This document shows positions 1 to 64,000 of a stretch of DNA of 64,000 nucleotides, piece by piece. Source of the DNA: Elioraea sp. GTDB taxonomy: Bacteria > Pseudomonadota > Alphaproteobacteria > Acetobacterales > Acetobacteraceae. The translations under genes were made by a program, and so were the position numbers. The notes under the pieces were generated by a model. The model was not told where the DNA came from, searched no databases, and saw only the letters and a program-made list of their open reading frames with translations. Location of the stretch: contig NZ_JALHPR010000005.1 in the NCBI RefSeq assembly GCF_022842375.1, positions 134,370 through 198,369 on the forward strand. Direction: 5' to 3'. How positions within the stretch are numbered: position 1 is the first letter of the stretch; every line of letters starts with the position of its first letter.

Positions 1-949
1 GCATGCACTGCGTCTGGTCGATCGCGCCGATCAGCGCGCGGCGGATGGCGGGGTTGTTGAAGGGCGGCTGCAGGTGGTTCACCCGCACCATGCCGACAAA
101 GCCTGTCTGATCGAGCACGCGGACGGTGACGTTGCGCGCACGGCGCAGGACAGAAAGCAGGTCATGGTAGGCGTATTCCTGCCAATCCTGCTCGCCGGCG
201 ATCAGCGCGTTCGTCGCGGTGCCCGTGTCGGGCATCACCTTCCACTCGACCCTGTCGAAATGCACCACCTTCGGCCCCGAGGTCCAGGCCAGCTGCCCGT
301 CGCGCCGCGGCACGTAGCGGTCGAACTTCGTGTAGACGATCTGTGCGCCTGCGATGCGCTCATCCGCCTTGAACCGGAACGGTCCGCTGCCGATGAGCTC
401 GGGCACTTGGCGGAACGGGTCTGTCTCGGCCAGCCGCGCCGGCATCATCGCGCAGACGGGAACCGAGGCTTTGCCGAGCGCGATCGGCAGCAGGGGGAAG
501 GGGCGCTTCAGCCGGAAGCGGATCGTTCGGTCATCGGGGGCGGAGAGTTCGTCCGTCGCGTCCATCAGCGTCTGGCCGAACGGGTCGCGCCGCGCCCAGC
601 GGCGGATGCTCGCCACGCAGTCACGCGCCAGCACACGCTCGCCATCGTGGAACAACAGCCCTTCGCGGAGCGTCAGGTCCCAGCGCCTGCCGTCATCCTC
701 GATGCGGTGGCCGTCGACCATCTGCGGCGTCGCCTGGTAGTTGGCGTCCATGCCGTAGAGCGTGTCGAACACCATGTAGCCGTGGTTGCGCGAGACGTAG
801 GCCGTGGTGGTGACCGGGTCGAGCGTGACGAGGTCCTGCTGCGGCGTGAAGCGCAGCGTCGTCGCCGCCTGGGCGCGCAGGAGCGATGGCCGTGCAACGC
901 TCGCCGCGAGCCCCGCGCCGGCAGCCTGGAAGAGGGTTCGACGTCGCAT
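1..949 (-). CDS. ABC transporter substrate-binding protein, family 5 (peptide/nickel/opine type); 3' end lies outside the window
   Basis: It is absent from the ORF track because it runs off the edge. My minus-strand translation from the ATG (949..947) gives MRRRTLFQAAGAGLAASVARPSLLRAQAATTLRFTPQQDLVTLDPVTTTAYVSRNHGYMVFDTLYGMD..., i.e. an RR (Tat-like) signal plus a family-5 SBP N-terminal pattern. The + ORF 74..1096 is its antisense shadow. Confidence 0.8.
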   Translation of the reverse strand, partial: MRRRTLFQAAGAGLAASVARPSLLRAQAATTLRFTPQQDLVTLDPVTTTAYVSRNHGYMVFDTLYGMDANYQATPQMVDGHRIEDDGRRWDLTLREGLLFHDGERVLARDCVASIRRWARRDPFGQTLMDATDELSAPDDRTIRFRLKRPFPLLPIALGKASVPVCAMMPARLAETDPFRQVPELIGSGPFRFKADERIAGAQIVYTKFDRYVPRRDGQLAWTSGPKVVHFDRVEWKVMPDTGTATNALIAGEQDWQEYAYHDLLSVLRRARNVTVRVLDQTGFVGMVRVNHLQPPFNNPAIRRALIGAIDQTQCM

Positions 950-1085
950 GGGCGGTGCTCCTTAGGGAAGGCGAGGGCGCGCGCCAGCAGATCGCCCCCG
1001 CATCGTTTCGCCGCCAGCATGGGGGACAAATCCGCGCTCGGGCAATCCCCTTTCGGAAACCGTTGCGCGGCCGTGGCGGCGCGGC

Positions 1086-1844
1086 TCAGGGCCTGACGGC
1101 TGGCGTCTCGACGGGCATGCCGGCGGCGCGCGACATCAGGTAGGCCTCGAGCGCGATGGCATCGTGCGAGCCGGGGGCGAAACTCTCCGCCCGCACGCCC
1201 GTCGTGCAGCCGCGCAGCCGCCGTTGGAGCGAACCGAGACCCTGCCACTCCAGGCGGTAGAGCGGATAGCCCGTGGGGTGGCCCTGGGGGATCACGCTGC
1301 CGGCGAGCCGCCGCCCGGCATTGTCGTCATGGCACTGGGCGCAGGAGAGGTTCAGTTGCCCACGCCGCATGCGATAGAGTGCAGCTCCCTCCGCTTGCAG
1401 CAGGGCGATGCGCGGATCATCGGGTGGGGCGATCGGCAGGCCGCGCGACTGGTGCGCCACGAAGGCCGTGAGCGCGAGGCTCGCCTCGCTCTCGCGTGGC
1501 GCCGGGGTCGCCTCCTGGTGGCGGGTCTGGCAGAGGGCGATGCGCCCGGCGAGGTCGACCGCCTCGCCGCGCTCGGCATCGATCGCCGGATAGCGGGCGG
1601 CGACGCCGCGCATCGATGCCGCCGCCTCGCCGTGGCAGTCGGCGCAGGACCGCTCTGTCCGCCCGGCCTTGCGCGACCATCGCCCCTCGCCATCGAGAAC
1701 CCACAGCATGCCCGGGTTGGCTGCATCGTCGGCCTGCATCGCCTGCGTCGCCGCGCTCATGTCGGCGAAGCCAGACCGCCGCTCCTCCGCGCCCGCCGCC
1801 GGCATCGCCGCAAGCAGGAGCGCGGCAAGCACGGCAGCCCTCAT
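1086..1844 (-). CDS. soxA: SoxA-like dihaem cytochrome c
   Basis: These are the last 252 aa of ORF 1086..2231, starting at MRAAVLAALLLAAMPAAGA (signal peptide). It has two CxxCH motifs (CADCH, CAQCH) and an LQRRLRGC region like the Cys-ligand segment of SoxA. Its start overlaps the soxZ stop (ATGA). Confidence 0.8.
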   Translation of the reverse strand: MRAAVLAALLLAAMPAAGAEERRSGFADMSAATQAMQADDAANPGMLWVLDGEGRWSRKAGRTERSCADCHGEAAASMRGVAARYPAIDAERGEAVDLAGRIALCQTRHQEATPAPRESEASLALTAFVAHQSRGLPIAPPDDPRIALLQAEGAALYRMRRGQLNLSCAQCHDDNAGRRLAGSVIPQGHPTGYPLYRLEWQGLGSLQRRLRGCTTGVRAESFAPGSHDAIALEAYLMSRAAGMPVETPAVRP

Positions 1845-2164
1845 GGGGTGACGGTGATGCGGCGCGTCTCCGTCTGCGCGAAGCCGTTGTCGCCTTTCCA
1901 CGTGAAGGTGAGTGTGCCGCTCTCTGTCGCGATCGTGGTGAAGGCGAGATAGGGGTTGGCGGCGATGGCGGGGTGCAACTCGGCGCTGAACACCTCCTCG
2001 CCGTCCCACGCGCAGGCGAAGCGGCGGATGATGTCTCGCGGCAGCACCTCGCCGCTCGAGCCGGGGCGGAAGCCTGTCTCCATCGGGTGCTGGATCAGCG
2101 CGCGAAGCTCGATCACGCTCCCGCGCACGGCGGTGGCCGGCACCTGCAGGATCACGCGCGCCAT
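1841..2164 (-). CDS. soxZ: SoxZ-like sulfur-carrier partner
   Basis: These are the last 107 aa of ORF 1841..3142 (MARVILQVPATAVRGSVIELRALIQHPMETGFR...LTFTWKGDNGF). The gene starts 2 nt after the soxY stop. Confidence 0.85.
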   Translation of the reverse strand: MARVILQVPATAVRGSVIELRALIQHPMETGFRPGSSGEVLPRDIIRRFACAWDGEEVFSAELHPAIAANPYLAFTTIATESGTLTFTWKGDNGFAQTETRRITVTP

Positions 2165-2166
2165 GC

Positions 2167-2613
2167 TCAGCCCTCCACGCAGGCAGCGAGGGTGACGACC
2201 ACCTCGGTGCTCTCCGACCAGAACGAACCATCGCTCATCGCCGCGATCGCGATGATGCGCTGCGACGTCGCGAGCCGCATGCGCGTGGTGATGGCCGCGC
2301 GCCCCGCACGCGGCCCGAGATGGGCGACGATCACCTGCGGCAGGGGGTTGCGCTCGGTGAACACGCCGATGCGCTGCACGTGGTCCTGCGGCGTCATCGG
2401 GCTCTCTACCGTGATGGCGATGGGCACGGTATTGCCGTTCTCGACCAGCGGCGGGATGTCGATCGCCACGCGCCCCTCGCGCAACGTGCCGCCCTCCCCG
2501 AGGAAGGCCGCGATCGCGTCGCGCATCGTCGCCGGCGTGGCCGAGGCCGGGCGCGTGGCGCTGAGCGCGAGGAGGGCAGGGGCGGCGGCCAGCATGGCGC
2601 GGCGTGACGGCAT
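2167..2613 (-). CDS. soxY: SoxY-like sulfur carrier with a non-canonical C-terminal tail
   Basis: 148 aa with a Tat-type signal (MPSRRAMLAAAPALLALSA) and a SoxY-like core (ENGNTVPIAITVESPMT). It has a C-terminal Cys in the tail ...VVVTLAACVEG rather than GGCGG. Confidence 0.8.
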   Translation of the reverse strand: MPSRRAMLAAAPALLALSATRPASATPATMRDAIAAFLGEGGTLREGRVAIDIPPLVENGNTVPIAITVESPMTPQDHVQRIGVFTERNPLPQVIVAHLGPRAGRAAITTRMRLATSQRIIAIAAMSDGSFWSESTEVVVTLAACVEG

Positions 2614-2622
2614 GGGCTGCTC

Positions 2623-3072
2623 CTACTCCTTGAGCGTCACGAGGAAGGCCACCACGTCCTCGACCTCTCCGGCGGTCAGCACCGGCCTGCCGCGCCAGGC
2701 GGCGCCGACGGCGGAAAGCCCCTCGGTGCGGTGATAGGGTGGCATGATCGTGTCCGGGTTCACCCGCGCACTGTCGACGATACGAAGCCGCAACTGTCCC
2801 TCCGAGAGCCTGCTGCCGGCGCCGGCGAGCGAAGGGGCGAGGTTGCCCTGGAACCGCTCCTCCGGGAACGGCCCGGCATGGCAGAGCAGGCAAAGGCCCC
2901 GCTGCCTGTCGGCGACGATGGCACGGCCCCGCGCCGCGTCGCCCGGCCTGCCGGTGAGCGATGCCGCGATCGCGTCGCCGCCGATCATGACAGGCCGTGG
3001 CTCGTCCGCCGCGGCGGGCATCGTGGCCAGCAGCATGGCCACGATGGCGCCACGACGGAGCCCCCCGCTCAC
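2623..3072 (-). CDS. soxX: SoxX-like monohaem cytochrome c
   Basis: The end of ORF 2623..3927 carries a CLLCH haem motif. A GTG at 3072 gives the signal peptide VSGGLRRGAIVAMLLATMPAAA and overlaps the upstream stop (GTGA). The alternative ATG at 3036 would truncate the signal. Confidence 0.7.
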   Translation of the reverse strand: MSGGLRRGAIVAMLLATMPAAADEPRPVMIGGDAIAASLTGRPGDAARGRAIVADRQRGLCLLCHAGPFPEERFQGNLAPSLAGAGSRLSEGQLRLRIVDSARVNPDTIMPPYHRTEGLSAVGAAWRGRPVLTAGEVEDVVAFLVTLKE

Positions 3073-5258
3073 GCGCGCCGAAGGTCCGCGTGCTTGAGCG
3101 GGAGCGAGCGCACCCGCTTGCCCGTGGCGGCGAAGATCGCATTCATCACGGCCGGTGCGGCCACCGCGATCGTCGGCTCGCCGACGCCGCCCCAGAACCC
3201 GCCGGACGTGATGATGATGGATTCCACCGCCGGCATCTCGGCCAGCATCAGTGACGGATAGGTATCGAAGTTCTCCTGCTCGACACGCCCGCCCTTCACC
3301 GTGATCTCCTGGTGCAGCGCCGCGCCCAGGCCATAGACGAACGAGCCCTCGATCTGCGCCTCGATCTGCTGCGGGTTCACCGCATGGCCGCAATCGGTCG
3401 CAGCCACGATGCGGTGGATCGAGAGCTTGCCGTCGTTCGAGACCGAAACCTCGGCGCAGGCAGCGACGTAGCTGCCGAAGCCGTGCGTCTGGGCAAGGCC
3501 GCGGAAGCGCCCGGCAGGCGCGGGCGTTCCCCAGCCGATGCGCTCCGCCACCGCGTTCAGCACCGCCAGATGCTTCGGATGGTTGGTCATGAGCGCGCGG
3601 CGGAAGGCGAGCGGGTCCTTCCCGGCCGCGTGGGCCAGTTCGTCGATGAAGCACTCGAGGTAGATCGCGTTCTGGTTCAGGTTCACCCCGCGCCAGAACC
3701 CTGGCGGAACCGATGGGTTCCGCATCGCGTGGTCGATCAGCAGGTTCGGGATCGTGTAGCCTATATCGGCTTCGCCGCCGCTGGCGTTCAGCCCCTGGAA
3801 CACGACCGGGTCGCGCCCGTCGCGGATGTTCTGCGGGAAGGTGCCAGCGACGATCGACTGCCCCGAGATGCGCATGGTGAGGCCGACGAGGTTGCCCTGC
3901 GCATCGAGCCCGCCGACGAGCTTGCACTGCGTCACCGGGTGGAACCTGCCCTGCAGCATGTCCTCCTCGCGCGACCAGATCATCTTGATCGGCGTTCCCG
4001 GCATCTGCTTGGCGATCAGCACCACCTGGGTCACCCAGTCATGCACGGCGCCGCGCCGGCCGAAGCCGCCGCCGAGGTGGATCTTGTGCACGTCGCACTG
4101 GGTCGCCGGAAGGCCTGATGCCGCCGCGGTTGCCGCGAGCGCCGCCTCGCCGTTCTGCGTCGGCGTCCACACCTCGCAGCGATCGGCCGTCCAGAGGGCC
4201 GTGGCGTTCATCACCTCCATGCACGCATGGTTCTGGTGCGGATACGCGTAGACAGCCTCGATCCGCTTCGCCGCACCCGTGATCGCTGCGCGCGCATCGC
4301 CCGCACGGTTGCCGACGACAGCCTCCGGCGCATCGAGCCCTTCCTTGAGCCAGGCAGCGACGGCCTCTGAGGAGGCGTTCGCGTTCGGCCCCTCGTCCCA
4401 CACGATCGGCAGCGCATCGAGCGCCTTCTTCGCCCGCCACCAGGTATCGGCCACGACCGCGACCGCGTTGTCGCCCACCGGGACGACGCGCTTGACGCCC
4501 GGCATCCCTTGCACGGCCGCGGCGTCGAAGCTCCTCACCTTGCCGCCGAAGATGGGGCAGGCCCGCACGGCGGCGTTGAGCATGCCCGGCAGGGTGAGGT
4601 CCATGCCGTAGACCTGCGAGCCGTTCGTCTTCTCGACCGTGTCGAGGCGCGCGACCGACTTGCCCGCGATCTTCCACGCGCGTGGATCCTTCAGCGGAAC
4701 GTTCTCCGGCGGCGTCAGCCTGCCGGCCGCCTCGGCAACGCGGCCATAGGTGGTCGTCCGCCCCGTCGGGGTGTGGGTGATCACGCTGTTCGCGGCCGAG
4801 CATTCAGCCGCCGGAACGTTCCACGCCGTGGCGGCTGCCTGGACGAGCATCATCCGCGCCGCCGCACCGCCCTTGCGCACGTAGTCCTGGCTTTCGCGGA
4901 TGCCGCGGCTGCCGCCGGTGGAGAAGTTCCCCCAGACGCGGCGTCGGGCGAGGTTCTGCCCCGGCGTCGGATACTCCGTCGTCACCTTCGCCCAGTCGCA
5001 CTCGAGCTCCTCGGCCACGAGCTGCGCCAGCCCGGTGAGCGTTCCCTGCCCCATCTCCGACCGGGCGATGCGGATCACAACGGTGTCGTCGGGCCTGATC
5101 ACCACCCAGGCATTGACCTCCGGCGGGATTGCGGGTGCGGCGCCCTGCGCGACGGCGCTGCGCGTCAGCGGCACGTGGAAGCCGAGGGTGAAGGCGCCGG
5201 CAGCAGCCGTGGCTGTGGCCATCAGGCCGCGGCGGGAGAGTGTGCTCTCTGTCGTCAT
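3069..5258 (-). CDS. Molybdopterin-binding large subunit of an IorB/aldehyde-oxidase-type (xanthine dehydrogenase family) oxidoreductase, Tat-exported
   Basis: 729 aa from MTTESTLSRRGLMATATAAAGAFTLG (Tat signal) within ORF 3069..5786. Typical segments include EMGQGTLTGLAQLVAEELE, HLGGGFGRR and GGVGEPTIAVAAPAVMNAIFAATG. The 176 aa upstream of this start are Arg-rich artefact. Confidence 0.85.
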   Translation of the reverse strand: MTTESTLSRRGLMATATAAAGAFTLGFHVPLTRSAVAQGAAPAIPPEVNAWVVIRPDDTVVIRIARSEMGQGTLTGLAQLVAEELECDWAKVTTEYPTPGQNLARRRVWGNFSTGGSRGIRESQDYVRKGGAAARMMLVQAAATAWNVPAAECSAANSVITHTPTGRTTTYGRVAEAAGRLTPPENVPLKDPRAWKIAGKSVARLDTVEKTNGSQVYGMDLTLPGMLNAAVRACPIFGGKVRSFDAAAVQGMPGVKRVVPVGDNAVAVVADTWWRAKKALDALPIVWDEGPNANASSEAVAAWLKEGLDAPEAVVGNRAGDARAAITGAAKRIEAVYAYPHQNHACMEVMNATALWTADRCEVWTPTQNGEAALAATAAASGLPATQCDVHKIHLGGGFGRRGAVHDWVTQVVLIAKQMPGTPIKMIWSREEDMLQGRFHPVTQCKLVGGLDAQGNLVGLTMRISGQSIVAGTFPQNIRDGRDPVVFQGLNASGGEADIGYTIPNLLIDHAMRNPSVPPGFWRGVNLNQNAIYLECFIDELAHAAGKDPLAFRRALMTNHPKHLAVLNAVAERIGWGTPAPAGRFRGLAQTHGFGSYVAACAEVSVSNDGKLSIHRIVAATDCGHAVNPQQIEAQIEGSFVYGLGAALHQEITVKGGRVEQENFDTYPSLMLAEMPAVESIIITSGGFWGGVGEPTIAVAAPAVMNAIFAATGKRVRSLPLKHADLRRA

Positions 5259-5272
5259 GTGCCCGTTCCCCC

Positions 5273-5743
5273 TCAACCGCTCGTCGCCGGGCCGCCCTCG
5301 GCGGCCCGCTTGATGCCCGCGAGCACCCGGTTGTAGGTGCCGCAGCGGCAGATGTTGGTGATCTCGGCGCGGATCTGGTCCTCGGTCGGCTTCGGCGTCT
5401 GCGCGAGCAGCGCGGCCGCGGCCATCAGCATGCCCGACTGGCAGAAGCCGCATTGCGGCACGTCGAGCTCGACCCACGCCTTCTGCAGCGGATGCTGCGT
5501 CCCCGCGGGCGCGAGGCCCTCGATCGTCACGATTTTCTGCGCCTCGGTGAAGGCGGAGACGGGCGTCGCGCATGAGCGCACGGCCACGCCGTCGACATGC
5601 ACGGTGCAGGCGCCACAGGCGGCGACGCCGCAGCCATACTTCGTTCCGGTCAGCCCGATCTGCTCGCGCAGCACCCAGAGGAGCGGCGTGTCGTCCTCGA
5701 CCGCCACGTCGATCGTTCGTCCATTGACGTTCAGCTTGGCCAT
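5273..5743 (-). CDS. [2Fe-2S]-binding small subunit (IorA/CoxS type)
   Basis: 156 aa from [13 protein letters not shown]. Cys clusters [11 protein letters not shown] and CGFCQSGM...CRCGTY are typical of the two [2Fe-2S] sites. It lies 14 nt upstream of the large subunit. Confidence 0.9.
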
Positions 5744-5965
5744 GTCGCTCCCCGTTCGTTGGGCCTTGGGTCGTAGCCCCCGGCACGTCCCTTCGCTCCC
5801 AGCGGCCTTGGGCCGTCTTGGCAGGGGCGCAACCGGTTGGTGCAGCCAGCCTACGCTATACGCCGGGAGAGGCAATCCCAGAGGGCAATGCGCGCCTCAT
5901 GATGTTGTGACCGGCTTCGTGCGATGCTGCGCTGCGCTGCCGCAGCCCGAGGAAGCGGCCGTCGC

Positions 5966-6892
5966 ATGACCGGAGTGATGCCACCGATGACCATGGCCAG
6001 CCTGCCGGACGAAGCCGTCCACCTGCCTTTCGATGACGGACCGTTCCGCATGGCGATGGGCCTCGTCGCCTGTCCCGAGGATGACTGGCTCGAGATCGAC
6101 GCTCGCTACCATGAGGAGATGGCAGAGCGTCGCGACCTGCTGGCCGCGCGCCATGCCGAGGTCTTTGCTGCCTGCCCGGGCTCTGAGCCGGCGCGCGTGG
6201 AGGTGCTGGAAGTTGTCGCCGCGCATCTTGTGCGGCGATACCCCGCCTGGTTCATGCGTGAGTGCGACACGCTGCATAACGCGTTGACGGGCGAGACGTG
6301 GACGCTCACGGCCCCGCACTGCGATCCGCTCGCGCTCGCTGGCCTGCTGGTGCAGGAGGATCTATGCCTCATCCGCCCTGGCGCGGACGCGGCCGTGCTC
6401 GAAGCAGCGGTGGTGTGCGCGCCGAGCCGCTGGCGGCTTGCGGAGAAGATCGGTCGACCGTTGATGGCGGTTCACGCACCGGTGCCGTTCTACGGAGACA
6501 GGCTCGGCAGCCCGGTCGATCGCTTCATGCGGCAGCTGAAGCCCGGGCGGATCGCTGTCAGGATGAACTGGTCGATCGTCGATGATCCTGCGCTGTTCCA
6601 GCCACATGCTCCATCGCGCCACGAGGCCTGCTCACCGATCACTTCGAGCAATGCCGGCGAAACACTGCATTTCCGCATGGAACGGCAAGGGTTCCGCCTG
6701 ATGGAGCGATCAGGCTCGGTGCTGTTCACCATCCGCGTCCACAGCTATCCGCTGGCCCGTGTCGTTCGTCTCCCCGGCGTCGCGGCGCGGCTCGCCGGGG
6801 CGGTGCGAGCACTGCCGCCCGAGATGTCCGCATACAAGGCCCTCGTGCCGTTCCTCGATCCGCTGCACGCCTATCTCGCGGCGGTGGCGTGA
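5966..6892 (+). CDS. DUF3445 family protein (haem-dependent oxidative N-demethylase alpha-subunit-like)
   Basis: ORF 5924..6892. The sequence (DDWLEID..YHEEMAERRDLL.., QEDLCLI, VCAPSRWRLAEKIG) matches my memory of DUF3445. The start is uncertain: in-frame ATGs lie at 5924, 5966, 5978, 5987 and 5993, and 5966 has GAGGAAG 10 nt upstream. Confidence 0.7.
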   Translation: MTGVMPPMTMASLPDEAVHLPFDDGPFRMAMGLVACPEDDWLEIDARYHEEMAERRDLLAARHAEVFAACPGSEPARVEVLEVVAAHLVRRYPAWFMRECDTLHNALTGETWTLTAPHCDPLALAGLLVQEDLCLIRPGADAAVLEAAVVCAPSRWRLAEKIGRPLMAVHAPVPFYGDRLGSPVDRFMRQLKPGRIAVRMNWSIVDDPALFQPHAPSRHEACSPITSSNAGETLHFRMERQGFRLMERSGSVLFTIRVHSYPLARVVRLPGVAARLAGAVRALPPEMSAYKALVPFLDPLHAYLAAVA

Positions 6893-8535
6893 TGCGGCGG
6901 ATGGCGAAGCGGCCCGATATCCTCGTCGGTGCCGCGATCGGCCTTGGCATGACGGCGCGCGCGGCGGCCGACGGGGGTGCGGATTTTGTTCTCGCGCTCA
7001 ACGCCGGCCGGTTCCGCGTGATGGGTGCGCCCTCGCTCGCCGCGATGCTGCCGATCAGCGACAGCAACGCCTTCACTGACGGCTTCGCCCGATCCGAGAT
7101 CCTCGACCGCGTGGCCATCCCCGTCTTCTTCGGTGCGGCGGCGTGCGACCCGCGCGTGGATGTCATGGCCCTCGTCACGCGAATCCGGCGTATCGGCTAT
7201 CGCGGCATCGCCAACTTCCCGACCGCCATCCATCATGACGGGCCGTTCCGCGCGGCGCTGGAGGCAGCCGGCCTCGGCTTCGCGCGCGAGGTCGAGATGC
7301 TTCGCGCGGCGCGCGGAATCGGGCTCGCCACGCTCGGCTATGCCAAGACGCGCGCGGAGGTCGATGCCCTGCTCGATGCCGGCGTCGAGCATCTCTGCCT
7401 GAACTTCGGCTGGAACGCCGGCGGCAGCATGGGCGTTCCGGGCGGCGTTCCGCTCGATGATGCGGCCGAGCGTGCGCGGCGGATCTTCGCCCATGTGCGA
7501 CGTATCGCACGCGGCACGCTCTGCCTGGTCGAGGGCGGGCCGATCGTCGATCCGACGCACATGATCCGCGTGTGCGATGCCTCGCGCGCCGATGGCTATG
7601 TCGGCGGCTCGACGCTCGATCGCCTGCCGCTCGAGATGTCGGTGATGCAGACCACCTCGGCCTTCAAGACCGCGCGGCTGTTGCGTGACGACCGCGCCGG
7701 CGGGGAGCAGCGGATTGTGGGGCTGCTTGGCGGGTCGCAGGCAGCGCGGACGCTCGCCGAACGGATCGCGAGGCTCGTCGCGACCGACCTGCCGATCGTC
7801 ATCGAAGGCGAGGCCGGTGCCGGCCGCACCTCCGCGGCGCGGGCGATCCATGCCACGAGCCGCCGTGGTGGCAGTGTCGGGTTCATCGATGCGCGCGAGG
7901 ACATCACGGGGGCATTGTTTGGCGAGCGGGGCCGAAACATGCTGGGTGCGGCGCAGAACACGGTTGTCATCGAGCATGCCGATGCGCTGGCGCCGACGCT
8001 TCGCGCACGGCTCGCGGAATGGATCGAGCGCGGCACGTTCGATCGTTTCGCCCGGCCAGACGAACGGCGGCCACGCGCGCGCCTGCTGTTGACGCACCCA
8101 CCTGGCGGCGAGGCGCTCGCCCGCGCCCTCTCGGCACAGCGCCTTGCCGTTCCGCCGCTGCGCGAGCGGATGGAAGACCTTCCAGTCATTGCCCGCGCGA
8201 TGCTGGGTGCAACGGGAAGGCCTGTGCCGGCCCTTCAGCCCGCCGCGCTCAGGCTGCTGATGGCACAACGCTGGCCCGGCAACCTGCGCGAACTGCAGCA
8301 CGCCCTGGCACGCGCGGCGCTCGAGGCCCGTGACGGGCGGATCGATGCCGTGGTGATCGAGCGCGTGCTCGGCCCCGCCCAGGTTGGCGCTGTCACGGAA
8401 GCGATGGATGAGCGTGCCTGGATTCTTGATGCGCTGCGTCGGCATCGTTTCCGACGTGGCGAGACGGCAGCGTTCCTCGGCATCGCTCGGAAGACGCTCT
8501 ACAACCGGATGCGGCGGCTTGGCCTCGACAACTGA
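6892..8535 (+). CDS. Transcriptional regulator: PEP-hydrolase-like TIM-barrel sensor domain + degenerate sigma-54-interaction (AAA+) domain + Fis-type HTH
   Basis: The N-terminus (ILVGAAIGLGMTARAAADGGADFVLALNAGRFRVMG...GIANFPTAIHHDG) is homologous to CDS 15206..16036. The centre has GEAGAGRT, VVIEHAD and WPGNLRELQH. The C-terminus has an HTH (ETAAFLGIARKTLYNRMRRLG). Its ATG overlaps the DUF3445 stop (GTGATG). Confidence 0.8.
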   Translation: MRRMAKRPDILVGAAIGLGMTARAAADGGADFVLALNAGRFRVMGAPSLAAMLPISDSNAFTDGFARSEILDRVAIPVFFGAAACDPRVDVMALVTRIRRIGYRGIANFPTAIHHDGPFRAALEAAGLGFAREVEMLRAARGIGLATLGYAKTRAEVDALLDAGVEHLCLNFGWNAGGSMGVPGGVPLDDAAERARRIFAHVRRIARGTLCLVEGGPIVDPTHMIRVCDASRADGYVGGSTLDRLPLEMSVMQTTSAFKTARLLRDDRAGGEQRIVGLLGGSQAARTLAERIARLVATDLPIVIEGEAGAGRTSAARAIHATSRRGGSVGFIDAREDITGALFGERGRNMLGAAQNTVVIEHADALAPTLRARLAEWIERGTFDRFARPDERRPRARLLLTHPPGGEALARALSAQRLAVPPLRERMEDLPVIARAMLGATGRPVPALQPAALRLLMAQRWPGNLRELQHALARAALEARDGRIDAVVIERVLGPAQVGAVTEAMDERAWILDALRRHRFRRGETAAFLGIARKTLYNRMRRLGLDN

Positions 8536-9119
8536 GAGTCTGCCGCATCGCGCCAGGCGAATGGCTCTCCTCCTTCGATCAGCACGTGGCTTGCCTGCTC
8601 TGGCCATGGCCGCGCCGGGCCCTCCCCGAGGCCGGGGTGGAGCAGGATCCGCCGCAGCCCGAGCGATAGCGCGATCGTTGCCGCATCGTCCGAGACGGCG
8701 CAGGCGATCGGCGCCATTCCATGCTCGGCGAAACGCAGCAGCATGCGGAACTCGGCTTCCGCGCGCATGCCAACCGAGGCCAGCGCCGCTGACGTCTCGG
8801 GACCGAAGAACTGGATCGTCGGGAAGTTCACCACCTCGGTAATGCCAGCTTCTGCCAACGCCGCCGCGACATCAGCGACGCGGAGGAAGGGGTCGCTTGC
8901 GAACACGCCCGCCACGGGTGCGCCCGCCCGCAGCCGGGCCCGCCCACGGCAGGCGGCAAGCAGGGCGCCGTTGATGTCGAGCACGGGCAGCAGCGCGACG
9001 AGGGGCCACCGCGCCGGCGGAAACTGCGCGAGCGCCGGCAGGAACACCCCGTCGCGCCGACGCTCGGGCCTGACACCGGCGAGGGAGGCGAGGGGATGCA
9101 GGGTTCGCACCATACCCAA
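8499..9119 (-). CDS. Short PEP-hydrolase-like (TIM-barrel signal-transduction family) paralogue
   Basis: 206 aa. PVAGVFASDPFLRVADVAAALAEAGITEVVNFPTIQFFGPETSAALASVGMRAEAEFRMLLRFAEHG...ILLHPGLG aligns by eye with [12 protein letters not shown]...[36 protein letters not shown]...ILVPHLGLT of CDS 15206..16036. The start is TTG at 9119 or ATG at 9113. The last 37 nt overlap the convergent regulator gene. Confidence 0.55.
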   Translation of the reverse strand: MGMVRTLHPLASLAGVRPERRRDGVFLPALAQFPPARWPLVALLPVLDINGALLAACRGRARLRAGAPVAGVFASDPFLRVADVAAALAEAGITEVVNFPTIQFFGPETSAALASVGMRAEAEFRMLLRFAEHGMAPIACAVSDDAATIALSLGLRRILLHPGLGEGPARPWPEQASHVLIEGGEPFAWRDAADSQLSRPSRRIRL

Positions 9120-9160
9120 TATTACCCGTTAATGACGCGCAATCCACCTTGCGACGAGCA

Positions 9161-9174
9161 TGCCTGATCAGGCA
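9161..9174. promoter_or_regulatory. Perfect 14-bp palindrome TGCCTGATCAGGCA in the divergent promoter region
   Basis: Read directly from the sequence. It lies between the short paralogue (start 9113/9119, minus) and the first permease gene (9242, plus), and is a candidate operator. Confidence 0.3.
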
Positions 9175-9241
9175 CACCCATGGTGGGAGCGGCCAGCCGA
9201 ACAGATGCGGCCGAGGGAGACACAAGGGAGACGGGCCGGGG

Positions 9242-10117
9242 ATGGACCTCGCCGCGACCATCGTGCTGAACGGGCTCACGCTCGCTGCGCTTTATTTCAT
9301 CGTCGCGAGCGGCTTCTCGCTGATCTTCGGCCTCATGCGCGTGGTGAACATGGCGCATGGTACGCTCTATCTGGTTGCCGGCTATGTCGGCTACCGCGTC
9401 TTCGAGCCGCTCTATGACGCTGACGTCTGGTGGGCATGGTATGCCGGGCTCGCGGCCGGCATTGTCGCGGCGGCGGTGGCCGGCGCCCTGTTGCAATGGG
9501 TGCTGCTGTCGTGGATGCAGGGCCAGGAACTGCGCCAGGCACTCGTCACGATCGGCGTCTCGATCATCGTGGCTGACCAGGTGCTGGCGATCTTCGGCGG
9601 CACGCCGCGGCAGTTCTTTGCCCCAGACGCGATCTTCGGTTCGACGCGCGTTCCCTTCGTCGGCGGCTACCCGACCTTCCGCCTCGTGCAGATCGGCATC
9701 GCGATCGCCGTCGGGATTGCGCTTTGGCTCGTCCTCAATCGCACGCGCCTCGGCATGATGATCCGCGCCGGTGTCGATGACCGCGAGATGCTCGGCGCCT
9801 GCGGGGTGAACGTGCCGCGCGTCGGCATCGCGGTGTTCGCGCTGGGCGCGGCGCTCTGCGGCCTCGGCGGCGTGATCGGCTCGACGGCACAGCCGCTCGC
9901 GCTTGGCCAGGACGGACGCTTCCTGCTCATCTCGCTCGTCGTCGTCATCGTCGGCGGCATGGGCTCGATCACCGGCACGGCGATCGGCGCGATCCTCGTC
10001 GGCCTTGCCGAGCAGATCGGCCAGGCGATGTTTCCGACCTACTCCGTCATCCTCACCTTCGTGATCATGGTGGCGGTGCTCGCGCTCCGGCCGCAGGGGA
10101 TCCTCGGCCGTGCGTAG
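9242..10117 (+). CDS. Branched-chain-amino-acid-type (LivH-like) ABC permease
   Basis: 291 aa from MDLAATIVLNGLTLAALYFIVASGFSLIFGLMRVVNMAHG, with AGGGAG upstream. It is the in-frame part of ORF 9149..10117. Confidence 0.85.
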   Translation: MDLAATIVLNGLTLAALYFIVASGFSLIFGLMRVVNMAHGTLYLVAGYVGYRVFEPLYDADVWWAWYAGLAAGIVAAAVAGALLQWVLLSWMQGQELRQALVTIGVSIIVADQVLAIFGGTPRQFFAPDAIFGSTRVPFVGGYPTFRLVQIGIAIAVGIALWLVLNRTRLGMMIRAGVDDREMLGACGVNVPRVGIAVFALGAALCGLGGVIGSTAQPLALGQDGRFLLISLVVVIVGGMGSITGTAIGAILVGLAEQIGQAMFPTYSVILTFVIMVAVLALRPQGILGRA

Positions 10118-11108
10118 CGCTGCCTTCCGCGCGATCGGTGCGCTGCTGCTCGTCGCAGCTCCCTTCCTGCTGCTCGTCGTGCTGCCGCAGAACCAGGCGC
10201 TGTTCTGGACGGCCAACGTGCTTGGCAGGGCGATCGTGTTCGGCATCATCGCGCTGTCGCTGAGCTTCCTCGCCACCTATGGCGGGTTCATCTCGCTCGC
10301 GCAGATGATGGTGGCGGGCTCGGCCGGCTACGCAGTCGCGATCCTGGTCGATGGTGCGGTGCCGACGATCGTGGGCGGCGTTCCCTATGCACTCGCGATG
10401 CCGATCGCGCTCGTCGTCGCCACGCTGATGGGGCTTCTCGTCGGCGCCGTGGCCGTACGCACGCGCGACATCTACCTGCTCATGATCACGCTCGCGGTGG
10501 CGATGGGCGTGTTCCGCTTCGTCGAGACCAACATTGCTTGGTTCAACGGCTACGAGGGCATCCGCAATGTCGTGGGGCCGCAGCTGTTCGGCACGGATTT
10601 CCGGAATCCGTACGTATTCTATTACGTCTCGCTCGTGGTCGCCGCGCTGCTCTATGGCGGCGTCCTCTACCTCGTGCGGACACCGTTCGGGCTCGTGCTC
10701 CAGGGCATCCGCGACAATGACAGGCGTGTCGCTGCACTCGGCTACTCGGTGAAGCTTCACCGCATCGCCGCGTTCGGCGTCGCCGGCTTCATCGCAGGCG
10801 CTGGCGGGGTGCTGGCAACGATCTACAACATCGGCATCTCACCCGGCACCATCGGGCTTGGGCCGACGGTGAACGTGCTGATCATGAGCGTGATCGGCGG
10901 GCTCGGCCATCCAGCCGGCGCCTTCATCGGCTCGCTGATCTTCACTGTGTTCGACACCTTCGCGGCCAACATCTACGACCGCGACCGCTTCAATACGCTG
11001 ATCGGCCTCGTGTTCCTGGTGATCGTGCTCGTCTCTCCCGACGGCATGGTCGGTCTTGGCACGCGGCTCCGCAGCCTGCTCGGGGCACGCCGTGCGCCAC
11101 AGCCCTGA
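10110..11108 (+). CDS. LivM-like ABC permease
   Basis: 332 aa, multi-TM, with typical ..SLSFLATYGGFISLAQ.. and ..RVAALGYSVKLHRIAAF.. segments. The GTG start overlaps the upstream stop by 8 nt. Confidence 0.85.
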   Translation: MRSAAFRAIGALLLVAAPFLLLVVLPQNQALFWTANVLGRAIVFGIIALSLSFLATYGGFISLAQMMVAGSAGYAVAILVDGAVPTIVGGVPYALAMPIALVVATLMGLLVGAVAVRTRDIYLLMITLAVAMGVFRFVETNIAWFNGYEGIRNVVGPQLFGTDFRNPYVFYYVSLVVAALLYGGVLYLVRTPFGLVLQGIRDNDRRVAALGYSVKLHRIAAFGVAGFIAGAGGVLATIYNIGISPGTIGLGPTVNVLIMSVIGGLGHPAGAFIGSLIFTVFDTFAANIYDRDRFNTLIGLVFLVIVLVSPDGMVGLGTRLRSLLGARRAPQP

Positions 11109-11177
11109 GGAGCGAGGCCCCCGGCACGGTGCCGGACGCGCCACCAACGAAAATCAACACAAAACAGGAGGAACATC

Positions 11178-12461
11178 ATGACGACGACACTCACGCGCCG
11201 GCGCGCCCTGCTCGGCACGGCAGGCATTGCAGCGGGGCTGGCAACGCCGCTTGCGGCCCCCGCGATCGCACAAGGAGCGCCCATCCGGCTCGGCGGGTTG
11301 ACCACGCTCGAAGGCCCCTTCGCAACGGGTGGCCAGGATGCCTTCCGCACCGTTCAAATGGAATTGGAGCGGATCAACTACACGGTCGGCGGCCGCAGGA
11401 TCGAGTTCATCCGCGAGAGCTCGAACGCACAGGCCGATGTCGCGCTGGCGCGTGCACGCAAGCTGATCGAGCAGGATAACGCCGACATCATCCTCGGGCC
11501 CCTCTCGGGTGCAGAGGGCATTGCGCTGCGCGACTATTCGCGCACGCTTACCGGGCGGACGATCGTCAATGGCAGTTCCGGGGCGTCCGACACGACGCTG
11601 CGCAACCCTTCGCCGAACTTCTTCCGCTTCTCCACCGATGGTACCCAGTGGATGGCCGGTCTCGGCCGTTACGTGTACGAGACGCTCGGCGTGCGCGAGG
11701 TCGCGGTGACCGCCGGTGACTACGCCTTTCCGTACGCTCAGGTGTTCGGCTTCAACATCGAGTTCTGCCGGCTCGGCGGCCGAGTCACGCAATACTGGGC
11801 GCCGCTCGGCACGACGGATTTCGGCGCGCAGATCGCACAGATCAACCGCTCCAGCGCCGGCGCGCTCGTAATCGTGCATGGCGGAACCGACGGGCTCGCC
11901 TTCATGACGCAGTATGCCCAGGCGGGCGGGCAGAAGCCGCTCATCGCCGGCTCGATCATGGCTGACCAGACGATGCTCGCCGCACGCGGCCCGCATCGGC
12001 GCGTGATGGTCGGCATGGTCTCCGGCGGCCCGATCGCGGATGTGATCGACGATCCCGATTGGCGCGAGTTCGTCGAGCGCTACCGCCGCCGTTGGCTGAA
12101 CGAGGGCGGGTTCCCGTCACCCTCGATCCACGCGGTCAACTACGCCACGAACCTCTGGGGCATCCTGAAGGCGCTGGAGGCCGTCCGCGGCGATCTTTCG
12201 AACAACCAGCAGGCGTTCCAGCGCGCGCTCGCCGCCGCCGAGTTCAAGGCGCCCACGGGCGCAAACGTGAAGCTTGACCACAATCGCCAGGCCATCTCCG
12301 ACATCTTCCTCAATCGCGTCGAGGAGCGGGACGGTCGTGCGCAGGTGGTGGCCTTCGCCCGGGCCAATGCGGTGAACCAGACCCTCGGCCTGCCTGAGGC
12401 ACAGTTCCTCGCCCTCGGCGCGCCCTCGCGCGACAATGCGGGCTGCGTGCGCCCATCCTGA
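11178..12461 (+). CDS. Periplasmic substrate-binding protein, Leu/Ile/Val (type I PBP, amide/urea-like) family, Tat signal
   Basis: 427 aa with MTTTLTRRRALLGTAGIAAGLATPLAAPAIAQG and an AGGAGG RBS. IRLGGLTTLEGPFA..DIILGPLSGAEG is typical of the family. Confidence 0.85.
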   Translation: MTTTLTRRRALLGTAGIAAGLATPLAAPAIAQGAPIRLGGLTTLEGPFATGGQDAFRTVQMELERINYTVGGRRIEFIRESSNAQADVALARARKLIEQDNADIILGPLSGAEGIALRDYSRTLTGRTIVNGSSGASDTTLRNPSPNFFRFSTDGTQWMAGLGRYVYETLGVREVAVTAGDYAFPYAQVFGFNIEFCRLGGRVTQYWAPLGTTDFGAQIAQINRSSAGALVIVHGGTDGLAFMTQYAQAGGQKPLIAGSIMADQTMLAARGPHRRVMVGMVSGGPIADVIDDPDWREFVERYRRRWLNEGGFPSPSIHAVNYATNLWGILKALEAVRGDLSNNQQAFQRALAAAEFKAPTGANVKLDHNRQAISDIFLNRVEERDGRAQVVAFARANAVNQTLGLPEAQFLALGAPSRDNAGCVRPS

Positions 12462-12527
12462 CGGCCTGACCTGTACCAGCGGGGCCGGCGAACGCCGGCC
12501 CCGCCCCTTGTCCTGGACCCCATAACC

Positions 12528-13289
12528 GTGACAGTCCCTGCCCTCAGCCTGCGGAATGTCAGCCGTCGCTTCGGCGCGCTGCAGGCCGTGCGCGATGTCA
12601 GCTTCGACGTCATGCCGGGCGAGCGCCGGGCCGTGCTCGGCCCGAACGGGGCGGGCAAGACGACGCTGTTCAATACGATCTGCGGCGACTTCCCGCCGAG
12701 CGCAGGCAGCATCAGCCTGTTCGGCCGCGACATCGCCAGCGCAAGCGCGCATGAGCGCACGCGGCTCGGCATCGGCCGCACCTATCAGACATCGCTGCTG
12801 TTCAACGGGCTCACGGTCCTCGATAACCTGTTCATCGCCGTGCGCGGATTGATGCCCAACCGTTTCTCATTCCTTCGGCCGCGCCGCGATGACACCGCGA
12901 TGGCCAAGGCGCGCACCCTCGCTGACCGTTTCGGCCTTGCACCGCTGGTCGCCGAGAAGGTCGTCAATCTAAGCCACGGCCAGCGCCGGCAGCTCGAGAT
13001 CGGGATGGCGCTTGCCGGCGACCCGAAGCTCCTGATGCTCGACGAGCCGGCGGCCGGGCTTTCACCTGGCGATCGCCCGGGCCTGCTGGCGATGCTGCAC
13101 GCCCTGCCGCGCAGCGTCACGTTGATCCTGATCGAGCACGATATGGATATCGCGCTTCCCGCTGCGGACATCGTGACGGTGATGAAGGACGGCGAGGTCG
13201 TGGTCGAGGCGCCACCCGACAGGATTGAGGACAATCCGATCGTGCAGGCGATCTATCTCGGCAGCGGGCTGGCCGGGGGTGGGCACTGA
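12528..13289 (+). CDS. LivG-like ABC ATPase
   Basis: Walker A GPNGAGKTT, signature LSHGQRRQL, Walker B LLMLDEPAAG. The start is GTG. Confidence 0.85.
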   Translation: MTVPALSLRNVSRRFGALQAVRDVSFDVMPGERRAVLGPNGAGKTTLFNTICGDFPPSAGSISLFGRDIASASAHERTRLGIGRTYQTSLLFNGLTVLDNLFIAVRGLMPNRFSFLRPRRDDTAMAKARTLADRFGLAPLVAEKVVNLSHGQRRQLEIGMALAGDPKLLMLDEPAAGLSPGDRPGLLAMLHALPRSVTLILIEHDMDIALPAADIVTVMKDGEVVVEAPPDRIEDNPIVQAIYLGSGLAGGGH

Positions 13290-13996
13290 TGCTGTCGGTG
13301 ACCGACCTTCATGTCCGCTTCGGCGAGGCGCATATCCTGCAGGGCGTAAGCATCGCGGTTGGCCGAACGCCGCTGGCAATCGTCGGGCGCAACGGCATGG
13401 GCAAGACCACGCTCTGCCAGGCGATCATGGGCCTGGTGCGGTCGAGCGAGGGCGCGGTGACGCTCGCCGGAACACCGCTGACCGGCAAGCTTCCCTACCA
13501 GGTCGCGCGCAGCGGCGTCGCGCTCGTGCCGCAGGGGCGGCGCACCTTCCCTTCGCTCTCGGTGCATGAGCACCTGCTGCTGGTCGCTCGCACGCGGGAC
13601 GCGGCATGGACCATCGATCGTGTCTACGACACTTTCCCGCGTCTCGCCGAGCGGCGACGCAACGGCGGCACCGAGCTTTCGGGCGGGGAGCAGCAGATGC
13701 TCGCGATCGCGCGTGCGCTGCTGATGAACCCGACCCTCGTCATCATGGACGAGCCGAGCGAGGGGCTCGCGCCTGTGATCGTCGACCAACTGATCGGCGT
13801 GCTGCGCACGCTCGAGGGCGACGGGATGGGCCTCTTGCTCGTCGAGCAGAACCTCCGGGTCGCAACCGAAGTTGCGTCCGAGGTGTCGATCATGGTGACC
13901 GGCAGGATCGCCACGACCCTGCCTGCGCACGTGCTTGCTGCCGATACCGAGATCCAGCGCCGCTACCTGGGCGTCGCGGCTGGCGGACATCACTGA
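13289..13996 (+). CDS. LivF-like ABC ATPase
   Basis: Walker A GRNGMGKTT, signature LSGGEQQML, Walker B VIMDEPSEGL. The ATG overlaps the upstream TGA. Confidence 0.9.
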   Translation: MLSVTDLHVRFGEAHILQGVSIAVGRTPLAIVGRNGMGKTTLCQAIMGLVRSSEGAVTLAGTPLTGKLPYQVARSGVALVPQGRRTFPSLSVHEHLLLVARTRDAAWTIDRVYDTFPRLAERRRNGGTELSGGEQQMLAIARALLMNPTLVIMDEPSEGLAPVIVDQLIGVLRTLEGDGMGLLLVEQNLRVATEVASEVSIMVTGRIATTLPAHVLAADTEIQRRYLGVAAGGHH

Positions 13997-14007
13997 GGAG
14001 GAAGGCG

Positions 14008-15204
14008 ATGGCGAAGGTCTATGTCATCGGGACGATGGATACGAAGGGCGAGGAGCTTCGCTTCGCGGCATCATGTGTGCGCCGTGCTGGCGCAGAGCCC
14101 GTGCTCGTCGATGTCGGAACGAAAGGCGCAGGCGTGGGGGCGGATGTCACCGCGGCCGAGATCGCCGCCCATCACCCTGACGGCGCTGCCGCCGTGCTCG
14201 GCCTCAACGATCGCGGCGTTGCCGTTGCCGGCATGGCGGAGGCGCTGACGCGCTGGCTCGTTGCGCGCACCGATATCGGTGCCGTGCTCGGCCTCGGCGG
14301 TTCGGGCAACACTGCACTCGTGACGGCGGCGATGCGCGCGCTGCCCATCGGCGTGCCGAAGCTGATGGTCAGCACCGTCGCGTCGAGCAACGTCGCACCC
14401 TATGTCGGGCCGGCCGACATCGCGCTGATGTACTCGGTGGTCGACGTCGCCGGGATCAATGGAATCTCACGTCGCGTGCTCGCAAACGCGGCGCACGCCG
14501 CCGCCGGCATGGCAATGAACCACCCGCCCGCGGCAACTGAGGCCGAGAAGCCTGGCATCGGCCTTTCGATGTTCGGCGTCACGACGCCCTGCATCACGAT
14601 GCTGCGCGAGGTGCTCGAAGGGTCCTACGAGTGCTACGTGTTCCACGCCACGGGTGCCGGCGGGCAGAGCATGGAGAAACTCGCCGATTCGGGCCTCGTG
14701 TCGGCGCTGCTCGACATCACCACGACCGAGGTGCCCGATCATCTCTTCGGCGGCGTGTTTCCCTGCACCGAGGACAGGTTCGGCGCAGCGATCCGCACGA
14801 AGCTGCCCTATGTCGGCAGCGTGGGTGCCGTCGACATGGTGAATTTCGGTGCCAAGGAGACGGTGCCCGCCCATTACGCGGGCCGGACGCTCTACGTGCA
14901 CAATCCGCAGGTGACGCTGATGCGTACGACGCCGGAGGAGAACCGCGAGATCGGCGCGTTCATCGTCTCGCGGCTCAACCGCATGGAGGGGAAGGTGCGG
15001 TTCCTGCTGCCGCTTGGCGGCGTCTCGGCGATCGATGTGCCGGGCATGCCATTTCATGATCCGGAGGCAGATCGTGCGTTGTTCGACACGATCCGTTCGC
15101 ACTTCGTCACGACGCCCAATCGCCGGCTGATCGAGGTCGGAGCCGCCGTGAATGACCGCGCCTTCGTCGATGCCACCATCGCCGCCTTCAGGGAGATTGC
15201 CTGA
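14008..15204 (+). CDS. UPF0261 / Tm-1-like ATP-binding domain protein
   Basis: 398 aa from [37 protein letters not shown], inside ORF 13606..15204, with GAGGAGGAAG upstream. [31 protein letters not shown] matches my memory of UPF0261. Confidence 0.8.
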
Positions 15205-15205
15205 G

Positions 15206-16036
15206 ATGCCCCGCTTCACGCGCGCCGTGCTGCTCGAGAGGTTCAATGCCATGGTAGCGCGCCGCGAGCCGATCATCGGCGGCGGCGCGGGAACGGGACT
15301 GTCGGCCAGGTGCGAGGAGGCCGGCGGGATCGACCTGATCGTCATCTACAATTCCGGCCGCTATCGCATGGCTGGGCGCGGATCGCTTGCCGGGCTTCTC
15401 GCCTACGGCAACGCGAACGAGATCGTGAAGGAGATGGCACGCGAGGTGCTGCCCGTCGTCAAGCGCACGCCAGTGATCGCCGGCGTGAACGGCACCGACC
15501 CGTTCGCGATCATGGATCACCTGCTGGATGAGCTGAAGGCGCTGGGCTTCGCCGGGGTGCAGAACTTCCCGACCGTCGGGCTGATCGACGGAACGTTCCG
15601 CGCCAATCTCGAGGAGACCGGCATGGGCTTCGGGCACGAGATCGACATGATCCGCCTCGCCAATGCGAAGGACATGCTCACCACGCCCTACGTGTTTAAC
15701 GCGGATGAGGCAGCCGAGATGGCAAAGGCGGGGGCCGACATCCTCGTGCCGCATCTCGGGCTTACCACGGGCGGAGCGATCGGCGCCCACACCGCACTGA
15801 AGCTCGAGGACTGCCCCGCCCTGATCGACGAGTGGGCGGAAGCCGCGCGCCGCGTGCGGCCGGACATCATCGTGCTCTGCCATGGCGGTCCGATCGCGAC
15901 ACCAGAGGATGCGTCCTACATCCTCCGCAACACGAAGAACATCAACGGCTTCTACGGCGCGTCATCGATGGAGCGGCTGCCGACCGAGATCGCGCTCACC
16001 GAACAGACGCGCAGCTTCAAGTCCATCAGTTTCTGA
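15206..16036 (+). CDS. Phosphoenolpyruvate-hydrolase-like TIM-barrel protein (usual partner of UPF0261)
   Basis: 276 aa from [34 protein letters not shown]. It starts 1 nt after the UPF0261 stop and contains [13 protein letters not shown] and [12 protein letters not shown]. Confidence 0.8.
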
Positions 16037-16046
16037 AGGAGCCACC

Positions 16047-16964
16047 ATGGCACGCGCCTATGCCTCCACCGTCCTCGACGCGCCGATCGAGACCGTCTGG
16101 GCAACGATCCGCGACTTCAACGGGCTGCCGTCATGGCACCCGGCGATCGCGCGGTCGGAGATCGAGGATGGGCTCGATGCAGACGCGGTCGGCTGCATCC
16201 GCCGCTTCTGGCTGCAGGATGGCACGATGGTGCGCGAGCGCCTGCTGTCGCTCGATGACCGGATGACGAGCTTCACCTACAATTTCGAAACGCCCGCCTT
16301 TCCGGTGAAGAACTACGTCGCGCGCATCCGGCTCATGCCCGTCACGAAGACCGATCAGACCTTCGCCGAGTGGGAAGCGAATTTCGACGAGGCGCCGGAG
16401 GACGAGGGCAAGTATGTCGATATCGTCTCGAACGGCGTGTTCCAGGGCGGGTGGGATGCGCTGAAGAAGGCGCTCATCGTCCGCGCCAAACCCGAGGGTG
16501 CGAGGCGCTGGGCGGGCTTCCCGCCGAACAAGGTCTGGTGCAGCACGGTGATCGACGCGCCGGCCACGAAGGTGTGGGGCGTGATCCGCGACTTTGCCGG
16601 CATGGGCGCGTGGCACGAGGCGATCACGAAGATGCACATGCTTGGCGGCGTCCGCAGCGACAAGGTGTCGGGTACGCGCGACTTCCTTTTCGGCGAGGGG
16701 CATCTCAACGAGAAGCTGCTGCATCTCGATGACAGCGAGATGAGCTTCTCCTACTGCATCACCAAGTGCGACATCCCGTGGATGAACTACATCAGTGGGC
16801 CGCGGCTCTGGCACGTCACGGACGGCAACCGCTGCTTCGGTGCGTGGACGGGCGACTGGATCGCCGCGCCGCAGGATGACGTTGCCCTGATCCCGCTCGC
16901 AACGAACGACGTCTACCTCAAGGCGTTCGACACCGTCGCGGAACGGATTTTCATGAGGGGCTGA
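16047..16964 (+). CDS. Tandem SRPBCC (START / polyketide-cyclase-like) double-domain protein
   Basis: 305 aa with an internal duplication visible by eye: STVLDAPIETVWATIRDFNGLPSWHPAI versus STVIDAPATKVWGVIRDFAGMGAWHEAI. It starts 10 nt after the upstream stop. Confidence 0.7.
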   Translation: MARAYASTVLDAPIETVWATIRDFNGLPSWHPAIARSEIEDGLDADAVGCIRRFWLQDGTMVRERLLSLDDRMTSFTYNFETPAFPVKNYVARIRLMPVTKTDQTFAEWEANFDEAPEDEGKYVDIVSNGVFQGGWDALKKALIVRAKPEGARRWAGFPPNKVWCSTVIDAPATKVWGVIRDFAGMGAWHEAITKMHMLGGVRSDKVSGTRDFLFGEGHLNEKLLHLDDSEMSFSYCITKCDIPWMNYISGPRLWHVTDGNRCFGAWTGDWIAAPQDDVALIPLATNDVYLKAFDTVAERIFMRG

Positions 16965-16970
16965 GAGAAA

Positions 16971-16998
16971 GGGGGGCGGCGCCACCACGCCACCCCCC
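16971..16998. terminator. Hairpin between convergent genes (possible bidirectional terminator)
   Basis: GGGGGGCGGCG-CCACCA-CGCCACCCCCC forms an 11-bp stem with one mismatch. It is flanked by GAGAGAAA, i.e. a U-rich tail on the minus-strand transcript. Confidence 0.5.
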
Positions 16999-17004
16999 TC
17001 ACCC

Positions 17005-18291
17005 TCATTCCGCGGCGATCGGCAGGCGCTCGCGCGCGATCGTCCGCCGCGGGTCCTTCCAGAGCCGCCCGTCGGTCATCACCATCGCGATCTTGTCCTT
17101 GTCCGCGAGCAGCGTGACATCGGCCAGCACGTCGCCTTTCACGAGCAGCAGGTCGGCGAGGAAGCCCTCGCGCACCTGGCCGAGTTCGCTCTTCATGCCC
17201 ATCAGGTCGGCGCCGACACGCGTCGCGCATTGCAGCGCCTCGTTCGGCGTGTAGCCGAAGAAGCGGACGAAGTGGCTGATGTCGCGCGCGTTCTGGCCCT
17301 GTGGCGTGAAGGCGAAGCCATAGTCGCCGCCGATCACCACGCGGATGCCGCGCTTGCGCATCTGGTGATAGGTCTCGCAGCTGACGTCGAACGCCTTGTC
17401 GAAGCCGCGGGCGATCAGCCAGTCCTTGCTGATGCCGATCTTCTCGTGCTCGTACATCAGGTTGTAGAGCAGGCCGAAGGCCGGGCCGACGAAGTGCTTG
17501 TGCTTGTTCCGCTCGAGCATGTCGAGCGCTTCTGCGTCTGACTGGTCGCAGTGGTAGATGCAGTCGACCCCCGCCTCGACGCAACGCTTCACGCTTTCGG
17601 CCGACCGCGAGTGCGCCACGAGCATCTTGCCGAACTCATGCCCGACCTCGACGGCGGTGGTGATTTCCGCGCGCGACATCGGTGTGATGGAAGCCTTGGC
17701 GTGGGTAACGAAATCATCGCCGGAGACGTTGATCTTGAGGTTGTCCACGCCCTCACGCATGCAGAGGCGCGCGACCTTGCGCATCTCGTCAACGCCGTCG
17801 GCGATCAGCGCGAAGCTCTCGCGGTAGAGATGGACCCGCCGCTCGTCACCCAGCCCTGCTGTCGTGGTGATCTCCGGGCTTGCCGCGCGCATGCGTGGGC
17901 CGATGAAGTCGCCCGCATTGATGGCGTTGCGCGTGACGACGCCGAGGCGAAGCTTGGCCGAAGCCGCCTCGAACAGGCTGGTGAACCCGTGATCAAGCAT
18001 CACCCGGGTGTTCTTGATTGTCATGAGCAGGTGCTCCTCGGGCGGAATTTCGCCGAGTTGCGCCGGCTCGCTCACCCCCGTGAAGGTTGGATGACTGTGC
18101 CCCTCCACCATGCCCGGCATGAGCGTATGGCCAGTGCCGTCAATCACGTCTGCCCCGATAGCATCGATCGTGCCGAGATCCGTCGCGACCGCGCGGATGC
18201 GGTTGCCCTCGACGAGGACATCAGCGGGATACGCGTCGGCGCCGCTGGCGTCGAACACGCGTGCGTTTCGGATCAGAATGCGTCCAGACAT
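17005..18291 (-). CDS. Metal-dependent amidohydrolase family protein
   Basis: 428 aa from MSGRILIRNARVFDASG..LMPGMVEGHSHP (HxH motif), with AGGGAGG upstream. The remainder of ORF 17005..18699 is an artefactual extension. Confidence 0.8.
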   Translation of the reverse strand: MSGRILIRNARVFDASGADAYPADVLVEGNRIRAVATDLGTIDAIGADVIDGTGHTLMPGMVEGHSHPTFTGVSEPAQLGEIPPEEHLLMTIKNTRVMLDHGFTSLFEAASAKLRLGVVTRNAINAGDFIGPRMRAASPEITTTAGLGDERRVHLYRESFALIADGVDEMRKVARLCMREGVDNLKINVSGDDFVTHAKASITPMSRAEITTAVEVGHEFGKMLVAHSRSAESVKRCVEAGVDCIYHCDQSDAEALDMLERNKHKHFVGPAFGLLYNLMYEHEKIGISKDWLIARGFDKAFDVSCETYHQMRKRGIRVVIGGDYGFAFTPQGQNARDISHFVRFFGYTPNEALQCATRVGADLMGMKSELGQVREGFLADLLLVKGDVLADVTLLADKDKIAMVMTDGRLWKDPRRTIARERLPIAAE

Positions 18292-18669
18292 GAACTGACC
18301 TCCCTTGGTTCCGCGCGTTTTCCTCGCGCGATCCTCCATCTTCCCAAGGAGGGCATCGCGTTTCAACAGTGACGATGCGCTTCGTGCCGGGCAAATGCTG
18401 TCGGCGCAGCCGGCGTTGCGGGATGGGATGTGCGCCGTCCCTATGCTCCGTCGGAGAACGCCGTACTGTGCCATGCGCGCCCGGCACCATTGCGCTCGTG
18501 CAACACAAGGGAAGCGACAGGTCGACCCATGGGCGATCTGTCGGGCTCCATGTTGGGGAGTAGCGAAAGAAGCCCCGGCCAACCGCACGCGTGATCCGGA
18601 CGGAGCCTGGCGTTGGCCCTCGCTGCGGTATCCCAACGAGGAGACCTGACGCTCAGTCACGCATGGGCA

Positions 18670-19344
18670 ATGCCGGTCGCGTGCGAAATCGGGTTGCATC
18701 GGCGCCGCTGCTGGGCTCGACTTCGCAACGGTGATGTTGCGCAGGAAGACGAAAGGGGCCGACCGCTGCCAGTCCGCCAGATCCTGAAGCTTGGCAATCC
18801 CGTGTTGCGTGCCCGTGCTGCTGCGGTGGCTGATCCGCGCTCGCCCGAGATCGCCGCGCTGGTGGCGGATCTGCGCGATACGCTCGAGAGCATCGGCGGC
18901 AACGGCATCGCCGCGCCGCAGATCGGCGTCTCCCTCCGTGTGTTCCTTTACGCGATCCCGCGCTCACGCCTGCCCGAGTGCGATGCGTTCCGCCCGGTGC
19001 CGTGGTGTGCGCTCGTCAACCCCGAGATCGAGCCGCTCGAAGGCGAGCATCGCCCCATCGGGCTCGAACGCTGCCTCTCCATCCCTGGCCTGCATGGTGC
19101 GGTGCCGCGCCACACCGTGATCCGCGTCCGCGCCCCGTCGGCCGATGGCGAGGCGCTCGATTTCGTTGCCCGCGGCTACCACGCTCGGCTGATCCAGCAC
19201 GAGAACGATCATCTCGACGGAATCCTGTTCCCGATGCGCATGGCCGATCTCGGTACGCTCGGCTTCAACGATCAGGTACCCGAAAAGGCTTTCCACATTC
19301 CCGAGCCAGACTGTCCCGACCCCTTTGCCGGAGACGACGAATGA
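18670..19344 (+). CDS. def: Peptide deformylase paralogue with N- and C-terminal extensions
   Basis: All three Def motifs are present: GIAAPQIG, ERCLSIPG (canonical EGCLS) and QHENDHLDG (HExxH). The start is uncertain: TTG 18613, ATG 18670, or a downstream non-ATG codon. Confidence 0.75.
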   Translation: MPVACEIGLHRRRCWARLRNGDVAQEDERGRPLPVRQILKLGNPVLRARAAAVADPRSPEIAALVADLRDTLESIGGNGIAAPQIGVSLRVFLYAIPRSRLPECDAFRPVPWCALVNPEIEPLEGEHRPIGLERCLSIPGLHGAVPRHTVIRVRAPSADGEALDFVARGYHARLIQHENDHLDGILFPMRMADLGTLGFNDQVPEKAFHIPEPDCPDPFAGDDE

Positions 19345-20918
19345 ACGCGCGCATGACCTGGGCCCTTTCGGCCGTTCTCAGCCTGAGCCTCGCCACGGCG
19401 GCAGCGGCGGAGGAGTTGCGGGCCGGCTTCTCGCTCGATCCCTCGTCGCTTGATCCGCACTTCCACAATTTCTCGCCGAACAACGCCGTCGCCCAGCATT
19501 TCTTCGATGGGCTGACCAATTTCGACCGTCAGAACCAGCCTCGTCCCGGCCTCGCCGAGAGCTGGCGCCCGATCGATGACACGACTTGGGAGTTCAAGCT
19601 GCGCCCAGGCGTGCGTTTTCACGACGGCGCACCGCTGACGGTCGAGGACATCGCCTTCAGCCTCGCGCGTGCGCCGGCGGTGCCGAACTCGCCATCGTCC
19701 TTCGCGATGTTCGTCGCCGGCATGACGGTCGAGAAGGTCGATGACCTGACACTACGGATCATCACCGCAGCACCAAACCCGCTCGTGCCGAACAACCTCG
19801 CCAACGTGATGATCGTGCGAAGGGCGAAGGCCGAGGGGGCGGGCACGCCGCAGTTCAACAGTGGCGATGCGCTCGTCGGCACCGGCCCCTACCGGTTCGT
19901 CTCGTTCACACCCGGGTCGCAACTGGTGATGGTCAGAAACGAGGCCTACTGGGGCGGCGTGCAGCCCTATACGCGCGTGACCGTCAGCTTCATCCGCAAT
20001 GCCACCGCCCGCACCGCTGCATTGCTGTCCGAGTCGGTCGATTTCATCGACCAGCCGCCAACCGCAGACATCGGCCGCCTGCGCGCGGATCCGCGTTTCA
20101 CCGTCACGCAAGGCGTGACGGCGCGGACGATGTACCTGCATCTCGACCAGTTCCGCGACGAGACACCCTTCGTGACCGGCGTGACAGGGCGAAACCCGCT
20201 GCGCGATGCGCGCGTGCGCCGCGCGATCAGCATGGCGATCAACCGCCAGGCGATCGTCGATCGCGTAATGGAAGGTGTCGCGGAACCGGCCGCGCAGATC
20301 ATGCCGCCCTTCGCGTTCGGTGCGAGCCGTACGCTGCAGCCCGTACCGTTCGACCCGGAGGGAGCGCGGCGGCTTCTCGCCGAGGCGGGCTATCCGGATG
20401 GCTTCGGGATCACGCTGCATGGCACGAATGATCGCTACGTGAACGATGCCCGAATTGCCCAGGCGATCGCGCAGATGCTGACGCGCGTCGGCATCCGCAC
20501 CGAAGTCGATACGATGCCCGGCAACGTATTCTTTACCCAGGCGACGACAGGCGGGCCGAACCGCACGCCGCGCTACAGCCTGATCCAGCTCGGCTTCGCC
20601 TCTGGCACGGGTGAGAACGGCTCGGCGCTGCGCTCGCTGCTCGGCACGTTCGATCCGGCGCGTGCCATGGGTGCGGCCAATCGAGGCCGGTACAGCAACC
20701 CCGTGGTGGATGACCTCGTGCTCGAGGCGCTGCGCACGGTCGATGACACGCGCCGTGCCGCGCTGCTCGAGCGCGCGACCAACATCGCGTTCGGAGAGGA
20801 TGTCGGCGCGATCGCGTTGCATCACCAGCACGGCGTCTGGGCCGCACGGAAGCCCTACCGGGTTGAGCCACGCAGCTACGAAGGCACGCTGGTGATGGAT
20901 GTGATCCGCGCTCCCTGA
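19341..20918 (+). CDS. ABC transporter substrate-binding protein, family 5 (peptide type), orphan
   Basis: 525 aa from MNARMTWALSAVLSLSLATAAAA (signal peptide). The ATG overlaps the def stop (ATGA). No permease or ATPase gene is adjacent. Confidence 0.85.
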   Translation: MNARMTWALSAVLSLSLATAAAAEELRAGFSLDPSSLDPHFHNFSPNNAVAQHFFDGLTNFDRQNQPRPGLAESWRPIDDTTWEFKLRPGVRFHDGAPLTVEDIAFSLARAPAVPNSPSSFAMFVAGMTVEKVDDLTLRIITAAPNPLVPNNLANVMIVRRAKAEGAGTPQFNSGDALVGTGPYRFVSFTPGSQLVMVRNEAYWGGVQPYTRVTVSFIRNATARTAALLSESVDFIDQPPTADIGRLRADPRFTVTQGVTARTMYLHLDQFRDETPFVTGVTGRNPLRDARVRRAISMAINRQAIVDRVMEGVAEPAAQIMPPFAFGASRTLQPVPFDPEGARRLLAEAGYPDGFGITLHGTNDRYVNDARIAQAIAQMLTRVGIRTEVDTMPGNVFFTQATTGGPNRTPRYSLIQLGFASGTGENGSALRSLLGTFDPARAMGAANRGRYSNPVVDDLVLEALRTVDDTRRAALLERATNIAFGEDVGAIALHHQHGVWAARKPYRVEPRSYEGTLVMDVIRAP

Positions 20919-20920
20919 CC

Positions 20921-22333
20921 GTGATGGACCTTCCGGCCGACAGCGCCACGGCCCTGCTCCACGCGTTCCGGCGTGGCACGCTTTCGCCCGTCGAGGCGAC
21001 GTCAGCAGCGCTTGCCCGCATCCGCGCCTTCGAGCCTGCGGTGAACGCATTCGTGCTGGTCGACGAGGTCGGCGCGATGCAGGCCGCGCGGCAGAGCGAG
21101 GAGCGCTGGCGCGCCGGTCGGCCCCTGGGTGTTCTCGATGGCGTTCCGAGCACGATCAAGGACGCGACGCTGACGCGCGGCTGGCCGACACTGCGCGGCA
21201 GCCGCACGATCGCGCGTGACCAGCCATGGAATGACGATGCACCCGTCGTCGCGCGCATGCGCGAGGCCGGTGCCGTGCTGCTCGGCAAGACCACGTTGCC
21301 GGAGTTCGCCTGGAAGGGCGTGTGCGACAGCGCGCTCACCGGCACCACGCGCAACCCTTGGGATGTGCGCACCACGCCTGGCGGGTCGAGCGGCGGCGCT
21401 GCCGTCGCTGCCGCACTCGGCATGGGGTGGCTGCACCAGGGCTCCGACGGCGGGGGCTCGATCAGGATCCCGGCCGGCTTCACCGGCGTCGTCGGCCACA
21501 AGCCGTCCTTCGGCCGCGTGCCGCTGTGGCCGCCCACGGTGCAGGGCACGCTGTCGCACACAGGGCCGATCACGCGCACCGTCGCGGATGCCGCACTGAT
21601 GCTGACGGCGATCGCGAGGCCCGATGCGCGCGACTGGATGGCGCTGCCGCATGACGCGCGTGACTGGCGGATGGGCCTCTCTGACGGGGTGCGCGGCTGG
21701 CGGATCGCGGCGAGTGCCACACTTGGCTACGTGCGCGGGCTTGATGACGAGGTCGCTGCCGCCTTCGCCGATGCCGTGTCCGCGTTCGAGGCGCTGGGTG
21801 CGACGGTCGAGGGGGTCGCCCCTGGTTTTGCCGACCCGCACGACGCCTTCCGCATCCTCTGGTACGCGGGTGCTGCGCAGAACCTCAGGCCCATGGCGCC
21901 GGACCTGCGCGCCCTCGTCGATCCTGGCCTGCGCGAGATTGCCGAGGAGGCTGAGCGCTTCTCGGCTTCCGACCTGATCGAGGCCGGCATGGTGCGTGCG
22001 CGCATGGGCGTTTCGATGAAGGCGCTGCATGAGCGGTACGACGTGCTGCTGACGCCGACGCTGCCCATCCCCGCCTTCATGGCCGGGCAGGAGGTGCCAG
22101 ACCCCGCGCGCCAGACGCGCTGGACGGAATGGTCGCCCTATTGTTTCCCGTTCAACATGACGATGCAGCCGGCGATCAGCGTTCCCTGCGGCCTCACGCG
22201 GGCGGGATTGCCGATCGGGCTGCAGATCGTCGGGCCGGCGCATGACGACGCGCTCGTGCTCCGCGCCGCCGCCGCGTTCGAGGCGGCGCGGCCCTTCGCG
22301 CGGATCGACGCCCCTCGCGGCAGCGCAGCTTAG
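20921..22333 (+). CDS. Amidase (amidase-signature family)
   Basis: GGSSGGAAVAAALGMGWLHQGSDGGGSIRIPA and STIKDA give the Ser-Ser-Lys signature. The start is GTG 20921 or ATG 20924, 2 nt after the SBP stop. Confidence 0.85.
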   Translation: MMDLPADSATALLHAFRRGTLSPVEATSAALARIRAFEPAVNAFVLVDEVGAMQAARQSEERWRAGRPLGVLDGVPSTIKDATLTRGWPTLRGSRTIARDQPWNDDAPVVARMREAGAVLLGKTTLPEFAWKGVCDSALTGTTRNPWDVRTTPGGSSGGAAVAAALGMGWLHQGSDGGGSIRIPAGFTGVVGHKPSFGRVPLWPPTVQGTLSHTGPITRTVADAALMLTAIARPDARDWMALPHDARDWRMGLSDGVRGWRIAASATLGYVRGLDDEVAAAFADAVSAFEALGATVEGVAPGFADPHDAFRILWYAGAAQNLRPMAPDLRALVDPGLREIAEEAERFSASDLIEAGMVRARMGVSMKALHERYDVLLTPTLPIPAFMAGQEVPDPARQTRWTEWSPYCFPFNMTMQPAISVPCGLTRAGLPIGLQIVGPAHDDALVLRAAAAFEAARPFARIDAPRGSAA

Positions 22334-23010
22334 CCCCGCGCGGCCTGTGCGGCGAGAAGCTCGGCGATGCGCGCGTTGGTGCCGTTGATGTCTGGCATCC
22401 TCTCGCCCGCGGCGATGCGCGCGAGCGTCGTCTTCTCCGCCTCCTGCATGCCGATGGCGCGTTCCGCCGCCTCGGTGATCTCGGCGGCCTTCAGCACGAG
22501 AACGCCGTTCTCGTCCGCCAGGACGGCATCGCCGGGCTCAACCGCAACGCCGCCGCAGGAGATGGGCACGCAGAACTCGCCATGCGTGAATTGCCGCTTG
22601 CCCGTCACTGCGGAGAGGCCGCGCGCCCAGACCGGAACGCCATAGTCGCGCAACTCGCCGATGTCGGTTGCCATGCCGTCGATGATGATGCCGGCGCATC
22701 CAGCCTCGCGCGCGGCGAAGGCGACGCCGCCGCCGCAGGAGGCGTGGCGCATGTCGCCGGCACGGTCCATCACCAGGACATCGCCAGGGCGGAGCTTGCC
22801 GAGTGCGTAGTGGACGATCGTCGTATCGGAGCCGTGGCAGCGGATGGTCACGGCCGTGCCGGCGATGCGCCGATCGGGCAGCAGGCCGCGGATTTCCGGC
22901 GCCATGAAGCCGGTGTGGCGGAAATGGCCGATCGTTGCCGGTTCGGCGCGACGGAGCAGGTCGAGCAGGGCAGGCGGCACCGGTGCTGGCAGGTCATTGA
23001 TGGTGAACAT
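22330..23010 (-). CDS. RraA / 4-hydroxy-4-methyl-2-oxoglutarate aldolase family protein
   Basis: 226 aa from MFTINDLPAP. GDVLVMDRAGDMRHASCGGGVAFAAREAGCAGIIIDGMATD is typical of the RraA-like fold. Confidence 0.8.
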   Translation of the reverse strand: MFTINDLPAPVPPALLDLLRRAEPATIGHFRHTGFMAPEIRGLLPDRRIAGTAVTIRCHGSDTTIVHYALGKLRPGDVLVMDRAGDMRHASCGGGVAFAAREAGCAGIIIDGMATDIGELRDYGVPVWARGLSAVTGKRQFTHGEFCVPISCGGVAVEPGDAVLADENGVLVLKAAEITEAAERAIGMQEAEKTTLARIAAGERMPDINGTNARIAELLAAQAARG

Positions 23011-23158
23011 CGGCAGGGGTCCTCGATTGCGGGCGCAGCGCGACAAGGATCGTAGTCCGCAAAAGGTCGCTGCACATCAGCGATCGCAGCGGCGTTGCGT
23101 TCGCGCCGGGAGCCGTTACGATCAGCGTACGCAGCGGAACGACCTGGAGGACGATGCG

Positions 23159-24034
23159 ATGGCACTCGCGATCACGCCGCTCACGCCATCCGGTTTCGGT
23201 GCCGAGGTGACCGGCATCGATCCGACGCTTCAGCTCGACGAGGAAACGTTCCGTGCCGTCGAGCAGGCGTGGCACGATCATGCTGTGCTGGTGTTCCGCG
23301 ATCTTGCGATGACGCCGGAGCAGCAGATCGCGTTCACGCGGAGGCTCGGCCCGCTGCACATCATGGTGCCGCTTCAATACAATCTCGATGGTCACCCGGA
23401 GATCTTCGTCGTCGGCAATGCCGAGGAGGGGGGCAAGGCCGTCGGCATGCGCCGCGCCGGGATGGGGTTCCATAGCGATGGCGAGGACAAGGCCATCCCG
23501 AATGCCGGGTCGTTCCTCGCCGCAGTGCAGGTTCCGCCCGAGGGAGGCGACACCATCTTCGCAGACACGCGGGCAGCGTGGCATGCCCTACCGCGCGAGA
23601 CGAAGGCGCGGCTGGCGGGGCGCCGTGCGCGGTTCAGCAGGATCACGCTGCACCACGTCCACTATCCGCACCTGCCGGCATTGACGGATGAGCAGAAGCG
23701 CGACCGCCCTGATGTGTGGCACCCGATCGCGCGGCTGCACCCGCGCAACAGTCGTGTGGCCCTCTATATCGGGCGATGGGCTGTCGAGATCGAGGGTATG
23801 GCGGAGGCGGAGGGAACAGCGCTGATCGCCGAGCTCTGCGATGTCGCGCACCGGCCAGAGTTCCTCTATCGCCACAGCTGGCGGCCCGGCGATGCCGTGC
23901 TGTGGGACAATCGCTGCACGCAGCATTGTGCCACGTCGTTCGACGAGGAGCGCTACACGCGGCGCATGCATCGCACGACGCTGGAGGGCGAGGCGCCGGT
24001 GCTCGCCTCCGTTGCCGCGGCGGTCGCTGCTTGA
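23159..24034 (+). CDS. TauD/TfdA-family Fe(II)/2-oxoglutarate dioxygenase
   Basis: 291 aa from MALAITPLTPSGFGAEVTGID, with a GGAGG RBS. It has FHSDGED (HxD) and WDNRCTQHCAT (distal His). Confidence 0.85.
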   Translation: MALAITPLTPSGFGAEVTGIDPTLQLDEETFRAVEQAWHDHAVLVFRDLAMTPEQQIAFTRRLGPLHIMVPLQYNLDGHPEIFVVGNAEEGGKAVGMRRAGMGFHSDGEDKAIPNAGSFLAAVQVPPEGGDTIFADTRAAWHALPRETKARLAGRRARFSRITLHHVHYPHLPALTDEQKRDRPDVWHPIARLHPRNSRVALYIGRWAVEIEGMAEAEGTALIAELCDVAHRPEFLYRHSWRPGDAVLWDNRCTQHCATSFDEERYTRRMHRTTLEGEAPVLASVAAAVAA

Positions 24035-24408
24035 TGGAGATCCTTCACCCGCCGGCGCCGGGCGAGAAGCGCCCCTTCAGTCGCGCGGTGAAGGCAGCCG
24101 GCATGGTGTGGGTGTCGGGCCACTCGGCACCGCATGACCCCGCGCACGGCATCCATCGTGGTGCGACGCCGGGCGAGGAGGTCGACAATGCGCTCGCCTT
24201 CGTCGCCGCGATCCTCGCCGAGGCAGGCAGCGGGCTCGACCGCGTGGTGCAGGTGACGATGCTGATCAGCGACAGGGCGGACTATGATGCCTGCAACGTG
24301 GCCTATGTGAAGCACTTCCCCGGCGGCCTGCCGGCACGCCACACTGCGCTGTTTGGCGTGCCGACAGAGGCGCGCGTCGGCTTCGCCTGCGTTGCGTTGG
24401 CGGACTGA
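24034..24408 (+). CDS. RidA/YjgF-family protein
   Basis: 124 aa (MEILHPPAPGEKRPFSRAVKAAGMVWVSG...PARHTALFGVPTEARVGFACVA). The ATG overlaps the TauD stop (TGATG). Confidence 0.8.
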   Translation: MEILHPPAPGEKRPFSRAVKAAGMVWVSGHSAPHDPAHGIHRGATPGEEVDNALAFVAAILAEAGSGLDRVVQVTMLISDRADYDACNVAYVKHFPGGLPARHTALFGVPTEARVGFACVALAD

Positions 24409-24420
24409 ACCTTCGGCCGA

Positions 24421-25173
24421 TCAGTGGAACACGCGGCCTGAATCGATCACCACCGTTTGTCCCGTCATCGTCTCGGTGCGACACATCGCGACGACCATTC
24501 CGGCGCAATCATCCTTGTCGGCTGGCTTCTTGAGCAGCGAGGCTGACGCTGAGGCCTCGACCAGCTCAGGCCTGAGATTGGCCGTCGCGCGCGTGCCTTC
24601 GAGCAGCCCGGGGGCGACGCAATTGACGAGCGTATGGGGTGCCATCGCCACCGCCATGCAGCGCGTGAGATGAATCAGCCCTGCCTTCGATACGGCATAG
24701 GCGATCGACGAGCCTGATGGCCCGAGCCCGGCGACGGAGGCGATGTTGACGATGCGCCCACGCCCTTGCGCCTTCATCACGGGTGCAGCCGCCTTCATCA
24801 GCCGCATCGGGCCGGTGAGGTTGATGTCCATGATCTTCCCCCACTCCTCCATCGTCATCGCATCGAGGTCGGGGAAAGGGATCGAGATGTTGTAGGCGGC
24901 GTCGTTGACGAGGATGTCGAGCCGCCCGAAGCGGCGCACGACGTCATCCACGAGCGTGGCGACGGCTGCGGCATCCGTCAGATCGCAGCCGAAGGCAGCG
25001 GCGTTCACCTGGTGCCGGGCGGCGATGTCGCGTGCCACACCCTCTGCCTGTTCGCGGCTCCGCGCATACACGACCGCGACATGCACCCCCTCGCGCGCGA
25101 GGGCGTGGCAGATGCGCTGGCCGAGCCCGCCATTGCCGCCCGTGACGAGGGCGACGGCACCGGAAAGTTCCAT
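24421..25173 (-). CDS. Short-chain dehydrogenase/reductase
   Basis: TGGNGGLG cofactor motif, NDAAYN, and the YAVSK catalytic YxxxK. Confidence 0.85.
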   Translation of the reverse strand: MELSGAVALVTGGNGGLGQRICHALAREGVHVAVVYARSREQAEGVARDIAARHQVNAAAFGCDLTDAAAVATLVDDVVRRFGRLDILVNDAAYNISIPFPDLDAMTMEEWGKIMDINLTGPMRLMKAAAPVMKAQGRGRIVNIASVAGLGPSGSSIAYAVSKAGLIHLTRCMAVAMAPHTLVNCVAPGLLEGTRATANLRPELVEASASASLLKKPADKDDCAGMVVAMCRTETMTGQTVVIDSGRVFH

Positions 25174-25200
25174 GGCGTATGCTCCTGCTGGTGTTCGCGT

Positions 25201-26274
25201 TCAGCCGGTGATCGCCGCGACAACGCGCGCGGCATAGGTGGGGAACGCGTCAGGGTCGAGCCAGCGCGTGACGGAAACGATCTCGTGGTCAGGATCGATC
25301 CACGTCGTATTGCCGCCGGCACCGCGGGCGAAGACGCTGCGTGCGGAAGCGGCGGGTGCGGCCGCCCGCGCGGTGTTGAGCCACCAGAGGAGCCCATATT
25401 CCGGCTTCAACGGGCAGGGTGCGGCGATCGCCTCGATCCACGCGGCCGGGATCAGCTGCCGGCCGTCCCAGGTGCCGCGCTGGAGCACGAGCTGGCCCAG
25501 CAGCGCCTGGTCGTCGGCGCCGATGAACACGCCGCCGCCCCAGTGGCCACCGCCCGGAACCGACGGCATCTCCGTGCCGTCGATGGTGACCAGCGCCGTG
25601 TCGTAGGCGTGCCAGGACCATCCGGTGCTCGCGCCGATCGGGTCCATGATGCGCGCGCGGAACACTTCTGGCAGCGGCGTGCGGAACAGGTGCAGCAGTG
25701 CCAGCGACAATGCATTCACCCGCACATCATTATACTCCCAGAACGTTCCCGGGTCGCGCAGCGGGCGTGCCTCGCCCTTGCGGGCCTTGCCCTCGCGGAG
25801 GAGATCGCGGTTGCGGTCGATCAGGTCCGACTTGCCCCAGAGCGTGCCTTCCCACTCCGAGGTGAGGGTGAGCAACTGTCGCCAGGTGACGATGCCGTTG
25901 CGCGGGCCGGCGAAGTGGGGGCTCGCGACGCGGGCCGAGACCGGCTCGTCGAGCGAGGCGATCAGCCCGTCATGCTGCGCGAGGCCGGCGAGCAGCGAGA
26001 GGTATGACTTCGCTACCGAGAAGGTCATGTCGGCGCGCGTCGTGTCGCCCCAGGCAGCGATGCGCTTGCCGCGATGCATCACCACGCCCGCCGGGCCGCC
26101 GCGCGGTGCGACGGGGCCAATGATCGCGTTGTCGGGCGGCGGCTCGAAATAGCCGCTGTCGAGATGCGCGCGGAGGTCGCGCGGCCAGCCGATTTCGTTG
26201 GCTGCGGCAAAGGCCGCGGCGGTCGCAATGGCGGCAGCGAGCGTCGGAGACGAGGGAGAGGTCGTTGCCATCAT
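25201..26274 (-). CDS. Serine hydrolase (beta-lactamase / D-aminopeptidase-like fold)
   Basis: 357 aa from MMATTSPSS, with an SxxK motif (SVAKS). The start was chosen inside ORF 25201..26307. Confidence 0.75.
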   Translation of the reverse strand: MMATTSPSSPTLAAAIATAAAFAAANEIGWPRDLRAHLDSGYFEPPPDNAIIGPVAPRGGPAGVVMHRGKRIAAWGDTTRADMTFSVAKSYLSLLAGLAQHDGLIASLDEPVSARVASPHFAGPRNGIVTWRQLLTLTSEWEGTLWGKSDLIDRNRDLLREGKARKGEARPLRDPGTFWEYNDVRVNALSLALLHLFRTPLPEVFRARIMDPIGASTGWSWHAYDTALVTIDGTEMPSVPGGGHWGGGVFIGADDQALLGQLVLQRGTWDGRQLIPAAWIEAIAAPCPLKPEYGLLWWLNTARAAAPAASARSVFARGAGGNTTWIDPDHEIVSVTRWLDPDAFPTYAARVVAAITG

Positions 26275-26333
26275 GCGGCGATAGCAGACATCGCCGCACC
26301 TGGCCACGGCGCGATGCAGGGGGCAGACCAGAT

Positions 26334-26364
26334 CCGGGCGCGGCTGATCGTCAGCCGCGCCCGG
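26334..26364 (-). terminator. Strong hairpin downstream of katG
   Basis: CCGGGCGCGGCTGA-tcg-TCAGCCGCGCCCGG forms a perfect 14-bp stem 18 nt after the katG stop. No clear U-tract follows. Confidence 0.5.
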
Positions 26365-26381
26365 TCCTCAAGGGGTCAATT

Positions 26382-28751
<2,370 letters not shown>

Positions 28752-28839
28752 TCACTCCACCGATCGGGTAATGTTCTGTCGGGTCGTACGTTAGCGGGTT
28801 TCCGATGATGAATGGAAGCGTGGCACGCTAACGAATGTG

Positions 28840-28854
28840 ATAGATGACATCTAT
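28840..28854. promoter_or_regulatory. ATAG-N7-CTAT element (candidate OxyR half operator)
   Basis: ATAGatgacatCTAT, read directly, lies 52 nt upstream of the oxyR ATG in the katG-oxyR divergent region. Only one dyad of the four-element consensus is present. Confidence 0.35.
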
Positions 28855-28905
28855 CAAGCCTGGGTGGCCGACCTGGCCATCCACGCGTCCGGGTAGGTCC
28901 GATCC

Positions 28906-29811
28906 ATGAACCTGAGAGACCTGCGCTACATCCTCGCCATCGCGGAGCACAGGCATTTTGGCCGCGCTGCTGAGGCCTCCGGCATCAGCCAGCCGACGCT
29001 CTCGGTGCAGCTGCGCAAGCTCGAGGAGCTGCTGGGTGTCGCGCTGTTCGAGCGCAGCAGCAAGGCCGTGGTGCCGACCGCCGCCTGCGAGCGGCTGATC
29101 GGCCATGTCCGCGCTGCCGTGGCGGAGGCTGACGCGATCCTCTCCGTTGCACTCACGCTGCGCGACCCGCTGGCCGGGCGCTTCCGGCTTGGCATCATCC
29201 CGACGCTCGCACCCTATCTGCTCCCGCTGGTGTTCGCGCCGCTGCGCGAGGCGCTGCCCGCGCTCGAGGTCGAGCCGTGGGAGGACCAGACGTCAGCCAT
29301 CGTCGACCGGCTGCGGGCGCATGAACTCGATGCCGCACTTCTCGCCACCGATCTCGACGGGCCCGACCTCGCGAGCCGGCCGCTCTTCGCCGAGCCGTTC
29401 CTTGCGGCCCTGCCGCCGGAGCATCCGCTTGCCGCCCGCGCCGTCGTGGAGGAGGGCGAGCTTGCGCGCGACATCCTCGTGCTGGCCGAGGGGCATTGCC
29501 TGCGCGACCAGACGCTCGCCGCCTGTGGGCAGAGCGGGGCGCTCGGCGGCACGCTGCGCGCCGCGTCCCTCTCGACGCTGCTGAACATGGTGGCCGCCGG
29601 CTACGGCACGACGCTGATCCCCGGGCTCGCTGCCGGTGCGGCGCAGGATGCCGGCATCGTGCTGCGCCCGCTCGCCGCGCAGGCGGGGCGGACGGTGCGC
29701 ATCGTGTGGCGCGCGCGCTTTCCTCGCCGCGGTGCCGTGGATGCGGTGGGCGACGTGATCGCCGCGCGCCTGCGCGGGTTTGCGACCGGCGGCGCGACGG
29801 GGGCGGTTTGA
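28906..29811 (+). CDS. oxyR: LysR-family peroxide sensor OxyR
   Basis: N-terminal HTH (MNLRDLRYILAIAEHRHFGRAAEASGISQPTLSVQLRKLE) and LAEGHCLRDQTLAACG carrying both redox Cys. It is divergent from katG. Confidence 0.85.
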   Translation: MNLRDLRYILAIAEHRHFGRAAEASGISQPTLSVQLRKLEELLGVALFERSSKAVVPTAACERLIGHVRAAVAEADAILSVALTLRDPLAGRFRLGIIPTLAPYLLPLVFAPLREALPALEVEPWEDQTSAIVDRLRAHELDAALLATDLDGPDLASRPLFAEPFLAALPPEHPLAARAVVEEGELARDILVLAEGHCLRDQTLAACGQSGALGGTLRAASLSTLLNMVAAGYGTTLIPGLAAGAAQDAGIVLRPLAAQAGRTVRIVWRARFPRRGAVDAVGDVIAARLRGFATGGATGAV

Positions 29812-29824
29812 GCGCGCGCGGCAG

Positions 29825-30208
29825 CTACTTGATCGCGATTGCAGCCGCGGCGGCGGGCGCGAGTTCGGCGGTTGGCGCGATCGTTCCGTGGTTGGCCAGC
29901 ATGTACGCGCTGATCGCCCACTTGTCCTCGTCGCTGAGCTTCGTCGGGTCGTCGAAGGGCATCATCATCTGGTTGTATTCGAACAGGCCCATCGCGTTCT
30001 CGAAGCGCGCGATCTTCGCTCCCTGGCCCCAGATCGGTGTCTGATAGCCCGCACCCGCGCGGCCATCGTCGCCATGGCAGGCAGCGCAGTAATCGGCGAA
30101 CAGCCGCGCACCATGGCCGACCTGTTGGCTGCGCGGCGCATCGGCCGATGCGAGGGAGACGAAGGCGACAGTGACGCCGGCGAGAGCGGCAAATACAAGC
30201 GAACGCAT
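29825..30208 (-). CDS. sorB: Monohaem cytochrome c, SorB-like
   Basis: 127 aa with a signal peptide (MRSLVFAALAGVTVAFVSLASA) and a CAACH motif. It lies immediately downstream of the sulfite-oxidase-family gene. Confidence 0.7.
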   Translation of the reverse strand: MRSLVFAALAGVTVAFVSLASADAPRSQQVGHGARLFADYCAACHGDDGRAGAGYQTPIWGQGAKIARFENAMGLFEYNQMMMPFDDPTKLSDEDKWAISAYMLANHGTIAPTAELAPAAAAAIAIK

Positions 30209-30248
30209 CGTGGCAGCATGCTCCGGGTTGGTTCAGCGGGAGGGAGCG

Positions 30249-30274
30249 GCCGGCCCCCGAACGCAGGGGCCGGC
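30249..30274 (-). other. Intercistronic hairpin between sorA and sorB
   Basis: GCCGGCCCC-(8 nt)-GGGGCCGGC forms a perfect 9-bp stem. Confidence 0.3.
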
Positions 30275-30293
30275 ACCTGGAGGCAGGGTCGTC

Positions 30294-31676
30294 TCAGACC
30301 ACCTCGACCCTGAATTTCGGGATGGCCCAGTTCGCCATGCCGAGCGTGTTGAGCGGCACCTTCTCCGGCTGCTGCGTCCCGGCAGTGTCGGTCGCGCGCG
30401 TCTCGATCACGTGCTGGCCCGCCGTCGCGTTCCACGGCACGTCGAACCTGACCCAGGTGTACTTGCCGAGATTGGGAGGCCTGATCGCCGCCTGCTGCCA
30501 GGCGCCGCCGTCGATCCGCACCTCGACGTTCCGCACGCCGTGCTGCGGCGCCCAGGCATAGCCGCGCAGCGTCTGCTGCCCGGCCGAGAGGCGCGGGACC
30601 TGGCCACGCTGCAGCGGGTAGTTCGCCGGCACCGACGGCGACTTCTCGAGCACAAGCGGCACGGTGATGAAGGATTTCGGCGGCATCCAGGTGACCATGG
30701 GCCCCTTGATGTCGTCCGCCGTCACGCCGATGAACTCGTCATCGGCGCTGAACTCGGGCCGCGCGTAGCTGGGCCCGATATAGACCTCGCCTCGCGTGTT
30801 CAGCCGCGCCCAGACGCGCTTGTCGGTGACGCGGATCTCGGTGAGCCACTTGATCGAGGCGGTGCCGCCCCAGCCGGGCACGACCATGCGCACCGGTGCG
30901 CCGTGATCGGGGATCAGCGGGTTGCCGTTCATCGCGAAGCAGACGCCCATGTCGTGCTGCAGCGAAGCGACGTCGCTGTAGGGCATCGGCCTGCCCATGT
31001 CATTGCCGTCGACGCCCGACCAGAACAGCACCGTGCGTGCGCCTGGCTTGATACCGACGCGGGCGAAGATCTCGCTCATCGGGACGTACTGCCACTCGGC
31101 CTGGCCGACGGCACCGAGCACCCAGTTGCCGCCGGCAACCTCCTGCCCGGTCAGCCCGTCCTGCTCCCAGAACAGCGTGCGCCCGTTGCCGTGGCATTCC
31201 ATCGTCGCGATGATCGTGCGCGACGGCATGGCGAGCAGGTCGTTGTACGAAAGGTCGACCGGCCGCTCGACGGAGGTGCCGTGGATGCGCAGCTTCCAGT
31301 TCTCGCGCGCAAGCACGGGGCGCTGTTCGACCGTCGGTGTCGGGTAGTGGTTGCGGACGTAGAATTCCTCAACCGGCGTCATGAACGTTTTGAAGTTCCA
31401 GTAATTGCCGGAACGAACCGTCGCGCCGATGTTCAAGACGCGGCTGTCGTCCTTCAGGATCGCCCTCCGCGGGGCTGGCGCCGGCTGCGCCGGTGCCTGT
31501 GCCGGTGCCTGTGCCGGGGCCTGCGCCAGGGCCTGGGTCGACCCGGTCCCGATCGCCGCCGCCGCCCCGAACGCCGCCGCCGAGACGAACAGCGATCGCC
31601 GCTGCGTGTTGGTGCCGTCCTTCAGGACGGTCTGGGCGATCTGGTCCGCTTCCGCACGCTGTTTTCGTTCCGACAT
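30294..31676 (-). CDS. sorA: Sulfite dehydrogenase, molybdopterin subunit (sulfite oxidase family, SorA-like), Tat-exported
   Basis: 460 aa with a Tat signal (TQRRSLFVSAAAFGAAAA), Mo-ligand region ATMECHGNGR, SIKWLTEIRV, and a C-terminal dimerisation-type domain. GGGGAGGA RBS. Confidence 0.8.
   Translation of the reverse strand: MSERKQRAEADQIAQTVLKDGTNTQRRSLFVSAAAFGAAAAIGTGSTQALAQAPAQAPAQAPAQPAPAPRRAILKDDSRVLNIGATVRSGNYWNFKTFMTPVEEFYVRNHYPTPTVEQRPVLARENWKLRIHGTSVERPVDLSYNDLLAMPSRTIIATMECHGNGRTLFWEQDGLTGQEVAGGNWVLGAVGQAEWQYVPMSEIFARVGIKPGARTVLFWSGVDGNDMGRPMPYSDVASLQHDMGVCFAMNGNPLIPDHGAPVRMVVPGWGGTASIKWLTEIRVTDKRVWARLNTRGEVYIGPSYARPEFSADDEFIGVTADDIKGPMVTWMPPKSFITVPLVLEKSPSVPANYPLQRGQVPRLSAGQQTLRGYAWAPQHGVRNVEVRIDGGAWQQAAIRPPNLGKYTWVRFDVPWNATAGQHVIETRATDTAGTQQPEKVPLNTLGMANWAIPKFRVEVV
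31477..31536 (-). repeat. Imperfect 12-bp tandem repeat inside sorA encoding (AQAP)n
   Basis: GCCGGTGCCTGT x2 is exact (31489..31512), flanked by degenerate copies. It translates to ALAQAPAQAPAQAPAQPAPAP just after the Tat signal. Confidence 0.6.
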
Positions 31677-31726
31677 CCGTCATCCTCCCCATCTTGCCCG
31701 GCCATCCGGGATGCGGACGGGAGATG

Positions 31727-31742
31727 AGCAACCTCCGTGCCG
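31727..31742 (-). promoter_or_regulatory. Sigma-54 (-24/-12) promoter upstream of sorA
   Basis: The minus strand reads CGGCACG-GAGG-TTGCT, against the consensus TGGCACG-N4-TTGCW with exact spacing. The -12 GC lies 52 nt upstream of the sorA ATG. Confidence 0.6.
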
Positions 31743-31769
31743 CGGCCCACGGGGCCGAACGAGTTGGAC

Positions 31770-31782
31770 TATCAATGCGTTG
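31770..31782. promoter_or_regulatory. IHF core-consensus match
   Basis: tATCAAtgcgTTG fits WATCAANNNNTTR perfectly. It lies between the inverted repeat and the -24/-12 element. Confidence 0.4.
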
Positions 31783-31804
31783 CGCCAGACCGACAGCACC
31801 GCAT

Positions 31805-31820
31805 GTCCGGATTTCCGGAC
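31805..31820. promoter_or_regulatory. Perfect inverted repeat GTCCGGA-TT-TCCGGAC (candidate enhancer/UAS)
   Basis: Read directly. It lies 14 nt after the stop of the EBP gene and about 65-80 nt upstream of the -24 element. The 2-nt loop makes a terminator hairpin unlikely. Confidence 0.4.
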
Positions 31821-31833
31821 GGCGGTCCATGGG

Positions 31834-33204
31834 TCAGTCCGAGATTTCGGATTGACTGGACCCTGTGCGCAGCGCGAAGCGGCGCACCTTCTCGAACATG
31901 GTCGAGCGCGAGACGTCGAGCCGTTCCGCCGCGCGCGCCACGTCGCCGTTGCAGGCGGCGAGTGCCGCGGCGATCGCGCGGCGCTCCGCCGCATCGCGCG
32001 CCGCGGCCAGAGTCCCTCCCCCATCGGCTTCGGGTGCGGCCAGGGCGCGCTCGGGGAACAGGTCGGCCGCGCCGATCCAGTCGCCATCGGCCAGGGCGAC
32101 GGCCCGCTCCATCCGATTGCGCAACTCGCGGATGTTGCCGGGGAAGGCGTATGCCAGCAGCGCCGCCTCGGCGACACTCGTCAAGCCACGGCGTGGCCTG
32201 CCGAACGCGGCGGCGAATTCACCGAGGAAGCGGCGGGCGAGCGGCAGCACGTCCTCGCCTCTCGCCCTGAGCGGCGGCATCGCGACATGGATGACCGCCA
32301 GGCGGAAGAAGAGATCGGCGCGGAACAGGCCGGCCGCGACCCTTGCCTCGAGATCGGCATTCGTCGCGGCAACGATCCGTGCACGGAACGGCAGGTCGCT
32401 GCTGCCGCCGACGCGGCGGAAGCTCCGTTCCTGCAGCAGCCGCAGCAGCTTCGCCTGAAGTGCCAACGGCAGTTCGGCGACCTCGTCGAGAAACAGCATG
32501 CCAGCGCCAGCGCGGAACGCCAGCCCGTCATGCCGTGCGGCAGCGCCTGTGAAGGCGCCGCGCTCATGGCCGAAGATCTCGCTCTCCAGAAGGTCAGGCG
32601 GGATCGCGGCGCAGTTGACCGCGATGAACGGCGCTTCCGCGTGCGGTCCCTCCGCGTGCAACAGGCGTGCGGCAACCTCCTTGCCCGATCCGCTCGGGCC
32701 GGTGATGAGCACGGTCGAGGCGATCGGCGCGATGCGGCGCAGCAGTCGCTCGACCGCAGCGATCGACGGCGATGTGCCGAGGACAAGCCCGCCGCAGCGC
32801 TGCCAGCGTGGCGCGAGCAGCGCCTCAAGTCGTTCTAAAAGCGTATCTATATCGAAAGGCTTGGTCAGGTAGTCGGCGGCACCGGCCCGCATCAGCCGCA
32901 CGGCCTGCGCGACGTCGCCGAAACCGGTGACGAACAGCATCGGCACCTGGCCGCATTGCTGCGCGAGCGCGCGATGGATGTCCTCGCCCGACATGTCGGG
33001 CAGCCTGATGTCGCAGATCACCGCGTCAGGGGGGCGCATGCCGAGCGCGCCGATCGCCTCAGCGCCGGTGCGAAACCATTGCGTGCGGTAGCCCTCGACC
33101 GCCAGCCAGTCGACCACGGATTGGCCCATCACCGGGTCATCCTCGATCAGCGCGACCAGGGGGGCTGTGTCAGGCTGCGTCGGCAAGGCGGCGTTCCGCG
33201 GCAT
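31834..33204 (-). CDS. NtrC-family sigma-54-dependent response regulator (REC + AAA+ + HTH), motifs intact
   Basis: REC domain (VICDIRLPDMSG), Walker A GPSGSGKE, GAFTGA, Walker B LFLDEV, FPGNIRELRN, and an HTH (AAERLDVSRSTMFEKVRRF). Confidence 0.9.
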   Translation of the reverse strand: MPRNAALPTQPDTAPLVALIEDDPVMGQSVVDWLAVEGYRTQWFRTGAEAIGALGMRPPDAVICDIRLPDMSGEDIHRALAQQCGQVPMLFVTGFGDVAQAVRLMRAGAADYLTKPFDIDTLLERLEALLAPRWQRCGGLVLGTSPSIAAVERLLRRIAPIASTVLITGPSGSGKEVAARLLHAEGPHAEAPFIAVNCAAIPPDLLESEIFGHERGAFTGAAARHDGLAFRAGAGMLFLDEVAELPLALQAKLLRLLQERSFRRVGGSSDLPFRARIVAATNADLEARVAAGLFRADLFFRLAVIHVAMPPLRARGEDVLPLARRFLGEFAAAFGRPRRGLTSVAEAALLAYAFPGNIRELRNRMERAVALADGDWIGAADLFPERALAAPEADGGGTLAAARDAAERRAIAAALAACNGDVARAAERLDVSRSTMFEKVRRFALRTGSSQSEISD

Positions 33205-34603
33205 CTGGAATCCTCACGGTGATCGCCGCGCCCGGTGGACCGGCAATGGTGATGGTGGCGCCCAGTTCGGCTGTCAGCCGCGCCACGGTCCAGAGGCCGA
33301 GGCCATTTGTCGGCAGCTGGCGACCGGCCGCAGCACCTGTGAGCAGCACCTCTGCCGCTGCCGGCAGCCCGGGCCCGTCATCGGCAACGGTGAGGATGAG
33401 CGCGCCAGCCTCGGTGACGGCATGAAAGCGCAGCGTGCCCTGCGGGGGCGATGCAGCGCAGGCGTTGAGCAGGAGATTGAGCGCGATCTGGCGCACCGCC
33501 TGCGCCGGGATCGCGGGGGTCGATGCGAGATCCTGCCGCCAGGCGAGAACCAGGTCGCGGCGCCGCGCCTCGCTTTCGATCAGGTAGCGGAGATCGTCGA
33601 TGTCGCCGGGCGCGAGGGGGCGGTCATCCACCTCGCCGCGCCACAGCATCAGCGAGGCACGGACCACGTTGTGGATGCCGGTCAGCCCCCGTTCGAGCAG
33701 GGCCGCCGCGCGGGCGCGGTGCACCGGATCGGCGCCGTGGCGTTCGATCATGCGGACGGCGTTGAACAGGCCGCCGAGCGGGTTGTTGACCTCATGCGCC
33801 ATGGCCGAGGCGTAGCGGCCGACCAGGGCGCGGCGTTCCTGCTCGGCAAGGCGCTTCAGCAGTGCCTCGCGCTCGGTGATCGCCGCTGCAGCGGCGTTGT
33901 AGCGGCGGTAGGCACGGCCCTCATCCGTATCCTCGGGCGGCAGCTCCGCCTCGGGAATGGGATCGAGCCGCCCCTCACTGGCTTGCGCGAGCCGGTCCGA
34001 CAGGCGGAGCACCGGGCGCAGCATCCGCTGCACCAGGAGCCAGCCGAGTGCCGCGAGCAGGATGGTCAGCGCCGCGTTGAGGCCGACCAGCGCGGCAAGT
34101 GCCGCGCGCCGTTCCGCCGCCAGCGCGGTGACGTCGATCTCGGCGGCGATCCTGCCGATCGCCACGCCGGCCTCGACCATCGCCCGATGGATCCACACCG
34201 TGCCGTGCGCGGTATCGAGCTGCGTCGGGTCGCCATCTGGGTGGGAGGCGGGCGGGGCCGGAGAGCCGAGCGGGTGGGGCAGAGGATCGGAGGCTGCGAG
34301 CACCGTGTCGTCGGGCAGCACGACGAGCACGCGCAGCGCCGCGACGCCGGAGTAGCGCGTGCGCGAGCGGTCGAGCGCATCGAATGCTTCCCACGGATCG
34401 CGGCGGATCAGCGCCGGCTGGAGCGCGGTCGAGAGCCCATCGAGATAGGCGCCGCCGAGCTCGGTGAAATGCGCTGCCTGCGTCGCCTCGATCCGCAGCA
34501 GCACGAGCTTGGAGATCGCCGCGGCGACACCGATCATCAGCGCCGCGACGAGCAGCGGCACCTTGATGGCAAGCGGCCAGCGCATCCTCCGCCGCGCGCT
34601 CAT
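33170..34603 (-). CDS. Sensor histidine kinase (two TM segments, periplasmic loop)
   Basis: H-box SAMAHEVNNPL and an ATPase region (DDGPGLP...NGLGLW). The stop lies 35 nt inside the annotated RR start. The ATG overlaps the upstream SBP stop (ATGA). Confidence 0.85.
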   Translation of the reverse strand: MSARRRMRWPLAIKVPLLVAALMIGVAAAISKLVLLRIEATQAAHFTELGGAYLDGLSTALQPALIRRDPWEAFDALDRSRTRYSGVAALRVLVVLPDDTVLAASDPLPHPLGSPAPPASHPDGDPTQLDTAHGTVWIHRAMVEAGVAIGRIAAEIDVTALAAERRAALAALVGLNAALTILLAALGWLLVQRMLRPVLRLSDRLAQASEGRLDPIPEAELPPEDTDEGRAYRRYNAAAAAITEREALLKRLAEQERRALVGRYASAMAHEVNNPLGGLFNAVRMIERHGADPVHRARAAALLERGLTGIHNVVRASLMLWRGEVDDRPLAPGDIDDLRYLIESEARRRDLVLAWRQDLASTPAIPAQAVRQIALNLLLNACAASPPQGTLRFHAVTEAGALILTVADDGPGLPAAAEVLLTGAAAGRQLPTNGLGLWTVARLTAELGATITIAGPPGAAITVRIPDAAERRLADAA

Positions 34604-35484
34604 CCTGCCTCCCTCACCTGGCGCCAGAGCGCCGCGATGCTGTCGAATTGCGATGGGGCGACCGGGGCGAACCCATCAAGGCGGAGTGTGGCGAGGATCT
34701 CCTGCCCGATCGTGCTTCTGTCCATCCCGAGGAATGCTGCCTTGGTTGCGGCGATGATCGAGGGCTCGGTCTGGCGGGAGGCGGCGATGGGCGGGAAGCC
34801 CATCGGCTCCGAGGTTCGCAGGATGCGCGTCGCCCTGACCAGAGCCGGCTCGAGCTCGGCCATCACGTCCCACACATAGCCATCGACCGATCCGGACTGG
34901 GCGAGGCCCGAGGCGACGGCCCGGATGACGTTGCGATGGCCGTAGGTGAAGAAGCTGCGTGCGAAGAACCCGGCGGCCGTCTCTCCCCTGGCGGCCAGCG
35001 CGGCGCTCGTGACCAGGAACCCGGAATTGCTGTCGGGGTCCGAGAAGGCGTGGATGTCGCCGCTGAGGTCGGCGAGGCTCTCGGCCCGCCTGTCGCGGCG
35101 AACGATCACGTAGGAGCGGTAGAGCGACGCGCCGCGATAGAGCGGTGCCGCCACGAGGCTCAGCGCCTCGCGGTGCTGCACGAAGGGAAAGCCGCAGATC
35201 CAGGCGGCGTCGAGCTGGCCGGCAATGAGCAGCGCGCTGATCTCGCGATAGGTGCGGCGCTTGACGACCTGCACCGTCCTGCCGAGGCGGCGGGAGAGAT
35301 AGGCCTCGATCTGGCGCACGAGCACGATGTCGCTGTCGAGGAAAACTGGGGTGAGCCCGAGCGTGATGGGCCGTGCTGCCCTGGCGCTGCCCGACCAGCC
35401 TGAGGCCAGGGCAAGCGCGGGGGAAGCGGCCATGAGGGCACGACGGGTCGTCCACGTTGGCGTCGCGTGCGCCCCTTCCATCAT
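34600..35484 (-). CDS. PhnD-like (phosphonate-binding family) periplasmic binding protein, Tat signal
   Basis: ITLGLTPVFLDSDIVLVRQIEAYLSRRLGRTVQVVKRRTYREISALLIAGQLDAAWICGFPFV is typical of the PhnD-type fold. The start MMEGAHATPTWTTRRALMAASPALALA was chosen at 35484, 1 nt after the upstream stop. Confidence 0.75.
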   Translation of the reverse strand: MMEGAHATPTWTTRRALMAASPALALASGWSGSARAARPITLGLTPVFLDSDIVLVRQIEAYLSRRLGRTVQVVKRRTYREISALLIAGQLDAAWICGFPFVQHREALSLVAAPLYRGASLYRSYVIVRRDRRAESLADLSGDIHAFSDPDSNSGFLVTSAALAARGETAAGFFARSFFTYGHRNVIRAVASGLAQSGSVDGYVWDVMAELEPALVRATRILRTSEPMGFPPIAASRQTEPSIIAATKAAFLGMDRSTIGQEILATLRLDGFAPVAPSQFDSIAALWRQVREAG

Positions 35485-35485
35485 C

Positions 35486-37117
35486 CTACCGCTCATCGCC
35501 GGGCGGTGCATCGTCGCCGCGCGCAAGACGGCGCAGTACGTGCTTCTGCACCTTGCCGGTGGAGGTTCGCGGCACGGTGGTGAACACCACCCGCCGCGGT
35601 GCCTTGTAGTGGGCGATCGCCCCGCGCACGAAGGCGATCAGCTCGTCCTCCGTCGCGCCGGCACCTGGCTTGAGCTCGACGAAGGCGCACGGGCTCTCGC
35701 CCCAGCGCTCGTCCGGCATCGCCACGACCGCGGCGACGGCAACCGAGGCGTGGCGGTAGAGCGCGTCCTCCACCTCGATCGATGAGATGTTTTCCCCGCC
35801 GGAGATGATGATGTCCTTCGCACGGTCCTTCAGCTGGATGTAGCTGTCGGGATGCATCACGCCGAGGTCGCCGGTATGGAACCAGCCACCGGCGAAGGCC
35901 GCCTCGGTCGCTGCCTCGTCCTTGAGATAGCCCTTCATCACCACGTTGCCGCGCATCAGCACCTCGCCGATCGTTTCGCCATCGGCCGGCATAGGCAGGA
36001 GCGTTTCCGGATCGGCGACCGTCAGCCCCTCGAGCGCCTGGTAGCGCACGCCCTGTCGCGCCATCTTCCGCGCGCGATCCTCCGCCGGCAGCGCATCCCA
36101 CGCCTCGTTCCACTCGTTGACGACGGCAGGGCCGTACACCTCCGTCAGCCCATACACGTGGCAGACGCGGAACCCCGCTTCTGCCATGGCAGCGAGCACG
36201 GCTTCCGGCGGCGGGGCGGCGGCCGTGAGGAATGTGGGCGTGTTCTCAAGGCGCGGCCGTTCCGCAACGGGAACGTCGAGCAGCGTCGCCATCACGATCG
36301 GCGCGCCGCAGAGATGCGTCACGCCATGCGCGGCAATCAGCCGCCACATCTCGGGCCCCCGCACGTGCCGCAGGCATACATGCGTGCCGGCCAGCGCGGT
36401 GATGGTCCACGGAAAGCACCAGCCGTTGCAGTGGAACATCGGCAGCGTCCAGAGATACACGGGATGCCGCGCGATATCGCCCGCCGTGACGTTGCCGAGT
36501 GCCAGCAGATGCGCGCCGCGATGGTGGTACACGACACCCTTCGGCCGGCCCGTCGTGCCACTCGTGTAGTTGAGGGCGATCGCGTCCCACTCATCCTCCG
36601 GCCTCAGCCAGGCCCAGCCGGGATCGCCGCCAGCAAGCAGCGCCTCGTAAGCGATTCCCCCAAGCGTCTCGCCGCGCGCGGTTTCCGGGCAGGGCGGATC
36701 GTCCACCTCGATGATCAGCGGTCGCGCGGCGCAGTGACCGAGGGCTGCGCGCAGCAGCGGAATGAACTCGCGATCGACGAGGATGGCCCGCGCCTCGCCG
36801 TGGTCGAGGATGAAGCCGATGGTCGCTGCATCCAGCCGGGTGTTGATGGCGTTGAGCACGGCACGTGCCATCGGTACGCCGAAATGCGCCTCGAGCATCG
36901 CCGGGCCGTTCGGCAGCAGCGCGGCAACCGTGTCGCCGCGGCCGATGCCGTTGCCGTCGAGTGCAGAGGCAAGCCGCACTGCGCGGTCACGGAAGGCGCG
37001 GTAGCTCGTCGTTCCGCCTGCGTGCAGGATGGCAGGACGGTCGGGGAAGACGGACGCCGCGCGCGCCAGGAACGGCAGCGGCGAGAGCGGGACGAAATTC
37101 GCCGCATTCCGCTCCAT
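35486..37117 (-). CDS. Acyl-CoA synthetase (AMP-forming, medium-chain type)
   Basis: YTSGTTGRPKGV AMP motif, GWFHTGDLG, and STGKVQKHVLR. The ATG at 37117 was chosen; the alternative GTG at 37174 would overlap the upstream gene. Confidence 0.85.
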   Translation of the reverse strand: MERNAANFVPLSPLPFLARAASVFPDRPAILHAGGTTSYRAFRDRAVRLASALDGNGIGRGDTVAALLPNGPAMLEAHFGVPMARAVLNAINTRLDAATIGFILDHGEARAILVDREFIPLLRAALGHCAARPLIIEVDDPPCPETARGETLGGIAYEALLAGGDPGWAWLRPEDEWDAIALNYTSGTTGRPKGVVYHHRGAHLLALGNVTAGDIARHPVYLWTLPMFHCNGWCFPWTITALAGTHVCLRHVRGPEMWRLIAAHGVTHLCGAPIVMATLLDVPVAERPRLENTPTFLTAAAPPPEAVLAAMAEAGFRVCHVYGLTEVYGPAVVNEWNEAWDALPAEDRARKMARQGVRYQALEGLTVADPETLLPMPADGETIGEVLMRGNVVMKGYLKDEAATEAAFAGGWFHTGDLGVMHPDSYIQLKDRAKDIIISGGENISSIEVEDALYRHASVAVAAVVAMPDERWGESPCAFVELKPGAGATEDELIAFVRGAIAHYKAPRRVVFTTVPRTSTGKVQKHVLRRLARGDDAPPGDER

Positions 37118-37158
37118 CCCGGCATCGTACTTGCCCTGTCGCGAGGCCCCCCCCACCG

Positions 37159-37971
37159 TCAACGGTCCTCCCACACGGGCGGGCGCTTGGCGAGGAATGC
37201 GCCGATGCCCTCGCCCGCGTCGCGCGTCATCAGGTTCTCGACCATCACGCAGGCGGCGTCGCGATACGCCTCGCTGAGATCACGGCCGAGCTGGCGGTGG
37301 AACGACGCCTTGCCAAGGCGCACGGCGACGGCAGAACGGGCGGCGATGCGCGCGGCAAGCGCGAGCGCATCATCGCGCGCCGCCCCCGCCACGACGACGC
37401 GGTTGACGAGGCCGATGCGATGCGCCTCGGCAGCGTCGATCACGTCTCCTGTCAGCAGCATCTCCATCGCTGCCTTGCGCGGCACGGCGCGGGAGAGGGC
37501 CACGGCAGGGGTGGAGCAGAAGAGGCCGATCGACACACCAGGCGTGCAGAACCGCGCGCTCTCGTCGGCGACCGCAAGGTCGCAGGCAGCGACGAGCTGG
37601 CAGCCGGCCGCGGTCGCCATCCCGCGGACCGCCGCAATCACTGGCTGCGGTAGCGCAACGATGGCTTGCATGAAGGTGGCACAGGCGCCCATCGCGTTGG
37701 TGAAGAACGCCGCGCCGCCATCCTCGTCGGCCCTGTGCGCATCGAGTTCCGCCAGATCGTGGCCGGCGCAGAAGGCAGCCCCCTCGCCGGCGATGACGAC
37801 GACGCGAACGCCGGGGTCTGCCGCGATGGAGACGAGGGTTGCATTCAGCGCGCCGAGCATGGCGAGCGAGAGGCTGTTGCGACGTGCTGGCCGGTTCAGG
37901 CGGAGGAGGGCAACGCCATCCCCCCGCCGCTCGACGATGACCGGCATCGCTGCATCCGCCGCTGTGTCCAT
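37159..37971 (-). CDS. Enoyl-CoA hydratase/isomerase (crotonase) family
   Basis: 270 aa from MDTAADAAMPVIVERRGDGVALLRLNRPARRNSL, with GEGAAFCAGHDL and a GAGGAG RBS. Confidence 0.85.
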   Translation of the reverse strand: MDTAADAAMPVIVERRGDGVALLRLNRPARRNSLSLAMLGALNATLVSIAADPGVRVVVIAGEGAAFCAGHDLAELDAHRADEDGGAAFFTNAMGACATFMQAIVALPQPVIAAVRGMATAAGCQLVAACDLAVADESARFCTPGVSIGLFCSTPAVALSRAVPRKAAMEMLLTGDVIDAAEAHRIGLVNRVVVAGAARDDALALAARIAARSAVAVRLGKASFHRQLGRDLSEAYRDAACVMVENLMTRDAGEGIGAFLAKRPPVWEDR

Positions 37972-38161
37972 GACGTTCTCCTCACCGACCATCCGGGACG
38001 CAGGGTGCCGCCAAACCGGCCCGGCCGCCAGCACCGAGGGGGCGGGTGCGCACGTCAGGCTGGCATCCGTCGCCGGATCGCCGCATTCTTGGCTCAAGAG
38101 CATTGCGCATGCCGCCGGGGCGGTGCGCAGCGATGCCGGAACGAAGGGAAACGTCATCATC

Positions 38162-39142
38162 ATGCCGACACGCCGCCGCACCCTGTCCCTCGCCCTCGCT
38201 GCGGGCCTCGCCCCCTCGATCGTCCGGGCGCAGGGCGCCCCGGCCTGGCGCCCGACGCGCCCGATCCGCCTGGTCGTTCCCTTCGCTCCTGGAGGATCGA
38301 ACGACATCGTCGGGCGCATCATCGCGGAGGCGACCGGCCAGGCCCTCGGCCAGCCGATCGTGGTCGAGAACCGCGCCGGTGCAGGCAGCGTCATTGGCTC
38401 TGACCATGTCGCGCGATCGGCCCCCGACGGCTACACCGTACTGATCAACAGCGCGCATGCCACCGTGCCGGCGATCGTCGCGCGCGTGCCCTACAACGCG
38501 ATCAACGACTTCGCTGGGGTCGCTGTCGCCGGCTTCTCGCCACATGTCGTGGTCGTCACGCCGCAATTCCCGGCGCGGACGGGGCAGGAGCTGATCGCGG
38601 CGATCAAGGCCAATCCTGGCCGCTACAATCTGGCAACCGCCGGCATCGGCAGCGGCGTTCACGTCGCGGCCGAACTGTTCCGCGCGAGGACGCAGATCGA
38701 GGTCGAGCTCGTGCATTACCGCGGCGGCGGGCCCGCCGTGGCCGCCCTCGTGGCGGGGGAAGCGCAGCTTGGCACGCCGACCATGGCCTCCTCGATCGGG
38801 CAGATCCGGGGTGGTGGCCTGCGCGCCATCGCGGTGATGGCGGAGCGGCGCACCGAGGTGCTGCCGGACGTGCCAAGCGCGCCGGAGGCTGGTTTTCCGC
38901 AGGCGATCTTCGAGGAGTTCTTCCCTATCCTCGCCCCCGCCGCCACGCCGGCGCCGGTGCTGGCAGCACTCGGTGCCGCATTCCGTGGCGCGATCCAGCA
39001 GAACGCGGCACGGCTCGCCGAGCTTGCCGGCGTCACGCCGCGCGCCGGGTTCGAAAGCCCGGAGCAGGTGATGACGCTGGTGCGACAGGGGGTCGAGAGC
39101 TACACGGCGATCCTGCGCGCTGCCGGCGTGCAGCCCGAATAG
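38162..39142 (+). CDS. Bug-family (TctC-like) tripartite tricarboxylate transporter substrate-binding protein, orphan
   Basis: 326 aa from MPTRRRTLSLALAAGLAPSIVRAQG, with PIRLVVPFAPGGSNDIVGRIIAE...VENRAGAGS. It is the only real part of the 1096-aa ORF 35852..39142. Confidence 0.85.
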   Translation: MPTRRRTLSLALAAGLAPSIVRAQGAPAWRPTRPIRLVVPFAPGGSNDIVGRIIAEATGQALGQPIVVENRAGAGSVIGSDHVARSAPDGYTVLINSAHATVPAIVARVPYNAINDFAGVAVAGFSPHVVVVTPQFPARTGQELIAAIKANPGRYNLATAGIGSGVHVAAELFRARTQIEVELVHYRGGGPAVAALVAGEAQLGTPTMASSIGQIRGGGLRAIAVMAERRTEVLPDVPSAPEAGFPQAIFEEFFPILAPAATPAPVLAALGAAFRGAIQQNAARLAELAGVTPRAGFESPEQVMTLVRQGVESYTAILRAAGVQPE

Positions 39143-39170
39143 TGCGTCCGGGGCGTCGCGGGCGGTCGGC

Positions 39171-39932
39171 TCAGATCACGATCGTCCGCGCCGGGCCCAT
39201 CACGTCCATCTCGACATCGAGGCCGACGACGGGCGGGCGGGCGTAGTGCCACACAACGCCCGGTCGAAGCACACCGCGCGCCCCGAAGCAGTCGCCGAAG
39301 AGATGGCCGATGTCGAACACGGTGTAGAGCTGCGCCTGCACCGCATCGGCCCAGGTAAGGCCGAGCGCTGCAAGCCGGGCCTCCATCGCATCGCGCACGA
39401 AGACGAGCTTCTGGCGAAGCGCCTCCGGGTGAGTCTCGCCGTGGCGGACCGTGCGGTCGCGATAGGGGCCGCTGCCCTCTGCCGCCTCGCCGCCGCCGGC
39501 GATCACGAAGCTCGGCCGTGCCGATGCCCCGCGCGCGGGAACCGTGTAGGAGAAGGCGAACATCACCGGCTCCGACGGCGCATCGTAGAATGGGCAGACA
39601 TTGGTACGCGCGACGGGATTCGCGCCGTCGCGCCAGATGCCCCAGCGCTCCAGCGTGGCAACGTAGAATCGGTTGAAATCGGTAAACCCCTGGTCGGTGA
39701 ACGGGGCGGGGGAGCGGAGCTCGCACGCGGCGAAGGCTGTGGGTGGGCGGCCGAGTGCTTCGAGGTGGCGCTCGACGAATGCGAAGGCCTGCGACATCGG
39801 CAGGGGGCGGTGCAGGCACGCGCGCTCGACCTCGAACCCATCGAGGGCAGCGATGCCGGCGGAGTACTGGAACACCGAGGGGATGTAGCGGTAGCCTCCT
39901 GCGTCAAAGCGGATCGCCTGCGTCACGGTCAT
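39171..39932 (-). CDS. Hypothetical protein (weak recollection of CnbZ-like 2-aminomuconate-deaminase family)
   Basis: A clean 253-aa ORF with gene-like composition (GGYRYIPSVFQYSAGIAAL...). I cannot verify the family without a search. Confidence 0.45.
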   Translation of the reverse strand: MTVTQAIRFDAGGYRYIPSVFQYSAGIAALDGFEVERACLHRPLPMSQAFAFVERHLEALGRPPTAFAACELRSPAPFTDQGFTDFNRFYVATLERWGIWRDGANPVARTNVCPFYDAPSEPVMFAFSYTVPARGASARPSFVIAGGGEAAEGSGPYRDRTVRHGETHPEALRQKLVFVRDAMEARLAALGLTWADAVQAQLYTVFDIGHLFGDCFGARGVLRPGVVWHYARPPVVGLDVEMDVMGPARTIVI

Positions 39933-39960
39933 CTCCCTTGGTCGTTGGGCGTGGGTCGCG

Positions 39961-40755
39961 TCATGGTGCGGTCCCGGCGGGAAGTCCGAGCCGGCCGAGG
40001 CCGGGGAGCTTCAGCGCGGGCCGGCGGATATCAATGCCGGCGACGCCGCCGAGGATATTGAGCTCGATGCCTTCGACCCAACCGATCGTAAGCCCGGCAT
40101 AGCCGCCAAGCGTGAAGCGGATGCCGGTGCCGGACCCGGTGAGGCCGGCCCAGCTGCCATCATGCGGGAAGTCCTTGCCGATCGCGGTCGGCGGCAGTGC
40201 CACCAGCGTCTCCGGCACCGCGGCGAGAACGGCGGCGACGAAGGTGTTCGAGTTCGGCCCCGGCCAGGCGCGATAGTCGCCGAGGTTGCGCCATGCATAG
40301 GCCTCGATCGCTGCCTGGATGCGCGGGATCATCGCTGCCGCCACCTCGCCATCGGCGGCGAAGACCACCTCCGGGTGGCGGCCGAACCAGCGCCCGTCAG
40401 CCGCGAAGCCGTTGACGCGGATGGGCGTGCCCCAGGCGGTGTAGTCATATCGCGTGTAGCTCGTGGCACCTTCGGGCTTGATGACGATCCAGCTGTGCAC
40501 CGCAAAGATACCGCGCCAGCGCACGGTAGGGGCGGCGAACACACGCACCATCGCGCCCTGGTTCTCCGCTATCGGAGGCAGGTGCCCCGCGCTCGACCGA
40601 TCAGCGGTCCGCCAATCCGCGCCCACGCTGGTGAATTGGTGGAGCACGGCCGAGATGCCGATGGGCAGGAGATAGAGGAGCACGAACAGCGAGAGCATCA
40701 CGCGCGAAAGCATGGCCCACCGAACGCCTATTGCCCAGCGTCGTGGTCGCTGCAT
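39961..40755 (-). CDS. DUF3750-like membrane-anchored protein
   Basis: N-terminal TM segment (VMLSLFVLLYLLPIGISAVL), then WRGIFAVHSWIVIKPEGATSYTRYDYTAWG. The family is assigned from memory. The start is ATG 40755 or GTG 40770. Confidence 0.55.
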   Translation of the reverse strand: MQRPRRWAIGVRWAMLSRVMLSLFVLLYLLPIGISAVLHQFTSVGADWRTADRSSAGHLPPIAENQGAMVRVFAAPTVRWRGIFAVHSWIVIKPEGATSYTRYDYTAWGTPIRVNGFAADGRWFGRHPEVVFAADGEVAAAMIPRIQAAIEAYAWRNLGDYRAWPGPNSNTFVAAVLAAVPETLVALPPTAIGKDFPHDGSWAGLTGSGTGIRFTLGGYAGLTIGWVEGIELNILGGVAGIDIRRPALKLPGLGRLGLPAGTAP

Positions 40756-40873
40756 GACGACCCCGCTCACGAGGCGCCCTCATGGCAGGAGATGAAGGAC
40801 GAACCCACGGGAAAAATATCGCGTGGGTTCGCTGTCTCCGCAATGCGCGTCTCAGCCGATTTCCCCGCAGGTG

Positions 40874-41917
40874 CTACCCGCCGATCTCCTTCCGCACGAT
40901 CGCCGCCCCCTCCGCCAGGGCGCGGAGCTTGCCGAAGGCACGATCGCGCGGCAGGTACTTCATGCCGCAATCGGGTGCGGGGACCAGCCGCTCCGCCGGC
41001 AATACGCGAAGGCCAGCGCGGATCCGGTCAGCCACCACGGCAGGCGTCTCGATCTCCTCCGCCCCGAGGTCAAGCACGCCGAGCATCACGGTCTTGCCGG
41101 GCAGGTCGCGCAGAATGGCAAGGTCGAGCCTCGGCTGTGCGGCCTCGATGGAGATCTGTGCGGCCGTCGTTCCCGACAGTTCCGGCAGGAAGCTGTAGCC
41201 GGAGGGCTTGTCGCTGCTGACCATCGCGGCATAGCCGAAACACATGTGAACGACGGTGGTGCCGGCGATGCCGGCGAGCGCGCGGTTGATGGCGTGGACG
41301 GCATAGCGGCGTGCCTCGTCGGGGAAGGCCTGCATCCACGGCTCGTCGAGCTGGATGACATCGGCGCCGGCCGCCTTCAGGTCGCGGATCTCGGCGTTCA
41401 GCGCGTCGGCGAAGTCCATCGCGAGCTCCGCGTCGTCGCCGTAGAACTCGTTCTTGGCCTGGCGTGTCATGGTGAACGGGCCTGGCAGGGTGATCTTCAC
41501 CTGGCGGTCGGTGTTCGCGCGGCAGAAAGCGACGTCGTGCACCTCGACCTGGGCTGTACGGCGCACGCGGCCGGTGATGCGCGGCACGATGGTCGGCTTG
41601 CCGGTACGGCCGATCACCTCGCCGGGCCGCTCACGGTCGATGCCTTCCAGCGCATTCGCGAAGTGGTTGGAGTAGCTTTCCCGCCTGATCTCGCCATCCG
41701 TGATGATGTCGATGCCGGCACGCTCCATGTCGCGGATAGCGATGATGGTCGCATCGTCCTGCGCCTCGGCGAGATACGGCTCGGGCACCCGCCAGATCTC
41801 GGGCGTGCGCACGCGCGGGACGTTCTTTGCGCGCAACGCCTGGTGATCGACCAGCCATTCCGGCTGGGGATAGCTGCCAACGACCGTTGTCGGCAGGAGC
41901 GGAAGCGGATGCGGCAT
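40874..41917 (-). CDS. Cobalamin-independent methionine-synthase-like methyltransferase (MetE C-terminal domain only)
   Basis: 347 aa from MPHPLPLLPTTVVGSYPQPEWL. Zn-site motifs are VVHMCFGY (His-x-Cys) and APDCGMKYL (Cys). GGAGA RBS. Confidence 0.8.
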   Translation of the reverse strand: MPHPLPLLPTTVVGSYPQPEWLVDHQALRAKNVPRVRTPEIWRVPEPYLAEAQDDATIIAIRDMERAGIDIITDGEIRRESYSNHFANALEGIDRERPGEVIGRTGKPTIVPRITGRVRRTAQVEVHDVAFCRANTDRQVKITLPGPFTMTRQAKNEFYGDDAELAMDFADALNAEIRDLKAAGADVIQLDEPWMQAFPDEARRYAVHAINRALAGIAGTTVVHMCFGYAAMVSSDKPSGYSFLPELSGTTAAQISIEAAQPRLDLAILRDLPGKTVMLGVLDLGAEEIETPAVVADRIRAGLRVLPAERLVPAPDCGMKYLPRDRAFGKLRALAEGAAIVRKEIGG

Positions 41918-41939
41918 GCGTGGTCTCCGTTGGTAGGGT

Positions 41940-42758
41940 TCAGGCAGCGTTCGCCTGACCTGTCTCGCGCGCGATCGGACGTCTTCGGGGTACTTGCGCC
42001 GGCGCTCCACCGCCCCAGGCGGCGCAGCGCCGTTCGACGACGCGCATCGCCATGTCGAAGCCCATCGCGATCACCAGCACGAGCAGCACGCCCGCGAATA
42101 CGCGCGGGCTGTCGAGCACGGTGCGCGACGATGTCACCAGATAGCCGATGCCCGCGGCAGAGATCAGCATCTCGGCAACGACCACGCCGACGATGACGAG
42201 AGCGCCGCCGAGCCTGAGGCCTGCAAGCAGCGTCGGGATCGAGGCGGGCAGGATCACGCGCAGGAGCCGCTGCACCGGGGTCGCCCCCATGCTCCGTGCG
42301 GTGAGCACGAGGTTCGGGTCGATCGTCTGGATGCCAGCGGCGGTCGCGAGCATGGTGGGGAAGAAGCCGTAGATGGCGGCGAAGGCAATCTTGGACTCGG
42401 AGCCGATGCCGAACCAGGCCGTGAACACGGGGTACAGCACGACGATCGGGACCGCATAGAAACTCGAGAACACCGGCAGCAGGATGCGCCGCGGCCCTGC
42501 GAGCGCGCCGACGAAGGCACCGATGAGGATGCCGCCACCGACAGCGAAGACAAGCGCTGCCGCGACCTCGGTCAGCGTCACCACAAGGGCCGCGCCGTAC
42601 ACACGCCAGTCGGAGAAGCCGGCGACAAGTGTCGTCGTCAGCGGCGGCAGAAACAGCATCGGCACGAGCCCGAGCCGCGGCAGCGCTTCCCACAGCACGA
42701 GAACACCAAGAATGATGAGTGTGCGAACCGCACCAGGACTCATCGCCCCCAGGCTCAT
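41940..42758 (-). CDS. ABC permease, NitT/TauT (SsuC-like) family
   Basis: 272 aa, multi-TM. The ATG overlaps the upstream ATPase stop (ATGA). Confidence 0.85.
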   Translation of the reverse strand: MSLGAMSPGAVRTLIILGVLVLWEALPRLGLVPMLFLPPLTTTLVAGFSDWRVYGAALVVTLTEVAAALVFAVGGGILIGAFVGALAGPRRILLPVFSSFYAVPIVVLYPVFTAWFGIGSESKIAFAAIYGFFPTMLATAAGIQTIDPNLVLTARSMGATPVQRLLRVILPASIPTLLAGLRLGGALVIVGVVVAEMLISAAGIGYLVTSSRTVLDSPRVFAGVLLVLVIAMGFDMAMRVVERRCAAWGGGAPAQVPRRRPIARETGQANAA

Positions 42759-43573
42759 CGCGCGGGCGCCTTGATCTGCTGCCAGATGCGGTCGCGCAGC
42801 CGGCCGAACACCGCACCTGCCATCATCTCGTAGGTGCGCGGGCGCGGCAGCTCTACCTCCATCCGGTCGACGATGCGGCCAGGCCGAGCCGACATCACGA
42901 GCACCTCGTCGGCGAGGTACACAGCCTCGGTCAGGCTGTGGGTGACGAACACCACCGTCTTGCGCGTGGCCGACCAGATGCGCAGCAGCTCCTCGCCCAT
43001 CGCCATGCGCGTCTGTTCGTCGAGCGCGGCGAAGGGCTCGTCCATCAGCAGCACCGGCGGGTCCTGCACGAGGCCGCGGGCGATCGAGACGCGCTGCTTC
43101 ATCCCGCCCGACAATTCGTGCGGATAGCGCCCGCCGGCATCACCGAGCCCGACGAGTTCGAGCATCGCGTTCGCCCGCGCGGCGCGCTCCGCGCGCGACA
43201 CGCCGCGCAGCGCCAGGGGGAAGGCGACATTGTCGATCGCCGTCAGCCACGGGAACAGGTTCGCTTCCTGGAACACGACGCCGACGCGATCAGGGTCGGG
43301 GTCGGTGATCGGCCTGCCGCTGCAGAGGATGGTTCCCGCGGTCTGGTGACGCAGCCCTGCGAGCATCATCAGCAGCGAGGATTTGCCACAGCCGCTCGGG
43401 CCCACGATGACGACAAAGCGCCCTTCACCCACCGTCAACGCGATGTCGGACAGCGCATGCACCGGCCCGTCCCGCGACGGGTAGACGTGATCGAGGCCGC
43501 TGACCTGGATGATCGGCCGCTCGGGCGCGATCGCCTCGTCGACCACCGGCTTCAGCTCCGCCAATGGCTGCAT
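42755..43573 (-). CDS. ABC ATPase, NitT/TauT family
   Basis: 272 aa from MQPLAELKP. Walker A GPSGCGKSS, signature LSGGMKQRV, Walker B LLMDEPFAALD. Confidence 0.9.
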   Translation of the reverse strand: MQPLAELKPVVDEAIAPERPIIQVSGLDHVYPSRDGPVHALSDIALTVGEGRFVVIVGPSGCGKSSLLMMLAGLRHQTAGTILCSGRPITDPDPDRVGVVFQEANLFPWLTAIDNVAFPLALRGVSRAERAARANAMLELVGLGDAGGRYPHELSGGMKQRVSIARGLVQDPPVLLMDEPFAALDEQTRMAMGEELLRIWSATRKTVVFVTHSLTEAVYLADEVLVMSARPGRIVDRMEVELPRPRTYEMMAGAVFGRLRDRIWQQIKAPAR

Positions 43574-44307
43574 CGCACTTCCACGGCCCTGATCGCCTCG
43601 TTCAGCACGATCGCCACGATCGCGAGCAGCAGCACGCCCGCGAACAGGCGATCCATCATGAAGTTCTCCCCCCAGCTCGCGATCTGGTGGCCCATGCCGG
43701 TGCGCGAGGCATACATCTCGGCGAGCAGCACCGCGGTGAAGCCGAAGATCACCGCGAGCCGGAAGCCTTCGAGCAGGATGGGCAGCATGCTCGGCAGGTA
43801 GACGCGCCAGGCGATCTGCGCCCGCGTCGCCCCGAAGGCGCGGGCGACGAACACGTGATCGGGCCGCACGGCGCGCACGGCGGCCGTTGCACTCATCAGC
43901 ACGATGAATACCGTGGAGAACACGCCGAAGGCGACCTTCTGCCAGAAGCCGATCCCCATCGTGAGAATGAACATCGGCAGGAAGATCGATTTCGGGATGC
44001 TGAACAGGAAGAACACCAGGGGATCGAAGATCGCGCCGAGGCGTGGGTTCTCCGACAGCAGCAAACCGAGCAGCGTGCCCACCGGCAGTGCCACAGCCAC
44101 CGCGACCAGGAGCTGGACCGTCGTGATCGCGAGATCGGCGCGGAGTGCAGGCCGCGCGAGCAGGCCCCACAGCGTACCGAGCACGGTGGAGAACGGCGGC
44201 AGCAACTCCGGATCGGCCACGCCAAGCCGCGGCAACGCTTCCCAGGCGCCGAGAAACGCAGCGATCAGCAAGGCGCGGCCGAGCAGAACGGGCAGGCTGC
44301 TCCTCAT
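43552..44307 (-). CDS. ABC permease, NitT/TauT family (second copy)
   Basis: 251 aa from MRSSLPVLLGRALLIAAFLGAWEALPRLG. The ATG overlaps the SBP stop (ATGA). Confidence 0.85.
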   Translation of the reverse strand: MRSSLPVLLGRALLIAAFLGAWEALPRLGVADPELLPPFSTVLGTLWGLLARPALRADLAITTVQLLVAVAVALPVGTLLGLLLSENPRLGAIFDPLVFFLFSIPKSIFLPMFILTMGIGFWQKVAFGVFSTVFIVLMSATAAVRAVRPDHVFVARAFGATRAQIAWRVYLPSMLPILLEGFRLAVIFGFTAVLLAEMYASRTGMGHQIASWGENFMMDRLFAGVLLLAIVAIVLNEAIRAVEVRCSHWRS

Positions 44308-45317
44308 GCGCCCGTCGGCACGGGCTTGAACCGTGTCGTGAACGTTTCCGCTGCCGGCGCAAGATCCGTCATGCCGCCGAGCCGGGCGAGGTCGAGCGCG
44401 ACCTCGATCTGTGCCTGGTCGAGCGCGCCATCGGTCAGCAGCTTCAGGATCGTCTCCTCGTACTCGATCGCGGCGATTTCTGCCGGGATCTCGTTGTTCT
44501 CGGCGATCAGCGCGATCGCGCCATCGCGGTTGGCGCGGAGCCACGCGAGCCCGCCGAACAGGGCGTTCACGCTGCCCTGCACCGCCTGCGGGCGCTCCTG
44601 GATCAGCTTGTCGGTGACGATCCACCCGGCGACGGTGTGGCGCGGCATCGCGGTAGTGAAATCGATCAGGCTCCGGGCCTGGCCCGCGCGCATCAGCTGG
44701 AACGTCAGCGGTGAGTAGATCACCGCGGCATCGAGATTGCGCGTGCGCAGGTTCGGAACGAGGCCACCGCCACCGACGGGAACGCGCGTGAACTCGACCT
44801 TGCGGTCCTGCCCGGTCCAGAGTGCGAGCAGATCGGAGCCGGAGCCCGCGGCGGTGATACCGACCTTCTTGCCTGCAAGCTCCGACACCGCGGTGATCGG
44901 GGAATCCTGGCGCACCATCAGGTGCCAGCCGTAGTAGGCATCCTGCGCGCCGGCGACGAGTTTCGAGCGCACGCCGCGGCGAATGCCGGTGGCGACGAGC
45001 GAGGGCGGATCGAGGATGATATCGGCAGCACCCGCCGCCAGGGCCTCGAAACACTCGGCACCGCTGCGGTAGATCGTCATCTCCGCACGCAGGCCCTCCT
45101 TCTCGAACAGTCTCTGGCGCAGCGTCGCCAGCGTGACGATGGTCGGCCAATAGGCCTTGGTCGGCACGCCGACGCGGATCATTCCGCCGGACTGCGCGAT
45201 CGCTGGTGCTGCCAGCGCCGCGGCGCCGAGGCCGAGCCCGAGCTTCAGTGCGTCGCGACGGTCGATCATCATGCCGCGTGACACGCTGTGCTGCGTGTCG
45301 GTTCCTTGCTTTGACAT
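44304..45317 (-). CDS. NMT1/THI5-like (NitT/TauT-type) periplasmic substrate-binding protein, Tat signal
   Basis: 337 aa with MIDRRDALKLGLGLGAAALAAPAIAQ. It is the first gene of the co-oriented ABC cluster. Confidence 0.8.
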   Translation of the reverse strand: MSKQGTDTQHSVSRGMMIDRRDALKLGLGLGAAALAAPAIAQSGGMIRVGVPTKAYWPTIVTLATLRQRLFEKEGLRAEMTIYRSGAECFEALAAGAADIILDPPSLVATGIRRGVRSKLVAGAQDAYYGWHLMVRQDSPITAVSELAGKKVGITAAGSGSDLLALWTGQDRKVEFTRVPVGGGGLVPNLRTRNLDAAVIYSPLTFQLMRAGQARSLIDFTTAMPRHTVAGWIVTDKLIQERPQAVQGSVNALFGGLAWLRANRDGAIALIAENNEIPAEIAAIEYEETILKLLTDGALDQAQIEVALDLARLGGMTDLAPAAETFTTRFKPVPTGA

Positions 45318-45383
45318 ATCGTTTCGCTCCCTGGTTGTTCTGATCTTTGGTTGTCGCCGATCCTGCCGCGTCTGTTTCGGCCG

Positions 45384-45700
45384 TCAATCGAAGGGTGACG
45401 CACCGCCGCGCCGGGCTGGGTTGCGCGCCGCGGGACTGCTGGTCAGCGCATCGTGCATGCTGCACGGCCCCGCGTGGGTGACGGCGTCACGACCTGTCTG
45501 ATCGCACCCTGCGGGGAAGGCAGGATCAGCGAGCTTGTGGTCAGGCACGATGAATGCGGCGAGCAGCCTGTGCCTGTGCAGCACATTGAGCACCGGACAG
45601 TTGTCGAACCCGAGCATGATGCGGGATCAAGCGCCGCTCGCTGGCTTCCGACCGACTTCGCAACAGGGCGGTGTGCCGCTTCATCGGCTACGATGCGCAT
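45384..45700 (-). pseudogene. Possible relic of a polysaccharide-deacetylase (NodB-homology) gene
   Basis: ORF 45384..45617 reads MLGFDNCPVLNVLHRHRLLAAFIVPDHKLADP, resembling a degenerate (L)TFDDGP...LL..L.....ATFFV.G N-terminal pattern, and stops after 77 aa. An overlapping 85-aa ORF in another frame carries the RBS. The local G+C looks lower than in the flanking genes. Confidence 0.3.
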
Positions 45701-45794
45701 GCTCCCTCCCCGTGCTGGCCGATAGCGTTTATCGACAAAGAAGGTGCGTCAAGCATTTTTGTCGACATTCTTGTGTCATGCGGCGCGGCGACGC

Positions 45795-46556
45795 ATGCTT
45801 CCCCTGATGACAGCGATTCCAGCCACGACCCATCGCGGTGGCCCCGGCGGGCCGCCGACCAGCGAAACCCTGGCGACCGCGGCGTATCGCCGGCTGCGTG
45901 CCGATATCGTCGAGGGGCGGCTCGCACCAGGCTTGAAACTGAAGGTGCATGAGCTCGCGCGCCGCTATGGCGCCGGACCGGCGCCATTGCGTGAGGCGCT
46001 GGCGCAACTCACGGCCGAAGGGCTGGCAGTGCGGATGGAACAGCGCGGCTTCCGCGTGCGTGCGCTCGATCCGCGCGCACTCGGAGAGCTCGTGCGCACA
46101 CGCTGCCTTGTCGAGGGGCTGGCGTTGCGCGAATCCATCCTGCGCGGCGATGCGGCGTGGGAGAACGCGATTGCGGGTTCGGCACATCGGCTCGCCAGCC
46201 TTCCCGTATCGCTCGCGCCCGATCGCTTCATTGCCAATCCGGCCTGGGAGGCTGCGCACAGGGCGTTTCACCGCGCGCTCATCGACGCCTGCGAGGCAGC
46301 GCCGCTGATCGACTTCTGCGAGCGGCTGCGCGAGGAGGCCGATCGCTATCGAACGCTGTCGAGCGTTGCGTCCTATCCGCAGCGTGACGTTCCCGCCGAG
46401 CACGCGGCGATCGCGCGCGCAGCACTTGACCGTGACGCTGAGCGTGCGCCGGCTCTGCTTGCCGAACACCTCGCCAGGACCGGCGATGTCGTACGCCTCG
46501 GGCTGAAGGAGGGGCCGGAGCCAGCTTTCCGGCGCGGGGCCGCAGAACCTCGTTGA
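45795..46556 (+). CDS. GntR-family regulator (FadR/FCD subfamily)
   Basis: wHTH (AYRRLRADIVEGRLAPGLKLKVHELARRYGAGPAPLREALAQLTAEGL) plus an FCD-like helical C-terminal domain. Possible starts are GTG 45744, ATG 45795 and ATG 45807. Confidence 0.8.
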   Translation: MLPLMTAIPATTHRGGPGGPPTSETLATAAYRRLRADIVEGRLAPGLKLKVHELARRYGAGPAPLREALAQLTAEGLAVRMEQRGFRVRALDPRALGELVRTRCLVEGLALRESILRGDAAWENAIAGSAHRLASLPVSLAPDRFIANPAWEAAHRAFHRALIDACEAAPLIDFCERLREEADRYRTLSSVASYPQRDVPAEHAAIARAALDRDAERAPALLAEHLARTGDVVRLGLKEGPEPAFRRGAAEPR

Positions 46557-46569
46557 CGGTGCGAAGCGC

Positions 46570-47589
46570 CTACTCGGCGCGGATCCCCGCCCGCGCAGCA
46601 ACGCGCCCCCACTTGCCGACCTCCGCTTCGATGAAGCTGCGGAACTCGGCTGGGCCAAGCGCCTCCGGCACGAGGCCTCGCTCGGTCAACGCCGTGGCGA
46701 AGCCTTCGTTCATCAGGCGTTGCATGTCAGTGGAAATGCGCGTGACGACCGCGGCCGGTGTTCGCGCCGGCGCGACCAGCCCGACCCAGCTGCCACCGGT
46801 GAACCCCTTGAGGCCCTGTTCATCCAGCGTCGCCACGTCAGGCGCGAGCGGCGAGCGCCGCAGCATGCCGACGCCAAGCGCGCGCAGCCGCCCAGCCTGC
46901 ACATGCGGCAGGCCTGCTGGGAACGTGTCGAACGCGATCTGGAGATTGCCGGCGATCAGGTCGGTGATCATTGGGCCGCTGCCGCGGTAGGGAACGTGGG
47001 TGATGTCGATCCCGGCTTCTGCCTTGAGCAGCTCACCAACGAAATGATTGGATGTGCCGTTGCCGAAGCTGCCGAAGTTCAGCGTGCCCGGCCGCGCCTT
47101 CGCGAGTGCGATCAGCCCCTGGACGTCCTGCGCCGCGACGGAGGGGTGCGCGAGCAGCAGGAAAGGTGACTGTGCCACGAGCATGATGGCCGCGAAGTCT
47201 CGCACGGGATCATACGGAAGGTTGCGCAACGTGCTGCGCGCGATCGCGATCTCCGGGCTTGCCGCCATCAGCAGCGTGTAGCCATCCGGCGCTGCCTTGG
47301 CGACGCCATCAGCCCCGATCGTCCCGGCAGCGCCGGAGCGGTTCTCGACGATGACGGACTGACCCCACAGCTGTGACAGACGTTCGGCAGCGAGCCGGGC
47401 GACGATATCGGTGCTGCCGCCCGCGGGGTAGGCGACGATCATGCGCACAGCGCGCGTCGGCCACGCGTCCTGGGCACGAGCGGCCGGTGCAACGACGATG
47501 CCTGCGGCACCCGCGAGAAAAGCGCGCCTGCCCGGCCGGGTTGCCCCGCGGCCTGTGGCATGGATCGGTGGTGTCCCGGTCAGCACCAT
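46570..47589 (-). CDS. Bug-family (TctC-like) substrate-binding protein, orphan
   Basis: 339 aa from MVLTGTPPIHATGRGATRPGRRAFLAGAAG (Tat signal), with VRMIVAYPAGGSTDIVARLAAE..VENRSGAAG and an AGGGGGA RBS. Confidence 0.85.
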   Translation of the reverse strand: MVLTGTPPIHATGRGATRPGRRAFLAGAAGIVVAPAARAQDAWPTRAVRMIVAYPAGGSTDIVARLAAERLSQLWGQSVIVENRSGAAGTIGADGVAKAAPDGYTLLMAASPEIAIARSTLRNLPYDPVRDFAAIMLVAQSPFLLLAHPSVAAQDVQGLIALAKARPGTLNFGSFGNGTSNHFVGELLKAEAGIDITHVPYRGSGPMITDLIAGNLQIAFDTFPAGLPHVQAGRLRALGVGMLRRSPLAPDVATLDEQGLKGFTGGSWVGLVAPARTPAAVVTRISTDMQRLMNEGFATALTERGLVPEALGPAEFRSFIEAEVGKWGRVAARAGIRAE

Positions 47590-47692
47590 GATGTCCCCCT
47601 GTTTTCGCACTCTTTCCAATACGACCATGTTGGCCTTCAATCCGCAATCCGATCCGCCGACGGATCGGAACAGGGTCAGGGGGAGTGCCGGC

Positions 47693-48709
47693 ATGGCATC
47701 GTTGCACGACAGGCTGCTGGTGATCGACGGGCTGATTTTCCATTCCGATGGCGACCCACGCTGGTTGCGCGAGGGCAACATCAGCGCGGTCAACCTCACC
47801 ATCCGTTCCCCGATCGATGATTTCGAGCAGACCTTCGACGCCTTCGCCGCCTGGCGCCGCCGCACCGCCGATCCGGCATCAGGCTGGCACCTCGTTCTCA
47901 CCGGCGCCGATATCGATGCGGCGAAGGCAGCAGGCAAGGTCGGGCTCATCATGGGCTGGCAGGACACGAAGATGCTGGGTGACCGGGCCGAGCGCCTGGA
48001 ATGCTTCCACCGCCTCGGGCTGCGCGTCGTGCAGTTGACCTACAACGAGGCCTGCCCCGTCGGCGATGGTTGCCTCGAGACGCGCAACGCCGGCTTGTCG
48101 AACTTCGGTTACGAGGTGGTGGCAGAGCTCAATCGCCTCGGCATCGCGATCGATCTCTCGCATTGCGGCGAGCAGGTGTGCCTCGACGCCGCTGCCGCGA
48201 CGAAGGTGCCCATCCTGTTGACGCACGCCAACGCCAAGGCCGTGACGGCCCGCGTGCGGAACAAATCCGATGCGGCGATCCGCGCCGTCGCGAATACCGG
48301 CGGCCTGGTCGGCGCGTCGATCCATGGCTTCATGAACTGGGACGGCAACCCGGCAAATCCGCCCACGCTGGACCTGTTCCTGCGGCATCTCCGCCACATC
48401 GTCGATCTCGTCGGCATCGACCACGTCTCGTTCGGTACCGACATGGCCGCGCTCGCGAGCGAGAGTGCTGCGGATTCGATCCTGCAGATGAGCTTCAGCC
48501 GCTACGGCGGGGCGACGGCCGACTACATCCGCGCCTTCGGCAACACGCTCGCCAAGCGCTATCCCGACGAACTGAACAACCCGCGCCTGATGCACCGCAA
48601 GACCGATGCGCTCCTCGCGGCCGGATACAGCGAGAGCGATGTCGAGAAGATCATGGGCCGGAACCTTCGCCGTGTCCTCGGCGAGATCTGGGGCGCCGGC
48701 GCAGCATGA
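47693..48709 (+). CDS. Membrane-dipeptidase (M19) family protein
   Basis: 338 aa from MASLHDRLLVIDGLIFHSDG (HxD). It also has QLTYNE, IDLSHCG and LLTHANAK, and a GGGGGAG RBS. Confidence 0.8.
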   Translation: MASLHDRLLVIDGLIFHSDGDPRWLREGNISAVNLTIRSPIDDFEQTFDAFAAWRRRTADPASGWHLVLTGADIDAAKAAGKVGLIMGWQDTKMLGDRAERLECFHRLGLRVVQLTYNEACPVGDGCLETRNAGLSNFGYEVVAELNRLGIAIDLSHCGEQVCLDAAAATKVPILLTHANAKAVTARVRNKSDAAIRAVANTGGLVGASIHGFMNWDGNPANPPTLDLFLRHLRHIVDLVGIDHVSFGTDMAALASESAADSILQMSFSRYGGATADYIRAFGNTLAKRYPDELNNPRLMHRKTDALLAAGYSESDVEKIMGRNLRRVLGEIWGAGAA

Positions 48710-49569
48710 CGCGCAGCGTCACGATCGGGCTGGCCCAGACGGGCCCCGTCGTCAGCGACAGCCCTGCCAACCAGCTCGGCGTCGCGGAGGCGATGTTCGA
48801 CCGCGCATCGGCCGAGGGCGTAGCCCTCCTCTGCTTTTCCGAGCTGTTTCTGGCTCCATTCTTTCCCAACCGCCTGGACAAGGCATTCGACCGCTTCTTC
48901 ATTCGCCTCGACGGGCCTGAAATGCAGGCGCTGCGGGGGATGGCGCGCCAGCGCGGCATCGGTGCCGTGTTCGGCGTCGCCGAGGCTGCCGATGACGGCT
49001 ATTTCAACAGCGCCGTCGTCGTCGGGCCTGACGGCGCCATCCGCGGCGCGTATCGCAAGACGCACATCCCTGCCTATTTCCCCACCGATGCGCCCGGTGG
49101 AACCGGGAGCTTCGAAAAGCTCTATTTCGCGCCAGGCAACGCGCTGCCGGTGTTCGAGCTCGCGGGGTGCAGGTTCGGCATCCAGATCTGCAACGATCGG
49201 CTCTACCCTGAGCCGAGCCGTGTTCTCGCGCTCGCCGGGGCCGAGGCGATCGTCATGCCGATCTGCTTTTCGACCTACGCCGATCCAGGGCGCCGCGCGT
49301 CGATCTGGGAAATCCCTCTGCGGGCGCGGGCGTATGAGAATGGCGTCTGGGTGCTGGCGGCGAACCGCGTCGGCGTCGAGGGGCCGCGACACCATCTTGG
49401 CCGGAGCATGGTGGTCGACCCGCGTGGCATGATCGCTGCCGAGGCGGGCACCGACGGCGAAGCGCTGCTCGTGGCGACGATCGATCTCGATGAGGTCGTC
49501 AGGGCCCGGAAGGACTTCCCCTGGTGGCGCGATCGGCGGCCGGACCTGTACGGCCCTGTCGTGGCGTGA
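48706..49569 (+). CDS. Carbon-nitrogen hydrolase (nitrilase superfamily, N-carbamoyl-amino-acid amidohydrolase-like)
   Basis: The Glu-Lys-Cys triad contexts are CFSELF, YRKTHIP and IQICNDRLYPE. The ATG overlaps the dipeptidase stop (ATGA). Confidence 0.85.
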   Translation: MTRSVTIGLAQTGPVVSDSPANQLGVAEAMFDRASAEGVALLCFSELFLAPFFPNRLDKAFDRFFIRLDGPEMQALRGMARQRGIGAVFGVAEAADDGYFNSAVVVGPDGAIRGAYRKTHIPAYFPTDAPGGTGSFEKLYFAPGNALPVFELAGCRFGIQICNDRLYPEPSRVLALAGAEAIVMPICFSTYADPGRRASIWEIPLRARAYENGVWVLAANRVGVEGPRHHLGRSMVVDPRGMIAAEAGTDGEALLVATIDLDEVVRARKDFPWWRDRRPDLYGPVVA

Positions 49570-51154
49570 GCATCCGCCCTGCCTTGATCCGGCGTGCCGC
49601 CATCTCGCCGATCATCACACAGGTGAAGTGCAGGTTGGCGCGACAATCCGTCGGCATGATCGATGCGTCGGCGATGCGCAGGCCCTCGACGCCGCGGACG
49701 CGGAGCTCGGGATCGACCACGCCACGCGGATCGCCATAGGTCGCCATGCGGCATGTTCCGGCAGCGTGCTGGATGTCGCCCGCTTCCGCGAGCATGAGGG
49801 CGTCGAGTGCGTCATCGGGAAGTGCGGCCGCGGCTTCGATCGCGAGCGTGGTGTCGCCGAAGGTGATCGCCTCGGCGATGCGCGTGACCGGCGGCAACGC
49901 GCAGAGTGCCGCAAGGCGCCTGATACCATCGCGCATGCGCAGCCGGTCGGAGGGATGGTCGAGCATGTTCTCCTCGACCACCGGCTGGGCATCCGGATCG
50001 GCGGACCGCAGCCGCACCTCGCCACGCGAGAAGGCGTCGTATAGCGCGATGCCGATCGCCCCGACGGGTGCCACGCCACTCTCCGCGAGGCCGCGGTGAT
50101 TGTAGGCAATCATGATCATGTCACGCTCGCCGCCGCCACCGAGGCCGCTCGAGTAGGTGACGCAGCAGTTGGTATGTCGCGCATCCGCCCCCGTGGCACG
50201 GCTTCCCGGCGTCAGCGCAAGGCTTGCGCGGAGGATCGGATGGTCCATGAAGTGCTGGCCGACGGCGGGCAGGTCGCGCAGCACGGCGATGCCGAGGTCG
50301 CGCAGCGCAGCAGCCGGTCCGATGCCGCTGCGCATCAGGATGCACGGGCTGTGGATCGCCCCGGCAGACAGCACCACCTCGCGCGCCGCGATCTCCTGCC
50401 ACGGCCCTGCGCCGAAGCGGACGCGCACGCCGCTGGCGCGACGCCCGTCGAACAGCACGCGATCGACCAGGGCGTCGCCGCGGATCGTCAGGTTCGCACG
50501 ATCGCGTGCCGGCTCGAGATAGGCGTCGTTGGTGGTGATGCGAATGCCATCGCGCAGGTTGATCGGATTGCACGAGATGCCCTCGCCGTCCGGCGCATTC
50601 AGGTCGGGCTTCCACGCATGGCCTGCCATAAGTGCTGCCTCGCGCAGCGCATGGTCGACAGCGCCCCACCGCTCCTCCGGCATGCGCCACACGGGCAGGG
50701 GGCCGCCCTGACGGCGACCGGCAACGCCATAGGTCGCGTCGTCCTCGATGAGGTCGAACAGCGGCAGGACGTCATCGGCTGACCAGCCCTCGCAGCCTGC
50801 CTCAGCCCAGGCGTCGAAGGCGGCGGGGACGCCGCGGATGGCGATCTGCGCGTTGACGGTCGAGGATCCGCCGAGCGCCTTGCCGCGCCAGTAGAAGCGT
50901 GGCGCCTGTGCCGTCGTGCGACGCGTCATCAGCCCCGGCCACTGCCATGCCGCCTGGTGCGCCGGGTCATGCATGAACGGCACGATGTTCGGGCTGCGCA
51001 GCGCCGCGGGTGCATCGGCCGCGCGCCAGTCACGCCCTGCCTCGAGCAGCAGCACGTGGCAGGTGGGATCCTCCGAGAGCCGTGCGGCAAGTGCAGCGCC
51101 GGCAGATCCTGCGCCGACGACGATCACGTCATACGGGGCCTGCGTGGCGTCCAT
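49499..51154 (-). CDS. GMC-family FAD oxidoreductase (choline-dehydrogenase-like)
   Basis: 551 aa from MDATQAPYDVIVVGAGSAGAALAARLSED. GGSSTVNAQI and HAAGTCRM are present. The 3' end overlaps the convergent CN-hydrolase gene by 71 nt. Confidence 0.85.
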   Translation of the reverse strand: MDATQAPYDVIVVGAGSAGAALAARLSEDPTCHVLLLEAGRDWRAADAPAALRSPNIVPFMHDPAHQAAWQWPGLMTRRTTAQAPRFYWRGKALGGSSTVNAQIAIRGVPAAFDAWAEAGCEGWSADDVLPLFDLIEDDATYGVAGRRQGGPLPVWRMPEERWGAVDHALREAALMAGHAWKPDLNAPDGEGISCNPINLRDGIRITTNDAYLEPARDRANLTIRGDALVDRVLFDGRRASGVRVRFGAGPWQEIAAREVVLSAGAIHSPCILMRSGIGPAAALRDLGIAVLRDLPAVGQHFMDHPILRASLALTPGSRATGADARHTNCCVTYSSGLGGGGERDMIMIAYNHRGLAESGVAPVGAIGIALYDAFSRGEVRLRSADPDAQPVVEENMLDHPSDRLRMRDGIRRLAALCALPPVTRIAEAITFGDTTLAIEAAAALPDDALDALMLAEAGDIQHAAGTCRMATYGDPRGVVDPELRVRGVEGLRIADASIMPTDCRANLHFTCVMIGEMAARRIKAGRMLTPRQGRTGPAADRATRGSPSGP

Positions 51155-51164
51155 CGATTGAGCT

Positions 51165-51887
51165 TCAGCCAGCCGGCGCGACCGAGAGGCCGACAACGCC
51201 GTGCCGCGCGATGAGATCAGCGACCAGCCCCGATGCCTTGGCCTCCTCGACGAAGCTTCGCAGGAAGGCCGCACCAGCGCCGTTGCCGCGCGCGGTGCCG
51301 ATCGCCTGCTGCACCGCCATGAACTTGCCATCGAGGATGCGGGCACCCGGCATCGCCCCGACATCCTTCAGCAGACGCGGCCTGAGCCCGGCGAGCACGT
51401 CTGCCCCGTCGGCGACGAAGCGCTGGAACGCAGCGTCGATGCTTTCGGTGCGCACCACCGTCGCGTGGCGGATGTTGCGTTCGAGCCAGAGATCGTACGC
51501 CGCGCGTGCCGTCGAGACGATGGTGATGCCGGCGCGGTCGACCTCGGCAAGCGTGGCGATGGGCGAGCCTGGCGGCACCATGTAGGTCGCCTCGATCTCG
51601 GCGTAGGCCGCCGTGAATGCGATCTTCTCCGCGCGCTGCGGCTCGGCGCCGATCAGCCCGATGTCCCACGCGCCAGTACCCACCGCGTCGGCCAGCTCAC
51701 CCGGCATCGGGTAGGGAACGAGCGCCAAGGGAACGCCAAGCCGGCCGGCGATCGCGCGCGCCATGTCGGGCGACACGCCTTCGGGTTCCCCGGCGGGGCC
51801 GCGGCTGGAGACGAGCAGGAAGTTGCTCATGTTGATTCCGGCACGAAGCGTTCCGCTTGGCGCGAGCTGGGCAATGACGTCCTGCAT
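51165..51887 (-). CDS. Type-2 periplasmic-binding-protein-fold (family 3 SBP-like) protein without a recognisable signal peptide
   Basis: 240 aa from MQDVIAQLAPSGTLRAGINMSNFLLV. SBP_bac_3-like segments include WDIGLIGAEPQRAEKIAFTAAYAEIEATYMV. There is no hydrophobic N-terminus even with the TTG 51944 start. Confidence 0.65.
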   Translation of the reverse strand: MQDVIAQLAPSGTLRAGINMSNFLLVSSRGPAGEPEGVSPDMARAIAGRLGVPLALVPYPMPGELADAVGTGAWDIGLIGAEPQRAEKIAFTAAYAEIEATYMVPPGSPIATLAEVDRAGITIVSTARAAYDLWLERNIRHATVVRTESIDAAFQRFVADGADVLAGLRPRLLKDVGAMPGARILDGKFMAVQQAIGTARGNGAGAAFLRSFVEEAKASGLVADLIARHGVVGLSVAPAG

Positions 51888-51940
51888 GGGTCCTCGATCG
51901 TTCGGTGCGGCACGGGAGAGTGCGTGTGGTGGGCGGCAAG

Positions 51941-53191
51941 TCAACCCCGCCAGCGGGCTACCTCGTCGTCATCGGCGGTGCAGGCTGTTGCGACGATCGC
52001 CGCGGCGAGCGAGGCAGCCGCGCGCAGCTCCATCCGCGACACCTTGTCGCGCGTGTCGGCCTCCGTCAGCACGTGGCGGACGGGGCTTGCCATGTCGTCG
52101 AAGCCGGAGACGAGACGGAAGGCAGGAATGCCGGCGAGCGCGTAGTTCGCGTGGTCGGAATTGCGCATCAACGGGCGCACGGTCCTGAGCGCGGTGCCTT
52201 CGCGTGCGGCGACATCGAGCAGGAACGGCTCGATCCCCGCAAAGCCGCTCGTCAGCGCGGCCAGCGGCCCGGAAACGCCGACGGTGTCGATGTTGACGTT
52301 GAGCGCGATCGCCGCCCGTTGCGGCCCCGACATGGCAGCGACATGCTGCGCCGAGCCTGTCAGTGCCCATTCCTCGACGCTGTAGAGGGCAAGCGTCACG
52401 CCCCGTCGCCAGCCCGTCACCTCGGATGCAAGGGCGCGCGTGACGGCGAGTGCGGCAGCGACCCCGCTCGCATTGTCCATCGCACTCTCGGCCAGCGCGT
52501 GTCCGTCGAGATGGGCGCTGAGCACCACACGGCCCTCGCCACGGCCAGGCATGTCGAACAGCAGCGTGCGCGACATGGCAGGCGCCTCTGCTGTATCGAT
52601 GTGCATCGTCACGCGTGGCCAACCGGCCTCGCTGCGGACGAGCCGCGCAGCCATCTCCGGCGAGAGGCCGAGGGCAGGGATGCCAGCGTCATCTTCTCCC
52701 CTGCCCGACGAGCCGGCAACGAGCGATGCCGCGAGTGGCCCTGCGATCAGGAACGCAACGGCACCGGCCGCGCGCGCCATCTCCACCTTGCGGCCGCGAT
52801 GGATCGTTCCGGCCGTGAACATGTGCTCGTGGCGCACGAGGGCCGCGCGGCCGGCCAGATCGGCCGCATGCGCGGCGAACTCCTCCGGTGTTCCGCGTCC
52901 GACATCGACGACCTCGACCGTGAGCCCGCCTGGTGGCGTCGGCGCCGAACGCAGCAGCGGGTGGCAGCGTGCGATGGCGCCATCAGGCAAGGTCAGCCCT
53001 GCCGAAACCCCCTGCCAGCCGCTGTAGTGGACGGGAATCTCCCGCATCGCGACGCCAGATGCAGCGGCGCCGCGCTGCGCTGCCCAGGACAGCGCCGCGC
53101 GCTCTCCCTCCGTGCCGCAGAGCCTGCCGCCGAAATCGCAGAGCGCGGTGAAGTCGGCCCAGAGTGCGTGGTGATCGATCGTCACGGGCAT
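51941..53191 (-). CDS. M28-family metallopeptidase (aminopeptidase-like)
   Basis: 416 aa with VVLSAHLDGHALAESAMDNASGVAA and SVEEWALTGS. It has no signal peptide. Confidence 0.75.
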   Translation of the reverse strand: MPVTIDHHALWADFTALCDFGGRLCGTEGERAALSWAAQRGAAASGVAMREIPVHYSGWQGVSAGLTLPDGAIARCHPLLRSAPTPPGGLTVEVVDVGRGTPEEFAAHAADLAGRAALVRHEHMFTAGTIHRGRKVEMARAAGAVAFLIAGPLAASLVAGSSGRGEDDAGIPALGLSPEMAARLVRSEAGWPRVTMHIDTAEAPAMSRTLLFDMPGRGEGRVVLSAHLDGHALAESAMDNASGVAAALAVTRALASEVTGWRRGVTLALYSVEEWALTGSAQHVAAMSGPQRAAIALNVNIDTVGVSGPLAALTSGFAGIEPFLLDVAAREGTALRTVRPLMRNSDHANYALAGIPAFRLVSGFDDMASPVRHVLTEADTRDKVSRMELRAAASLAAAIVATACTADDDEVARWRG

Positions 53192-53219
53192 GGATTGGTC
53201 CTGTCAGCGCGGGGGACCT

Positions 53220-54128
53220 CTACCTCAGCGGGTCGAGATGCCTGGCGTAGGTGGTTTCGAAGAGCTCGAGAAACGCGGCGGCGAGCCGCGACAAAGGCTG
53301 GCCGATCGGGTGGAACACGGCAAACTCGTAGGAGAGGTCGGGCAAGACCGGCCGGGCGACGACGCGGCCGGTTGCCGCGGCGGCATCGGCGCTGATCCGG
53401 TCGACGAAGGCGACGCCCGCACCCTCGGCGGCAAGGCCGATCGCGGTCGCATAGTAGTCGCACGAGGCAACGGGGGACCAGCGCGTGCCGGCAGCCTCGA
53501 AGGCGCGCGTGGCGGCGACCTGCGCTGCGTGGCCGCGATACATCGCGATGATGGGTTGCCCATCGAGCAGGCGGGGGGTGACTACCTTGCGGGCAGCAAG
53601 CCTGCTGCTGGGCGCCATGACGGCAACGATACCGAGGCGGAACCGCCGCACCATCGCCATCGGGTGTTCGATCGGCGGCTCGGCGAAGGCGAGATCGAAG
53701 GCCCGCGTCGGGATCATCTCGCGGATGGATTGCGAGCGCCGCGAGATGAAGGAGATCGTCACCCCCGGCCGCTCATTGATGAAGCGCGCGGCCACGGGCG
53801 GCAGCCAGGCGATGCTTGGCCCCGGGTGGGCGGCGACAGCGAGCGAGCCGAAGCGATCCTCCCTGATCCCGGCGGCGACGCGGCCGAGCTGCTCGTGCGC
53901 CGCCAGCGCCCTGCCGGCCTCGACGCAGAGGATCGTGGCCTCCGCCGTGGGGTGCAGGGAGCGGCCGATGCGGGTGAACAGCCGGAACCCGACGCGGCGC
54001 TCGAGCCTGGCGAGCAGGCTGCTGACCGCCGGTTGGCTCACGCCGAGGGCCGCCGCCGCACGCGTGACGGAGCGGAGCTCGACCACCGCGCGCAACGCTT
54101 CGAGCTGCCTGATATCCAGCATATCCAT
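53220..54128 (-). CDS. LysR-family transcriptional regulator
   Basis: The HTH region is MDMLDIRQLEALRAVVELRSVTRAAAALGVSQPAVSSLLARLE. A CCAT-N11-ATGG inverted repeat (54125..54143) spans its start codon. Confidence 0.85.
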   Translation of the reverse strand: MDMLDIRQLEALRAVVELRSVTRAAAALGVSQPAVSSLLARLERRVGFRLFTRIGRSLHPTAEATILCVEAGRALAAHEQLGRVAAGIREDRFGSLAVAAHPGPSIAWLPPVAARFINERPGVTISFISRRSQSIREMIPTRAFDLAFAEPPIEHPMAMVRRFRLGIVAVMAPSSRLAARKVVTPRLLDGQPIIAMYRGHAAQVAATRAFEAAGTRWSPVASCDYYATAIGLAAEGAGVAFVDRISADAAAATGRVVARPVLPDLSYEFAVFHPIGQPLSRLAAAFLELFETTYARHLDPLR

Positions 54129-54280
54129 TACGCCGCATTATGGTTTTCTGTCCCGTCGAGGCAATGGATTTAGGCGCTGAGATCGCCGATGCTGGAACGA
54201 ACCGAGTGGCATGACGATTGCTGATGTTATTCAGCCATGACTGCGCCGTACGCCGTGCTGGAGGGGCAACGCCTGCCGTG

Positions 54281-55057
54281 ATGACGGGAACCGCAACGAT
54301 GGCACCTGCCGCGATCATCGCGGCGGAGGGTTTGCACAAGTCCTTCGGCGCGGTGCACGTTTTGCGCGGCATTGACCTCGCCGTGGCCGAGGGCGAGGTG
54401 TTGTGCCTGATCGGCCCCAGCGGATCGGGGAAGACAACGCTGCTGCGCTGCTTCGCGATGCTCGAACAGCCGAGCGGCGGGGCGATCAGCATGCGCGGGG
54501 CAACCATTGCCTCCGCCACCCCCGATGCTGCAACCCGGCGTGCGGCGAAGGCGGTTCGGCCCGAGATCGGCATGGTGTTCCAGCACTTCAACCTCTGGCC
54601 ACACATGACGGTGCTCGGCAACATCATCGAGGCGCCGATGCGCGTGAAGGGCACCGCGCGCGCCGAGGCCGTCGCACTGGCCGAGCAGCTGCTCGCCAAG
54701 GTCGGCCTCTCCGACAAGCGGGATGTCTATCCCACGCGGCTCTCGGGCGGGCAGCAGCAGCGCGTGGCAATCGCCCGCGCACTCGCCATGGCACCGCAGG
54801 TGATGCTGTTCGACGAGGTGACATCTGCGCTCGACCCGGAGCTGAAGCGCGAGGTGTTGCTCGTGATGCGCGCGCTCGCGGCCGAGGGCATGACGATGAT
54901 CGTTGTTACCCACGAGATGAATTTCGCCCGCCACGTCGCGCGGCGGATCGTGTTCATGGACGAGGGGCGCATCGTCGAGGAGGCACCGCCGGCGGCCTTC
55001 TTCGATGCGCCCGCGACGGATCGTGCGCGGCGCTTCCTCCAGCAATTCGAGGAGTAG
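54281..55057 (+). CDS. Polar-amino-acid ABC transporter ATPase
   Basis: Walker A GPSGSGKTT, signature LSGGQQQRV, Walker B MLFDEVTSALD. The start is ATG 54281 or 54299. Confidence 0.9.
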   Translation: MTGTATMAPAAIIAAEGLHKSFGAVHVLRGIDLAVAEGEVLCLIGPSGSGKTTLLRCFAMLEQPSGGAISMRGATIASATPDAATRRAAKAVRPEIGMVFQHFNLWPHMTVLGNIIEAPMRVKGTARAEAVALAEQLLAKVGLSDKRDVYPTRLSGGQQQRVAIARALAMAPQVMLFDEVTSALDPELKREVLLVMRALAAEGMTMIVVTHEMNFARHVARRIVFMDEGRIVEEAPPAAFFDAPATDRARRFLQQFEE

Positions 55058-55104
55058 GGGCCAACATGCGTTTCAGGCAAGGCCACAGGCAGAAGGAGGT
55101 TTCC

Positions 55105-55914
55105 ATGTCATTGTTCCGCAGGGCACTCACGCTCGCCGCCGCCGCGGCGGCACTGCTCGTTGCAGCACCAGGAAGCGGCAGCGCGCAGCAGGCGCAGTCG
55201 CGCCTGTTCGAAATCACGCAGAGCAAGAAGCTCAAGGTCTGCGTGTTCCCACTCTACTACGCCATCTCGTTCCGCAATCCGCGCACCGGCCAGCTCGAGG
55301 GCATCGACGCCGACCTCTCCAAGGAACTCGCCAAGGAGCTCGGCGCCGAGATCGAATATGTCGACACGAGCTTCGGCACGTTCATCGCCGACCTGCAGGC
55401 GAACAAATGCCACATCGGCATGTTCGGCGTCGGCGCCACGCTCAGGCGCGCGCAGGCGGTGGAGTTCTCCAAGCCCTACCTGCTGACAAGCATCTACGCC
55501 GTGACGCGCCGCGGCAGCCGCGTGCAGAGCTGGGCGGACGTGGACAAGCAGGGCGTGCGCGTCGCCGTCTCGCTCGGCAGCTACATCGAGCCGTTCATGC
55601 AGCGCTACCTGAAGAACGCCACGCTTGTCTCAATCGCGCCGCCAGCGACGCGCGAGGCGGAACTCGTCGCCCGCCGCGCCGACGTGATCATGACCGACTT
55701 CCCGACCGCCATCAAAGTGACCGACGAGTTCGACTGGGCGGTGTTCTTCACCCCGCCCGAGCCGCTGGCCGTCACGCCCTACTCCTACGTCATCCCGCAG
55801 GGCGACCAGATCTGGCTGAACTACGTGAACCTCTTCATCGATACCATCCGCCTCGACGGGCGGCTGATGGAAGCGGCCAAGCGCCATAAGCTCGATCCGA
55901 TCGTCGTTCGGTGA
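55105..55914 (+). CDS. Family-3 (polar amino acid) substrate-binding protein
   Basis: 269 aa from MSLFRRALTLAAAAAALLVAAPGSGSA (signal peptide), with an AAGGAGG RBS. Confidence 0.85.
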   Translation: MSLFRRALTLAAAAAALLVAAPGSGSAQQAQSRLFEITQSKKLKVCVFPLYYAISFRNPRTGQLEGIDADLSKELAKELGAEIEYVDTSFGTFIADLQANKCHIGMFGVGATLRRAQAVEFSKPYLLTSIYAVTRRGSRVQSWADVDKQGVRVAVSLGSYIEPFMQRYLKNATLVSIAPPATREAELVARRADVIMTDFPTAIKVTDEFDWAVFFTPPEPLAVTPYSYVIPQGDQIWLNYVNLFIDTIRLDGRLMEAAKRHKLDPIVVR

Positions 55915-55975
55915 GAGCGGCCTGCACCGTCCGGCCCGGGCCTCGTGCCCGGGCCGAATATCCAGGACATCGCCG

Positions 55976-56641
55976 ATGATGACGTATCGCTTCCGCTGGG
56001 ATGTCGTCTGGAGCAACGCGGGCTTCCTGCTGTCCGGCCTCGAGCTCACGCTGATGATCTCAGCGATGACGCTTGCCATCGCCATCGTGCTCGGCCTCGT
56101 CATCGCCGTGATGCAGATGTCGGCGAGCCGCATCCTGCGCTGGATCGCGATCGCGGTCGGCGAGGTGGTGCGGAACACGCCGATCCTCGTGCAGCTGCTC
56201 TGGGTCTACTACGTGCTGCCGATCGTGTTCGACATCGAGATCAGCGCGATTTCTGCCTGCGTGATCGGCCTCTCCGTCTACGCGTCGGCCTTCATCGCCG
56301 AGGCGTATCGTGCGGGGATCCAGGCGGTGCCGCGCGGGCACAGCGAGGCCGCGCAGGTGCTCGGCCTCACCGGCGTGCAGACCTTCCTGCGCATCGTGCT
56401 GCCGCAGGCGATCCGCTTTACCCTGCCGCCGCTCTGCGCCAATTTCGTGCTGCTGATCAAGTACTCCTCGCTCGGCGCCGTCGTGTCGGTGAGCGAGATT
56501 ACCCGCAAGGGGATGGAGCTTTCTGCCTCTACGTTCCGGCCGCTCGAGATCTTCACGTTCATCGCGGTCGTCTACTTCTTCATCTGCTGGCCGCTCACGA
56601 TGAGCATCCGCGCGTGGGAGAGGCGGCTCGCACGCCGCTGA
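55976..56641 (+). CDS. Polar-amino-acid ABC permease (His/Glu/Gln/Arg/opine family)
   Basis: 221 aa with the typical IRNTP-like segment VVRNTPILVQLLWVYY and the EAA loop SAFIAEAYRAGIQAVPRGHSEAAQVLG. Confidence 0.9.
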   Translation: MMTYRFRWDVVWSNAGFLLSGLELTLMISAMTLAIAIVLGLVIAVMQMSASRILRWIAIAVGEVVRNTPILVQLLWVYYVLPIVFDIEISAISACVIGLSVYASAFIAEAYRAGIQAVPRGHSEAAQVLGLTGVQTFLRIVLPQAIRFTLPPLCANFVLLIKYSSLGAVVSVSEITRKGMELSASTFRPLEIFTFIAVVYFFICWPLTMSIRAWERRLARR

Positions 56642-56676
56642 CCCGACGGGCCGTCAATCCGGGAGGAGAACAACAC

Positions 56677-57624
56677 ATGACGACGCTGGCCGACGACGGG
56701 CTGTTTCGTGCGCCGCGCACCTTCATGGGTGCACCCTACGGGCGGCCGGGCGAGGGCAGCCGCGCGGCCTTCATCGGCCTTCCCTTCGATTGCGGCGTGC
56801 ATCCCTTCCGCGTCGGCTGCCGGCAGGGGCCGCATGCGGTGCGCGAAATGTCGGCGCTGATGCGACGCTACAACCCGACCTATGCCGATTTCGACCCCGT
56901 GAAGGCACTCGGCCTCGTCGACTGCGGCGATGTCGAACTGACGCCGGGGCGCATCCTCGATGCCTATGCGCGGATGGAGGCGGGCGTGTCGGCGATCGTC
57001 GAGGCAGGGGCGATCCCCGTCACCGTCGGCGGCGACGGCTCGGTCTCGGTGCCGGTGCTTCGCGCGGTGGCGAAACGGCACCCGGGCCTCGCCGTGCTGC
57101 ACATCGACAGCCACACGGACACCTACCCCTACGACGACCCCGATGACCGCTACAACGCAGCGACGCAGCTGACGCACGCGGTCGAGGAGGGCCTCGTCGA
57201 TCCGCACCGGTCCTGGCACATCGGCATCCGCGGCTCGACCTTCGCGCAAGGGGTTGTGAAGCGCGCACGGTCGCTCGGCTACGGGGTGGTCTCGATCGAC
57301 GATCTCGTCCGCCGCGGCTTCGCGCAGACGATCGCTGAGTTCCGCGAGGGCGTGGCGCGCCGGCCGGTCTACATCTGCTTCGACATGGACGTCTTCGACC
57401 CATCCTGCGCACCAGGTGTCGCGACGCCGACCTGGGGCGGCCTCAGCGCGCGCGAGGGCATCGACCTCATCCGCACGCTGACCGACCTCGATATCGTCGC
57501 GGTCGACATCAACACGGTGAGCCCAGCGCAGGATGTGAACAACATGGCAGCACATCTCTGCGCGCATGTGGCCTACGAGTTCCTGGTGCTGCTCTGCCGC
57601 AACCTTGGCCTCGCCGAGGACTGA
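56677..57624 (+). CDS. Ureohydrolase (arginase/agmatinase/guanidino-acid hydrolase family)
   Basis: 315 aa with a GGGAGGAG RBS. The Mn-ligand motifs are GGDGSVS, LHIDSHTDT and CFDMDVFDP. Confidence 0.85.
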   Translation: MTTLADDGLFRAPRTFMGAPYGRPGEGSRAAFIGLPFDCGVHPFRVGCRQGPHAVREMSALMRRYNPTYADFDPVKALGLVDCGDVELTPGRILDAYARMEAGVSAIVEAGAIPVTVGGDGSVSVPVLRAVAKRHPGLAVLHIDSHTDTYPYDDPDDRYNAATQLTHAVEEGLVDPHRSWHIGIRGSTFAQGVVKRARSLGYGVVSIDDLVRRGFAQTIAEFREGVARRPVYICFDMDVFDPSCAPGVATPTWGGLSAREGIDLIRTLTDLDIVAVDINTVSPAQDVNNMAAHLCAHVAYEFLVLLCRNLGLAED

Positions 57625-57630
57625 GCGCCG

Positions 57631-58893
57631 TCAGAACCGCATCGTCAGCCCGGGGAAATAGCTGAACAGCAGCAGCACCGTTAGGCCGACGGCATAGAAG
57701 GGCAGCAGCTCCACCGTCGCGCGCAGGATCGGAACACGCGCGATCGTCGTCGAGATGAACAGCGTGGTGCCGACCGGCGGCGTGTAGAGGCCGATCGCGA
57801 GGTTCAGCACCATGATCACGCCGAGCTGCACCAGGTCGAGCCCGATCGACTGCGCGAGCGGAACGAAGATGGGGCCGAGGAGAAGGATCGCGGCCGGCAG
57901 GTCGATGAACATGCCGGCACCGAGCATGATCGCGTTCATGGCAAGCAGGATCAGCCATGGCTGTTGCAACGTGCCGGTGGCCCAGGCGGCGAAGGCCTGT
58001 GGTGCCTGCACGAAGGTCATGATCCAGCCGACAGCCGCACTTGCCATGATGACGAGCATCACGACGCCCGTGGCGCGCCCTGAATTGACCAGCGCGCCGA
58101 GGAAGCGCGCGATCGTCATGTCGCGATAGATGAAGGTGGCGACCACCAGCGCATAGAGCACCGCCATCACCGAGACTTCCGTCGGCGTGGCAACGCCGAA
58201 GCGAAGGCAGGCGAGGATCAGCACCGGCATGGCGAGCGCGGGCAGCGCACGCAGCGCGAGGCCCCACACCTCGCCACGCGCGAGCCGCTGGTGCGTGACC
58301 GGAAAACCGCGCAGCCGCGCGGAGACGTTGCACACGAGCAGGAATCCCGCGGCCAGCATCAGGCCGGGCAGCACGCCCGCGACGAACAGCGCACCGACCG
58401 AGACGTTGCTGACGAGCGCGTAGAGGATCATCGGGATCGAAGGCGGGATCAGGATCGCGATGGTCGCCGCCGCCGCGTTGTTCGCGGCGGCGAACCCTGC
58501 CGGATAGCCCTCGCGCTTCTGCCACGGGATCAGCACCGAGCCGAGGGCGGAGGCATCCGACACGGCGGAGCCGGAGACGCCGCCGAACACGACGGAGCCG
58601 ACGACCGTCGTGCTCGCCAGCCCGCCGCGGTAGTGTCCGACAGTGGCCGAGGCGAAGCCGATCAGCCCCTGGCCGAGCTTGCCCGTCATCATCAGCTCGC
58701 CCGCAAGCACGAAGAACGGCAGCGCGAGCAGCGGGAATGACTGCGTTTGCGCGAACATCTGCTGCACGACGAGCAGCAGCGGCAACGCGCCATCGGCCCA
58801 GAGCGATGCGCCGGAGGCGATGACGAGGGTGTGCGCTACCGGAACCGACAGCACGAGCAGCCCGAAGAACACGAGCGAGAGGACGAGGCTCAC
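57631..58893 (-). CDS. dctM: TRAP transporter large permease
   Basis: 420 aa, highly hydrophobic, DctM-like throughout. The start is GTG. Confidence 0.9.
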   Translation of the reverse strand: MSLVLSLVFFGLLVLSVPVAHTLVIASGASLWADGALPLLLVVQQMFAQTQSFPLLALPFFVLAGELMMTGKLGQGLIGFASATVGHYRGGLASTTVVGSVVFGGVSGSAVSDASALGSVLIPWQKREGYPAGFAAANNAAAATIAILIPPSIPMILYALVSNVSVGALFVAGVLPGLMLAAGFLLVCNVSARLRGFPVTHQRLARGEVWGLALRALPALAMPVLILACLRFGVATPTEVSVMAVLYALVVATFIYRDMTIARFLGALVNSGRATGVVMLVIMASAAVGWIMTFVQAPQAFAAWATGTLQQPWLILLAMNAIMLGAGMFIDLPAAILLLGPIFVPLAQSIGLDLVQLGVIMVLNLAIGLYTPPVGTTLFISTTIARVPILRATVELLPFYAVGLTVLLLFSYFPGLTMRF

Positions 58894-58921
58894 CGTTGCG
58901 GATCCTTGAAGTTGCCTCTGC

Positions 58922-59455
58922 TCACGTCACCGCGTCCTCGGGCGCTGCCTCCGGGGCGGCACCCGAGCCGAGCAGGGCAACCCGCAGCGCGATCGTCGCT
59001 GCCGTCAGCGCCGTCAGCGCGGCGAGCATCGCCATCGCCCAGTAGCCATAGCTGCCGGGGATGCGCAGGATCGTGCTCTGCTGCAGCTTCGCGATCTCCG
59101 CCACCTCGAGCGCCAGCAGCGCCAGCCAGGTGTAGGACGCGACGACGAGCGCGTTCACGATCACGATCAGCAGCTGTCTGCCGCGCTCGGGCAGGGCGCG
59201 CGGCAGGATATCGACGGCGATATGCGCGCCCGACTGCGCGGCCAGCACGACGCCAGCCGCGATGAACCAGGGAAATGCCTGCTCGGGGATCTCCTGCGCC
59301 CAGGAGAAACCGCCCATGCCGAGCGCGTAGCGCGCGATCACGTTCGCCGAGAGAACGCCGAGCAGGAGCAGGCCGGTGGCGACAACGACCACGCGGCAGA
59401 GAAGGGCGACGGCGCGATCGATCGCCGCCGCCCCGCCGAGAAGGAGCGCGCGCAT
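58922..59455 (-). CDS. dctQ: TRAP transporter small permease
   Basis: 177 aa from MRALLLGGAAAIDRAVALLCRVVVVATG, with four hydrophobic segments. It lies between dctP and dctM. Confidence 0.75.
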   Translation of the reverse strand: MRALLLGGAAAIDRAVALLCRVVVVATGLLLLGVLSANVIARYALGMGGFSWAQEIPEQAFPWFIAAGVVLAAQSGAHIAVDILPRALPERGRQLLIVIVNALVVASYTWLALLALEVAEIAKLQQSTILRIPGSYGYWAMAMLAALTALTAATIALRVALLGSGAAPEAAPEDAVT

Positions 59456-59489
59456 CGCGCCCGCTCCCCGCCCGTTCCGGCCCTCTCCC

Positions 59490-60491
59490 TCAGGCCGTCG
59501 CTGCCCGGCGCACCTCTCGCACGAACTCGCCGAAGGGCCGCTTCTCCCACGCATCGAGAACGCCCGCGGTCGCGGTGCGGAACGCGCCCTGGTTCGCCTC
59601 GTTCACGGCAACGTTCGCGTTGGCCTTGAACTCGGCGAGCAGCGTCGTGTCGCTCTCCACCATGATGCGGCGGTTCATCGCCTCTGCCTCCTTCATCGCG
59701 TCGAGCAGCAGGCGCCAGTCGGCATCGTTGATGCGCGCGCGGGCGATGCGGCTGAAGAGGACGGGCGTGCTCTCCCACTTGTGGGCGGAGAGGGAGATGT
59801 ACTTGTTCACCTCGAACAGCTTCGAGGAGTGGATGTTGGCTAGCGGGTTCTCCTGCCCGTCCACCACGCCCTGCTGGAGGGCGACGTAGAGCTCGGAGAA
59901 GTTGATCTGCTGCGTCGCCGCGCCAAGCGCCTGGAACGTGTCGATCGTCGCCGGGTCGGCCGGGGTGCGGATCTTGAGGCCGCGCAGGTCGTCGGGCGTG
60001 TTGATCGGCCGCCGGCTGTTGGTGATGTGGCGGATGCCGTTGTCCCAGTAGCTGACGAGCAGGAGGCCGAGCGGCTCGAACCGCTTCGCCAGGTTCTGCC
60101 CGACGGGGCCATCGACCAGGCGATAGGCCTGGGCGTTGGTCGCGAACAGGAAGGGCAGTCCGAGGGCGGCCATCTCCGGCACGAGCGAGGAGGACGGCCC
60201 CTGGCTGTTGACCGAGATGTCGAGCGTGCCGGTGCGAAGGCCCGTCAGCATGGCGAGGTCATCGCCGAGCTGCGCGGCACCGGCGACGCGCACCTCGATG
60301 CGGCCGTTGGAGCGTGTCTTCACCAGCTCGGCAAAGTGGTCGGCAGCGACCCAGCGCGGGTTGCCGCGCGCGGCATTGTGGCCGAGCGTGAGGCGGACCT
60401 GCCCCTGGCCGCGGGCGATGGAGGGGGCGGCAAGCAGCCCGGCCGCGCCAAGCAATGCGGTGCGGCGGGTCGTCTTCATCCGGTTGATCAT
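59490..60491 (-). CDS. dctP: TRAP transporter substrate-binding protein
   Basis: 333 aa from MINRMKTTRRTALLGAAGLLAAPSIARG (Tat signal). LRLTLGHNAARGNP, ELYVALQQGVVDGQENP and other DctP-type segments are present. Confidence 0.85.
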   Translation of the reverse strand: MINRMKTTRRTALLGAAGLLAAPSIARGQGQVRLTLGHNAARGNPRWVAADHFAELVKTRSNGRIEVRVAGAAQLGDDLAMLTGLRTGTLDISVNSQGPSSSLVPEMAALGLPFLFATNAQAYRLVDGPVGQNLAKRFEPLGLLLVSYWDNGIRHITNSRRPINTPDDLRGLKIRTPADPATIDTFQALGAATQQINFSELYVALQQGVVDGQENPLANIHSSKLFEVNKYISLSAHKWESTPVLFSRIARARINDADWRLLLDAMKEAEAMNRRIMVESDTTLLAEFKANANVAVNEANQGAFRTATAGVLDAWEKRPFGEFVREVRRAATA

Positions 60492-60566
60492 GATCTTCGT
60501 TCCTTCCCTGTCGATATCCCCAGCCGGCATCGTTCTCCGGCGGGCCTTGGTGAACTCACGTCCCGG

Positions 60567-61556
60567 TCACAGCCACTCCCTGATGCGGCGTGCGACTTCT
60601 GTCGTCGAAATCCCGTACCGGTCATGCAATGTCGGCAAGGCGCCGGCATCGAGGAACCGGTCGGGCAGGGCGATCTGGCGGAAGCGGGGGCCATGGCCGT
60701 GGCGGAGCAGCAGCGCCGCCACCGCCTCGCCAAGCCCGCCGATCTCGCTGTGGTTCTCGGCCACCACCACGAGCCTGCCGGGCCTCGCTGCCGCGGCGAG
60801 GATCGTCTCAGTGTCGAGCGGCTTGATCGTCGGGCTGTGCAGCACCGCCGCACCGATGCGGTCGGCTTCGAGAAGCTTTGCAGCCTCCAGCGCGCGCATC
60901 GTCATGATGCCCGACGAGATGACGAGAACATCCGCCCCGTCACGCAGCATCGCTGCGCGGCCGAGTTCGAAGCGGTAGTCATACTCGTCGAGCACCAGCG
61001 GCACGTTGCCGCGCAGCAGCCGCATGTACACCGGGCCCGGGTGGGCGGCGATGGCGGGAACCGCACCGGCGATGTCGTGCGCATCGCACGGGTCGATGAT
61101 CGTCATGCCCGGCATGCCGCGGAAGATCGCCAGATCCTCCGTCGCCTGGTGGCTCGGCCCATAGCCCGTCGTGAGGCCGGGCAGCGCGCAGACGATGCGG
61201 ACGGGCAGGTGCTCCTCGGCGATCGCCATGCAGATGAAGTCATACGCCCGGCGCGAGGCGAACACGGCATAGGTGGTGGCGAACGGCATGAACCCTTCGC
61301 GCGCCATGCCGGCTGCGGCGCCCATCAGCAGCTGTTCGGCCATGCCCATCTGGTAGAAGCGGTCGGGGAAGCGCTCGGCGAACACGTGCAGGTCGGTGTA
61401 CTTGCCGAGATCGGCCGTCATGCCGACGATGCGGTCATCGGTTTCGGCGAGACGGGAGAGAGCGTGTCCGAACGGCGCGGGCGCGGTGCGCTGCCCCTCT
61501 GCCGCAAGCGAGGCGATCATCGCCGATGTGGTGGCGCGACGTGGTGCGGCCGTCAT
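60567..61556 (-). CDS. Transketolase, C-terminal (pyrimidine-binding) subunit
   Basis: 329 aa. FPDRFYQMGMAEQLLMGAAAGMAREG is typical of the split-transketolase B subunit. The ATG overlaps the upstream stop (ATGA). Confidence 0.85.
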   Translation of the reverse strand: MTAAPRRATTSAMIASLAAEGQRTAPAPFGHALSRLAETDDRIVGMTADLGKYTDLHVFAERFPDRFYQMGMAEQLLMGAAAGMAREGFMPFATTYAVFASRRAYDFICMAIAEEHLPVRIVCALPGLTTGYGPSHQATEDLAIFRGMPGMTIIDPCDAHDIAGAVPAIAAHPGPVYMRLLRGNVPLVLDEYDYRFELGRAAMLRDGADVLVISSGIMTMRALEAAKLLEADRIGAAVLHSPTIKPLDTETILAAAARPGRLVVVAENHSEIGGLGEAVAALLLRHGHGPRFRQIALPDRFLDAGALPTLHDRYGISTTEVARRIREWL

Positions 61557-62392
61557 GGCGCTGCCCCCTCGACCAGCCTGATCGCATCGGCCCATTCATG
61601 CGGCTCGACGCGCAGGAAGTGGCTCTTCTCCCGCGCCTCAAGGAAGGGAACGCCGCGGGCCATGCGCGTGTCGCAGATGATGACGCGCGGGCCGGCGACC
61701 GTGGCGTTGCGGGCCGCATCGAAGGCAGCGACCAGGCTCGGGATGTCGTTGCCGTCGACACGCTGCGCATGCCAGCCGAAGGCGCGCCATTTCTCCGCCA
61801 GCGGCTCGAAGCCGAGGACGGAGGAGGATCGCCCATCGGCCTGCATCTGGTTCACGTCGACAAGTGCCACGAGGTTGTCGAGCGACCAGTGGGCGGCCGA
61901 CATCGCAGCCTCCCACGTCGCCCCCTCGTTCAGCTCGCCGTCCGACAACAGCGTGTAGACGAGCGACCGTGACGCCTTGCGCTTCAGCCCCAGGCACATG
62001 CCGACAGCAACCGTCAGCCCCTGGCCGAGGGAGCCGCCGGTGATCTCCATCCCCGGCGTGTACGCCGCCATGCCCGACATCGGCAGGCGGCTGTCATCCG
62101 ACCCGTAGGTGTCCAGCTCCGAGACCGGAACGATCCCGGCCTCTGCCAGCGCGGCATAGAGGGCGATGGCGTAGTGGCCGATCGAGAGCAGGAAGCGGTC
62201 GCGCCCCTCCCACGCCGGATCCTCGGCCCGAAAGCTCATCGCGTGGAAATAGGCGACCGCCAGCACATCGGCGATGCCGAGCGCCTGTGCAATGTAGCCC
62301 TGCCCCTGCACCTCGCCCATGCGGAGCGCGTGCAGCCGAATGCGGCGCGCGCGCTCAGGCAGGGTGGGGGCGTTGGCGAGGGCGGGGGGCAT
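61553..62392 (-). CDS. Transketolase, N-terminal (TPP-binding) subunit
   Basis: 279 aa with SIGHYAIALYAALAEAG and the TPP motif LLSDGELNEGATWEA. The ATG overlaps the SDR stop (ATGA). Confidence 0.85.
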   Translation of the reverse strand: MPPALANAPTLPERARRIRLHALRMGEVQGQGYIAQALGIADVLAVAYFHAMSFRAEDPAWEGRDRFLLSIGHYAIALYAALAEAGIVPVSELDTYGSDDSRLPMSGMAAYTPGMEITGGSLGQGLTVAVGMCLGLKRKASRSLVYTLLSDGELNEGATWEAAMSAAHWSLDNLVALVDVNQMQADGRSSSVLGFEPLAEKWRAFGWHAQRVDGNDIPSLVAAFDAARNATVAGPRVIICDTRMARGVPFLEAREKSHFLRVEPHEWADAIRLVEGAAP

Positions 62393-63141
62393 CAGTGGAT
62401 CAGCATGCCGCCGTTGACGTCGATCACCGCGCCGGTGACGTAGCCGGACAGGTCGGAGGCGAGGAAGAGGTAGATGTTCGCGACGTCGATCGCGTCGCCG
62501 AGCCGGTTCAGCGGGATGCCCTTCTTGATGTCCTCCTTCATCTCCGGCGTCAGCTTGCCGCCGGTGATGTCGGTCTGGATCAGGCCTGGCGTCACGCAGT
62601 TGACGCGGATGCCATCGGGGCCGAGCTCGCGCGCCATCGCCTTGGCGAGGCCGAGAACGCCCGCCTTCGCCGCCGAGTAGTGCGGCCCGCCGAAGATGCC
62701 GCCGCCGCGCTGCGCCGAGACCGAGCTCATGCAGGCAATCGCACCCTGCTTGCGCGAGCGCATGTGCGGGATGAAGGCCTGGCTGAGGTAGAGGACGCCG
62801 GAGAGGTTCACGTCGATCACCCGGTCCCAGTTGTCGGGGCGGATGTCCATGATCTTGAGCGGCTGGGTGATGCCGGCGTTGTTGATCAGGATGTCGACAT
62901 GGCCAAGCCCGGCGATCGCGGCGTCCGCCGCTGCGGTGCAGCTCGCGGGGTCAGACACGTCGCAGCCGAGGCCGAGATGCTGTGGCCCGAGCGCCGCCGC
63001 GGCTGCCTTGGCGCCGTCTGCGTCGATGTCGAGGATGGCGACGCGGGCGCCGTGTTCCGCGAAGAGGCGGGCGGTGGCGAGCCCGATGCCGCGCAGGCTC
63101 GCGGCGCCAGAAATGACGGCCGTCTTGTTGGCAAGCAGCAC
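62392..63141 (-). CDS. Short-chain dehydrogenase/reductase (FabG-like)
   Basis: SGAASLRGIG, NNAG and YSAAK motifs. The start is GTG with a GGAGGGA RBS. Confidence 0.85.
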   Translation of the reverse strand: MLLANKTAVISGAASLRGIGLATARLFAEHGARVAILDIDADGAKAAAAALGPQHLGLGCDVSDPASCTAAADAAIAGLGHVDILINNAGITQPLKIMDIRPDNWDRVIDVNLSGVLYLSQAFIPHMRSRKQGAIACMSSVSAQRGGGIFGGPHYSAAKAGVLGLAKAMARELGPDGIRVNCVTPGLIQTDITGGKLTPEMKEDIKKGIPLNRLGDAIDVANIYLFLASDLSGYVTGAVIDVNGGMLIH

Positions 63142-63227
63142 TGTTCCCTCCGGGTATTCTCGTTGGAGTGCACTATCCGGGTGGCCAGCCTCACCAGCAA
63201 GTGAGGAAAACCCGCCGTCACATGAAC

Positions 63228-64000
63228 TCAGTTCACCGGTGTGCCATCAATCACTGTCAGGTCGAGCGGGAGGGCGAGCTCGCGGCTCAGCCAGTCGATG
63301 AAGAGGCGCAGCGCCGGCGCGTAGCGACGCGCGCGCGGGAACACCAGCCAGTGCCCGACATAGGTCACGTCCTCGCCCACGCCGGCGAGCGGCCTGACGA
63401 GCCGCCCGCTGGCGAGCTCGCGCTCGGCGAAGCGGAGGGATTCGAGCGCGACGCCAAGCCCCTCGGCGGCTGCGGAGAGCGAGAGGAAGCTGCGGTCGAA
63501 GCGCGGCCCGCTGCTCTCCGGCGCGATCAGGCCATTGGCCGAGAACCAGTCGGGCCAGCGGACCTTCTTCACCGCACTTTCGATCAGCGTCTGGCCGAGC
63601 AGGTCGCGCGGCGCCCTGATCGCGCCGGCAAGCGAGGGCGCGCAGAGGGGTGTGACCGTCTCGTGGCCGAGCGGCATGACGACCAGCGCCTGGAAGGCCT
63701 GCGTGCCGTAATGCTCCGGCCGGGGTGCGCCGTAGACGATGTCCGCGTCGAACTCGTCGCCGCGGAAGCGCGTGTAGTCAGCCCCCGCCGCGATGCGGAG
63801 TTCCAGCCCGGCATGCTCCTCCAACAGCCGCTTCAGCCGCGGCACCAGCCATTGCGCCGCGAAGGAGGGCGCGCAGTGAAGGCGCAGCCGCTCGGGCCCG
63901 CGCGCGGCGATCGTGCTGATGCCGAGGCGGAGCTCGCCGAACCCGCGCTCGACATGCCCCATCAGCGTCTCGCCCTGCGCCGTCAGCCGGGTGCCGCGCC
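63228..64000 (-). CDS. LysR-family regulator (GcvA-like effector domain); 5' end lies outside the window
   Basis: ORF 63228..63962 continues upstream in frame (...RGTRLTAQGETLMGHVERGF) to the window edge. The effector domain contains LRLHCAPSFAAQWLVPRL. Confidence 0.75.
   Translation of the reverse strand, partial: RGTRLTAQGETLMGHVERGFGELRLGISTIAARGPERLRLHCAPSFAAQWLVPRLKRLLEEHAGLELRIAAGADYTRFRGDEFDADIVYGAPRPEHYGTQAFQALVVMPLGHETVTPLCAPSLAGAIRAPRDLLGQTLIESAVKKVRWPDWFSANGLIAPESSGPRFDRSFLSLSAAAEGLGVALESLRFAERELASGRLVRPLAGVGEDVTYVGHWLVFPRARRYAPALRLFIDWLSRELALPLDLTVIDGTPVN

Follow-up and report, generated by a model that had tools for sequence, protein, structure and literature searches.

Six genes lie on the minus strand between positions 1086 and 5743 of the window (the whole 64-kb stretch of DNA analysed), in the order iorA, iorB, soxX, soxY, soxZ and soxA. 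The first two encode a 156-aa small subunit (iorA-like, 5273..5743) and a 729-aa molybdopterin-binding large subunit (iorB-like, 3069..5258), and the other four a 149-aa monohaem cytochrome c (soxX paralogue, 2623..3072), a 148-aa SoxY-related AACIE-arm carrier protein (soxY-like, 2167..2613), a 107-aa protein (soxZ paralogue, 1841..2164) and a 252-aa dihaem cytochrome c (soxA paralogue, 1086..1844). A spacer of 14 nt separates the iorA stop from the iorB start (5259..5272), the TGA stop of iorB overlaps the GTG start of soxX within GTGA (3069..3072), gaps of 9 nt and 2 nt separate soxX from soxY and soxY from soxZ, and the soxZ stop overlaps the soxA start within ATGA (1841..1844). Coordinates, shared orientation, spacer and both overlaps all match the minus-strand sequence as the first-pass annotation had given them. 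Placement of the soxX start at the GTG at 3072 is not certain; translation from this codon yields a signal peptide whose n-region is charged (MSGGLRRGAIVAMLLATMPAAA), and translation from the alternative ATG at 3036 yields none. All six open reading frames are intact, with dN/dS of 0.09–0.5 for each of the genes.

The gaps between the module genes are tiny or overlapping in all loci. The IorA–IorB gap has a median of 12 nt, the –4 overlap is the commonest SoxZ–SoxA junction (39/73 loci), and the same 4-nt overlap links IorB to SoxX in 4/13 junctions as called here and also in independent gene calls on two relatives (L001 and L002). Gene spacing of this kind suggests that the six genes are co-transcribed as one operon. 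At the iorB–soxX junction, where the first-pass annotation had named an internal promoter or terminator as evidence against its proposal, no promoter-like or terminator-like site was found. The 222-nt intergenic region between iorA and a divergent HODM_asu-like (DUF3445) gene upstream (5744..5965, delimited from sequence and ORF layout) is the presumed promoter region of the operon; it contains no sigma-70-like consensus, no sigma-54 or FNR motif and no Rfam match. Downstream of soxA lies an SBP_bac_5 gene, and both flanks are thus as originally read.

The IorA-like protein matches Pfam Fer2_2 (1.3e-26) and Fer2, and its translation contains two [2Fe-2S] cluster motifs, with eight Cys in CGxxxCGxC...C and CGFC...CRC patterns, and no signal peptide; orthologues in related loci share 59–87% identity with it. 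The IorB-like protein matches Pfam MoCoBD_1 and MoCoBD_2 and stays under the cut-off of every NCBIfam equivalog model. Among solved structures it comes closest to 8gy3_C (‘Large subunit of aldehyde dehydrogenase’, E=8.5e-76), to which it aligns over its full length. Judged by domain content, IorAB is a two-subunit, FAD-less hydroxylase of the xanthine-oxidase family. The large subunit begins with a Tat signal (MTTESTLSRRGLMATATAAAGAF), whose twin arginines R9 and R10 are encoded at 5229..5234 on the minus strand; this region aligns with the LSRRNFLM N-terminus of 8gy3_C, and 61 of the 74 related IorB proteins, as called, have an RRx-hydrophobic motif within their first 40 residues. GGGFGRR, the Gln of VWTPTQ and the Glu of GVGEPT are kept in at least 95% of 65 orthologues.

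Domain and family searches upheld the gene identities proposed earlier, except that SoxY is an AACIE-arm paralogue. Both SoxX and SoxA exceed NCBIfam equivalog cut-offs, so they are not the generic Ior/aldehyde-dehydrogenase cytochromes against which they had to be weighed. SoxX scores 78.8 bits with TIGR04485 SoxX (cut-off 61), carries the haem motif CLLCH and a Sec-type signal, and is 37.5% identical to Paracoccus SoxX; its CxxCH and IMPxY region are kept in at least 90% of 79 sequences. SoxA scores 211 bits with TIGR04484 SoxA (cut-off 110) and 3.3e-39 with Pfam SoxA-TsdA_cyt-c, and carries haem motifs CADCH and CAQCH and a Sec-type signal. Of 76 sequences, at least 90% keep both CxxCH motifs and the Cys of LRGC, which aligns with the FVGC Cys of Paracoccus SoxA. 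SoxZ is recognized by Pfam SoxZ (2.8e-26) and NCBIfam TIGR04490 (79.8 bits, cut-off 76) and adjoins an AACIE SoxY in 83/86 sources; having no signal peptide of its own, it is presumably exported bound to SoxY.

SoxY has a Tat-type N-terminus (MPSRRAML) and is 38% identical to Paracoccus SoxY. It matches NCBIfam TIGR04487, ‘SoxY-related AACIE arm protein’, with 196 bits (cut-off 172). A canonical SoxY identity was rejected, as the true-SoxY model TIGR04488 gives 96.9 bits, below its cut-off of 125; in the reciprocal control, Paracoccus SoxY scores 150 against 125 with TIGR04488 and 102 against 172 with TIGR04487. The C-terminal carrier arm, encoded at 2170..2190 on the minus strand with the Cys145 codon at 2179..2181, reads ...LAACVEG where canonical SoxY has GGCGG. 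T141, L142, A144, C145 and E147 are invariant across 21 diverse homologues, and the arm x-A-C-[VILTFA]-E, followed by 0–5 trailing residues, is present in all of 82 loci except one, which has D for E. A carrier arm that is invariant within its clade and differs from GGCGG implies different partner enzymes. The set had been taken for canonical soxXYZA lacking soxB and soxCD; with 37–40% identity to the Paracoccus proteins and an A-A-C-[VILT]-E arm, it is instead, by these comparisons, a distinct paralogous lineage.

The reported absence of soxB and soxCD beside the cluster was confirmed by searching the window. A tblastn search of the 64 kb with Paracoccus SoxB returned nothing, and no SoxB was found among 167 related loci. 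The sole match to SoxC and SoxD in the window is a distant sulfite-dehydrogenase-family pair at 29825..31676, with 28% identity.

The window is not alone in having this arrangement: bacterial genomes and metagenome contigs with modules of the six-gene type number well over 100 in all. When SoxY is taken as the anchor, an orthologous IorAB pair (IorB identity at least 58%) lies upstream on the same strand in 64/67 species-level genomes with at least 5 kb of upstream sequence; when IorB is the anchor, Sox paralogues follow in 35/39 metagenome contigs that continue for at least 3 kb downstream. Repeated in this way, the order is far beyond chance. The two-way synteny spans Alpha- and Betaproteobacteria and two Rokubacteria MAGs, and strongly backs the earlier idea of cooperation between the Mo enzyme and the Sox proteins. 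In 55/67 copies the module also includes a small cytochrome c and an FCSD/SoxF-like flavoprotein; the window represents the short form, which has neither. No genes other than those for IorA, IorB, cytochrome c, FCSD, SoxX, SoxY, SoxZ and SoxA are conserved as neighbours; the flanking genes vary between lineages, and the module is therefore self-contained. Directly after iorB there is always a cytochrome gene; short forms have soxX in this place and long forms the small cytochrome c, and the two adjoining genes often overlap by 4 nt. Of the 161 IorB sequences placed in a tree, 130 are linked to Sox genes and seven were labelled stand-alone: four genuine singletons scattered in the clade, two in a multi-IorAB locus (L131) and one distant paralogue (L035).

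We tentatively propose, with a probability of about 0.4, that the genes encode a self-contained periplasmic module for carrier-based oxidation of sulfur or organosulfur compounds, built from Sox paralogues, in which IorAB instead of SoxCD/SoxB processes a SoxY adduct. SoxXA, with three c-type haems and the aligned SoxA Cys, would attach a sulfur nucleophile oxidatively onto Cys145 in the AACVE arm of the SoxYZ carrier. The Tat-exported IorAB, with its Mo centre and two [2Fe-2S] clusters, would then insert water-derived oxygen into the carrier-bound adduct, standing where SoxCD and possibly SoxB stand in the canonical pathway, and the FeS clusters would relay its electrons to the Sox haems, from which they would reach the respiratory chain. 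The small cytochrome c and the FCSD/SoxF-like flavoprotein belong to the module too in most other genomes. What the sequences establish is the identity of the genes, their signals for periplasmic targeting, catalytic motifs that are intact, close packing and conserved linkage in both directions; beyond this, we infer that a SoxY adduct is the substrate of IorAB, as well as which way the electrons flow and what kind of substrate is oxidised, probably something other than thiosulfate. Consistent with carrier-based oxidation, every component carries, or can hitch-hike on, an export signal. Furthermore, SoxB was found neither in the window nor in any related locus, and if the carrier is turned over with parts that the module encodes, the short form leaves IorAB as the sole candidate. 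The two mechanisms suggested by the first-pass annotation, SoxXA as electron acceptor and replacement of SoxCD, are not mutually exclusive.

On the other side, the module contains no product-releasing hydrolase. Xanthine-oxidase-family enzymes hydroxylate carbon centres or oxidise CO, and we know of none that acts on a protein-tethered or sulfur substrate. Stand-alone IorAB pairs inside the clade (L125, L147, L148 and L164), with 68–72% identity to the window IorB and no adjoining sox or cytochrome gene, imply that the enzyme may work on a free substrate. IorAB could hydroxylate a free thio-heterocycle, thioaldehyde or other C–S compound and release reduced sulfur in the periplasm for the Sox paralogues to capture and oxidise, helped by FCSD and cytochrome c where present, so that pathway and regulator are common without a protein-bound intermediate. 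This division of labour, which we hold possible but doubtful, fits the standard hydroxylase catalytic residues of IorB, the action of its nearest solved relative on free aldehydes and the FCSD-type sulfide dehydrogenase in 55/67 modules, and would account for the silence on thiosulfate of the Starkeya novella second sox cluster (PMC3797975). However, it leaves unexplained both carrier unloading without SoxB and the remodelled, invariant arm, and no transporter, hydrolase or further carbon-skeleton catabolic gene is conserved beside the module.

The constant position of a cytochrome gene directly after iorB can also be read as a sign that IorAB acts as an ordinary dehydrogenase of aldehydes or N-heterocycles in the periplasm, with SoxX/SoxA as its dedicated c-type cytochrome partner, in the way that three-component IorAB/ALDH-type enzymes have a cytochrome subunit. 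Cytochrome c is the acceptor for FAD-less IorAB-type enzymes, and the 8gy3 complex provides a parallel. We consider this rather unlikely: SoxY and SoxZ would be superfluous, yet 82–83/86 sources keep both of them, purifying selection acts on them and the Cys arm is invariant, SoxA retains the aligned LRGC Cys typical of the sulfur-coupling enzyme, and in two loci (L062 and L055) the small cytochrome goes with FCSD, not IorB. It is distinctly improbable that a SoxY persulfide built by the Sox paralogues re-sulfurates the labile Mo=S of the exported hydroxylase in the periplasm. Xanthine-oxidase-family enzymes do require a cyanolysable Mo=S ligand that is readily lost, the module has no conserved maturation gene of the XdhC/PaoD type and the linkage is specific to one IorB clade, but repair would be a costly reason to keep four to six genes, with a three-haem oxidising complex among their products, to our knowledge such Sox-type re-sulfuration is without precedent, and no such helpers are reported for the other periplasmic xanthine-oxidase-family enzymes compared. 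Very unlikely indeed is a redundant or decaying duplicate of canonical Sox placed by chance beside an unrelated Mo enzyme. The second cluster of Starkeya showed hardly any expression in any of the conditions tried, and its authors considered that it might lack functional significance (PMC3797975), but intact reading frames, the dN/dS values, a two-way linkage and gene order kept across classes while flanks change, and a distinct, invariant carrier arm all argue against decay.

Clusters of this type have already been noted in Starkeya novella, whose ‘second sox gene cluster’ (2013), soxX2Y2Z2A2F2 (Snov_1982-1977), occurs with a xanthine-oxidase-family enzyme, Snov_1975/1976 (PMC3797975). As in the window, an alphaproteobacterium here combines soxXYZA lacking soxB/CD with a Mo enzyme of this family, but the Mo enzyme comes after soxF2 in Starkeya and before soxX in the window, which lacks the FCSD and cytochrome pair. 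In Bradyrhizobium diazoefficiens, soxY2 is dispensable for thiosulfate oxidation (PMC5748708); SoxY2 of Starkeya and of Bradyrhizobium USDA110 may also carry an AACIE arm.

Compared with the canonical Sox system (SoxXA, SoxYZ, SoxB, SoxCD and SoxEF; comparison locus L087, Paracoccus sp. SMMA_5), the module has homologous X-Y-Z-A genes in the same order, all periplasmic, and retains the haem motifs and the SoxA Cys (FVGC in Paracoccus); the long-form cytochrome c and FCSD flavoprotein are analogous to SoxE/SoxF. It differs in its 37–40% identity, in an AAC[VIL]E arm instead of GGCGG, in a xanthine-oxidase-family Mo hydroxylase in place of SoxB/SoxCD and in the absence of SoxRS/SoxVW accessory genes. 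Xanthine-oxidase-family enzymes of the IorAB or membrane-bound aldehyde dehydrogenase type (PDB 8gy3; KEGG ‘isoquinoline 1-oxidoreductase’ architecture) resemble the window pair in that the small subunit has two [2Fe-2S] clusters, the MoCo large subunit has a Tat signal, a FAD subunit is lacking and the next gene downstream encodes a c-type cytochrome; the window IorB aligns with 8gy3_C over its full length. In the 8gy3 type, however, this is a dedicated membrane cytochrome subunit, where the window has SoxX (with SoxA), and SoxYZ carriers nearly always accompany the window IorB clade. A precedent for a Cys carrier encoded with a non-Sox periplasmic dehydrogenase is NCBIfam TIGR04557 (quinoprotein dehydrogenase-associated SoxYZ-like), which the window SoxY (60.5 bits) and SoxZ (40.2 bits) match weakly, far under the cut-off of 140. 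That carrier is a fused SoxYZ found with PQQ enzymes, whereas the window module also has a genuine SoxXA.

The six genes of the module lie head to tail on the minus strand in the order iorA-like (5273..5743, 156 aa), iorB-like (3069..5258, 729 aa), soxX (2623..3072, 149 aa), soxY-like (2167..2613, 148 aa), soxZ (1841..2164, 107 aa) and soxA (1086..1844, 252 aa). Gaps of 14, 9 and 2 nt separate iorA from iorB, soxX from soxY and soxY from soxZ, respectively, while the two remaining junctions overlap, iorB with soxX through GTGA at 3069..3072 and soxZ with soxA through ATGA at 1841..1844. The 14-nt spacer and both overlaps had been reported in the first-pass annotation and are exact on sequence check, and the flanking genes that it named, an SBP_bac_5 gene downstream and, on the upstream side, an HODM_asu-like (DUF3445) gene in divergent orientation, were likewise verified. 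An alternative soxX start exists at the ATG at 3036; the GTG at 3072 is favoured because it yields a proper signal peptide and agrees with the 4-nt overlap in independent gene calls on relatives.

From this gene packing, the module is predicted to be transcribed as one operon. A consensus scan of positions 800..6200 returned no promoter-like site, and at the iorB-soxX junction, where the first-pass annotation had considered an internal promoter or terminator as a possible break, the scan found neither. The single terminator-like hairpin that was detected (2230-2247, inside soxY) is no more than expected from shuffled sequences and was discarded. We found no credible Rfam match to a riboswitch or other RNA element upstream of iorA in window positions 1-12000, no tRNA within the window and, among the runs matching the locus, which are DNA metagenomes only (drinking water and wastewater), no RNA-seq support for co-transcription. 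In the region ahead of iorA, 140 loci showed no sigma-54 site and only three have an FNR box. The 8-10-mer word TTGATTTGAA recurs within 250 nt upstream of iorA in approximately 12 of these 140 related loci and is missing in the window; possible identities for it are a lineage-specific operator and a -35 region. On the plus strand at 6892-8535 lies a gene for a regulator combining an N-terminal PEP_hydrolase-like TIM barrel, a sigma-54 activator AAA+ domain and a Fis-type HTH, whose 3' end is overlapped by a convergent 204-aa ORF (8499-9113, minus strand) with a partial PEP_hydrolase-like domain. Since no sigma-54 promoter motif was detected ahead of iorA, a link between this regulator and the operon is not indicated.

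The IorA small subunit matches Pfam Fer2 and Fer2_2 and carries eight conserved cysteines, as expected for two [2Fe-2S] clusters, and the IorB large subunit matches MoCoBD_1 and MoCoBD_2 and begins with a twin-arginine motif (SRRGLM) indicative of a Tat signal. IorB scores far below every NCBIfam equivalog cut-off; among solved structures its nearest relative, matched over the full length with E=8.5e-76, is chain C of 8gy3 ('Large subunit of aldehyde dehydrogenase'). Conservation across 65 orthologues is at least 95% for the GGGFGRR loop, the VWTPTQ Gln and the GVGEPT Glu. By analogy with bovine xanthine oxidase (XO; Q767 and E1261), we take the latter two to be the Mo-site Gln and the catalytic Glu, and conservation of all three elements suggests that IorB is catalytically competent. 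No gene for a FAD (CO_deh_flav) subunit is present in the operon or among the conserved neighbours of related loci, and by its predicted domains IorAB belongs to the FAD-less two-subunit architecture of the XO family.

The first-pass annotation had also identified the four downstream genes as soxXYZA, and the profile search envisaged there upholds this for three of them: SoxX (78.8 bits against a cut-off of 61), SoxA (211 against 110) and SoxZ (79.8 against 76) all pass their NCBIfam equivalogs, the two cytochromes among them. The identity of SoxY had to be revised. It passes TIGR04487, 'SoxY-related AACIE arm protein' (196 bits against 172), and fails the true-SoxY GGCGG model TIGR04488 (96.9 against 125), whereas Paracoccus SoxY, used as a control, gives the reciprocal result. 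The carrier ends in VTLAACVEG in place of GGCGG, with x-A-C-x-E invariant among homologues and the tail variable, and on this sequence evidence it is assigned to the AACIE-arm SoxY family. The four window proteins share 37-40% identity with their Paracoccus counterparts. Both SoxA haem motifs and the SoxX haem motif are conserved clade-wide, as is the SoxA cysteine in LRGC, which aligns with that in FVGC of Paracoccus SoxA.

A tblastn search with Paracoccus SoxB gave no match in the 64-kb window, nor in 87 genome-derived and 80 metagenome loci (167 in total), and no SoxCD gene is present in the operon. The lack of soxB and soxCD beside the cluster, as described earlier from sequence, is borne out by these searches. 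SoxC and SoxD queries match a single, distant pair in the window, at 29825..31676 on the minus strand, 24 kb from the sox paralogues. The pair consists of a 460-aa Oxidored_molyb and Mo-co_dimer protein followed by a 127-aa monohaem cytochrome c. The former, of the sulfite-oxidase family, shares 28% identity with Paracoccus SoxC and does not reach the cut-offs for SorT, SoxC or SorA, and the pair looks SorAB-like or 'paralogous SoxCD'-like from its sequence. Its neighbours on either side are a LysR regulator gene (28906-29811) and a sigma-54 response regulator gene (31834-33204). Elsewhere in the window are a 735-aa two-domain KatG-like haem peroxidase (26382-28589, minus strand; Pfam peroxidase in two stretches) and an adjoining beta-lactamase-family gene (25201-26274). 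The only SoxCD relative seen beside any module is on metagenome contig L102, where genes for a SoxC-like (42% identity) and a SoxD-like (49%) protein adjoin a long-form module, ahead of its iorA and in opposite orientation.

The association of IorAB with the AACIE-type carrier holds from both directions. A carrier-anchored scan of one genome per species found AACIE-type SoxY encoded in at least 587 genomes. Synteny was counted for the best 80 of these loci, and where at least 5 kb of sequence was available upstream of SoxY, an orthologue of IorB (at least 58% identity) precedes it in the same orientation at 64 of 67 loci. Conversely, an IorB-anchored metagenome scan yielded 80 contigs with IorB 67-78% identical to that of the window, and SoxX, SoxY, SoxZ and SoxA are encoded downstream in 35 of the 39 contigs with at least 3 kb on that side. 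Alphaproteobacterial hosts include Microvirga, Bradyrhizobium, Xanthobacteraceae, Pseudolabrys, Methylobacterium, Roseomonas, Belnapia, Falsiroseomonas, Enterovirga and Inquilinus; the module also occurs in Betaproteobacteria (Burkholderiales, Rubrivivax) and two Rokubacteria MAGs, and some copies reside on large plasmids or chromids. For the window itself, the closest matches and a G+C content of about 70% suggest a Roseomonas-like host within the Acetobacteraceae, from water systems.

A neighbour-joining tree was built from 161 IorB sequences, of which 130 are Sox-linked. Four metagenome contigs (L125, L147, L148 and L164) carry stand-alone IorAB pairs, 68-72% identical to window IorB, with no sox or cytochrome gene within 3-7 kb downstream. 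A separate Sox-independent clade was considered and rejected, as these four genuine pairs and near-duplicates are scattered inside the Sox-linked clade. When all predicted proteins from the window and 85 loci were clustered, no more than eight families recurred, namely SoxZ, SoxY, SoxX, SoxA, IorB, IorA, an FCSD-type flavoprotein and a small CxxCH cytochrome. Accessory genes were rejected as module parts, the recurrent neighbours being lineage-specific and generic (Bug-type binding protein, ABC transporter parts, extradiol dioxygenase, FAH-family protein and AMP-binding enzymes). Gaps within the module are tiny or negative at all loci, although these statistics are approximate because gene starts at related loci come from a simple GC3-based caller. 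All six genes show dN/dS of 0.09-0.5 against four relatives, values that are probably inflated by saturated, GC-biased synonymous sites. The six genes are inherited and packed as one unit.

Module composition varies at the iorB-soxX junction. A long form, found at 55 of 67 genome loci, has two further genes between iorB and soxX, for a small cytochrome c and for an FCSD flavoprotein with a Tat signal and a CPPGPYE motif, together a SoxE/SoxF-like pair, while in the short form, present at the other 12 loci and in the window, iorB is immediately followed by soxX. Long and short forms are interleaved in the IorB tree, and the nearest relatives of the window are themselves mixed (L001 and L002 short, L016 and L038 long). 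In some short forms the cytochrome-FCSD pair is placed after soxA; no FCSD or small-cytochrome match was found anywhere in the 64-kb window. Other arrangements were observed at individual loci: IorB-SoxY-SoxZ-SoxX-SoxA in two Burkholderiales/Betaproteobacteria MAGs (L076 and L080), the cytochrome-FCSD pair before IorAB at L062, and the same pair after SoxA, a Starkeya-like placement, at L093, L099 and L112. The parts of the module stay together though their order is not fixed.

The Mo-enzyme part is prone to duplication. In many Xanthobacteraceae-type modules, iorAB is accompanied by one or two further IorAB pairs in tandem (L011, L028, L034, L043, L047, L048, L052, L068 and L131), one about 66-71% and one about 49-52% identical to window IorB, and at the two Burkholderiales loci (L005 and L009) soxA is immediately followed by an IorAB pair of 34-35% identity. 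In Methylobacterium platani and M. terricola (L049 and L056), no SoxA match was found downstream of soxZ; an IorA-like gene (41% identity) lies there, followed by ORFs of ~337 and ~745 aa, which together look like a three-subunit (FeS, FAD, Mo) XO-family enzyme. SoxA is retained on Methylobacterium plasmid pNMS14P1 (L086).

The module encodes a periplasmic set comprising an XO-family hydroxylase and a SoxXA, both apparently intact, and a carrier with a Cys arm. We tentatively favour, with a probability of roughly 0.4, a reading in which a SoxY-bound adduct is processed by IorAB. SoxXA would load a sulfur nucleophile onto SoxY Cys145, IorAB would process or unload the adduct, and electrons would exit through the IorAB [2Fe-2S] clusters to c-type haems, a route consistent with a cytochrome gene always standing next after iorB. 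Because SoxB, SoxCD and any other hydrolase are absent from the module and the short form comprises IorAB and Sox proteins only, IorAB is the sole module-encoded candidate for processing or unloading the adduct, and the remodelled, invariant arm fits a change of partner enzymes. The retention of SoxYZ in the module weakens the proposal that SoxXA is a mere cytochrome acceptor for IorAB, which we consider improbable. That IorAB attacks a free organosulfur compound or other small molecule, leaving released sulfur to the Sox and FCSD proteins, is rather unlikely in our estimate, even though stand-alone IorAB pairs exist and the hydroxylase residues of IorB are ordinary. Periplasmic re-sulfuration of the Mo=S ligand seems very improbable, and a meaningless duplicate of Sox, contradicted by the conservation of the module, is scarcely credible.

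As to what SoxXA would load, the SoxAX and SoxYZ proteins of the second sox cluster of Starkeya went undetected and the cluster was transcribed at very low levels on glucose, methanol or thiosulfate (PMC3797975), and in Bradyrhizobium diazoefficiens soxY1 is essential for thiosulfate oxidation and soxY2 is not (PMC5748708, citing Masuda 2010). These data make thiosulfate unlikely as the physiological substrate. Processing of a carrier-bound adduct by IorAB could be extended to a broader proposition, namely that IorAB is the first XO-family molybdoenzyme with a protein-tethered substrate (sulfur or organosulfur on the AACIE-SoxY cysteine) and acts with SoxXA in a SoxB/SoxCD-independent, non-thiosulfate pathway widespread in soil, rhizosphere and freshwater Proteobacteria; this is possible, if doubtful.

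Sox paralogues apart from the main sox cluster have so far been treated as unexplained duplicates: a 2026 survey counted ~1000-1300 soxA, soxX, soxY and soxZ paralogues outside sox clusters, assigned them no function and did not mention a Mo enzyme (PMC13500833). At least one large class of these has a specific periplasmic Mo hydroxylase as its fixed partner, so that what was vaguely a "second sox cluster" becomes a defined and testable module in hosts that abound in soil, plant and water environments (Bradyrhizobium, Xanthobacteraceae, Methylobacterium, Microvirga, Roseomonas and Burkholderiales). If the Mo enzyme acts on a carrier-bound intermediate, this would be new chemistry for the xanthine-oxidase family and a new branch of bacterial sulfur or organosulfur oxidation; even if its substrate is free, the module would mark a substrate linking carbon hydroxylation with sulfur handling.

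Compared with canonical Sox, the window module shares the SoxXA complex but fails on the GGCGG SoxY arm, SoxB and SoxCD, and is not a member of that system. With IorAB-type enzymes, window IorAB has in common the two-[2Fe-2S] small subunit, the MoCo large subunit, the Tat signal and the lack of a FAD subunit. The module thus appears Sox-like in its loading half and IorAB/aldehyde-dehydrogenase-like in its Mo half. By description, the module matches the second cluster of Starkeya (soxX2Y2Z2A2F2), whose function its authors left open (PMC3797975) and in which soxXYZA without soxB or soxCD likewise accompanies an XO-family Mo enzyme; the gene order differs, the Starkeya Mo enzyme lying after soxF2, and the window lacks the SoxF-like cytochrome c and FCSD pair. 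Literature searches returned no functional study of the AACIE SoxY family or of sox with IorAB. The window locus is a further instance of a cluster that is named in databases and drawn in one paper; what is new, and was not found in the searchable literature, is its tight coupling, in both directions and across classes, to one single clade of IorB, its self-contained nature and the absence of SoxB around any copy.

Follow-up and report, generated by a model that had tools for sequence, protein, structure and literature searches.

A conserved bacterial operon joining a Liv-type ABC importer to the UPF0261 and TIM-barrel parts of Tm-1

The window analysed here, a stretch of 64,000 nucleotides from Elioraea sp., contains an operon that joins an amino-acid-type ABC importer to the two parts of Tm-1, a plant protein conferring virus resistance: a UPF0261 protein and a PEP_hydrolase-like TIM barrel. 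This bacterial operon is widely conserved but so far uncharacterised, and it offers a practical route to the biochemical job of the Tm-1 family. With moderate confidence we propose that the locus belongs to a widespread module in which uptake is inducible and the UPF0261/TIM pair then converts the compound at the expense of ATP, probably by phosphorylation.

The operon comprises eight co-oriented genes on the forward strand, which encode two Liv-type permeases, a binding protein, two ATPases, the UPF0261 protein, the TIM barrel and a tandem SRPBCC protein. Every gene was checked by Pfam profile search and all families and coordinates were as originally predicted, including PEP_hydrolase at three loci, UPF0261 at 14008..15204 and Polyketide_cyc2 twice at 16047..16964. 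From the DUF3445 gene upstream of the operon to the SRPBCC gene the successive intergenic distances are -1, 706, -8, 69, 66, -1, 11, 1 and 10 nt. Shine-Dalgarno sequences are found 5' of the LivH-like, binding protein, UPF0261, TIM and SRPBCC genes, and no terminator-like sites were found inside the operon. Judged from spacing alone, the importer, UPF0261, TIM barrel and SRPBCC genes appear to be co-transcribed as one tightly packed unit.

The importer belongs to the HAAT family, with two BPD_transp_2 proteins, two ABC_tran proteins and a Peripla_BP_6 protein in one operon. The permeases (PF02653) are LivH/UrtB-like (9242..10117, 4e-32) and LivM/UrtC-like (10110..11108, 3e-33); the first is 42-60% identical to its orthologues in type B and C loci, and the second is also conserved across related loci. 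The ATPases (PF00005) are LivG/UrtD-like (12528..13289, 3.5e-30) and LivF/UrtE-like (13289..13996, 5e-27). A urea (UrtABCDE) or LIV-I transporter was rejected, as every NCBIfam equivalog falls below its cut-off: UrtA scores 56 against 493, UrtB, the best match of the LivH/UrtB-like permease, 162 bits against 250, UrtC 108 against 296, UrtD 209 against 304 and UrtE 205 against 286, and the Liv models score lower than these. The periplasmic substrate-binding protein (11178..12461, PF13458, 2e-52) has an N-terminus, TRRRALL, that reads as a twin-arginine signal. Among solved structures 4ZPJ is nearest to it (4e-45), ahead of 4EVQ, 4EY3, 4EVS and 4F06, which we take to be Rhodopseudomonas palustris benzoate-derivative binders. 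Benzoate binding has been shown for the Liv-type binding proteins RPA0668 and RPA0985 (PMC3223731). The importer, with its Tat-exported binding protein, would bring in a small organic solute.

The UPF0261 protein (14008..15204) matches the N-terminal (PF06792, 204 bits, 2e-61) and C-terminal (PF23189, 291 bits, 4e-87) domains of the family, both above the gathering score, and NCBIfam NF002673 at 594 bits against a cut-off of 520. Its closest solved relative is Tm-1 (3WRY, 2e-89), and it also matches MarK (9MPY, 2e-58). MarK (Saro_1862) is a stand-alone UPF0261 protein shown in 2025 to be a kinase of phenolic ketones that converts ATP to ADP (PMC12624787). The original statement that the pair has no assigned reaction therefore holds for the pair, for which we found no paper giving a reaction, but is outdated for the UPF0261 domain, with the reservation that MarK stands alone and has other pocket residues. 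D11-T12-K13, H213 and H298 are invariant in all 88 homologues; the first three correspond to MarK D14/T15/K16, and the lysine site to Tm-1 K20. G190, H213 and H298 are invariant and common to MarK (G195, H219 and H304). Because of the MarK precedent, the retained D-T-K ATP site and the two pocket histidines, UPF0261 is a presumed kinase, which would phosphorylate a hydroxyl or enol group using ATP.

Five pocket positions differ between MarK and the window protein (T196V, E198T, F283M, I285N and H348I). The corresponding V191, T193, M277, N279 and I/L342 do not vary among the 88 TIM-partnered homologues and Tm-1, a set that spans Liv-linked, CUT1-linked and plant proteins. In the UPF0261 tree MarK branches far from the window protein, as an outgroup. 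The Pfam annotation of the window locus shows no acvCDEF-like, carboxylase or phosphatase genes, and neither do the gene clusters that recur in the 88 related loci. Identity with the MarK-type acetovanillone kinase was rejected on the replacement of T196, F283, I285 and H348 by V191, M277, N279 and I342, the TIM partner and the lack of acvCDEF-like genes; the ligand of the pair is not MarK's acetovanillone.

The obligate partner of UPF0261 is the TIM barrel (15206..16036), a full-length match to PF09370 (1e-130, 435 bits, profile positions 3-267). The two proteins are reported to co-evolve, with r=0.77-0.89 (PMC5028733). The barrel matches Mll9387 (2P10) at 3e-120 by phmmer, with 65-66% identity in Foldseek alignments to 2P10 chains. 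Beyond 2P10, Foldseek finds generic TIM barrels only (TM 0.5-0.6, 11-16% identity), with similar weak scores for methylisocitrate lyase, PanB, triosephosphate isomerase, ThiE, Pdx1 and FBP aldolase, and the label 'PEP hydrolase' therefore carries no functional information. The three copies of the barrel in the window are related, as predicted, with statistical support: the operon copy is 31% identical to the regulator N-terminus over 261 residues (E=7e-36), the short copy matches the operon copy (E=1e-5) and the regulator (E=6e-6), and PF09370 matches all three. Over 81 loci, 117 of the 276 residues of the operon copy are at least 97% invariant. The regulator sensor retains 50 of these and has lost the candidate catalytic ones; the 67 that are gone from sensor copies include enzyme-specific His, Glu, Arg and Ser. 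The operon barrel is thus under strong constraint, and it would present the substrate or convert the phosphorylated product.

Conservation was surveyed in 80 related species-level genomes with 88 related loci, the denominators differing by feature. The survey bears out a real conserved functional unit around the UPF0261/PEP_hydrolase pair, tied to a Liv importer and SRPBCC proteins, and the gene set recurs in Alpha-, Beta- and Deltaproteobacteria. In 71 of 76 loci the gene immediately 3' of UPF0261 encodes the TIM barrel, and Liv permeases accompany the cluster in 34 of 63. Among the neighbours proposed for a check of co-occurrence with UPF0261, SRPBCC genes follow the pair in 51/67 loci and a Liv-type ATPase is upstream of or fused to UPF0261 in 45/77; DUF3445 does not recur (0/88), and the nearest UPF0261 relatives outside the window's clade adjoin sugar-type (CUT1) ABC transporters. 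The link with the importer goes beyond what was first proposed: 39 of the 45 loci, from 39 related genomes or about half of those surveyed, encode the LivF-like ATPase and UPF0261 as a single in-frame fusion protein. In these proteins UPF0261 sits C-terminal to the nucleotide-binding domain. Five of the fusions were confirmed by Pfam, four further independent database proteins (P0122, P0127, P0128 and P0133) carry it, and we found no description of a LivF-type ATPase-UPF0261 fusion in the literature. UPF0261-TIM fusions are known in both orders among database proteins. Across architectures the transporter subunits are 42-60% identical to those of the window and the TIM barrel 66-76%. The pair is also seen without an adjacent transporter, for example in haloarchaeal loci that have no ABC genes. 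A distant paralogous pair adjoins a pyruvate kinase gene.

The last gene of the operon encodes the tandem SRPBCC protein (16047..16964; PF10604, 1e-35, two stretches), whose PDB relatives are 7TMU, 3F08 and XoxI (3CNW). In related loci it is usually replaced by two separate genes of about 145 residues, and in other lineages a cupin takes its place; these proteins may bind or convert the ligand in a further step. Convergent to the operon, on the reverse strand, is an amidohydrolase gene (17005..18288, Amidohydro_1) for a probable accessory enzyme. Its nearest solved relatives are the Arg carboxypeptidase Cc2672, Xaa-Pro dipeptidase and ochratoxinase-type amide hydrolases. Three of the seven type-A loci have it (83-93% identity), and in type B it lies within the operon at 13 of 15 loci (42-47%). 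Accessory enzymes vary widely by lineage and include amidohydrolase, FAA hydrolase, Mo hydroxylase, flotillin, cupin and Gfo/Idh/MocA proteins. The original description of a complete pathway is not borne out; the constant non-transport proteins number only three.

Neither the UPF0261 pocket nor the TIM barrel changes with the type of transporter, so the pair would always carry out the same chemistry on a single ligand or moiety. The same invariance, which extends over Liv-type, CUT1-type, haloarchaeal and plant Tm-1 contexts while the accessory enzymes are radically different, raises the unlikely alternative that the pair and the SRPBCC or cupin protein do not act on the imported compound but on a common metabolite from further down the pathway or from central metabolism, such as a sugar phosphate or a 2-oxo acid that can enolise. 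A generic cassette of a kinase and a phospho-substrate TIM barrel would then have been recruited by different catabolic operons, and the pyruvate kinase next to the distant paralogous pair would fit. A late pathway step, however, would not readily account for an importer-ATPase fusion kept in 39 divergent genomes, the type-A operon has no other catabolic enzyme by Pfam annotation, and a dedicated TIM-sensor regulator implies that the ligand of the TIM barrel is a specific inducer.

This regulator (6892..8535, forward strand) starts at ATG 6892 or ATG 6901, and its homologues start at the residue encoded at 6901. It combines a PEP_hydrolase-like TIM sensor (residues 2-261, 3e-72, 243 bits) with a partial Sigma54_activat match, AAA_lid_14 and a Fis-type HTH_8. 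Sigma54_activat is matched over profile positions 2-51 of 168 only, Walker A reads GEAGAGRT (Lys to Arg), Walker B reads IEHAD and the GAFTGA loop is absent. No sigma-54 -24/-12 promoter (TGGCAC-N5-TTGC-like, at most two mismatches) was found in 8536-9241. A sigma-54-dependent enhancer-binding protein was rejected on the degenerate Walker motifs, the missing loop and the missing promoter, and by its sequence the regulator probably works independently of sigma-54. The domain make-up is that proposed for a cognate regulator; it is confined to one clade rather than cluster-wide, being found in six of seven type-A loci (56-82% identity) and missing from types B, C and D. With the enzyme-specific residues lost, its paralogous barrel may sense the ligand for what would be an NtrC-type regulator independent of sigma-54.

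The third, short 'half-barrel' PEP_hydrolase paralogue (about 205 residues, identified by Pfam and BLASTP) is on the reverse strand, as predicted, at 8499..9113 (ATG 9113) or to 9119 (TTG 9119), but it lies between the regulator and the ABC genes, not between the DUF3445 gene and the regulator. It matches profile positions 57-181 of 267 (3.7e-11, 43 bits against a cut-off of 33.8). The gene is convergent to the regulator, whose 3' end it overlaps by 37 nt, and divergent from the ABC operon. It is an intact conserved open reading frame in seven loci from different genera, public annotations also call it and it is restricted to the window's own clade. Its product might modulate the regulator circuit. 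In the divergent intergenic region a conserved 13-nt box, CCCAATATTACCC (9115..9127), touches its start codon; the Elioraea (L001) and Arenibaculum (L005) loci differ in the box at one base only, and it is a candidate operator or leader element.

Upstream of the regulator is the HODM_asu-like (formerly DUF3445) gene (5966..6892, forward strand; PF11927, 1e-71), whose stop overlaps the regulator start in a TGATG junction. Its product contains a domain like the alpha subunit of haem-dependent oxidative N-demethylase (HODM; 241 bits), and by annotation none of its neighbour genes resembles HODM partner subunits. Since homologues are absent from all 88 related loci, we regard it as a lineage-specific neighbour outside the conserved module.

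The use of the TIM domain as a sensor in the adjacent regulator could point to a regulatory rather than catalytic pair, in which UPF0261 senses ATP or a ligand and, with the TIM barrel, gates the ABC importer. We think this improbable. The C-terminal placement of UPF0261 in the fused ATPases is the position of regulatory domains in other ABC importers. MalK, MetN and OpuA carry such domains. The older family name, 'TIM-barrel signal transduction' (TBST), agrees with this role, and plant Tm-1 works by binding and not catalysis (PMC5028733). However, MarK is a true enzyme, the 67 invariant residues kept by the operon barrel and lost from sensor copies imply a function beyond binding, and the pair also occurs without an adjacent transporter.

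It is very unlikely that the pair is a MarK-like aromatic kinase acting on the phenolic hydroxyl of an imported lignin-derived phenolic acid or ketone, as in acetovanillone catabolism: MarK is the only characterised family member, the relatives of the binding protein after 4ZPJ outscore urea binders (1e-15 to 5e-10 against about 1e-8) and type B and C loci add FAA hydrolase, alpha/beta hydrolase, VOC protein and Mo hydroxylase, but the five replaced pocket residues, the outgroup position of MarK, its independence of a TIM partner and the carboxylase and phosphatase homologues missing from the annotated genes all argue against it.

Uptake and conversion remains our preferred reading, and several points weigh against it. 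The kinase activity proposed for the pair has its precedent in MarK, a stand-alone protein, and a pocket that never varies would suit a metabolite common to all, or a surface for interaction, more than an imported nutrient that differs from case to case. The link of the nearest outside relatives to sugar-type ABC systems and the generic Foldseek neighbours of the TIM barrel also count against it, as does the possibility that the ABC_tran-UPF0261 fusions, which form one clade, stem from a single event.

The system can be compared with several known ones. MarK of Novosphingobium aromaticivorans belongs to the same two-domain family, with the D-T-K motif (the lysine is native in the window protein) and the G/H/H pocket core. 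It differs at the five pocket positions and as a stand-alone homodimer encoded in the acvCDEF carboxylase operon, with neither TIM partner nor transporter. Plant Tm-1 proteins (3WRV-3WRY) are UPF0261-TIM fusions of the same two proteins that the window encodes by adjacent genes, and they share all the pocket residues that separate TIM-partnered proteins from MarK. They are eukaryotic and lack the transporter, SRPBCC and regulator context, and their known role is ToMV replicase binding. Mll9387, a structural-genomics 'putative phosphonopyruvate hydrolase', is of the same family as the TIM barrel. The five-component make-up of the importer is common to LivJHMGF, UrtABCDE and the HbaEFGHI-type aromatic-acid systems of R. 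palustris; the importer stands apart in that, in other genomes, its LivF-type ATPase has orthologues with UPF0261 fused to them. With NtrC-family enhancer-binding proteins that have enzyme-like sensors the regulator shares the sensor/AAA+/HTH_8 order and AAA_lid_14; it differs in its truncated, degenerate AAA+ core, the absent GAFTGA loop, the lost Walker B and the absence of a -24/-12 promoter. The MarK fold has been described as ATP-grasp-like (PMC12624787), and a nucleotide module of this kind with a TIM-barrel substrate module would recall pyruvate phosphate dikinase and PEP synthase, as uptake physically linked to phosphorylation would resemble group translocation by the PTS. These likenesses are functional analogies only: the proteins are unrelated in sequence, and the window system lacks a phospho-histidine swivel domain.

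The locus represents a conserved but so far undescribed module for uptake and conversion, with a UPF0261 protein (window 14008-15204) and the TIM barrel encoded after it (15206-16036) at its centre. The original prediction of a complete pathway built around this pair holds for the conserved module and its centre, but the DUF3445 gene falls outside the module and the pathway is not a complete one. The G+C content of the region is 65-70% and it therefore contains many spurious open reading frames (ORFs). Pfam identifies the eleven predicted genes as genuine, with the expected families at the predicted loci. A HODM_asu-like gene (5966-6892; this is the current Pfam name of DUF3445) is followed by a regulator (6889-8535) composed of PEP_hydrolase, partial Sigma54_activat, AAA_lid_14 and HTH_8 domains, and by a partial PEP_hydrolase match on the minus strand (8499-9119). 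[quoted passage not shown] The three TIM-barrel copies are statistically related, as predicted (E = 7e-36, 1e-5 and 6e-6), and the finding is genuine and beyond chance.

The intergenic gaps within the operon (9242-16964) range from -8 to 69 nt, and clear Shine-Dalgarno sequences precede the LivH-like permease, binding protein, UPF0261, TIM-barrel and SRPBCC genes. A consensus scan of the operon interior for terminators and promoters gave no terminator-like site and nothing informative, and an Rfam scan of 5000-19000 gave zero matches to RNA families. By eye, a GC-rich hairpin lies between the SRPBCC gene, the last of the operon, and a convergent amidohydrolase gene. The stretch beyond the amidohydrolase (19437-24034) encodes an amidase, scoring 680 bits with NF004815 (cut-off 506), together with a TauD-like dioxygenase and an Opp/Dpp-type binding protein; these may form a separate cluster for amide or peptide utilisation.

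The native biochemistry of the UPF0261/TIM family is essentially unexplained, and its sole measured activity comes from MarK, an evolved outlier that lacks the partner. MarK, a stand-alone UPF0261 protein, was shown by Hall et al. (J Biol Chem 2025, PMC12624787) to phosphorylate the phenolic hydroxyl of acetovanillone and similar compounds, converting ATP to ADP. Its authors describe this as the first catalytic activity for the UPF0261 domain (PMC12624787), and the earlier statement that no reaction had been assigned is thus outdated for that domain. UPF0261 and the TIM barrel, there called TBST, were found in 2016 to co-occur and co-evolve (r=0.77-0.89), 97% of the bacterial genomes with TBST also carrying UPF0261 (PMC5028733). 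Searches of the literature and of identifiers (COG, InterPro, Pfam, Sinorhizobium meliloti locus tags) turned up no work on what the pair does. Insertion in S. meliloti SMa1334 gave no symbiotic phenotype and its expression was undetectable (PMC3462710); another paper cites a Brucella homologue as attenuated in a signature-tagged mutagenesis screen (PMC2364660). UPF0261 comprises 4,464 clusters at 50% identity (E<=1e-3), and the two families extend over bacteria, archaea, fungi and all land plants, including the tomato virus-resistance protein Tm-1.

In Foldseek alignments the TIM barrel shares 65-66% identity with Mll9387 (2P10, E = 3e-120), a structural-genomics entry without a function. An AlphaFold2 model of the TIM barrel (pLDDT 77) was used in Foldseek, where 2P10 was followed only by generic TIM barrels at TM 0.5-0.6. 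No specific enzyme superfamily could be assigned in this way, and the label 'PEP hydrolase' therefore carries no functional information.

We propose that a solute would be imported by the ABC importer, phosphorylated in an ATP-dependent reaction by UPF0261 together with the TIM barrel, and passed to an SRPBCC-assisted step, with induction through the TIM-barrel sensor of the regulator. We would give this scheme an even chance of being correct.

Gene neighbourhoods were compared across 80 loci taken from genomes that each represent a species (53-83% identity), which are the nearest among at least 592 relatives found with an 11-sequence alignment as query, and across loci from exact-protein and plasmid look-ups. 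ORFs were chosen by homology support and clustered, the clusters were named by Pfam, and neighbours were counted only in loci with enough flanking DNA. The window UPF0261 protein shares 88% identity with its Elioraea tepidiphila counterpart, which places the source among Acetobacteraceae-like alphaproteobacteria. The transporter subunits of the window are 42-60% identical to those of the other Liv-linked architectures, and the TIM barrel is 66-76% identical across all of these. The gene directly 3' of UPF0261 encodes the TIM barrel in 71 of 76 loci, confirming the pairing, and a Liv-type ATPase is directly 5' of UPF0261 or fused to it in 45 of 77. Liv permeases are present in 34 of 63 related loci, the binding protein in 32 of 63, SRPBCC genes in 51 of 67 and the amidohydrolase in 20 of 80. 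A flotillin gene lies between the TIM-barrel and SRPBCC genes in 31 of 67. These flotillins are Band_7 and Flot proteins of 540-980 amino acids with a long coiled coil rich in Glu, Ala and Arg (for example 12023-13717 of locus L061 and 12117-15065 of L087, with 29 other loci); they always accompany a fusion of the ATPase with UPF0261, and the window has none.

Five architectures recur. Type A, that of the window, is found in Elioraea, Arenibaculum, Belnapia, Falsiroseomonas and Paracraurococcus, and is the sole type with the TIM-sensor regulator and the short TIM copy. Type B, in Burkholderiales and others, adds an FAA hydrolase, an alpha/beta hydrolase, one or two amidohydrolases, flotillin and a VOC protein. 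Type C, in Bradyrhizobium, Phyllobacterium, Hoeflea and Roseisalinus, adds an AraC regulator, Fe-ADH-like protein, aldehyde dehydrogenase, flotillin and a CoxMSL-type molybdenum hydroxylase with MoxR. Type D, in rhizobia and Devosia, has a divergent CUT1 sugar-type ABC system, a GntR or TetR regulator and a cupin; type E combines xylose-isomerase-like, SRPBCC and rhamnose-mutarotase-like proteins with a CUT1 system. A further arrangement, TIM-cupin-UPF0261, is seen in Haloterrigena.

In Haloterrigena turkmenica pHTUR01 (8998-11491 of the fetched locus) these three genes overlap by 4 nt, the third partner is a cupin in place of SRPBCC as in the rhizobial type D loci, an AGE-family epimerase and an aldo/keto reductase are nearby, and there are no ABC genes. 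A Terrarubrum flagellatum plasmid (1494-10837 of its locus) carries two UPF0261-TIM pairs within 9 kb, one with SRPBCC and a 616-amino-acid TIM-sensor regulator, the other with a GntR regulator and a CUT1 ABC system; Gfo/Idh/MocA and cupin genes stand beside each pair. In 57 records of Klebsiella plasmids (hits H33-H40, for example NZ_MT647837.1 4198-4341, Klebsiella pneumoniae) there is an unannotated fragment of about 48 codons, 67-69% identical to TIM-barrel residues 6-53, apparently a gene remnant.

Directly upstream in the window, on the minus strand, is a two-subunit IorAB-like molybdenum hydroxylase (3069-5740) with 2Fe-2S and MoCoBD subunits, in which no FAD subunit was seen. The 2Fe-2S subunit falls into one cluster with the CoxS-like subunits of type C operons (37-42% identity), which may simply be general family similarity. 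Sulfur-oxidation genes occupy 1086-3142 of the same strand: SoxA scores 210 bits with TIGR04484, whose cut-off is 110, and a SoxZ domain is also present.

The structure-based residues of MarK were mapped onto the window UPF0261 protein. Those of the ATP site (MarK D14/T15/K16) correspond to D11/T12/K13 and are invariant in 88 of 88 homologues. The lysine is native in the window protein, whereas wild-type MarK has a glutamate and is active only after the E16K change. The pocket core (MarK G195/H219/H304; window G190/H213/H298) is likewise invariant. In contrast, the MarK specificity residues T196, E198, F283, I285 and H348 are replaced in the window family by V191, T193, M277, N279 and I/L342, which are invariant in every locus, whether Liv-linked, CUT1-linked or unlinked, and also in plant Tm-1. 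In the TIM partner, 117 of 276 residues are at least 97% invariant across 81 loci. Given this rigidity of both pocket and barrel, the pair is most likely catalytically competent and probably performs a single, fixed chemistry on a single ligand or moiety regardless of the transporter, the ligand being different from that of MarK.

Alternatively, the pair might act on a common downstream metabolite. We regard this alternative as unlikely, although it is the strongest of those considered.

In 39 loci, of types B and C, a single reading frame of about 700-765 amino acids encodes both a LivF-type ATPase and UPF0261, joined through 77-137 linker residues (for example, in related loci, L072 8939-11236; L055 9071-11218; L041 9029-11200; L050 9029-11215; L031 2891-5149). 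Compared with the separate window proteins, the LivF half is 45-59% identical and the UPF0261 half 55-58%. Pfam confirms ABC_tran and both UPF0261 domains in five of these fusion ORFs and in four independent database proteins. The fused forms make up one large clade in a neighbour-joining tree, consistent with one ancient fusion retained through wide divergence. No description of a LivF-UPF0261 fusion was found in the literature searched. The fusion is a Rosetta-stone link, and as evidence that UPF0261 belongs with the importer it is much stronger than neighbouring position. Another alternative is a regulatory module acting on the transporter, which we think somewhat less likely still.

Clues to the substrate of the proposed import and phosphorylation are weak. 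For the permeases and ATPases, Urt models give the best scores, yet these lie below the cut-offs, and the binding protein is not UrtA. A transporter for urea or branched-chain amino acids was ruled out by these curated cut-offs. The nearest solved relative of the binding protein is 4ZPJ, for which we know of no ligand. It is followed by 4EVQ, 4EY3, 4EVS and 4F06, which we take to be Rhodopseudomonas palustris binders of benzoate derivatives and which score ahead of urea binders. Liv-type proteins are known to bind aromatic acids (PMC3223731). An aromatic kinase role like that of MarK would suit these relatives, but the specificity residues of MarK are replaced, and we consider it improbable. 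The amidohydrolase groups with Cc2672, Xaa-Pro dipeptidase and ochratoxinase, amide hydrolases of the N-acyl-amino-acid type, and the type D, type E and haloarchaeal contexts appear sugar-like (Gfo/Idh/MocA, xylose-isomerase-like, cupin, rhaM, AGE epimerase). Speculatively, all of these clues could be accommodated by a compound in which an amino-acid or amide moiety is combined with a moiety of the sugar or hydroxy-acid kind.

The predicted cognate regulator and third TIM copy exist in the window but are clade-specific, being confined to type A. The TIM sensor of the regulator keeps 50 of the 117 invariant residues of the enzyme and has lost E37/E38, loop residues, E137, H183, H226 and the SSME motif, the pattern expected of a binding-only paralogue. 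Its AAA+ domain is shortened, with GEAGAGRT as Walker A, IEHAD as Walker B and no GAFTGA loop. A pattern search and an intergenic alignment of three loci gave no convincing -24/-12 element upstream of the operon. A sigma-54 promoter was ruled out on this basis, in agreement with the degenerate AAA+ domain, and from these two features the regulator should be independent of sigma-54.

The short copy (8499-9113, minus strand; 4522-5142 in the Elioraea locus L001 and 4539-5132 in the Arenibaculum locus L005) is an intact ORF of about 200 amino acids conserved in seven genera. It represents the middle of the barrel only, without the N-terminal GGGAG and second loop or the C-terminal HGGP and GASSMERLP parts. 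The gene is convergent with the regulator, with a 37-nt overlap, and divergent from the ABC operon. A 13-nt box, CCCAATATTACCC (9115-9127), adjoins its start and is conserved in three type A loci. A perfect 14-nt palindrome, TGCCTGATCAGGCA (9161-9174), lies 34 nt downstream of CCCAATATTACCC; its conservation does not extend to the other two loci. In the window the DUF3445 stop codon overlaps a possible ATG of the regulator in the motif TGATG (6889-6903), which suggests translational coupling in this genome only. DUF3445 is not beside the regulator in any other type A locus, and its predicted membership of the system was rejected as none of the related loci has a homologue.

Unlike the plant and fungal genes, this type of operon comes with its own binding protein, open to ligand screening, with a regulator that senses through a paralogue of the enzyme, and with natural ATPase-UPF0261 fusions, which predict a physical complex. 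The identity of the ligand would name the reaction of the UPF0261/TIM family. A bolder reading, which we hold tentatively and think will probably not prove correct, is transport-coupled phosphorylation by an ABC importer with an attached kinase module, a form of group translocation, which is otherwise known from the PTS. UPF0261 would be docked on the LivF-type ATPase, or in many genomes fused to it, UPF0261 and the TIM barrel would phosphorylate the solute as it leaves the translocation pathway, and the TIM fold would be reused as a transcriptional sensor. If this is true, the operon would also reveal the ancestral biochemical function of the plant Tm-1-like proteins. Knowledge of the ligand would in addition put to the test the idea of an ABC importer hard-wired to a kinase.

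What the first reader, a model, noticed from the sequence alone, without database searches (positions are those of the whole stretch)
6892..8535. Sigma-54-type enhancer-binding protein with all three functional motifs degenerate
The central domain is recognisably of the sigma-54-interaction type (WPGNLRELQH, PPLRERMEDLP). However, Walker A reads GEAGAGRT, with Arg where the invariant Lys sits in GESGTGKE. The GAFTGA sigma-54-contact loop region is collapsed to DITGALFGERGRNMLG. Walker B reads VVIEHAD instead of hhhhDE. The second EBP in this window (31834..33204) keeps GPSGSGKE, GAFTGA and LFLDEV, so the degeneration is gene-specific. This suggests an ATPase-dead, probably sigma-54-independent regulator that retains the TIM-barrel sensor and the Fis-type HTH.
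Basis: seen in the sequence. Interest (0 to 1): 0.65.

Follow-up and report, generated by a model that had tools for sequence, protein, structure and literature searches.

The report
Fossilised sigma-54 activator turned ordinary regulator
This gene encodes a transcription regulator descended from sigma-54 "enhancer-binding" ATPases; its motor has lost every catalytic and sigma-54-contact motif yet is still conserved, and it most likely switches on the neighbouring transport and enzyme operon through an ordinary promoter.

Summary
ORF 6892..8535 (+) encodes 547 aa: a PEP-hydrolase-like TIM-barrel (TBST) domain, a shortened EBP-type AAA+ domain, an AAA lid and a Fis-type HTH. Walker A is GEAGAGRT, the GAFTGA loop is deleted, and Walker B is VVIEHAD. 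Sensor I Asn and both Arg fingers are also gone; only the sensor II Arg remains.

This is not a private decay. The same state occurs in all 118 listed homologues, and dN/dS of the AAA+ remnant is about 0.28. Of 119 family members, 18 are intact EBPs and 101 are degenerate to graded degrees.

The regulator sits beside a conserved module: a short TBST paralogue, a Liv-type ABC transporter, a UPF0261 kinase-family protein, a TBST enzyme and an SRPBCC protein. A tandem repeat TTACCCAAnnTTACCCAA (window 9112..9128) precedes that operon in almost every locus.

All 12 intact members examined have a -24/-12 promoter next to them; 1 of 33 degenerate members does. Degenerate members instead carry a -35-like TTG 19-21 nt past the repeat (window TTGCGA, 9149..9154).

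Best reading: an ATPase-dead, sigma-54-independent "atypical EBP" of the TyrR/VpsR/NtrX kind. It is a new member of a known kind. Nothing here was tested experimentally.

The parts
6892..8535 (+). REG: TBST-sensor / degenerate AAA+ / HTH regulator, 547 aa (alternative GTG start at 6889)
   Evidence: ORF. Domains. 118 homologues at 50-82% identity. AF2 model with pLDDT 82.
6892..7671 (+). PEP-hydrolase-like (TBST) TIM-barrel sensor domain
   Evidence: PF09370, E 3e-72. PDB 2p10, E 6e-37, TM 0.77. It keeps most of the invariant polar residues of the enzyme paralogue, but the enzyme's invariant His is Glu here (VEGGPI). dN/dS 0.17.
7726..8160 (+). Shortened EBP-type AAA+ alpha/beta subdomain with no catalytic or sigma-54-contact motifs
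   Evidence: Weak Sigma54_activat and Sigma54_activ_2 hits. The five-strand core is kept in the AF2 model. TM about 0.70 to the PspF and NtrC1 AAA+ domains. dN/dS 0.28.
7807..7830 (+). Walker A remnant GEAGAGRT (Lys replaced by Arg)
   Evidence: G306, G309 and G311 are invariant in alignment A1.
7900..7947 (+). DITGALFGERGRNMLG: the place where the GAFTGA (L1) hairpin is deleted
   Evidence: A gap of about 10-12 residues against canonical EBPs. Only a short helix at 339-343 in the model.
7963..7983 (+). Walker B remnant VVIEHAD (Asp-Glu replaced by Glu-His)
   Evidence: Glu-Asn is the commonest pair among degenerate members.
8161..8370 (+). AAA+ lid with PPLRERMEDLP and the sensor II Arg in WPGNLRELQH
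   Evidence: PF25601, E 3e-12. The sensor II Arg co-varies with P-loop integrity across the family.
8410..8517 (+). Fis-type HTH_8 DNA-binding domain
   Evidence: PF02954, E 1e-8. This is the most conserved part: 91% identity and dN/dS 0.07 among close orthologues.
8499..9113 (-). Short TBST paralogue (204 aa), convergent with REG and overlapping its 3' end by 37 bp
   Evidence: PF09370 partial hit, E 4e-11. Same gene in the same place in orthologous loci, including the intact-EBP locus L033. dN/dS about 0.38.
9112..9128 (+). Predicted operator: tandem direct repeat ATACCCAAtaTTACCCG (10-bp period), abutting the short-TBST start codon
   Evidence: The only zero-mismatch hit in the 64-kb window. 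Present at the equivalent place in about 32 of 36 full-length loci across Alpha-, Delta- and Gammaproteobacteria. Background: 12 hits with at most one mismatch in 586 kb of unrelated loci.
9149..9154 (+). -35-like hexamer TTGCGA, 21 nt past the operator. The expected -10 (about 9172..9177, GCACAC) is poor.
   Evidence: A yTG[GC] element at offset 19-21 in 20 of 31 degenerate loci, against 0.07 in shuffles. Information peak at offsets 20-22, with weak A at 44 and T at 49. L026 and L030 read TTGCAT-N17-TATATT.
9242..16964 (+). Predicted target operon: livH, livM, Peripla_BP_6 binding protein, livG, livF, UPF0261 (14008..15204), TBST enzyme (15206..16036), SRPBCC (16047..16964)
   Evidence: Pfam. 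Synteny with REG in about 35 of 45 loci. UPF0261 matches the Tm-1 N-domain (E 2e-89) and MarK 9mpy (E 2e-58). The TBST enzyme matches 2p10 (E 3e-120).
5924..6892 (+). HODM-alpha-like (DUF3445) gene, translationally coupled to REG in this genome only
   Evidence: PF11927, E 2e-71. The TGA overlaps the ATG. Absent next to REG in all other loci.

Best explanation
REG is an 'atypical' enhancer-binding-protein homologue: a one-component regulator descended from a sigma-54 activator.

Shown from sequence:
- The AAA+ domain keeps its fold but has lost the Walker A Lys, the Walker B Asp-Glu, the sensor I Asn, both Arg fingers and the whole GAFTGA hairpin.
- The domain is under purifying selection.
- The gene is tightly linked to an ABC-transporter / UPF0261 / TBST-enzyme / SRPBCC operon.
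- That operon is preceded by a conserved tandem TTACCC repeat and has no -24/-12 promoter.

Inferred:
1. The highly conserved HTH binds the TTACCC repeats, centred near -63.
2. The N-terminal TIM barrel, a paralogue of the operon's own enzyme, binds a substrate or intermediate of that pathway.
3. Ligand binding changes the oligomeric or conformational state held by the dead AAA+ scaffold. The conserved GxxGxGRT loop and sensor II Arg may still bind nucleotide without hydrolysing it.
4. The bound regulator activates a sigma-70-type promoter (-35 TTGCGA at 9149..9154), probably as a class-I-type activator. It may at the same time occlude the start of the divergent short-TBST gene.
For: Motif loss at the aligned positions. 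Fold retained.

Selection: dN/dS is 0.28 for the AAA+ alpha/beta remnant and 0.36 for the lid, against 0.4-0.7 for the linkers. The same degenerate state is seen in all 118 listed homologues.

Graded states across 119 members: 18 intact, 29 with loop length kept but no GAFTGA, 37 with a shortened loop and a GxxGxG P-loop (36 of them with Lys/Arg), 35 with the P-loop lost.

Synteny. Operator conservation.

Sigma-54 promoters: 12 of 12 intact members have one adjacent, including L033 with TGGCACAGCTCTTGCG 53 nt past the same repeats. Only 1 of 33 degenerate members has one at two mismatches or fewer (Fisher 5e-10, not phylogeny-corrected).

-35-like element in fixed phase with the operator. Good sigma-70 promoters in L026 and L030, and an extended -10 (TGnTAGCTT) in L029 and L031 at the same geometry.

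No -24/-12 match in window 9120..9241 or 5741..5923. A plausible sigma-54 promoter does lie next to the window's canonical EBP (31727..31742).

P-loop integrity co-varies with the sensor II Arg. The sensor keeps the enzyme paralogue's polar invariants. Precedents: VpsR, TyrR, HupR, NtrX, DhaR (PMC6158489, PMC3162934).
Against: - There are no experimental data of any kind. The window comes from a drinking-water metagenome and no RNA runs hold it.
- The window's own -10 region is unconvincing, and the consensus sigma-70 scan found nothing in 5600..9400.
- About a third of degenerate loci carry CTGG or GTGG rather than TTG at the -35 position.
- Fis-type HTH dimers usually bind inverted repeats, not direct repeats.
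- Binding of REG to the repeat is inferred from co-occurrence only.
- The position fits activation, but the same site overlaps the short-TBST start, so repression is also possible.
- The statistics are not corrected for shared ancestry.
Confidence: 0.7

Rival explanations
1. REG is mainly a repressor, or a dual regulator. It sits on the TTACCC repeats and blocks the divergent short-TBST gene and/or the liv/UPF0261 operon until ligand releases it, as NtrX and TyrR do at some promoters.
For: The repeat abuts and overlaps the ATG of the short-TBST gene. NtrX, the best full-length structural match, acts as a repressor (PMC6158489). The window's -10 is poor.
Against: Intact relatives with the same operator are by construction activators of the same operon. 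The operator lies upstream of, not over, the -35-like element, in a fixed phase typical of activator sites.
Confidence: 0.2
2. The TIM-barrel domain is still an enzyme, so REG is a bifunctional 'trigger enzyme' whose catalytic turnover controls its DNA-binding output. This is compatible with the main explanation.
For: Fourteen invariant polar residues of the enzyme paralogue are kept in the sensor domain, which has the lowest dN/dS after the HTH.
Against: An invariant His of the enzymes (HGGPI) is Glu in REG, and several other enzyme invariants (E37, D156, T187) are replaced. The catalytic residues of this family are not known.
Confidence: 0.15
3. REG still works through sigma-54, either by forming mixed rings with an intact EBP or by using an unrecognised contact surface.
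For: The organism has at least one canonical EBP and a plausible -24/-12 promoter. Co-dependent EBP pairs exist (HrpR/HrpS, PMC3105312).
Against: There is no -24/-12 element at the conserved target, in the window or in 32 of 33 degenerate loci. The L1 hairpin is deleted and the Arg fingers needed to complete a neighbour's active site are absent.
Confidence: 0.03
4. The gene is a decaying remnant without function.
For: Every canonical motif is lost.
Against: The reading frame is intact. dN/dS is 0.07-0.36 in all domains. The state is shared across many genera, with conserved synteny and operator.
Confidence: 0.02

Closest known systems
Vibrio cholerae VpsR (atypical EBP, sigma-70 activator; PDB 7v2b)
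   Same: Has an EBP-homologous AAA+ domain with no GAFTGA and a non-consensus Walker B (Asn-Asp). No ATPase activity was detected. Activates a sigma-70 promoter from a site just upstream of -35 (PMC6158489). It is a sequence and fold match to REG.
   Different: VpsR has a REC domain and uses c-di-GMP. REG has a TIM-barrel sensor. REG also lacks the Walker A Lys, sensor I and the Arg fingers, and about 12 loop residues are physically deleted.
Brucella abortus NtrX (PDB 5m7n)
   Same: Best full-length structural match. It is a GAFTGA-less EBP homologue with an HTH, listed as an atypical EBP (PMC6158489).
   Different: NtrX is a response regulator crystallised with ATP and ADP (entry titles) and acts as a repressor at its characterised promoter. 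Its sensor domain and target genes differ from REG's.
E. coli TyrR and DhaR; Rhodobacter capsulatus HupR
   Same: EBP homologues with defective GAFTGA that act at sigma-70 promoters (PMC3162934). From background knowledge, TyrR and DhaR are one-component ligand- or enzyme-sensing regulators.
   Different: From background knowledge, these keep a canonical Walker A. Their sensor domains (ACT/PAS, GAF/PAS, REC) are unrelated to the TIM barrel.
Intact TBST-EBP members of the same family (e.g. L033 Ancylobacter, L020 Aquisalimonas, L083, L084, L087)
   Same: Same domain order, same GTTACCC half-site, same UPF0261 plus TBST-enzyme target genes, and in L033 and L020 the same short TBST companion.
   Different: They keep GxxGxGKE, GAFTGA, hhhDE, ATN and FREDLYYRL, and have -24/-12 promoters next to them.
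Mll9387 (PDB 2p10) and the C-terminal half of plant Tm-1
   Same: The sensor domain is a member of PF09370 with the same TIM-barrel fold. The operon's UPF0261 and TBST pair is the split bacterial counterpart of Tm-1 (PMC5028733).
   Different: Those are stand-alone proteins, or are fused to UPF0261. They are not DNA-binding regulators.

Membership tests
Functional sigma-54 enhancer-binding protein (bEBP) | Central domain homologous to the Sigma54_activat AAA+ clade | tested here: met
   PF00158 scores 29.6 bits (cut-off 20.2) but covers only profile positions 2-51. PF14532 scores 28.2 bits. Matches to NifA, NtrC1, ZraR and PspF at E 2e-19 to 2e-8. TM about 0.70 to the AAA+ domains.
Functional sigma-54 enhancer-binding protein (bEBP) | Walker A GxxxxGK[ST/E] with the invariant Lys | tested here: not met
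   GEAGAGRT: Arg sits at the Lys position.
Functional sigma-54 enhancer-binding protein (bEBP) | GAFTGA sigma-54-contact loop (L1) | tested here: not met
   A gap of about 10-12 residues. No GAFTGA-like string.
Functional sigma-54 enhancer-binding protein (bEBP) | Walker B hhhhDE, sensor I Asn/Thr, Arg fingers | tested here: not met
   VVIEH in place of hhhDE, LLLTHP in place of VAATN, and the FRxDLxxRL region deleted or replaced.
Functional sigma-54 enhancer-binding protein (bEBP) | Target promoter of the -24 GG / -12 GC type | tested here: not met
   Nothing within two mismatches of the consensus in 9120..9241 or 5741..5923. Degenerate orthologous loci are at shuffle level.
Functional sigma-54 enhancer-binding protein (bEBP) | C-terminal Fis-type HTH | tested here: met
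   PF02954, E 1e-8.
Atypical (sigma-54-independent) EBP homologues: TyrR, VpsR, NtrX, HupR, DhaR | EBP-homologous AAA+ domain with a defective or absent GAFTGA | tested here: met
   The definition follows PMC6158489 and PMC3162934.
Atypical (sigma-54-independent) EBP homologues: TyrR, VpsR, NtrX, HupR, DhaR | Regulated promoter is of the sigma-70 type | tested here: inconclusive
   A -35-like TTG lies in fixed phase with the operator across loci, and there are clear -35/-10 pairs in L026 and L030. The window's own -10 is poor.
Atypical (sigma-54-independent) EBP homologues: TyrR, VpsR, NtrX, HupR, DhaR | Activity independent of rpoN and of ATP hydrolysis | not testable with these tools
   This needs genetics and biochemistry.
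PEP_hydrolase / TBST TIM-barrel family (PF09370) | Profile match above the gathering score, and a TIM-barrel fold like 2p10 | tested here: met
   243.5 bits against a cut-off of 33.8. 2p10 at E 6e-37 and TM 0.77.
PEP_hydrolase / TBST TIM-barrel family (PF09370) | Catalytic activity | not testable with these tools
   The catalytic residues are unknown. Most polar invariants are kept, but an enzyme-invariant His is Glu in REG.

The most novel reading that the evidence does not exclude
The TBST-EBP family is a natural series in which one regulator, keeping the same operator half-site and the same target operon, has switched from sigma-54 to sigma-70 several times independently. Its AAA+ motor is fossilised step by step:
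1. Intact.
2. GAFTGA lost.
3. Loop deleted, but the P-loop and sensor II are kept.
4. P-loop gone.

The promoter was rewritten in step with the protein. The window's protein is a mid-stage fossil. It would still use nucleotide binding, without hydrolysis, as an assembly or allosteric switch, and it may be controlled by the co-conserved truncated TIM-barrel paralogue acting as a partner or anti-activator.
Probability: 0.35. Interest if true: 0.7.

Novelty: new member of a known kind. Interest (0 to 1): 0.5.

Why it matters
GAFTGA-less EBP homologues that act at sigma-70 promoters are already known, so the single gene is not a surprise in kind. Three things give it value.

1. It belongs to a large, uncharacterised family: about 100 clusters at 50% identity. 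Databases name its members only 'phosphoenolpyruvate hydrolase family protein' or 'sigma-54-dependent regulator'. For most members the second name is probably wrong.

2. Intact and progressively degenerate members control the same operon through the same DNA half-site. That makes the family a ready-made system for asking how a regulator changes sigma-factor dependence, and what a dead AAA+ ring is retained for.

3. The regulated genes are the bacterial UPF0261 plus TBST pair that gave rise to plant Tm-1. Their biochemistry is nearly unknown; the only catalytic activity reported for UPF0261 is the MarK aromatic kinase. A sensor domain paralogous to the pathway enzyme, together with a defined operator, gives a practical handle for finding the inducer and hence the pathway's substrate.

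Tried and rejected
- **Palindrome as operator.** The perfect 14-bp palindrome TGCCTGATCAGGCA (9161..9174) is not conserved in any orthologous locus.
- **Wrong repeat spacing.** A first search used an 11-bp spacing and found nothing. The true period is 10 bp.
- **Sigma-54 promoter search.** I searched the window and the orthologous promoter regions. The best local match is AGGCATGCTCGTCGCA (9150..9165, minus strand), with 3 mismatches. That is chance level, and the match is not conserved.
- **Consensus sigma-70 and terminator scan of 5600..9400.** No hits.
- **Functional link to the upstream HODM-like gene.** The coupling is unique to this genome.
- **RNA evidence.** The window occurs only in drinking-water metagenome DNA runs. 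Contigs from runs matching the L022 relative showed only a cDNA fragment inside the short-TBST gene and no transcript ends.
- **Literature on TBST-EBP regulators.** None found.
- **Pseudogene reading.** Rejected on dN/dS and conservation.
Full report
**1. The observation**

ORF 6889/6892..8535 (+) is real. Its ATG shares one base with the TGA of the upstream HODM-alpha-like gene (GTGATG).

Pfam finds four parts:
- A strong PEP_hydrolase (PF09370, 'TBST') domain, aa 2-261, E 3e-72.
- Weak, partial sigma-54-interaction-domain hits. PF00158 matches only profile positions 2-51. PF14532 matches aa 280-424.
- An AAA lid, aa 425-494.
- A Fis-type HTH, aa 508-543.

The window's other EBP lies at 31834..33204 on the minus strand, not the plus strand. 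It scores 202 bits on PF00158 over the full profile.

HMMER alignments to NifA, NtrC1 and ZraR and MAFFT alignments to the canonical EBP place them at the canonical positions:
- Arg at the Walker A Lys (GEAGAGRT).
- A gap of about 10-12 residues where GAFTGA should be.
- Glu-His where the Walker B Asp-Glu should be (VVIEHAD).

The sensor I Asn and the Arg-finger segment are also missing. Of the nucleotide-site residues, only the sensor II Arg (WPGNLRELQH) survives.

The AF2 model has pLDDT 82. It keeps the five-strand AAA+ core, the lid and the HTH. Foldseek ranks Brucella NtrX, NtrC1 and VpsR as the best full-length matches and 2p10 as the best match for the TIM barrel. TM to isolated EBP AAA+ domains is about 0.70.

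**2. Not a private decay**

All 118 listed homologues (50-82% identity) show the same state. They come from Roseomonadaceae/Acetobacteraceae, Methylobacterium, Microvirga, Stella, Paracoccaceae and others.

Nei-Gojobori dN/dS among eight close orthologues:

| Region | dN/dS |
|---|---|
| TIM barrel | 0.17 |
| AAA+ alpha/beta remnant | 0.28 |
| Lid | 0.36 |
| HTH | 0.07 |
| Linkers | 0.4-0.7 |

The dead motor is therefore maintained by selection.

An exhaustive representative search gave 167 clusters at E<=1e-30. I classified 119 members (84 full-length representatives plus the window protein and 34 locus-derived sequences):

| Class | State | Count |
|---|---|---|
| a | Intact EBP: GxxGxGKE, GAFTGA, hhhDE, ATN, FREDLYYRL | 18 |
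| b | Loop length kept, GAFTGA gone | 29 |
| c | Loop shortened, GxxGxG[K/R] kept (the window's class) | 36 |
| c2 | GxxGxG kept, but neither Lys nor Arg follows | 1 |
| d | P-loop gone as well | 35 |

P-loop integrity co-varies with the sensor II Arg: 61/22 against 5/31, Fisher 1e-9, not phylogeny-corrected. This suggests that class c, including the window's protein, may still bind nucleotide.

I built a rough NJ tree on non-AAA columns, midpoint-rooted and without support values. It infers an intact root and at least five independent losses.

**3. Genomic context**

In about 35 of 45 full-length loci REG is adjacent to the same module:
- A short (about 205-230 aa) truncated TBST paralogue. 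It is convergent with REG and overlaps its 3' end.
- livH, livM, a binding protein, livG and livF.
- UPF0261.
- A stand-alone TBST enzyme.
- An SRPBCC protein.

These loci span Alpha-, Delta- and Gammaproteobacteria.

The module's coordinates in the window:

| Gene | Coordinates |
|---|---|
| Short TBST | 8499..9113 (-) |
| Whole module | 9242..16964 (+) |
| UPF0261 | 14008..15204 |
| TBST enzyme | 15206..16036 |
| SRPBCC | 16047..16964 |

The UPF0261 protein matches the Tm-1 N-domain (E 2e-89) and the aromatic kinase MarK (9mpy, E 2e-58) (PMC12624787). The enzyme matches 2p10 at E 3e-120. So the operon encodes the split bacterial counterpart of plant Tm-1 (PMC5028733).

REG's sensor domain is 31% identical to that enzyme. 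It retains 14 of the enzyme's invariant polar residues but replaces an invariant His by Glu.

The short TBST gene is real. It is conserved in place and has dN/dS of about 0.38. It also accompanies the intact EBP of L033. The HODM-like gene is linked to REG only in this genome.

**4. Operator and promoter**

The 122-bp region between the short TBST gene and livH carries ATACCCAAtaTTACCCG (9112..9128). This is a tandem direct repeat with a 10-bp period.
- It is the only perfect match in the 64-kb window.
- It occurs at the equivalent position, pointing toward the operon, in about 32 of 36 loci. Desulfobacteraceae and a gammaproteobacterium are among them.
- Unrelated loci give 12 hits with at most one mismatch in 586 kb.
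- A locus with the operon but no REG (L047) has no repeat.
- Intact family members from other phyla carry the same GTTACC(C) half-site, often inverted.

This matches the extreme conservation of the HTH.

Downstream of the repeat, degenerate loci show a yTG[GC] element at offset 19-21 in 20 of 31 cases. The shuffle frequency is 0.07 (binomial 6e-16). Information peaks at offsets 20-22, and weak A and T signals fall in the phase expected for a -10 element.

L026 and L030 read TTGCAT-N17-TATATT. L029 and L031 have TGnTAGCTT at the same distance. In the window the -35-like hexamer is TTGCGA (9149..9154), but the -10 region is poor. This geometry puts the operator centre near -63.

**5. The sigma-54 test**

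Neither flanking intergenic region of the window has a GG-N10-GC match within two mismatches of the consensus. Among degenerate loci, the best scores in the ~190 nt past the operator match the shuffle distribution.

By contrast, every intact member examined has such a promoter pointing at the adjacent operon:

| Locus | Promoter sequence | Mismatches |
|---|---|---|
| L033 | TGGCACAGCTCTTGCG | 0 |
| L043 | TGGCATGGCTCTTGCC | 1 |
| L040 | TGGCAACGTATTTGCA | 1 |
| L042 | TGGCAAGCGGTTTGCA | 1 |
| L083 | TGGCATTGATTTTGCA | 1 |
| L084 | TGGCATAAATCTTGCG | 1 |
| L085 | TGGCACATCGCCTGCT | 1 |
| L088 | TGGCACGAGGTGTGCT | 1 |
| L020 | TGGCATGGGGTGTGCA | 2 |
| L086 | TGGCATATCCGATGCT | 2 |
| L087 | TGGCCTTCAAATTGCC | 2 |
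| L089 | TGGCATAATAAGTGCC | 2 |

The L033 promoter lies 53 nt past the same repeats.

That is 12 of 12 intact members against 1 of 33 degenerate ones (Fisher 5e-10, not phylogeny-corrected).

The window's organism probably does use sigma-54. Its canonical EBP is followed by CGGCACGGAGGTTGCT (31727..31742, minus strand), upstream of a molybdopterin oxidoreductase gene.

**6. Interpretation**

REG is best read as an ATPase-dead, sigma-54-independent descendant of an EBP. It would sense a metabolite of the UPF0261/TBST pathway through a pseudo-enzyme-like TIM barrel. It would bind the TTACCC repeats and activate a sigma-70-type promoter. The AAA+ remnant would serve as an oligomerisation or allosteric scaffold, possibly nucleotide-binding.

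The class is known: TyrR, DhaR, HupR, NtrX and VpsR (PMC6158489, PMC3162934). What is new:
- This sensor type.
- The depth of the degeneration.
- The direct-repeat operator.
- The co-conserved truncated paralogue.
- The family-wide graded series with matching promoter types.

No paper on these regulators was found.

All functional statements are inferences from sequence comparison. No expression or biochemical data exist for this locus.

Noticed in passing
window 31727..31742 (-), between 31834..33204 (-) and 30294..31676 (-): A plausible sigma-54 promoter, CGGCACGGAGGTTGCT (1 mismatch), lies in the 157-bp gap between the canonical response-regulator EBP and a molybdopterin oxidoreductase gene (Oxidored_molyb plus Mo-co_dimer). 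A histidine kinase gene lies upstream at 33170..34603 (-). Together these look like a classical two-component sigma-54 unit.
   Followed up: partly
window 8499..9113 (-): The truncated TBST paralogue overlaps REG's 3' end by 37 bp. Its conserved C-terminus (SRPSRRIRL) is encoded antisense to REG's conserved YNRMRRLGL. In Natronohydrobacter and Roseinatronobacter alkalisoli (L015, L017) the same gene lies upstream of REG on the same strand. Its role is unknown; it could be a partner or an anti-activator.
   Followed up: partly
window 9161..9174: A perfect 14-bp palindrome, TGCCTGATCAGGCA, sits between the -35-like hexamer and the expected -10 of the liv/UPF0261 promoter. It is not conserved in any orthologous locus. 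It may be a lineage-specific site for a second regulator.
   Followed up: partly
window 5924..6892 (+): A haem-dependent oxidative N-demethylase alpha-subunit-like (DUF3445) gene is translationally coupled to REG (the TGA overlaps the ATG). This arrangement was seen in no other locus, so here REG is probably transcribed from that gene's promoter.
   Followed up: partly
L008-L012, L014, L018 (offset 19-20 past the repeat): In Methylobacterium, Microvirga, Beijerinckiaceae and related loci the -35 position reads CTGGAA, CTGGAC or CTGGCA instead of TTGCxx. No GC follows at the -12 spacing. It is unclear whether this is a -35 variant, a relic of a -24 element, or a site for another sigma factor.
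   Followed up: partly
L036 10001..10863 (Falsiroseomonas sp. E2-1-a4): The REG homologue matches only residues 1-289, in two pieces, although the contig continues. No UPF0261/TBST operon is nearby. This looks like a truncated or disrupted copy.
   Followed up: no
L022 11866..12125: Contigs flanked by cDNA adaptors, from two small runs of a related organism, cover part of the short-TBST gene at word depth 105 and 21. This hints that the gene is transcribed there.
   Followed up: partly
window 1086..5786 (-): SoxA/TsdA-type cytochrome c and SoxZ-containing ORFs lie at the window's start. They are followed by a 2Fe-2S plus molybdopterin-binding aldehyde-oxidase-type pair, divergent from the HODM-like gene.
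   Followed up: no
window 17005..24034: Downstream of the operon lie an amidohydrolase (-), an SBP_bac_5 binding protein, an amidase and a TauD-family dioxygenase. They are not conserved with REG in other loci.
   Followed up: no
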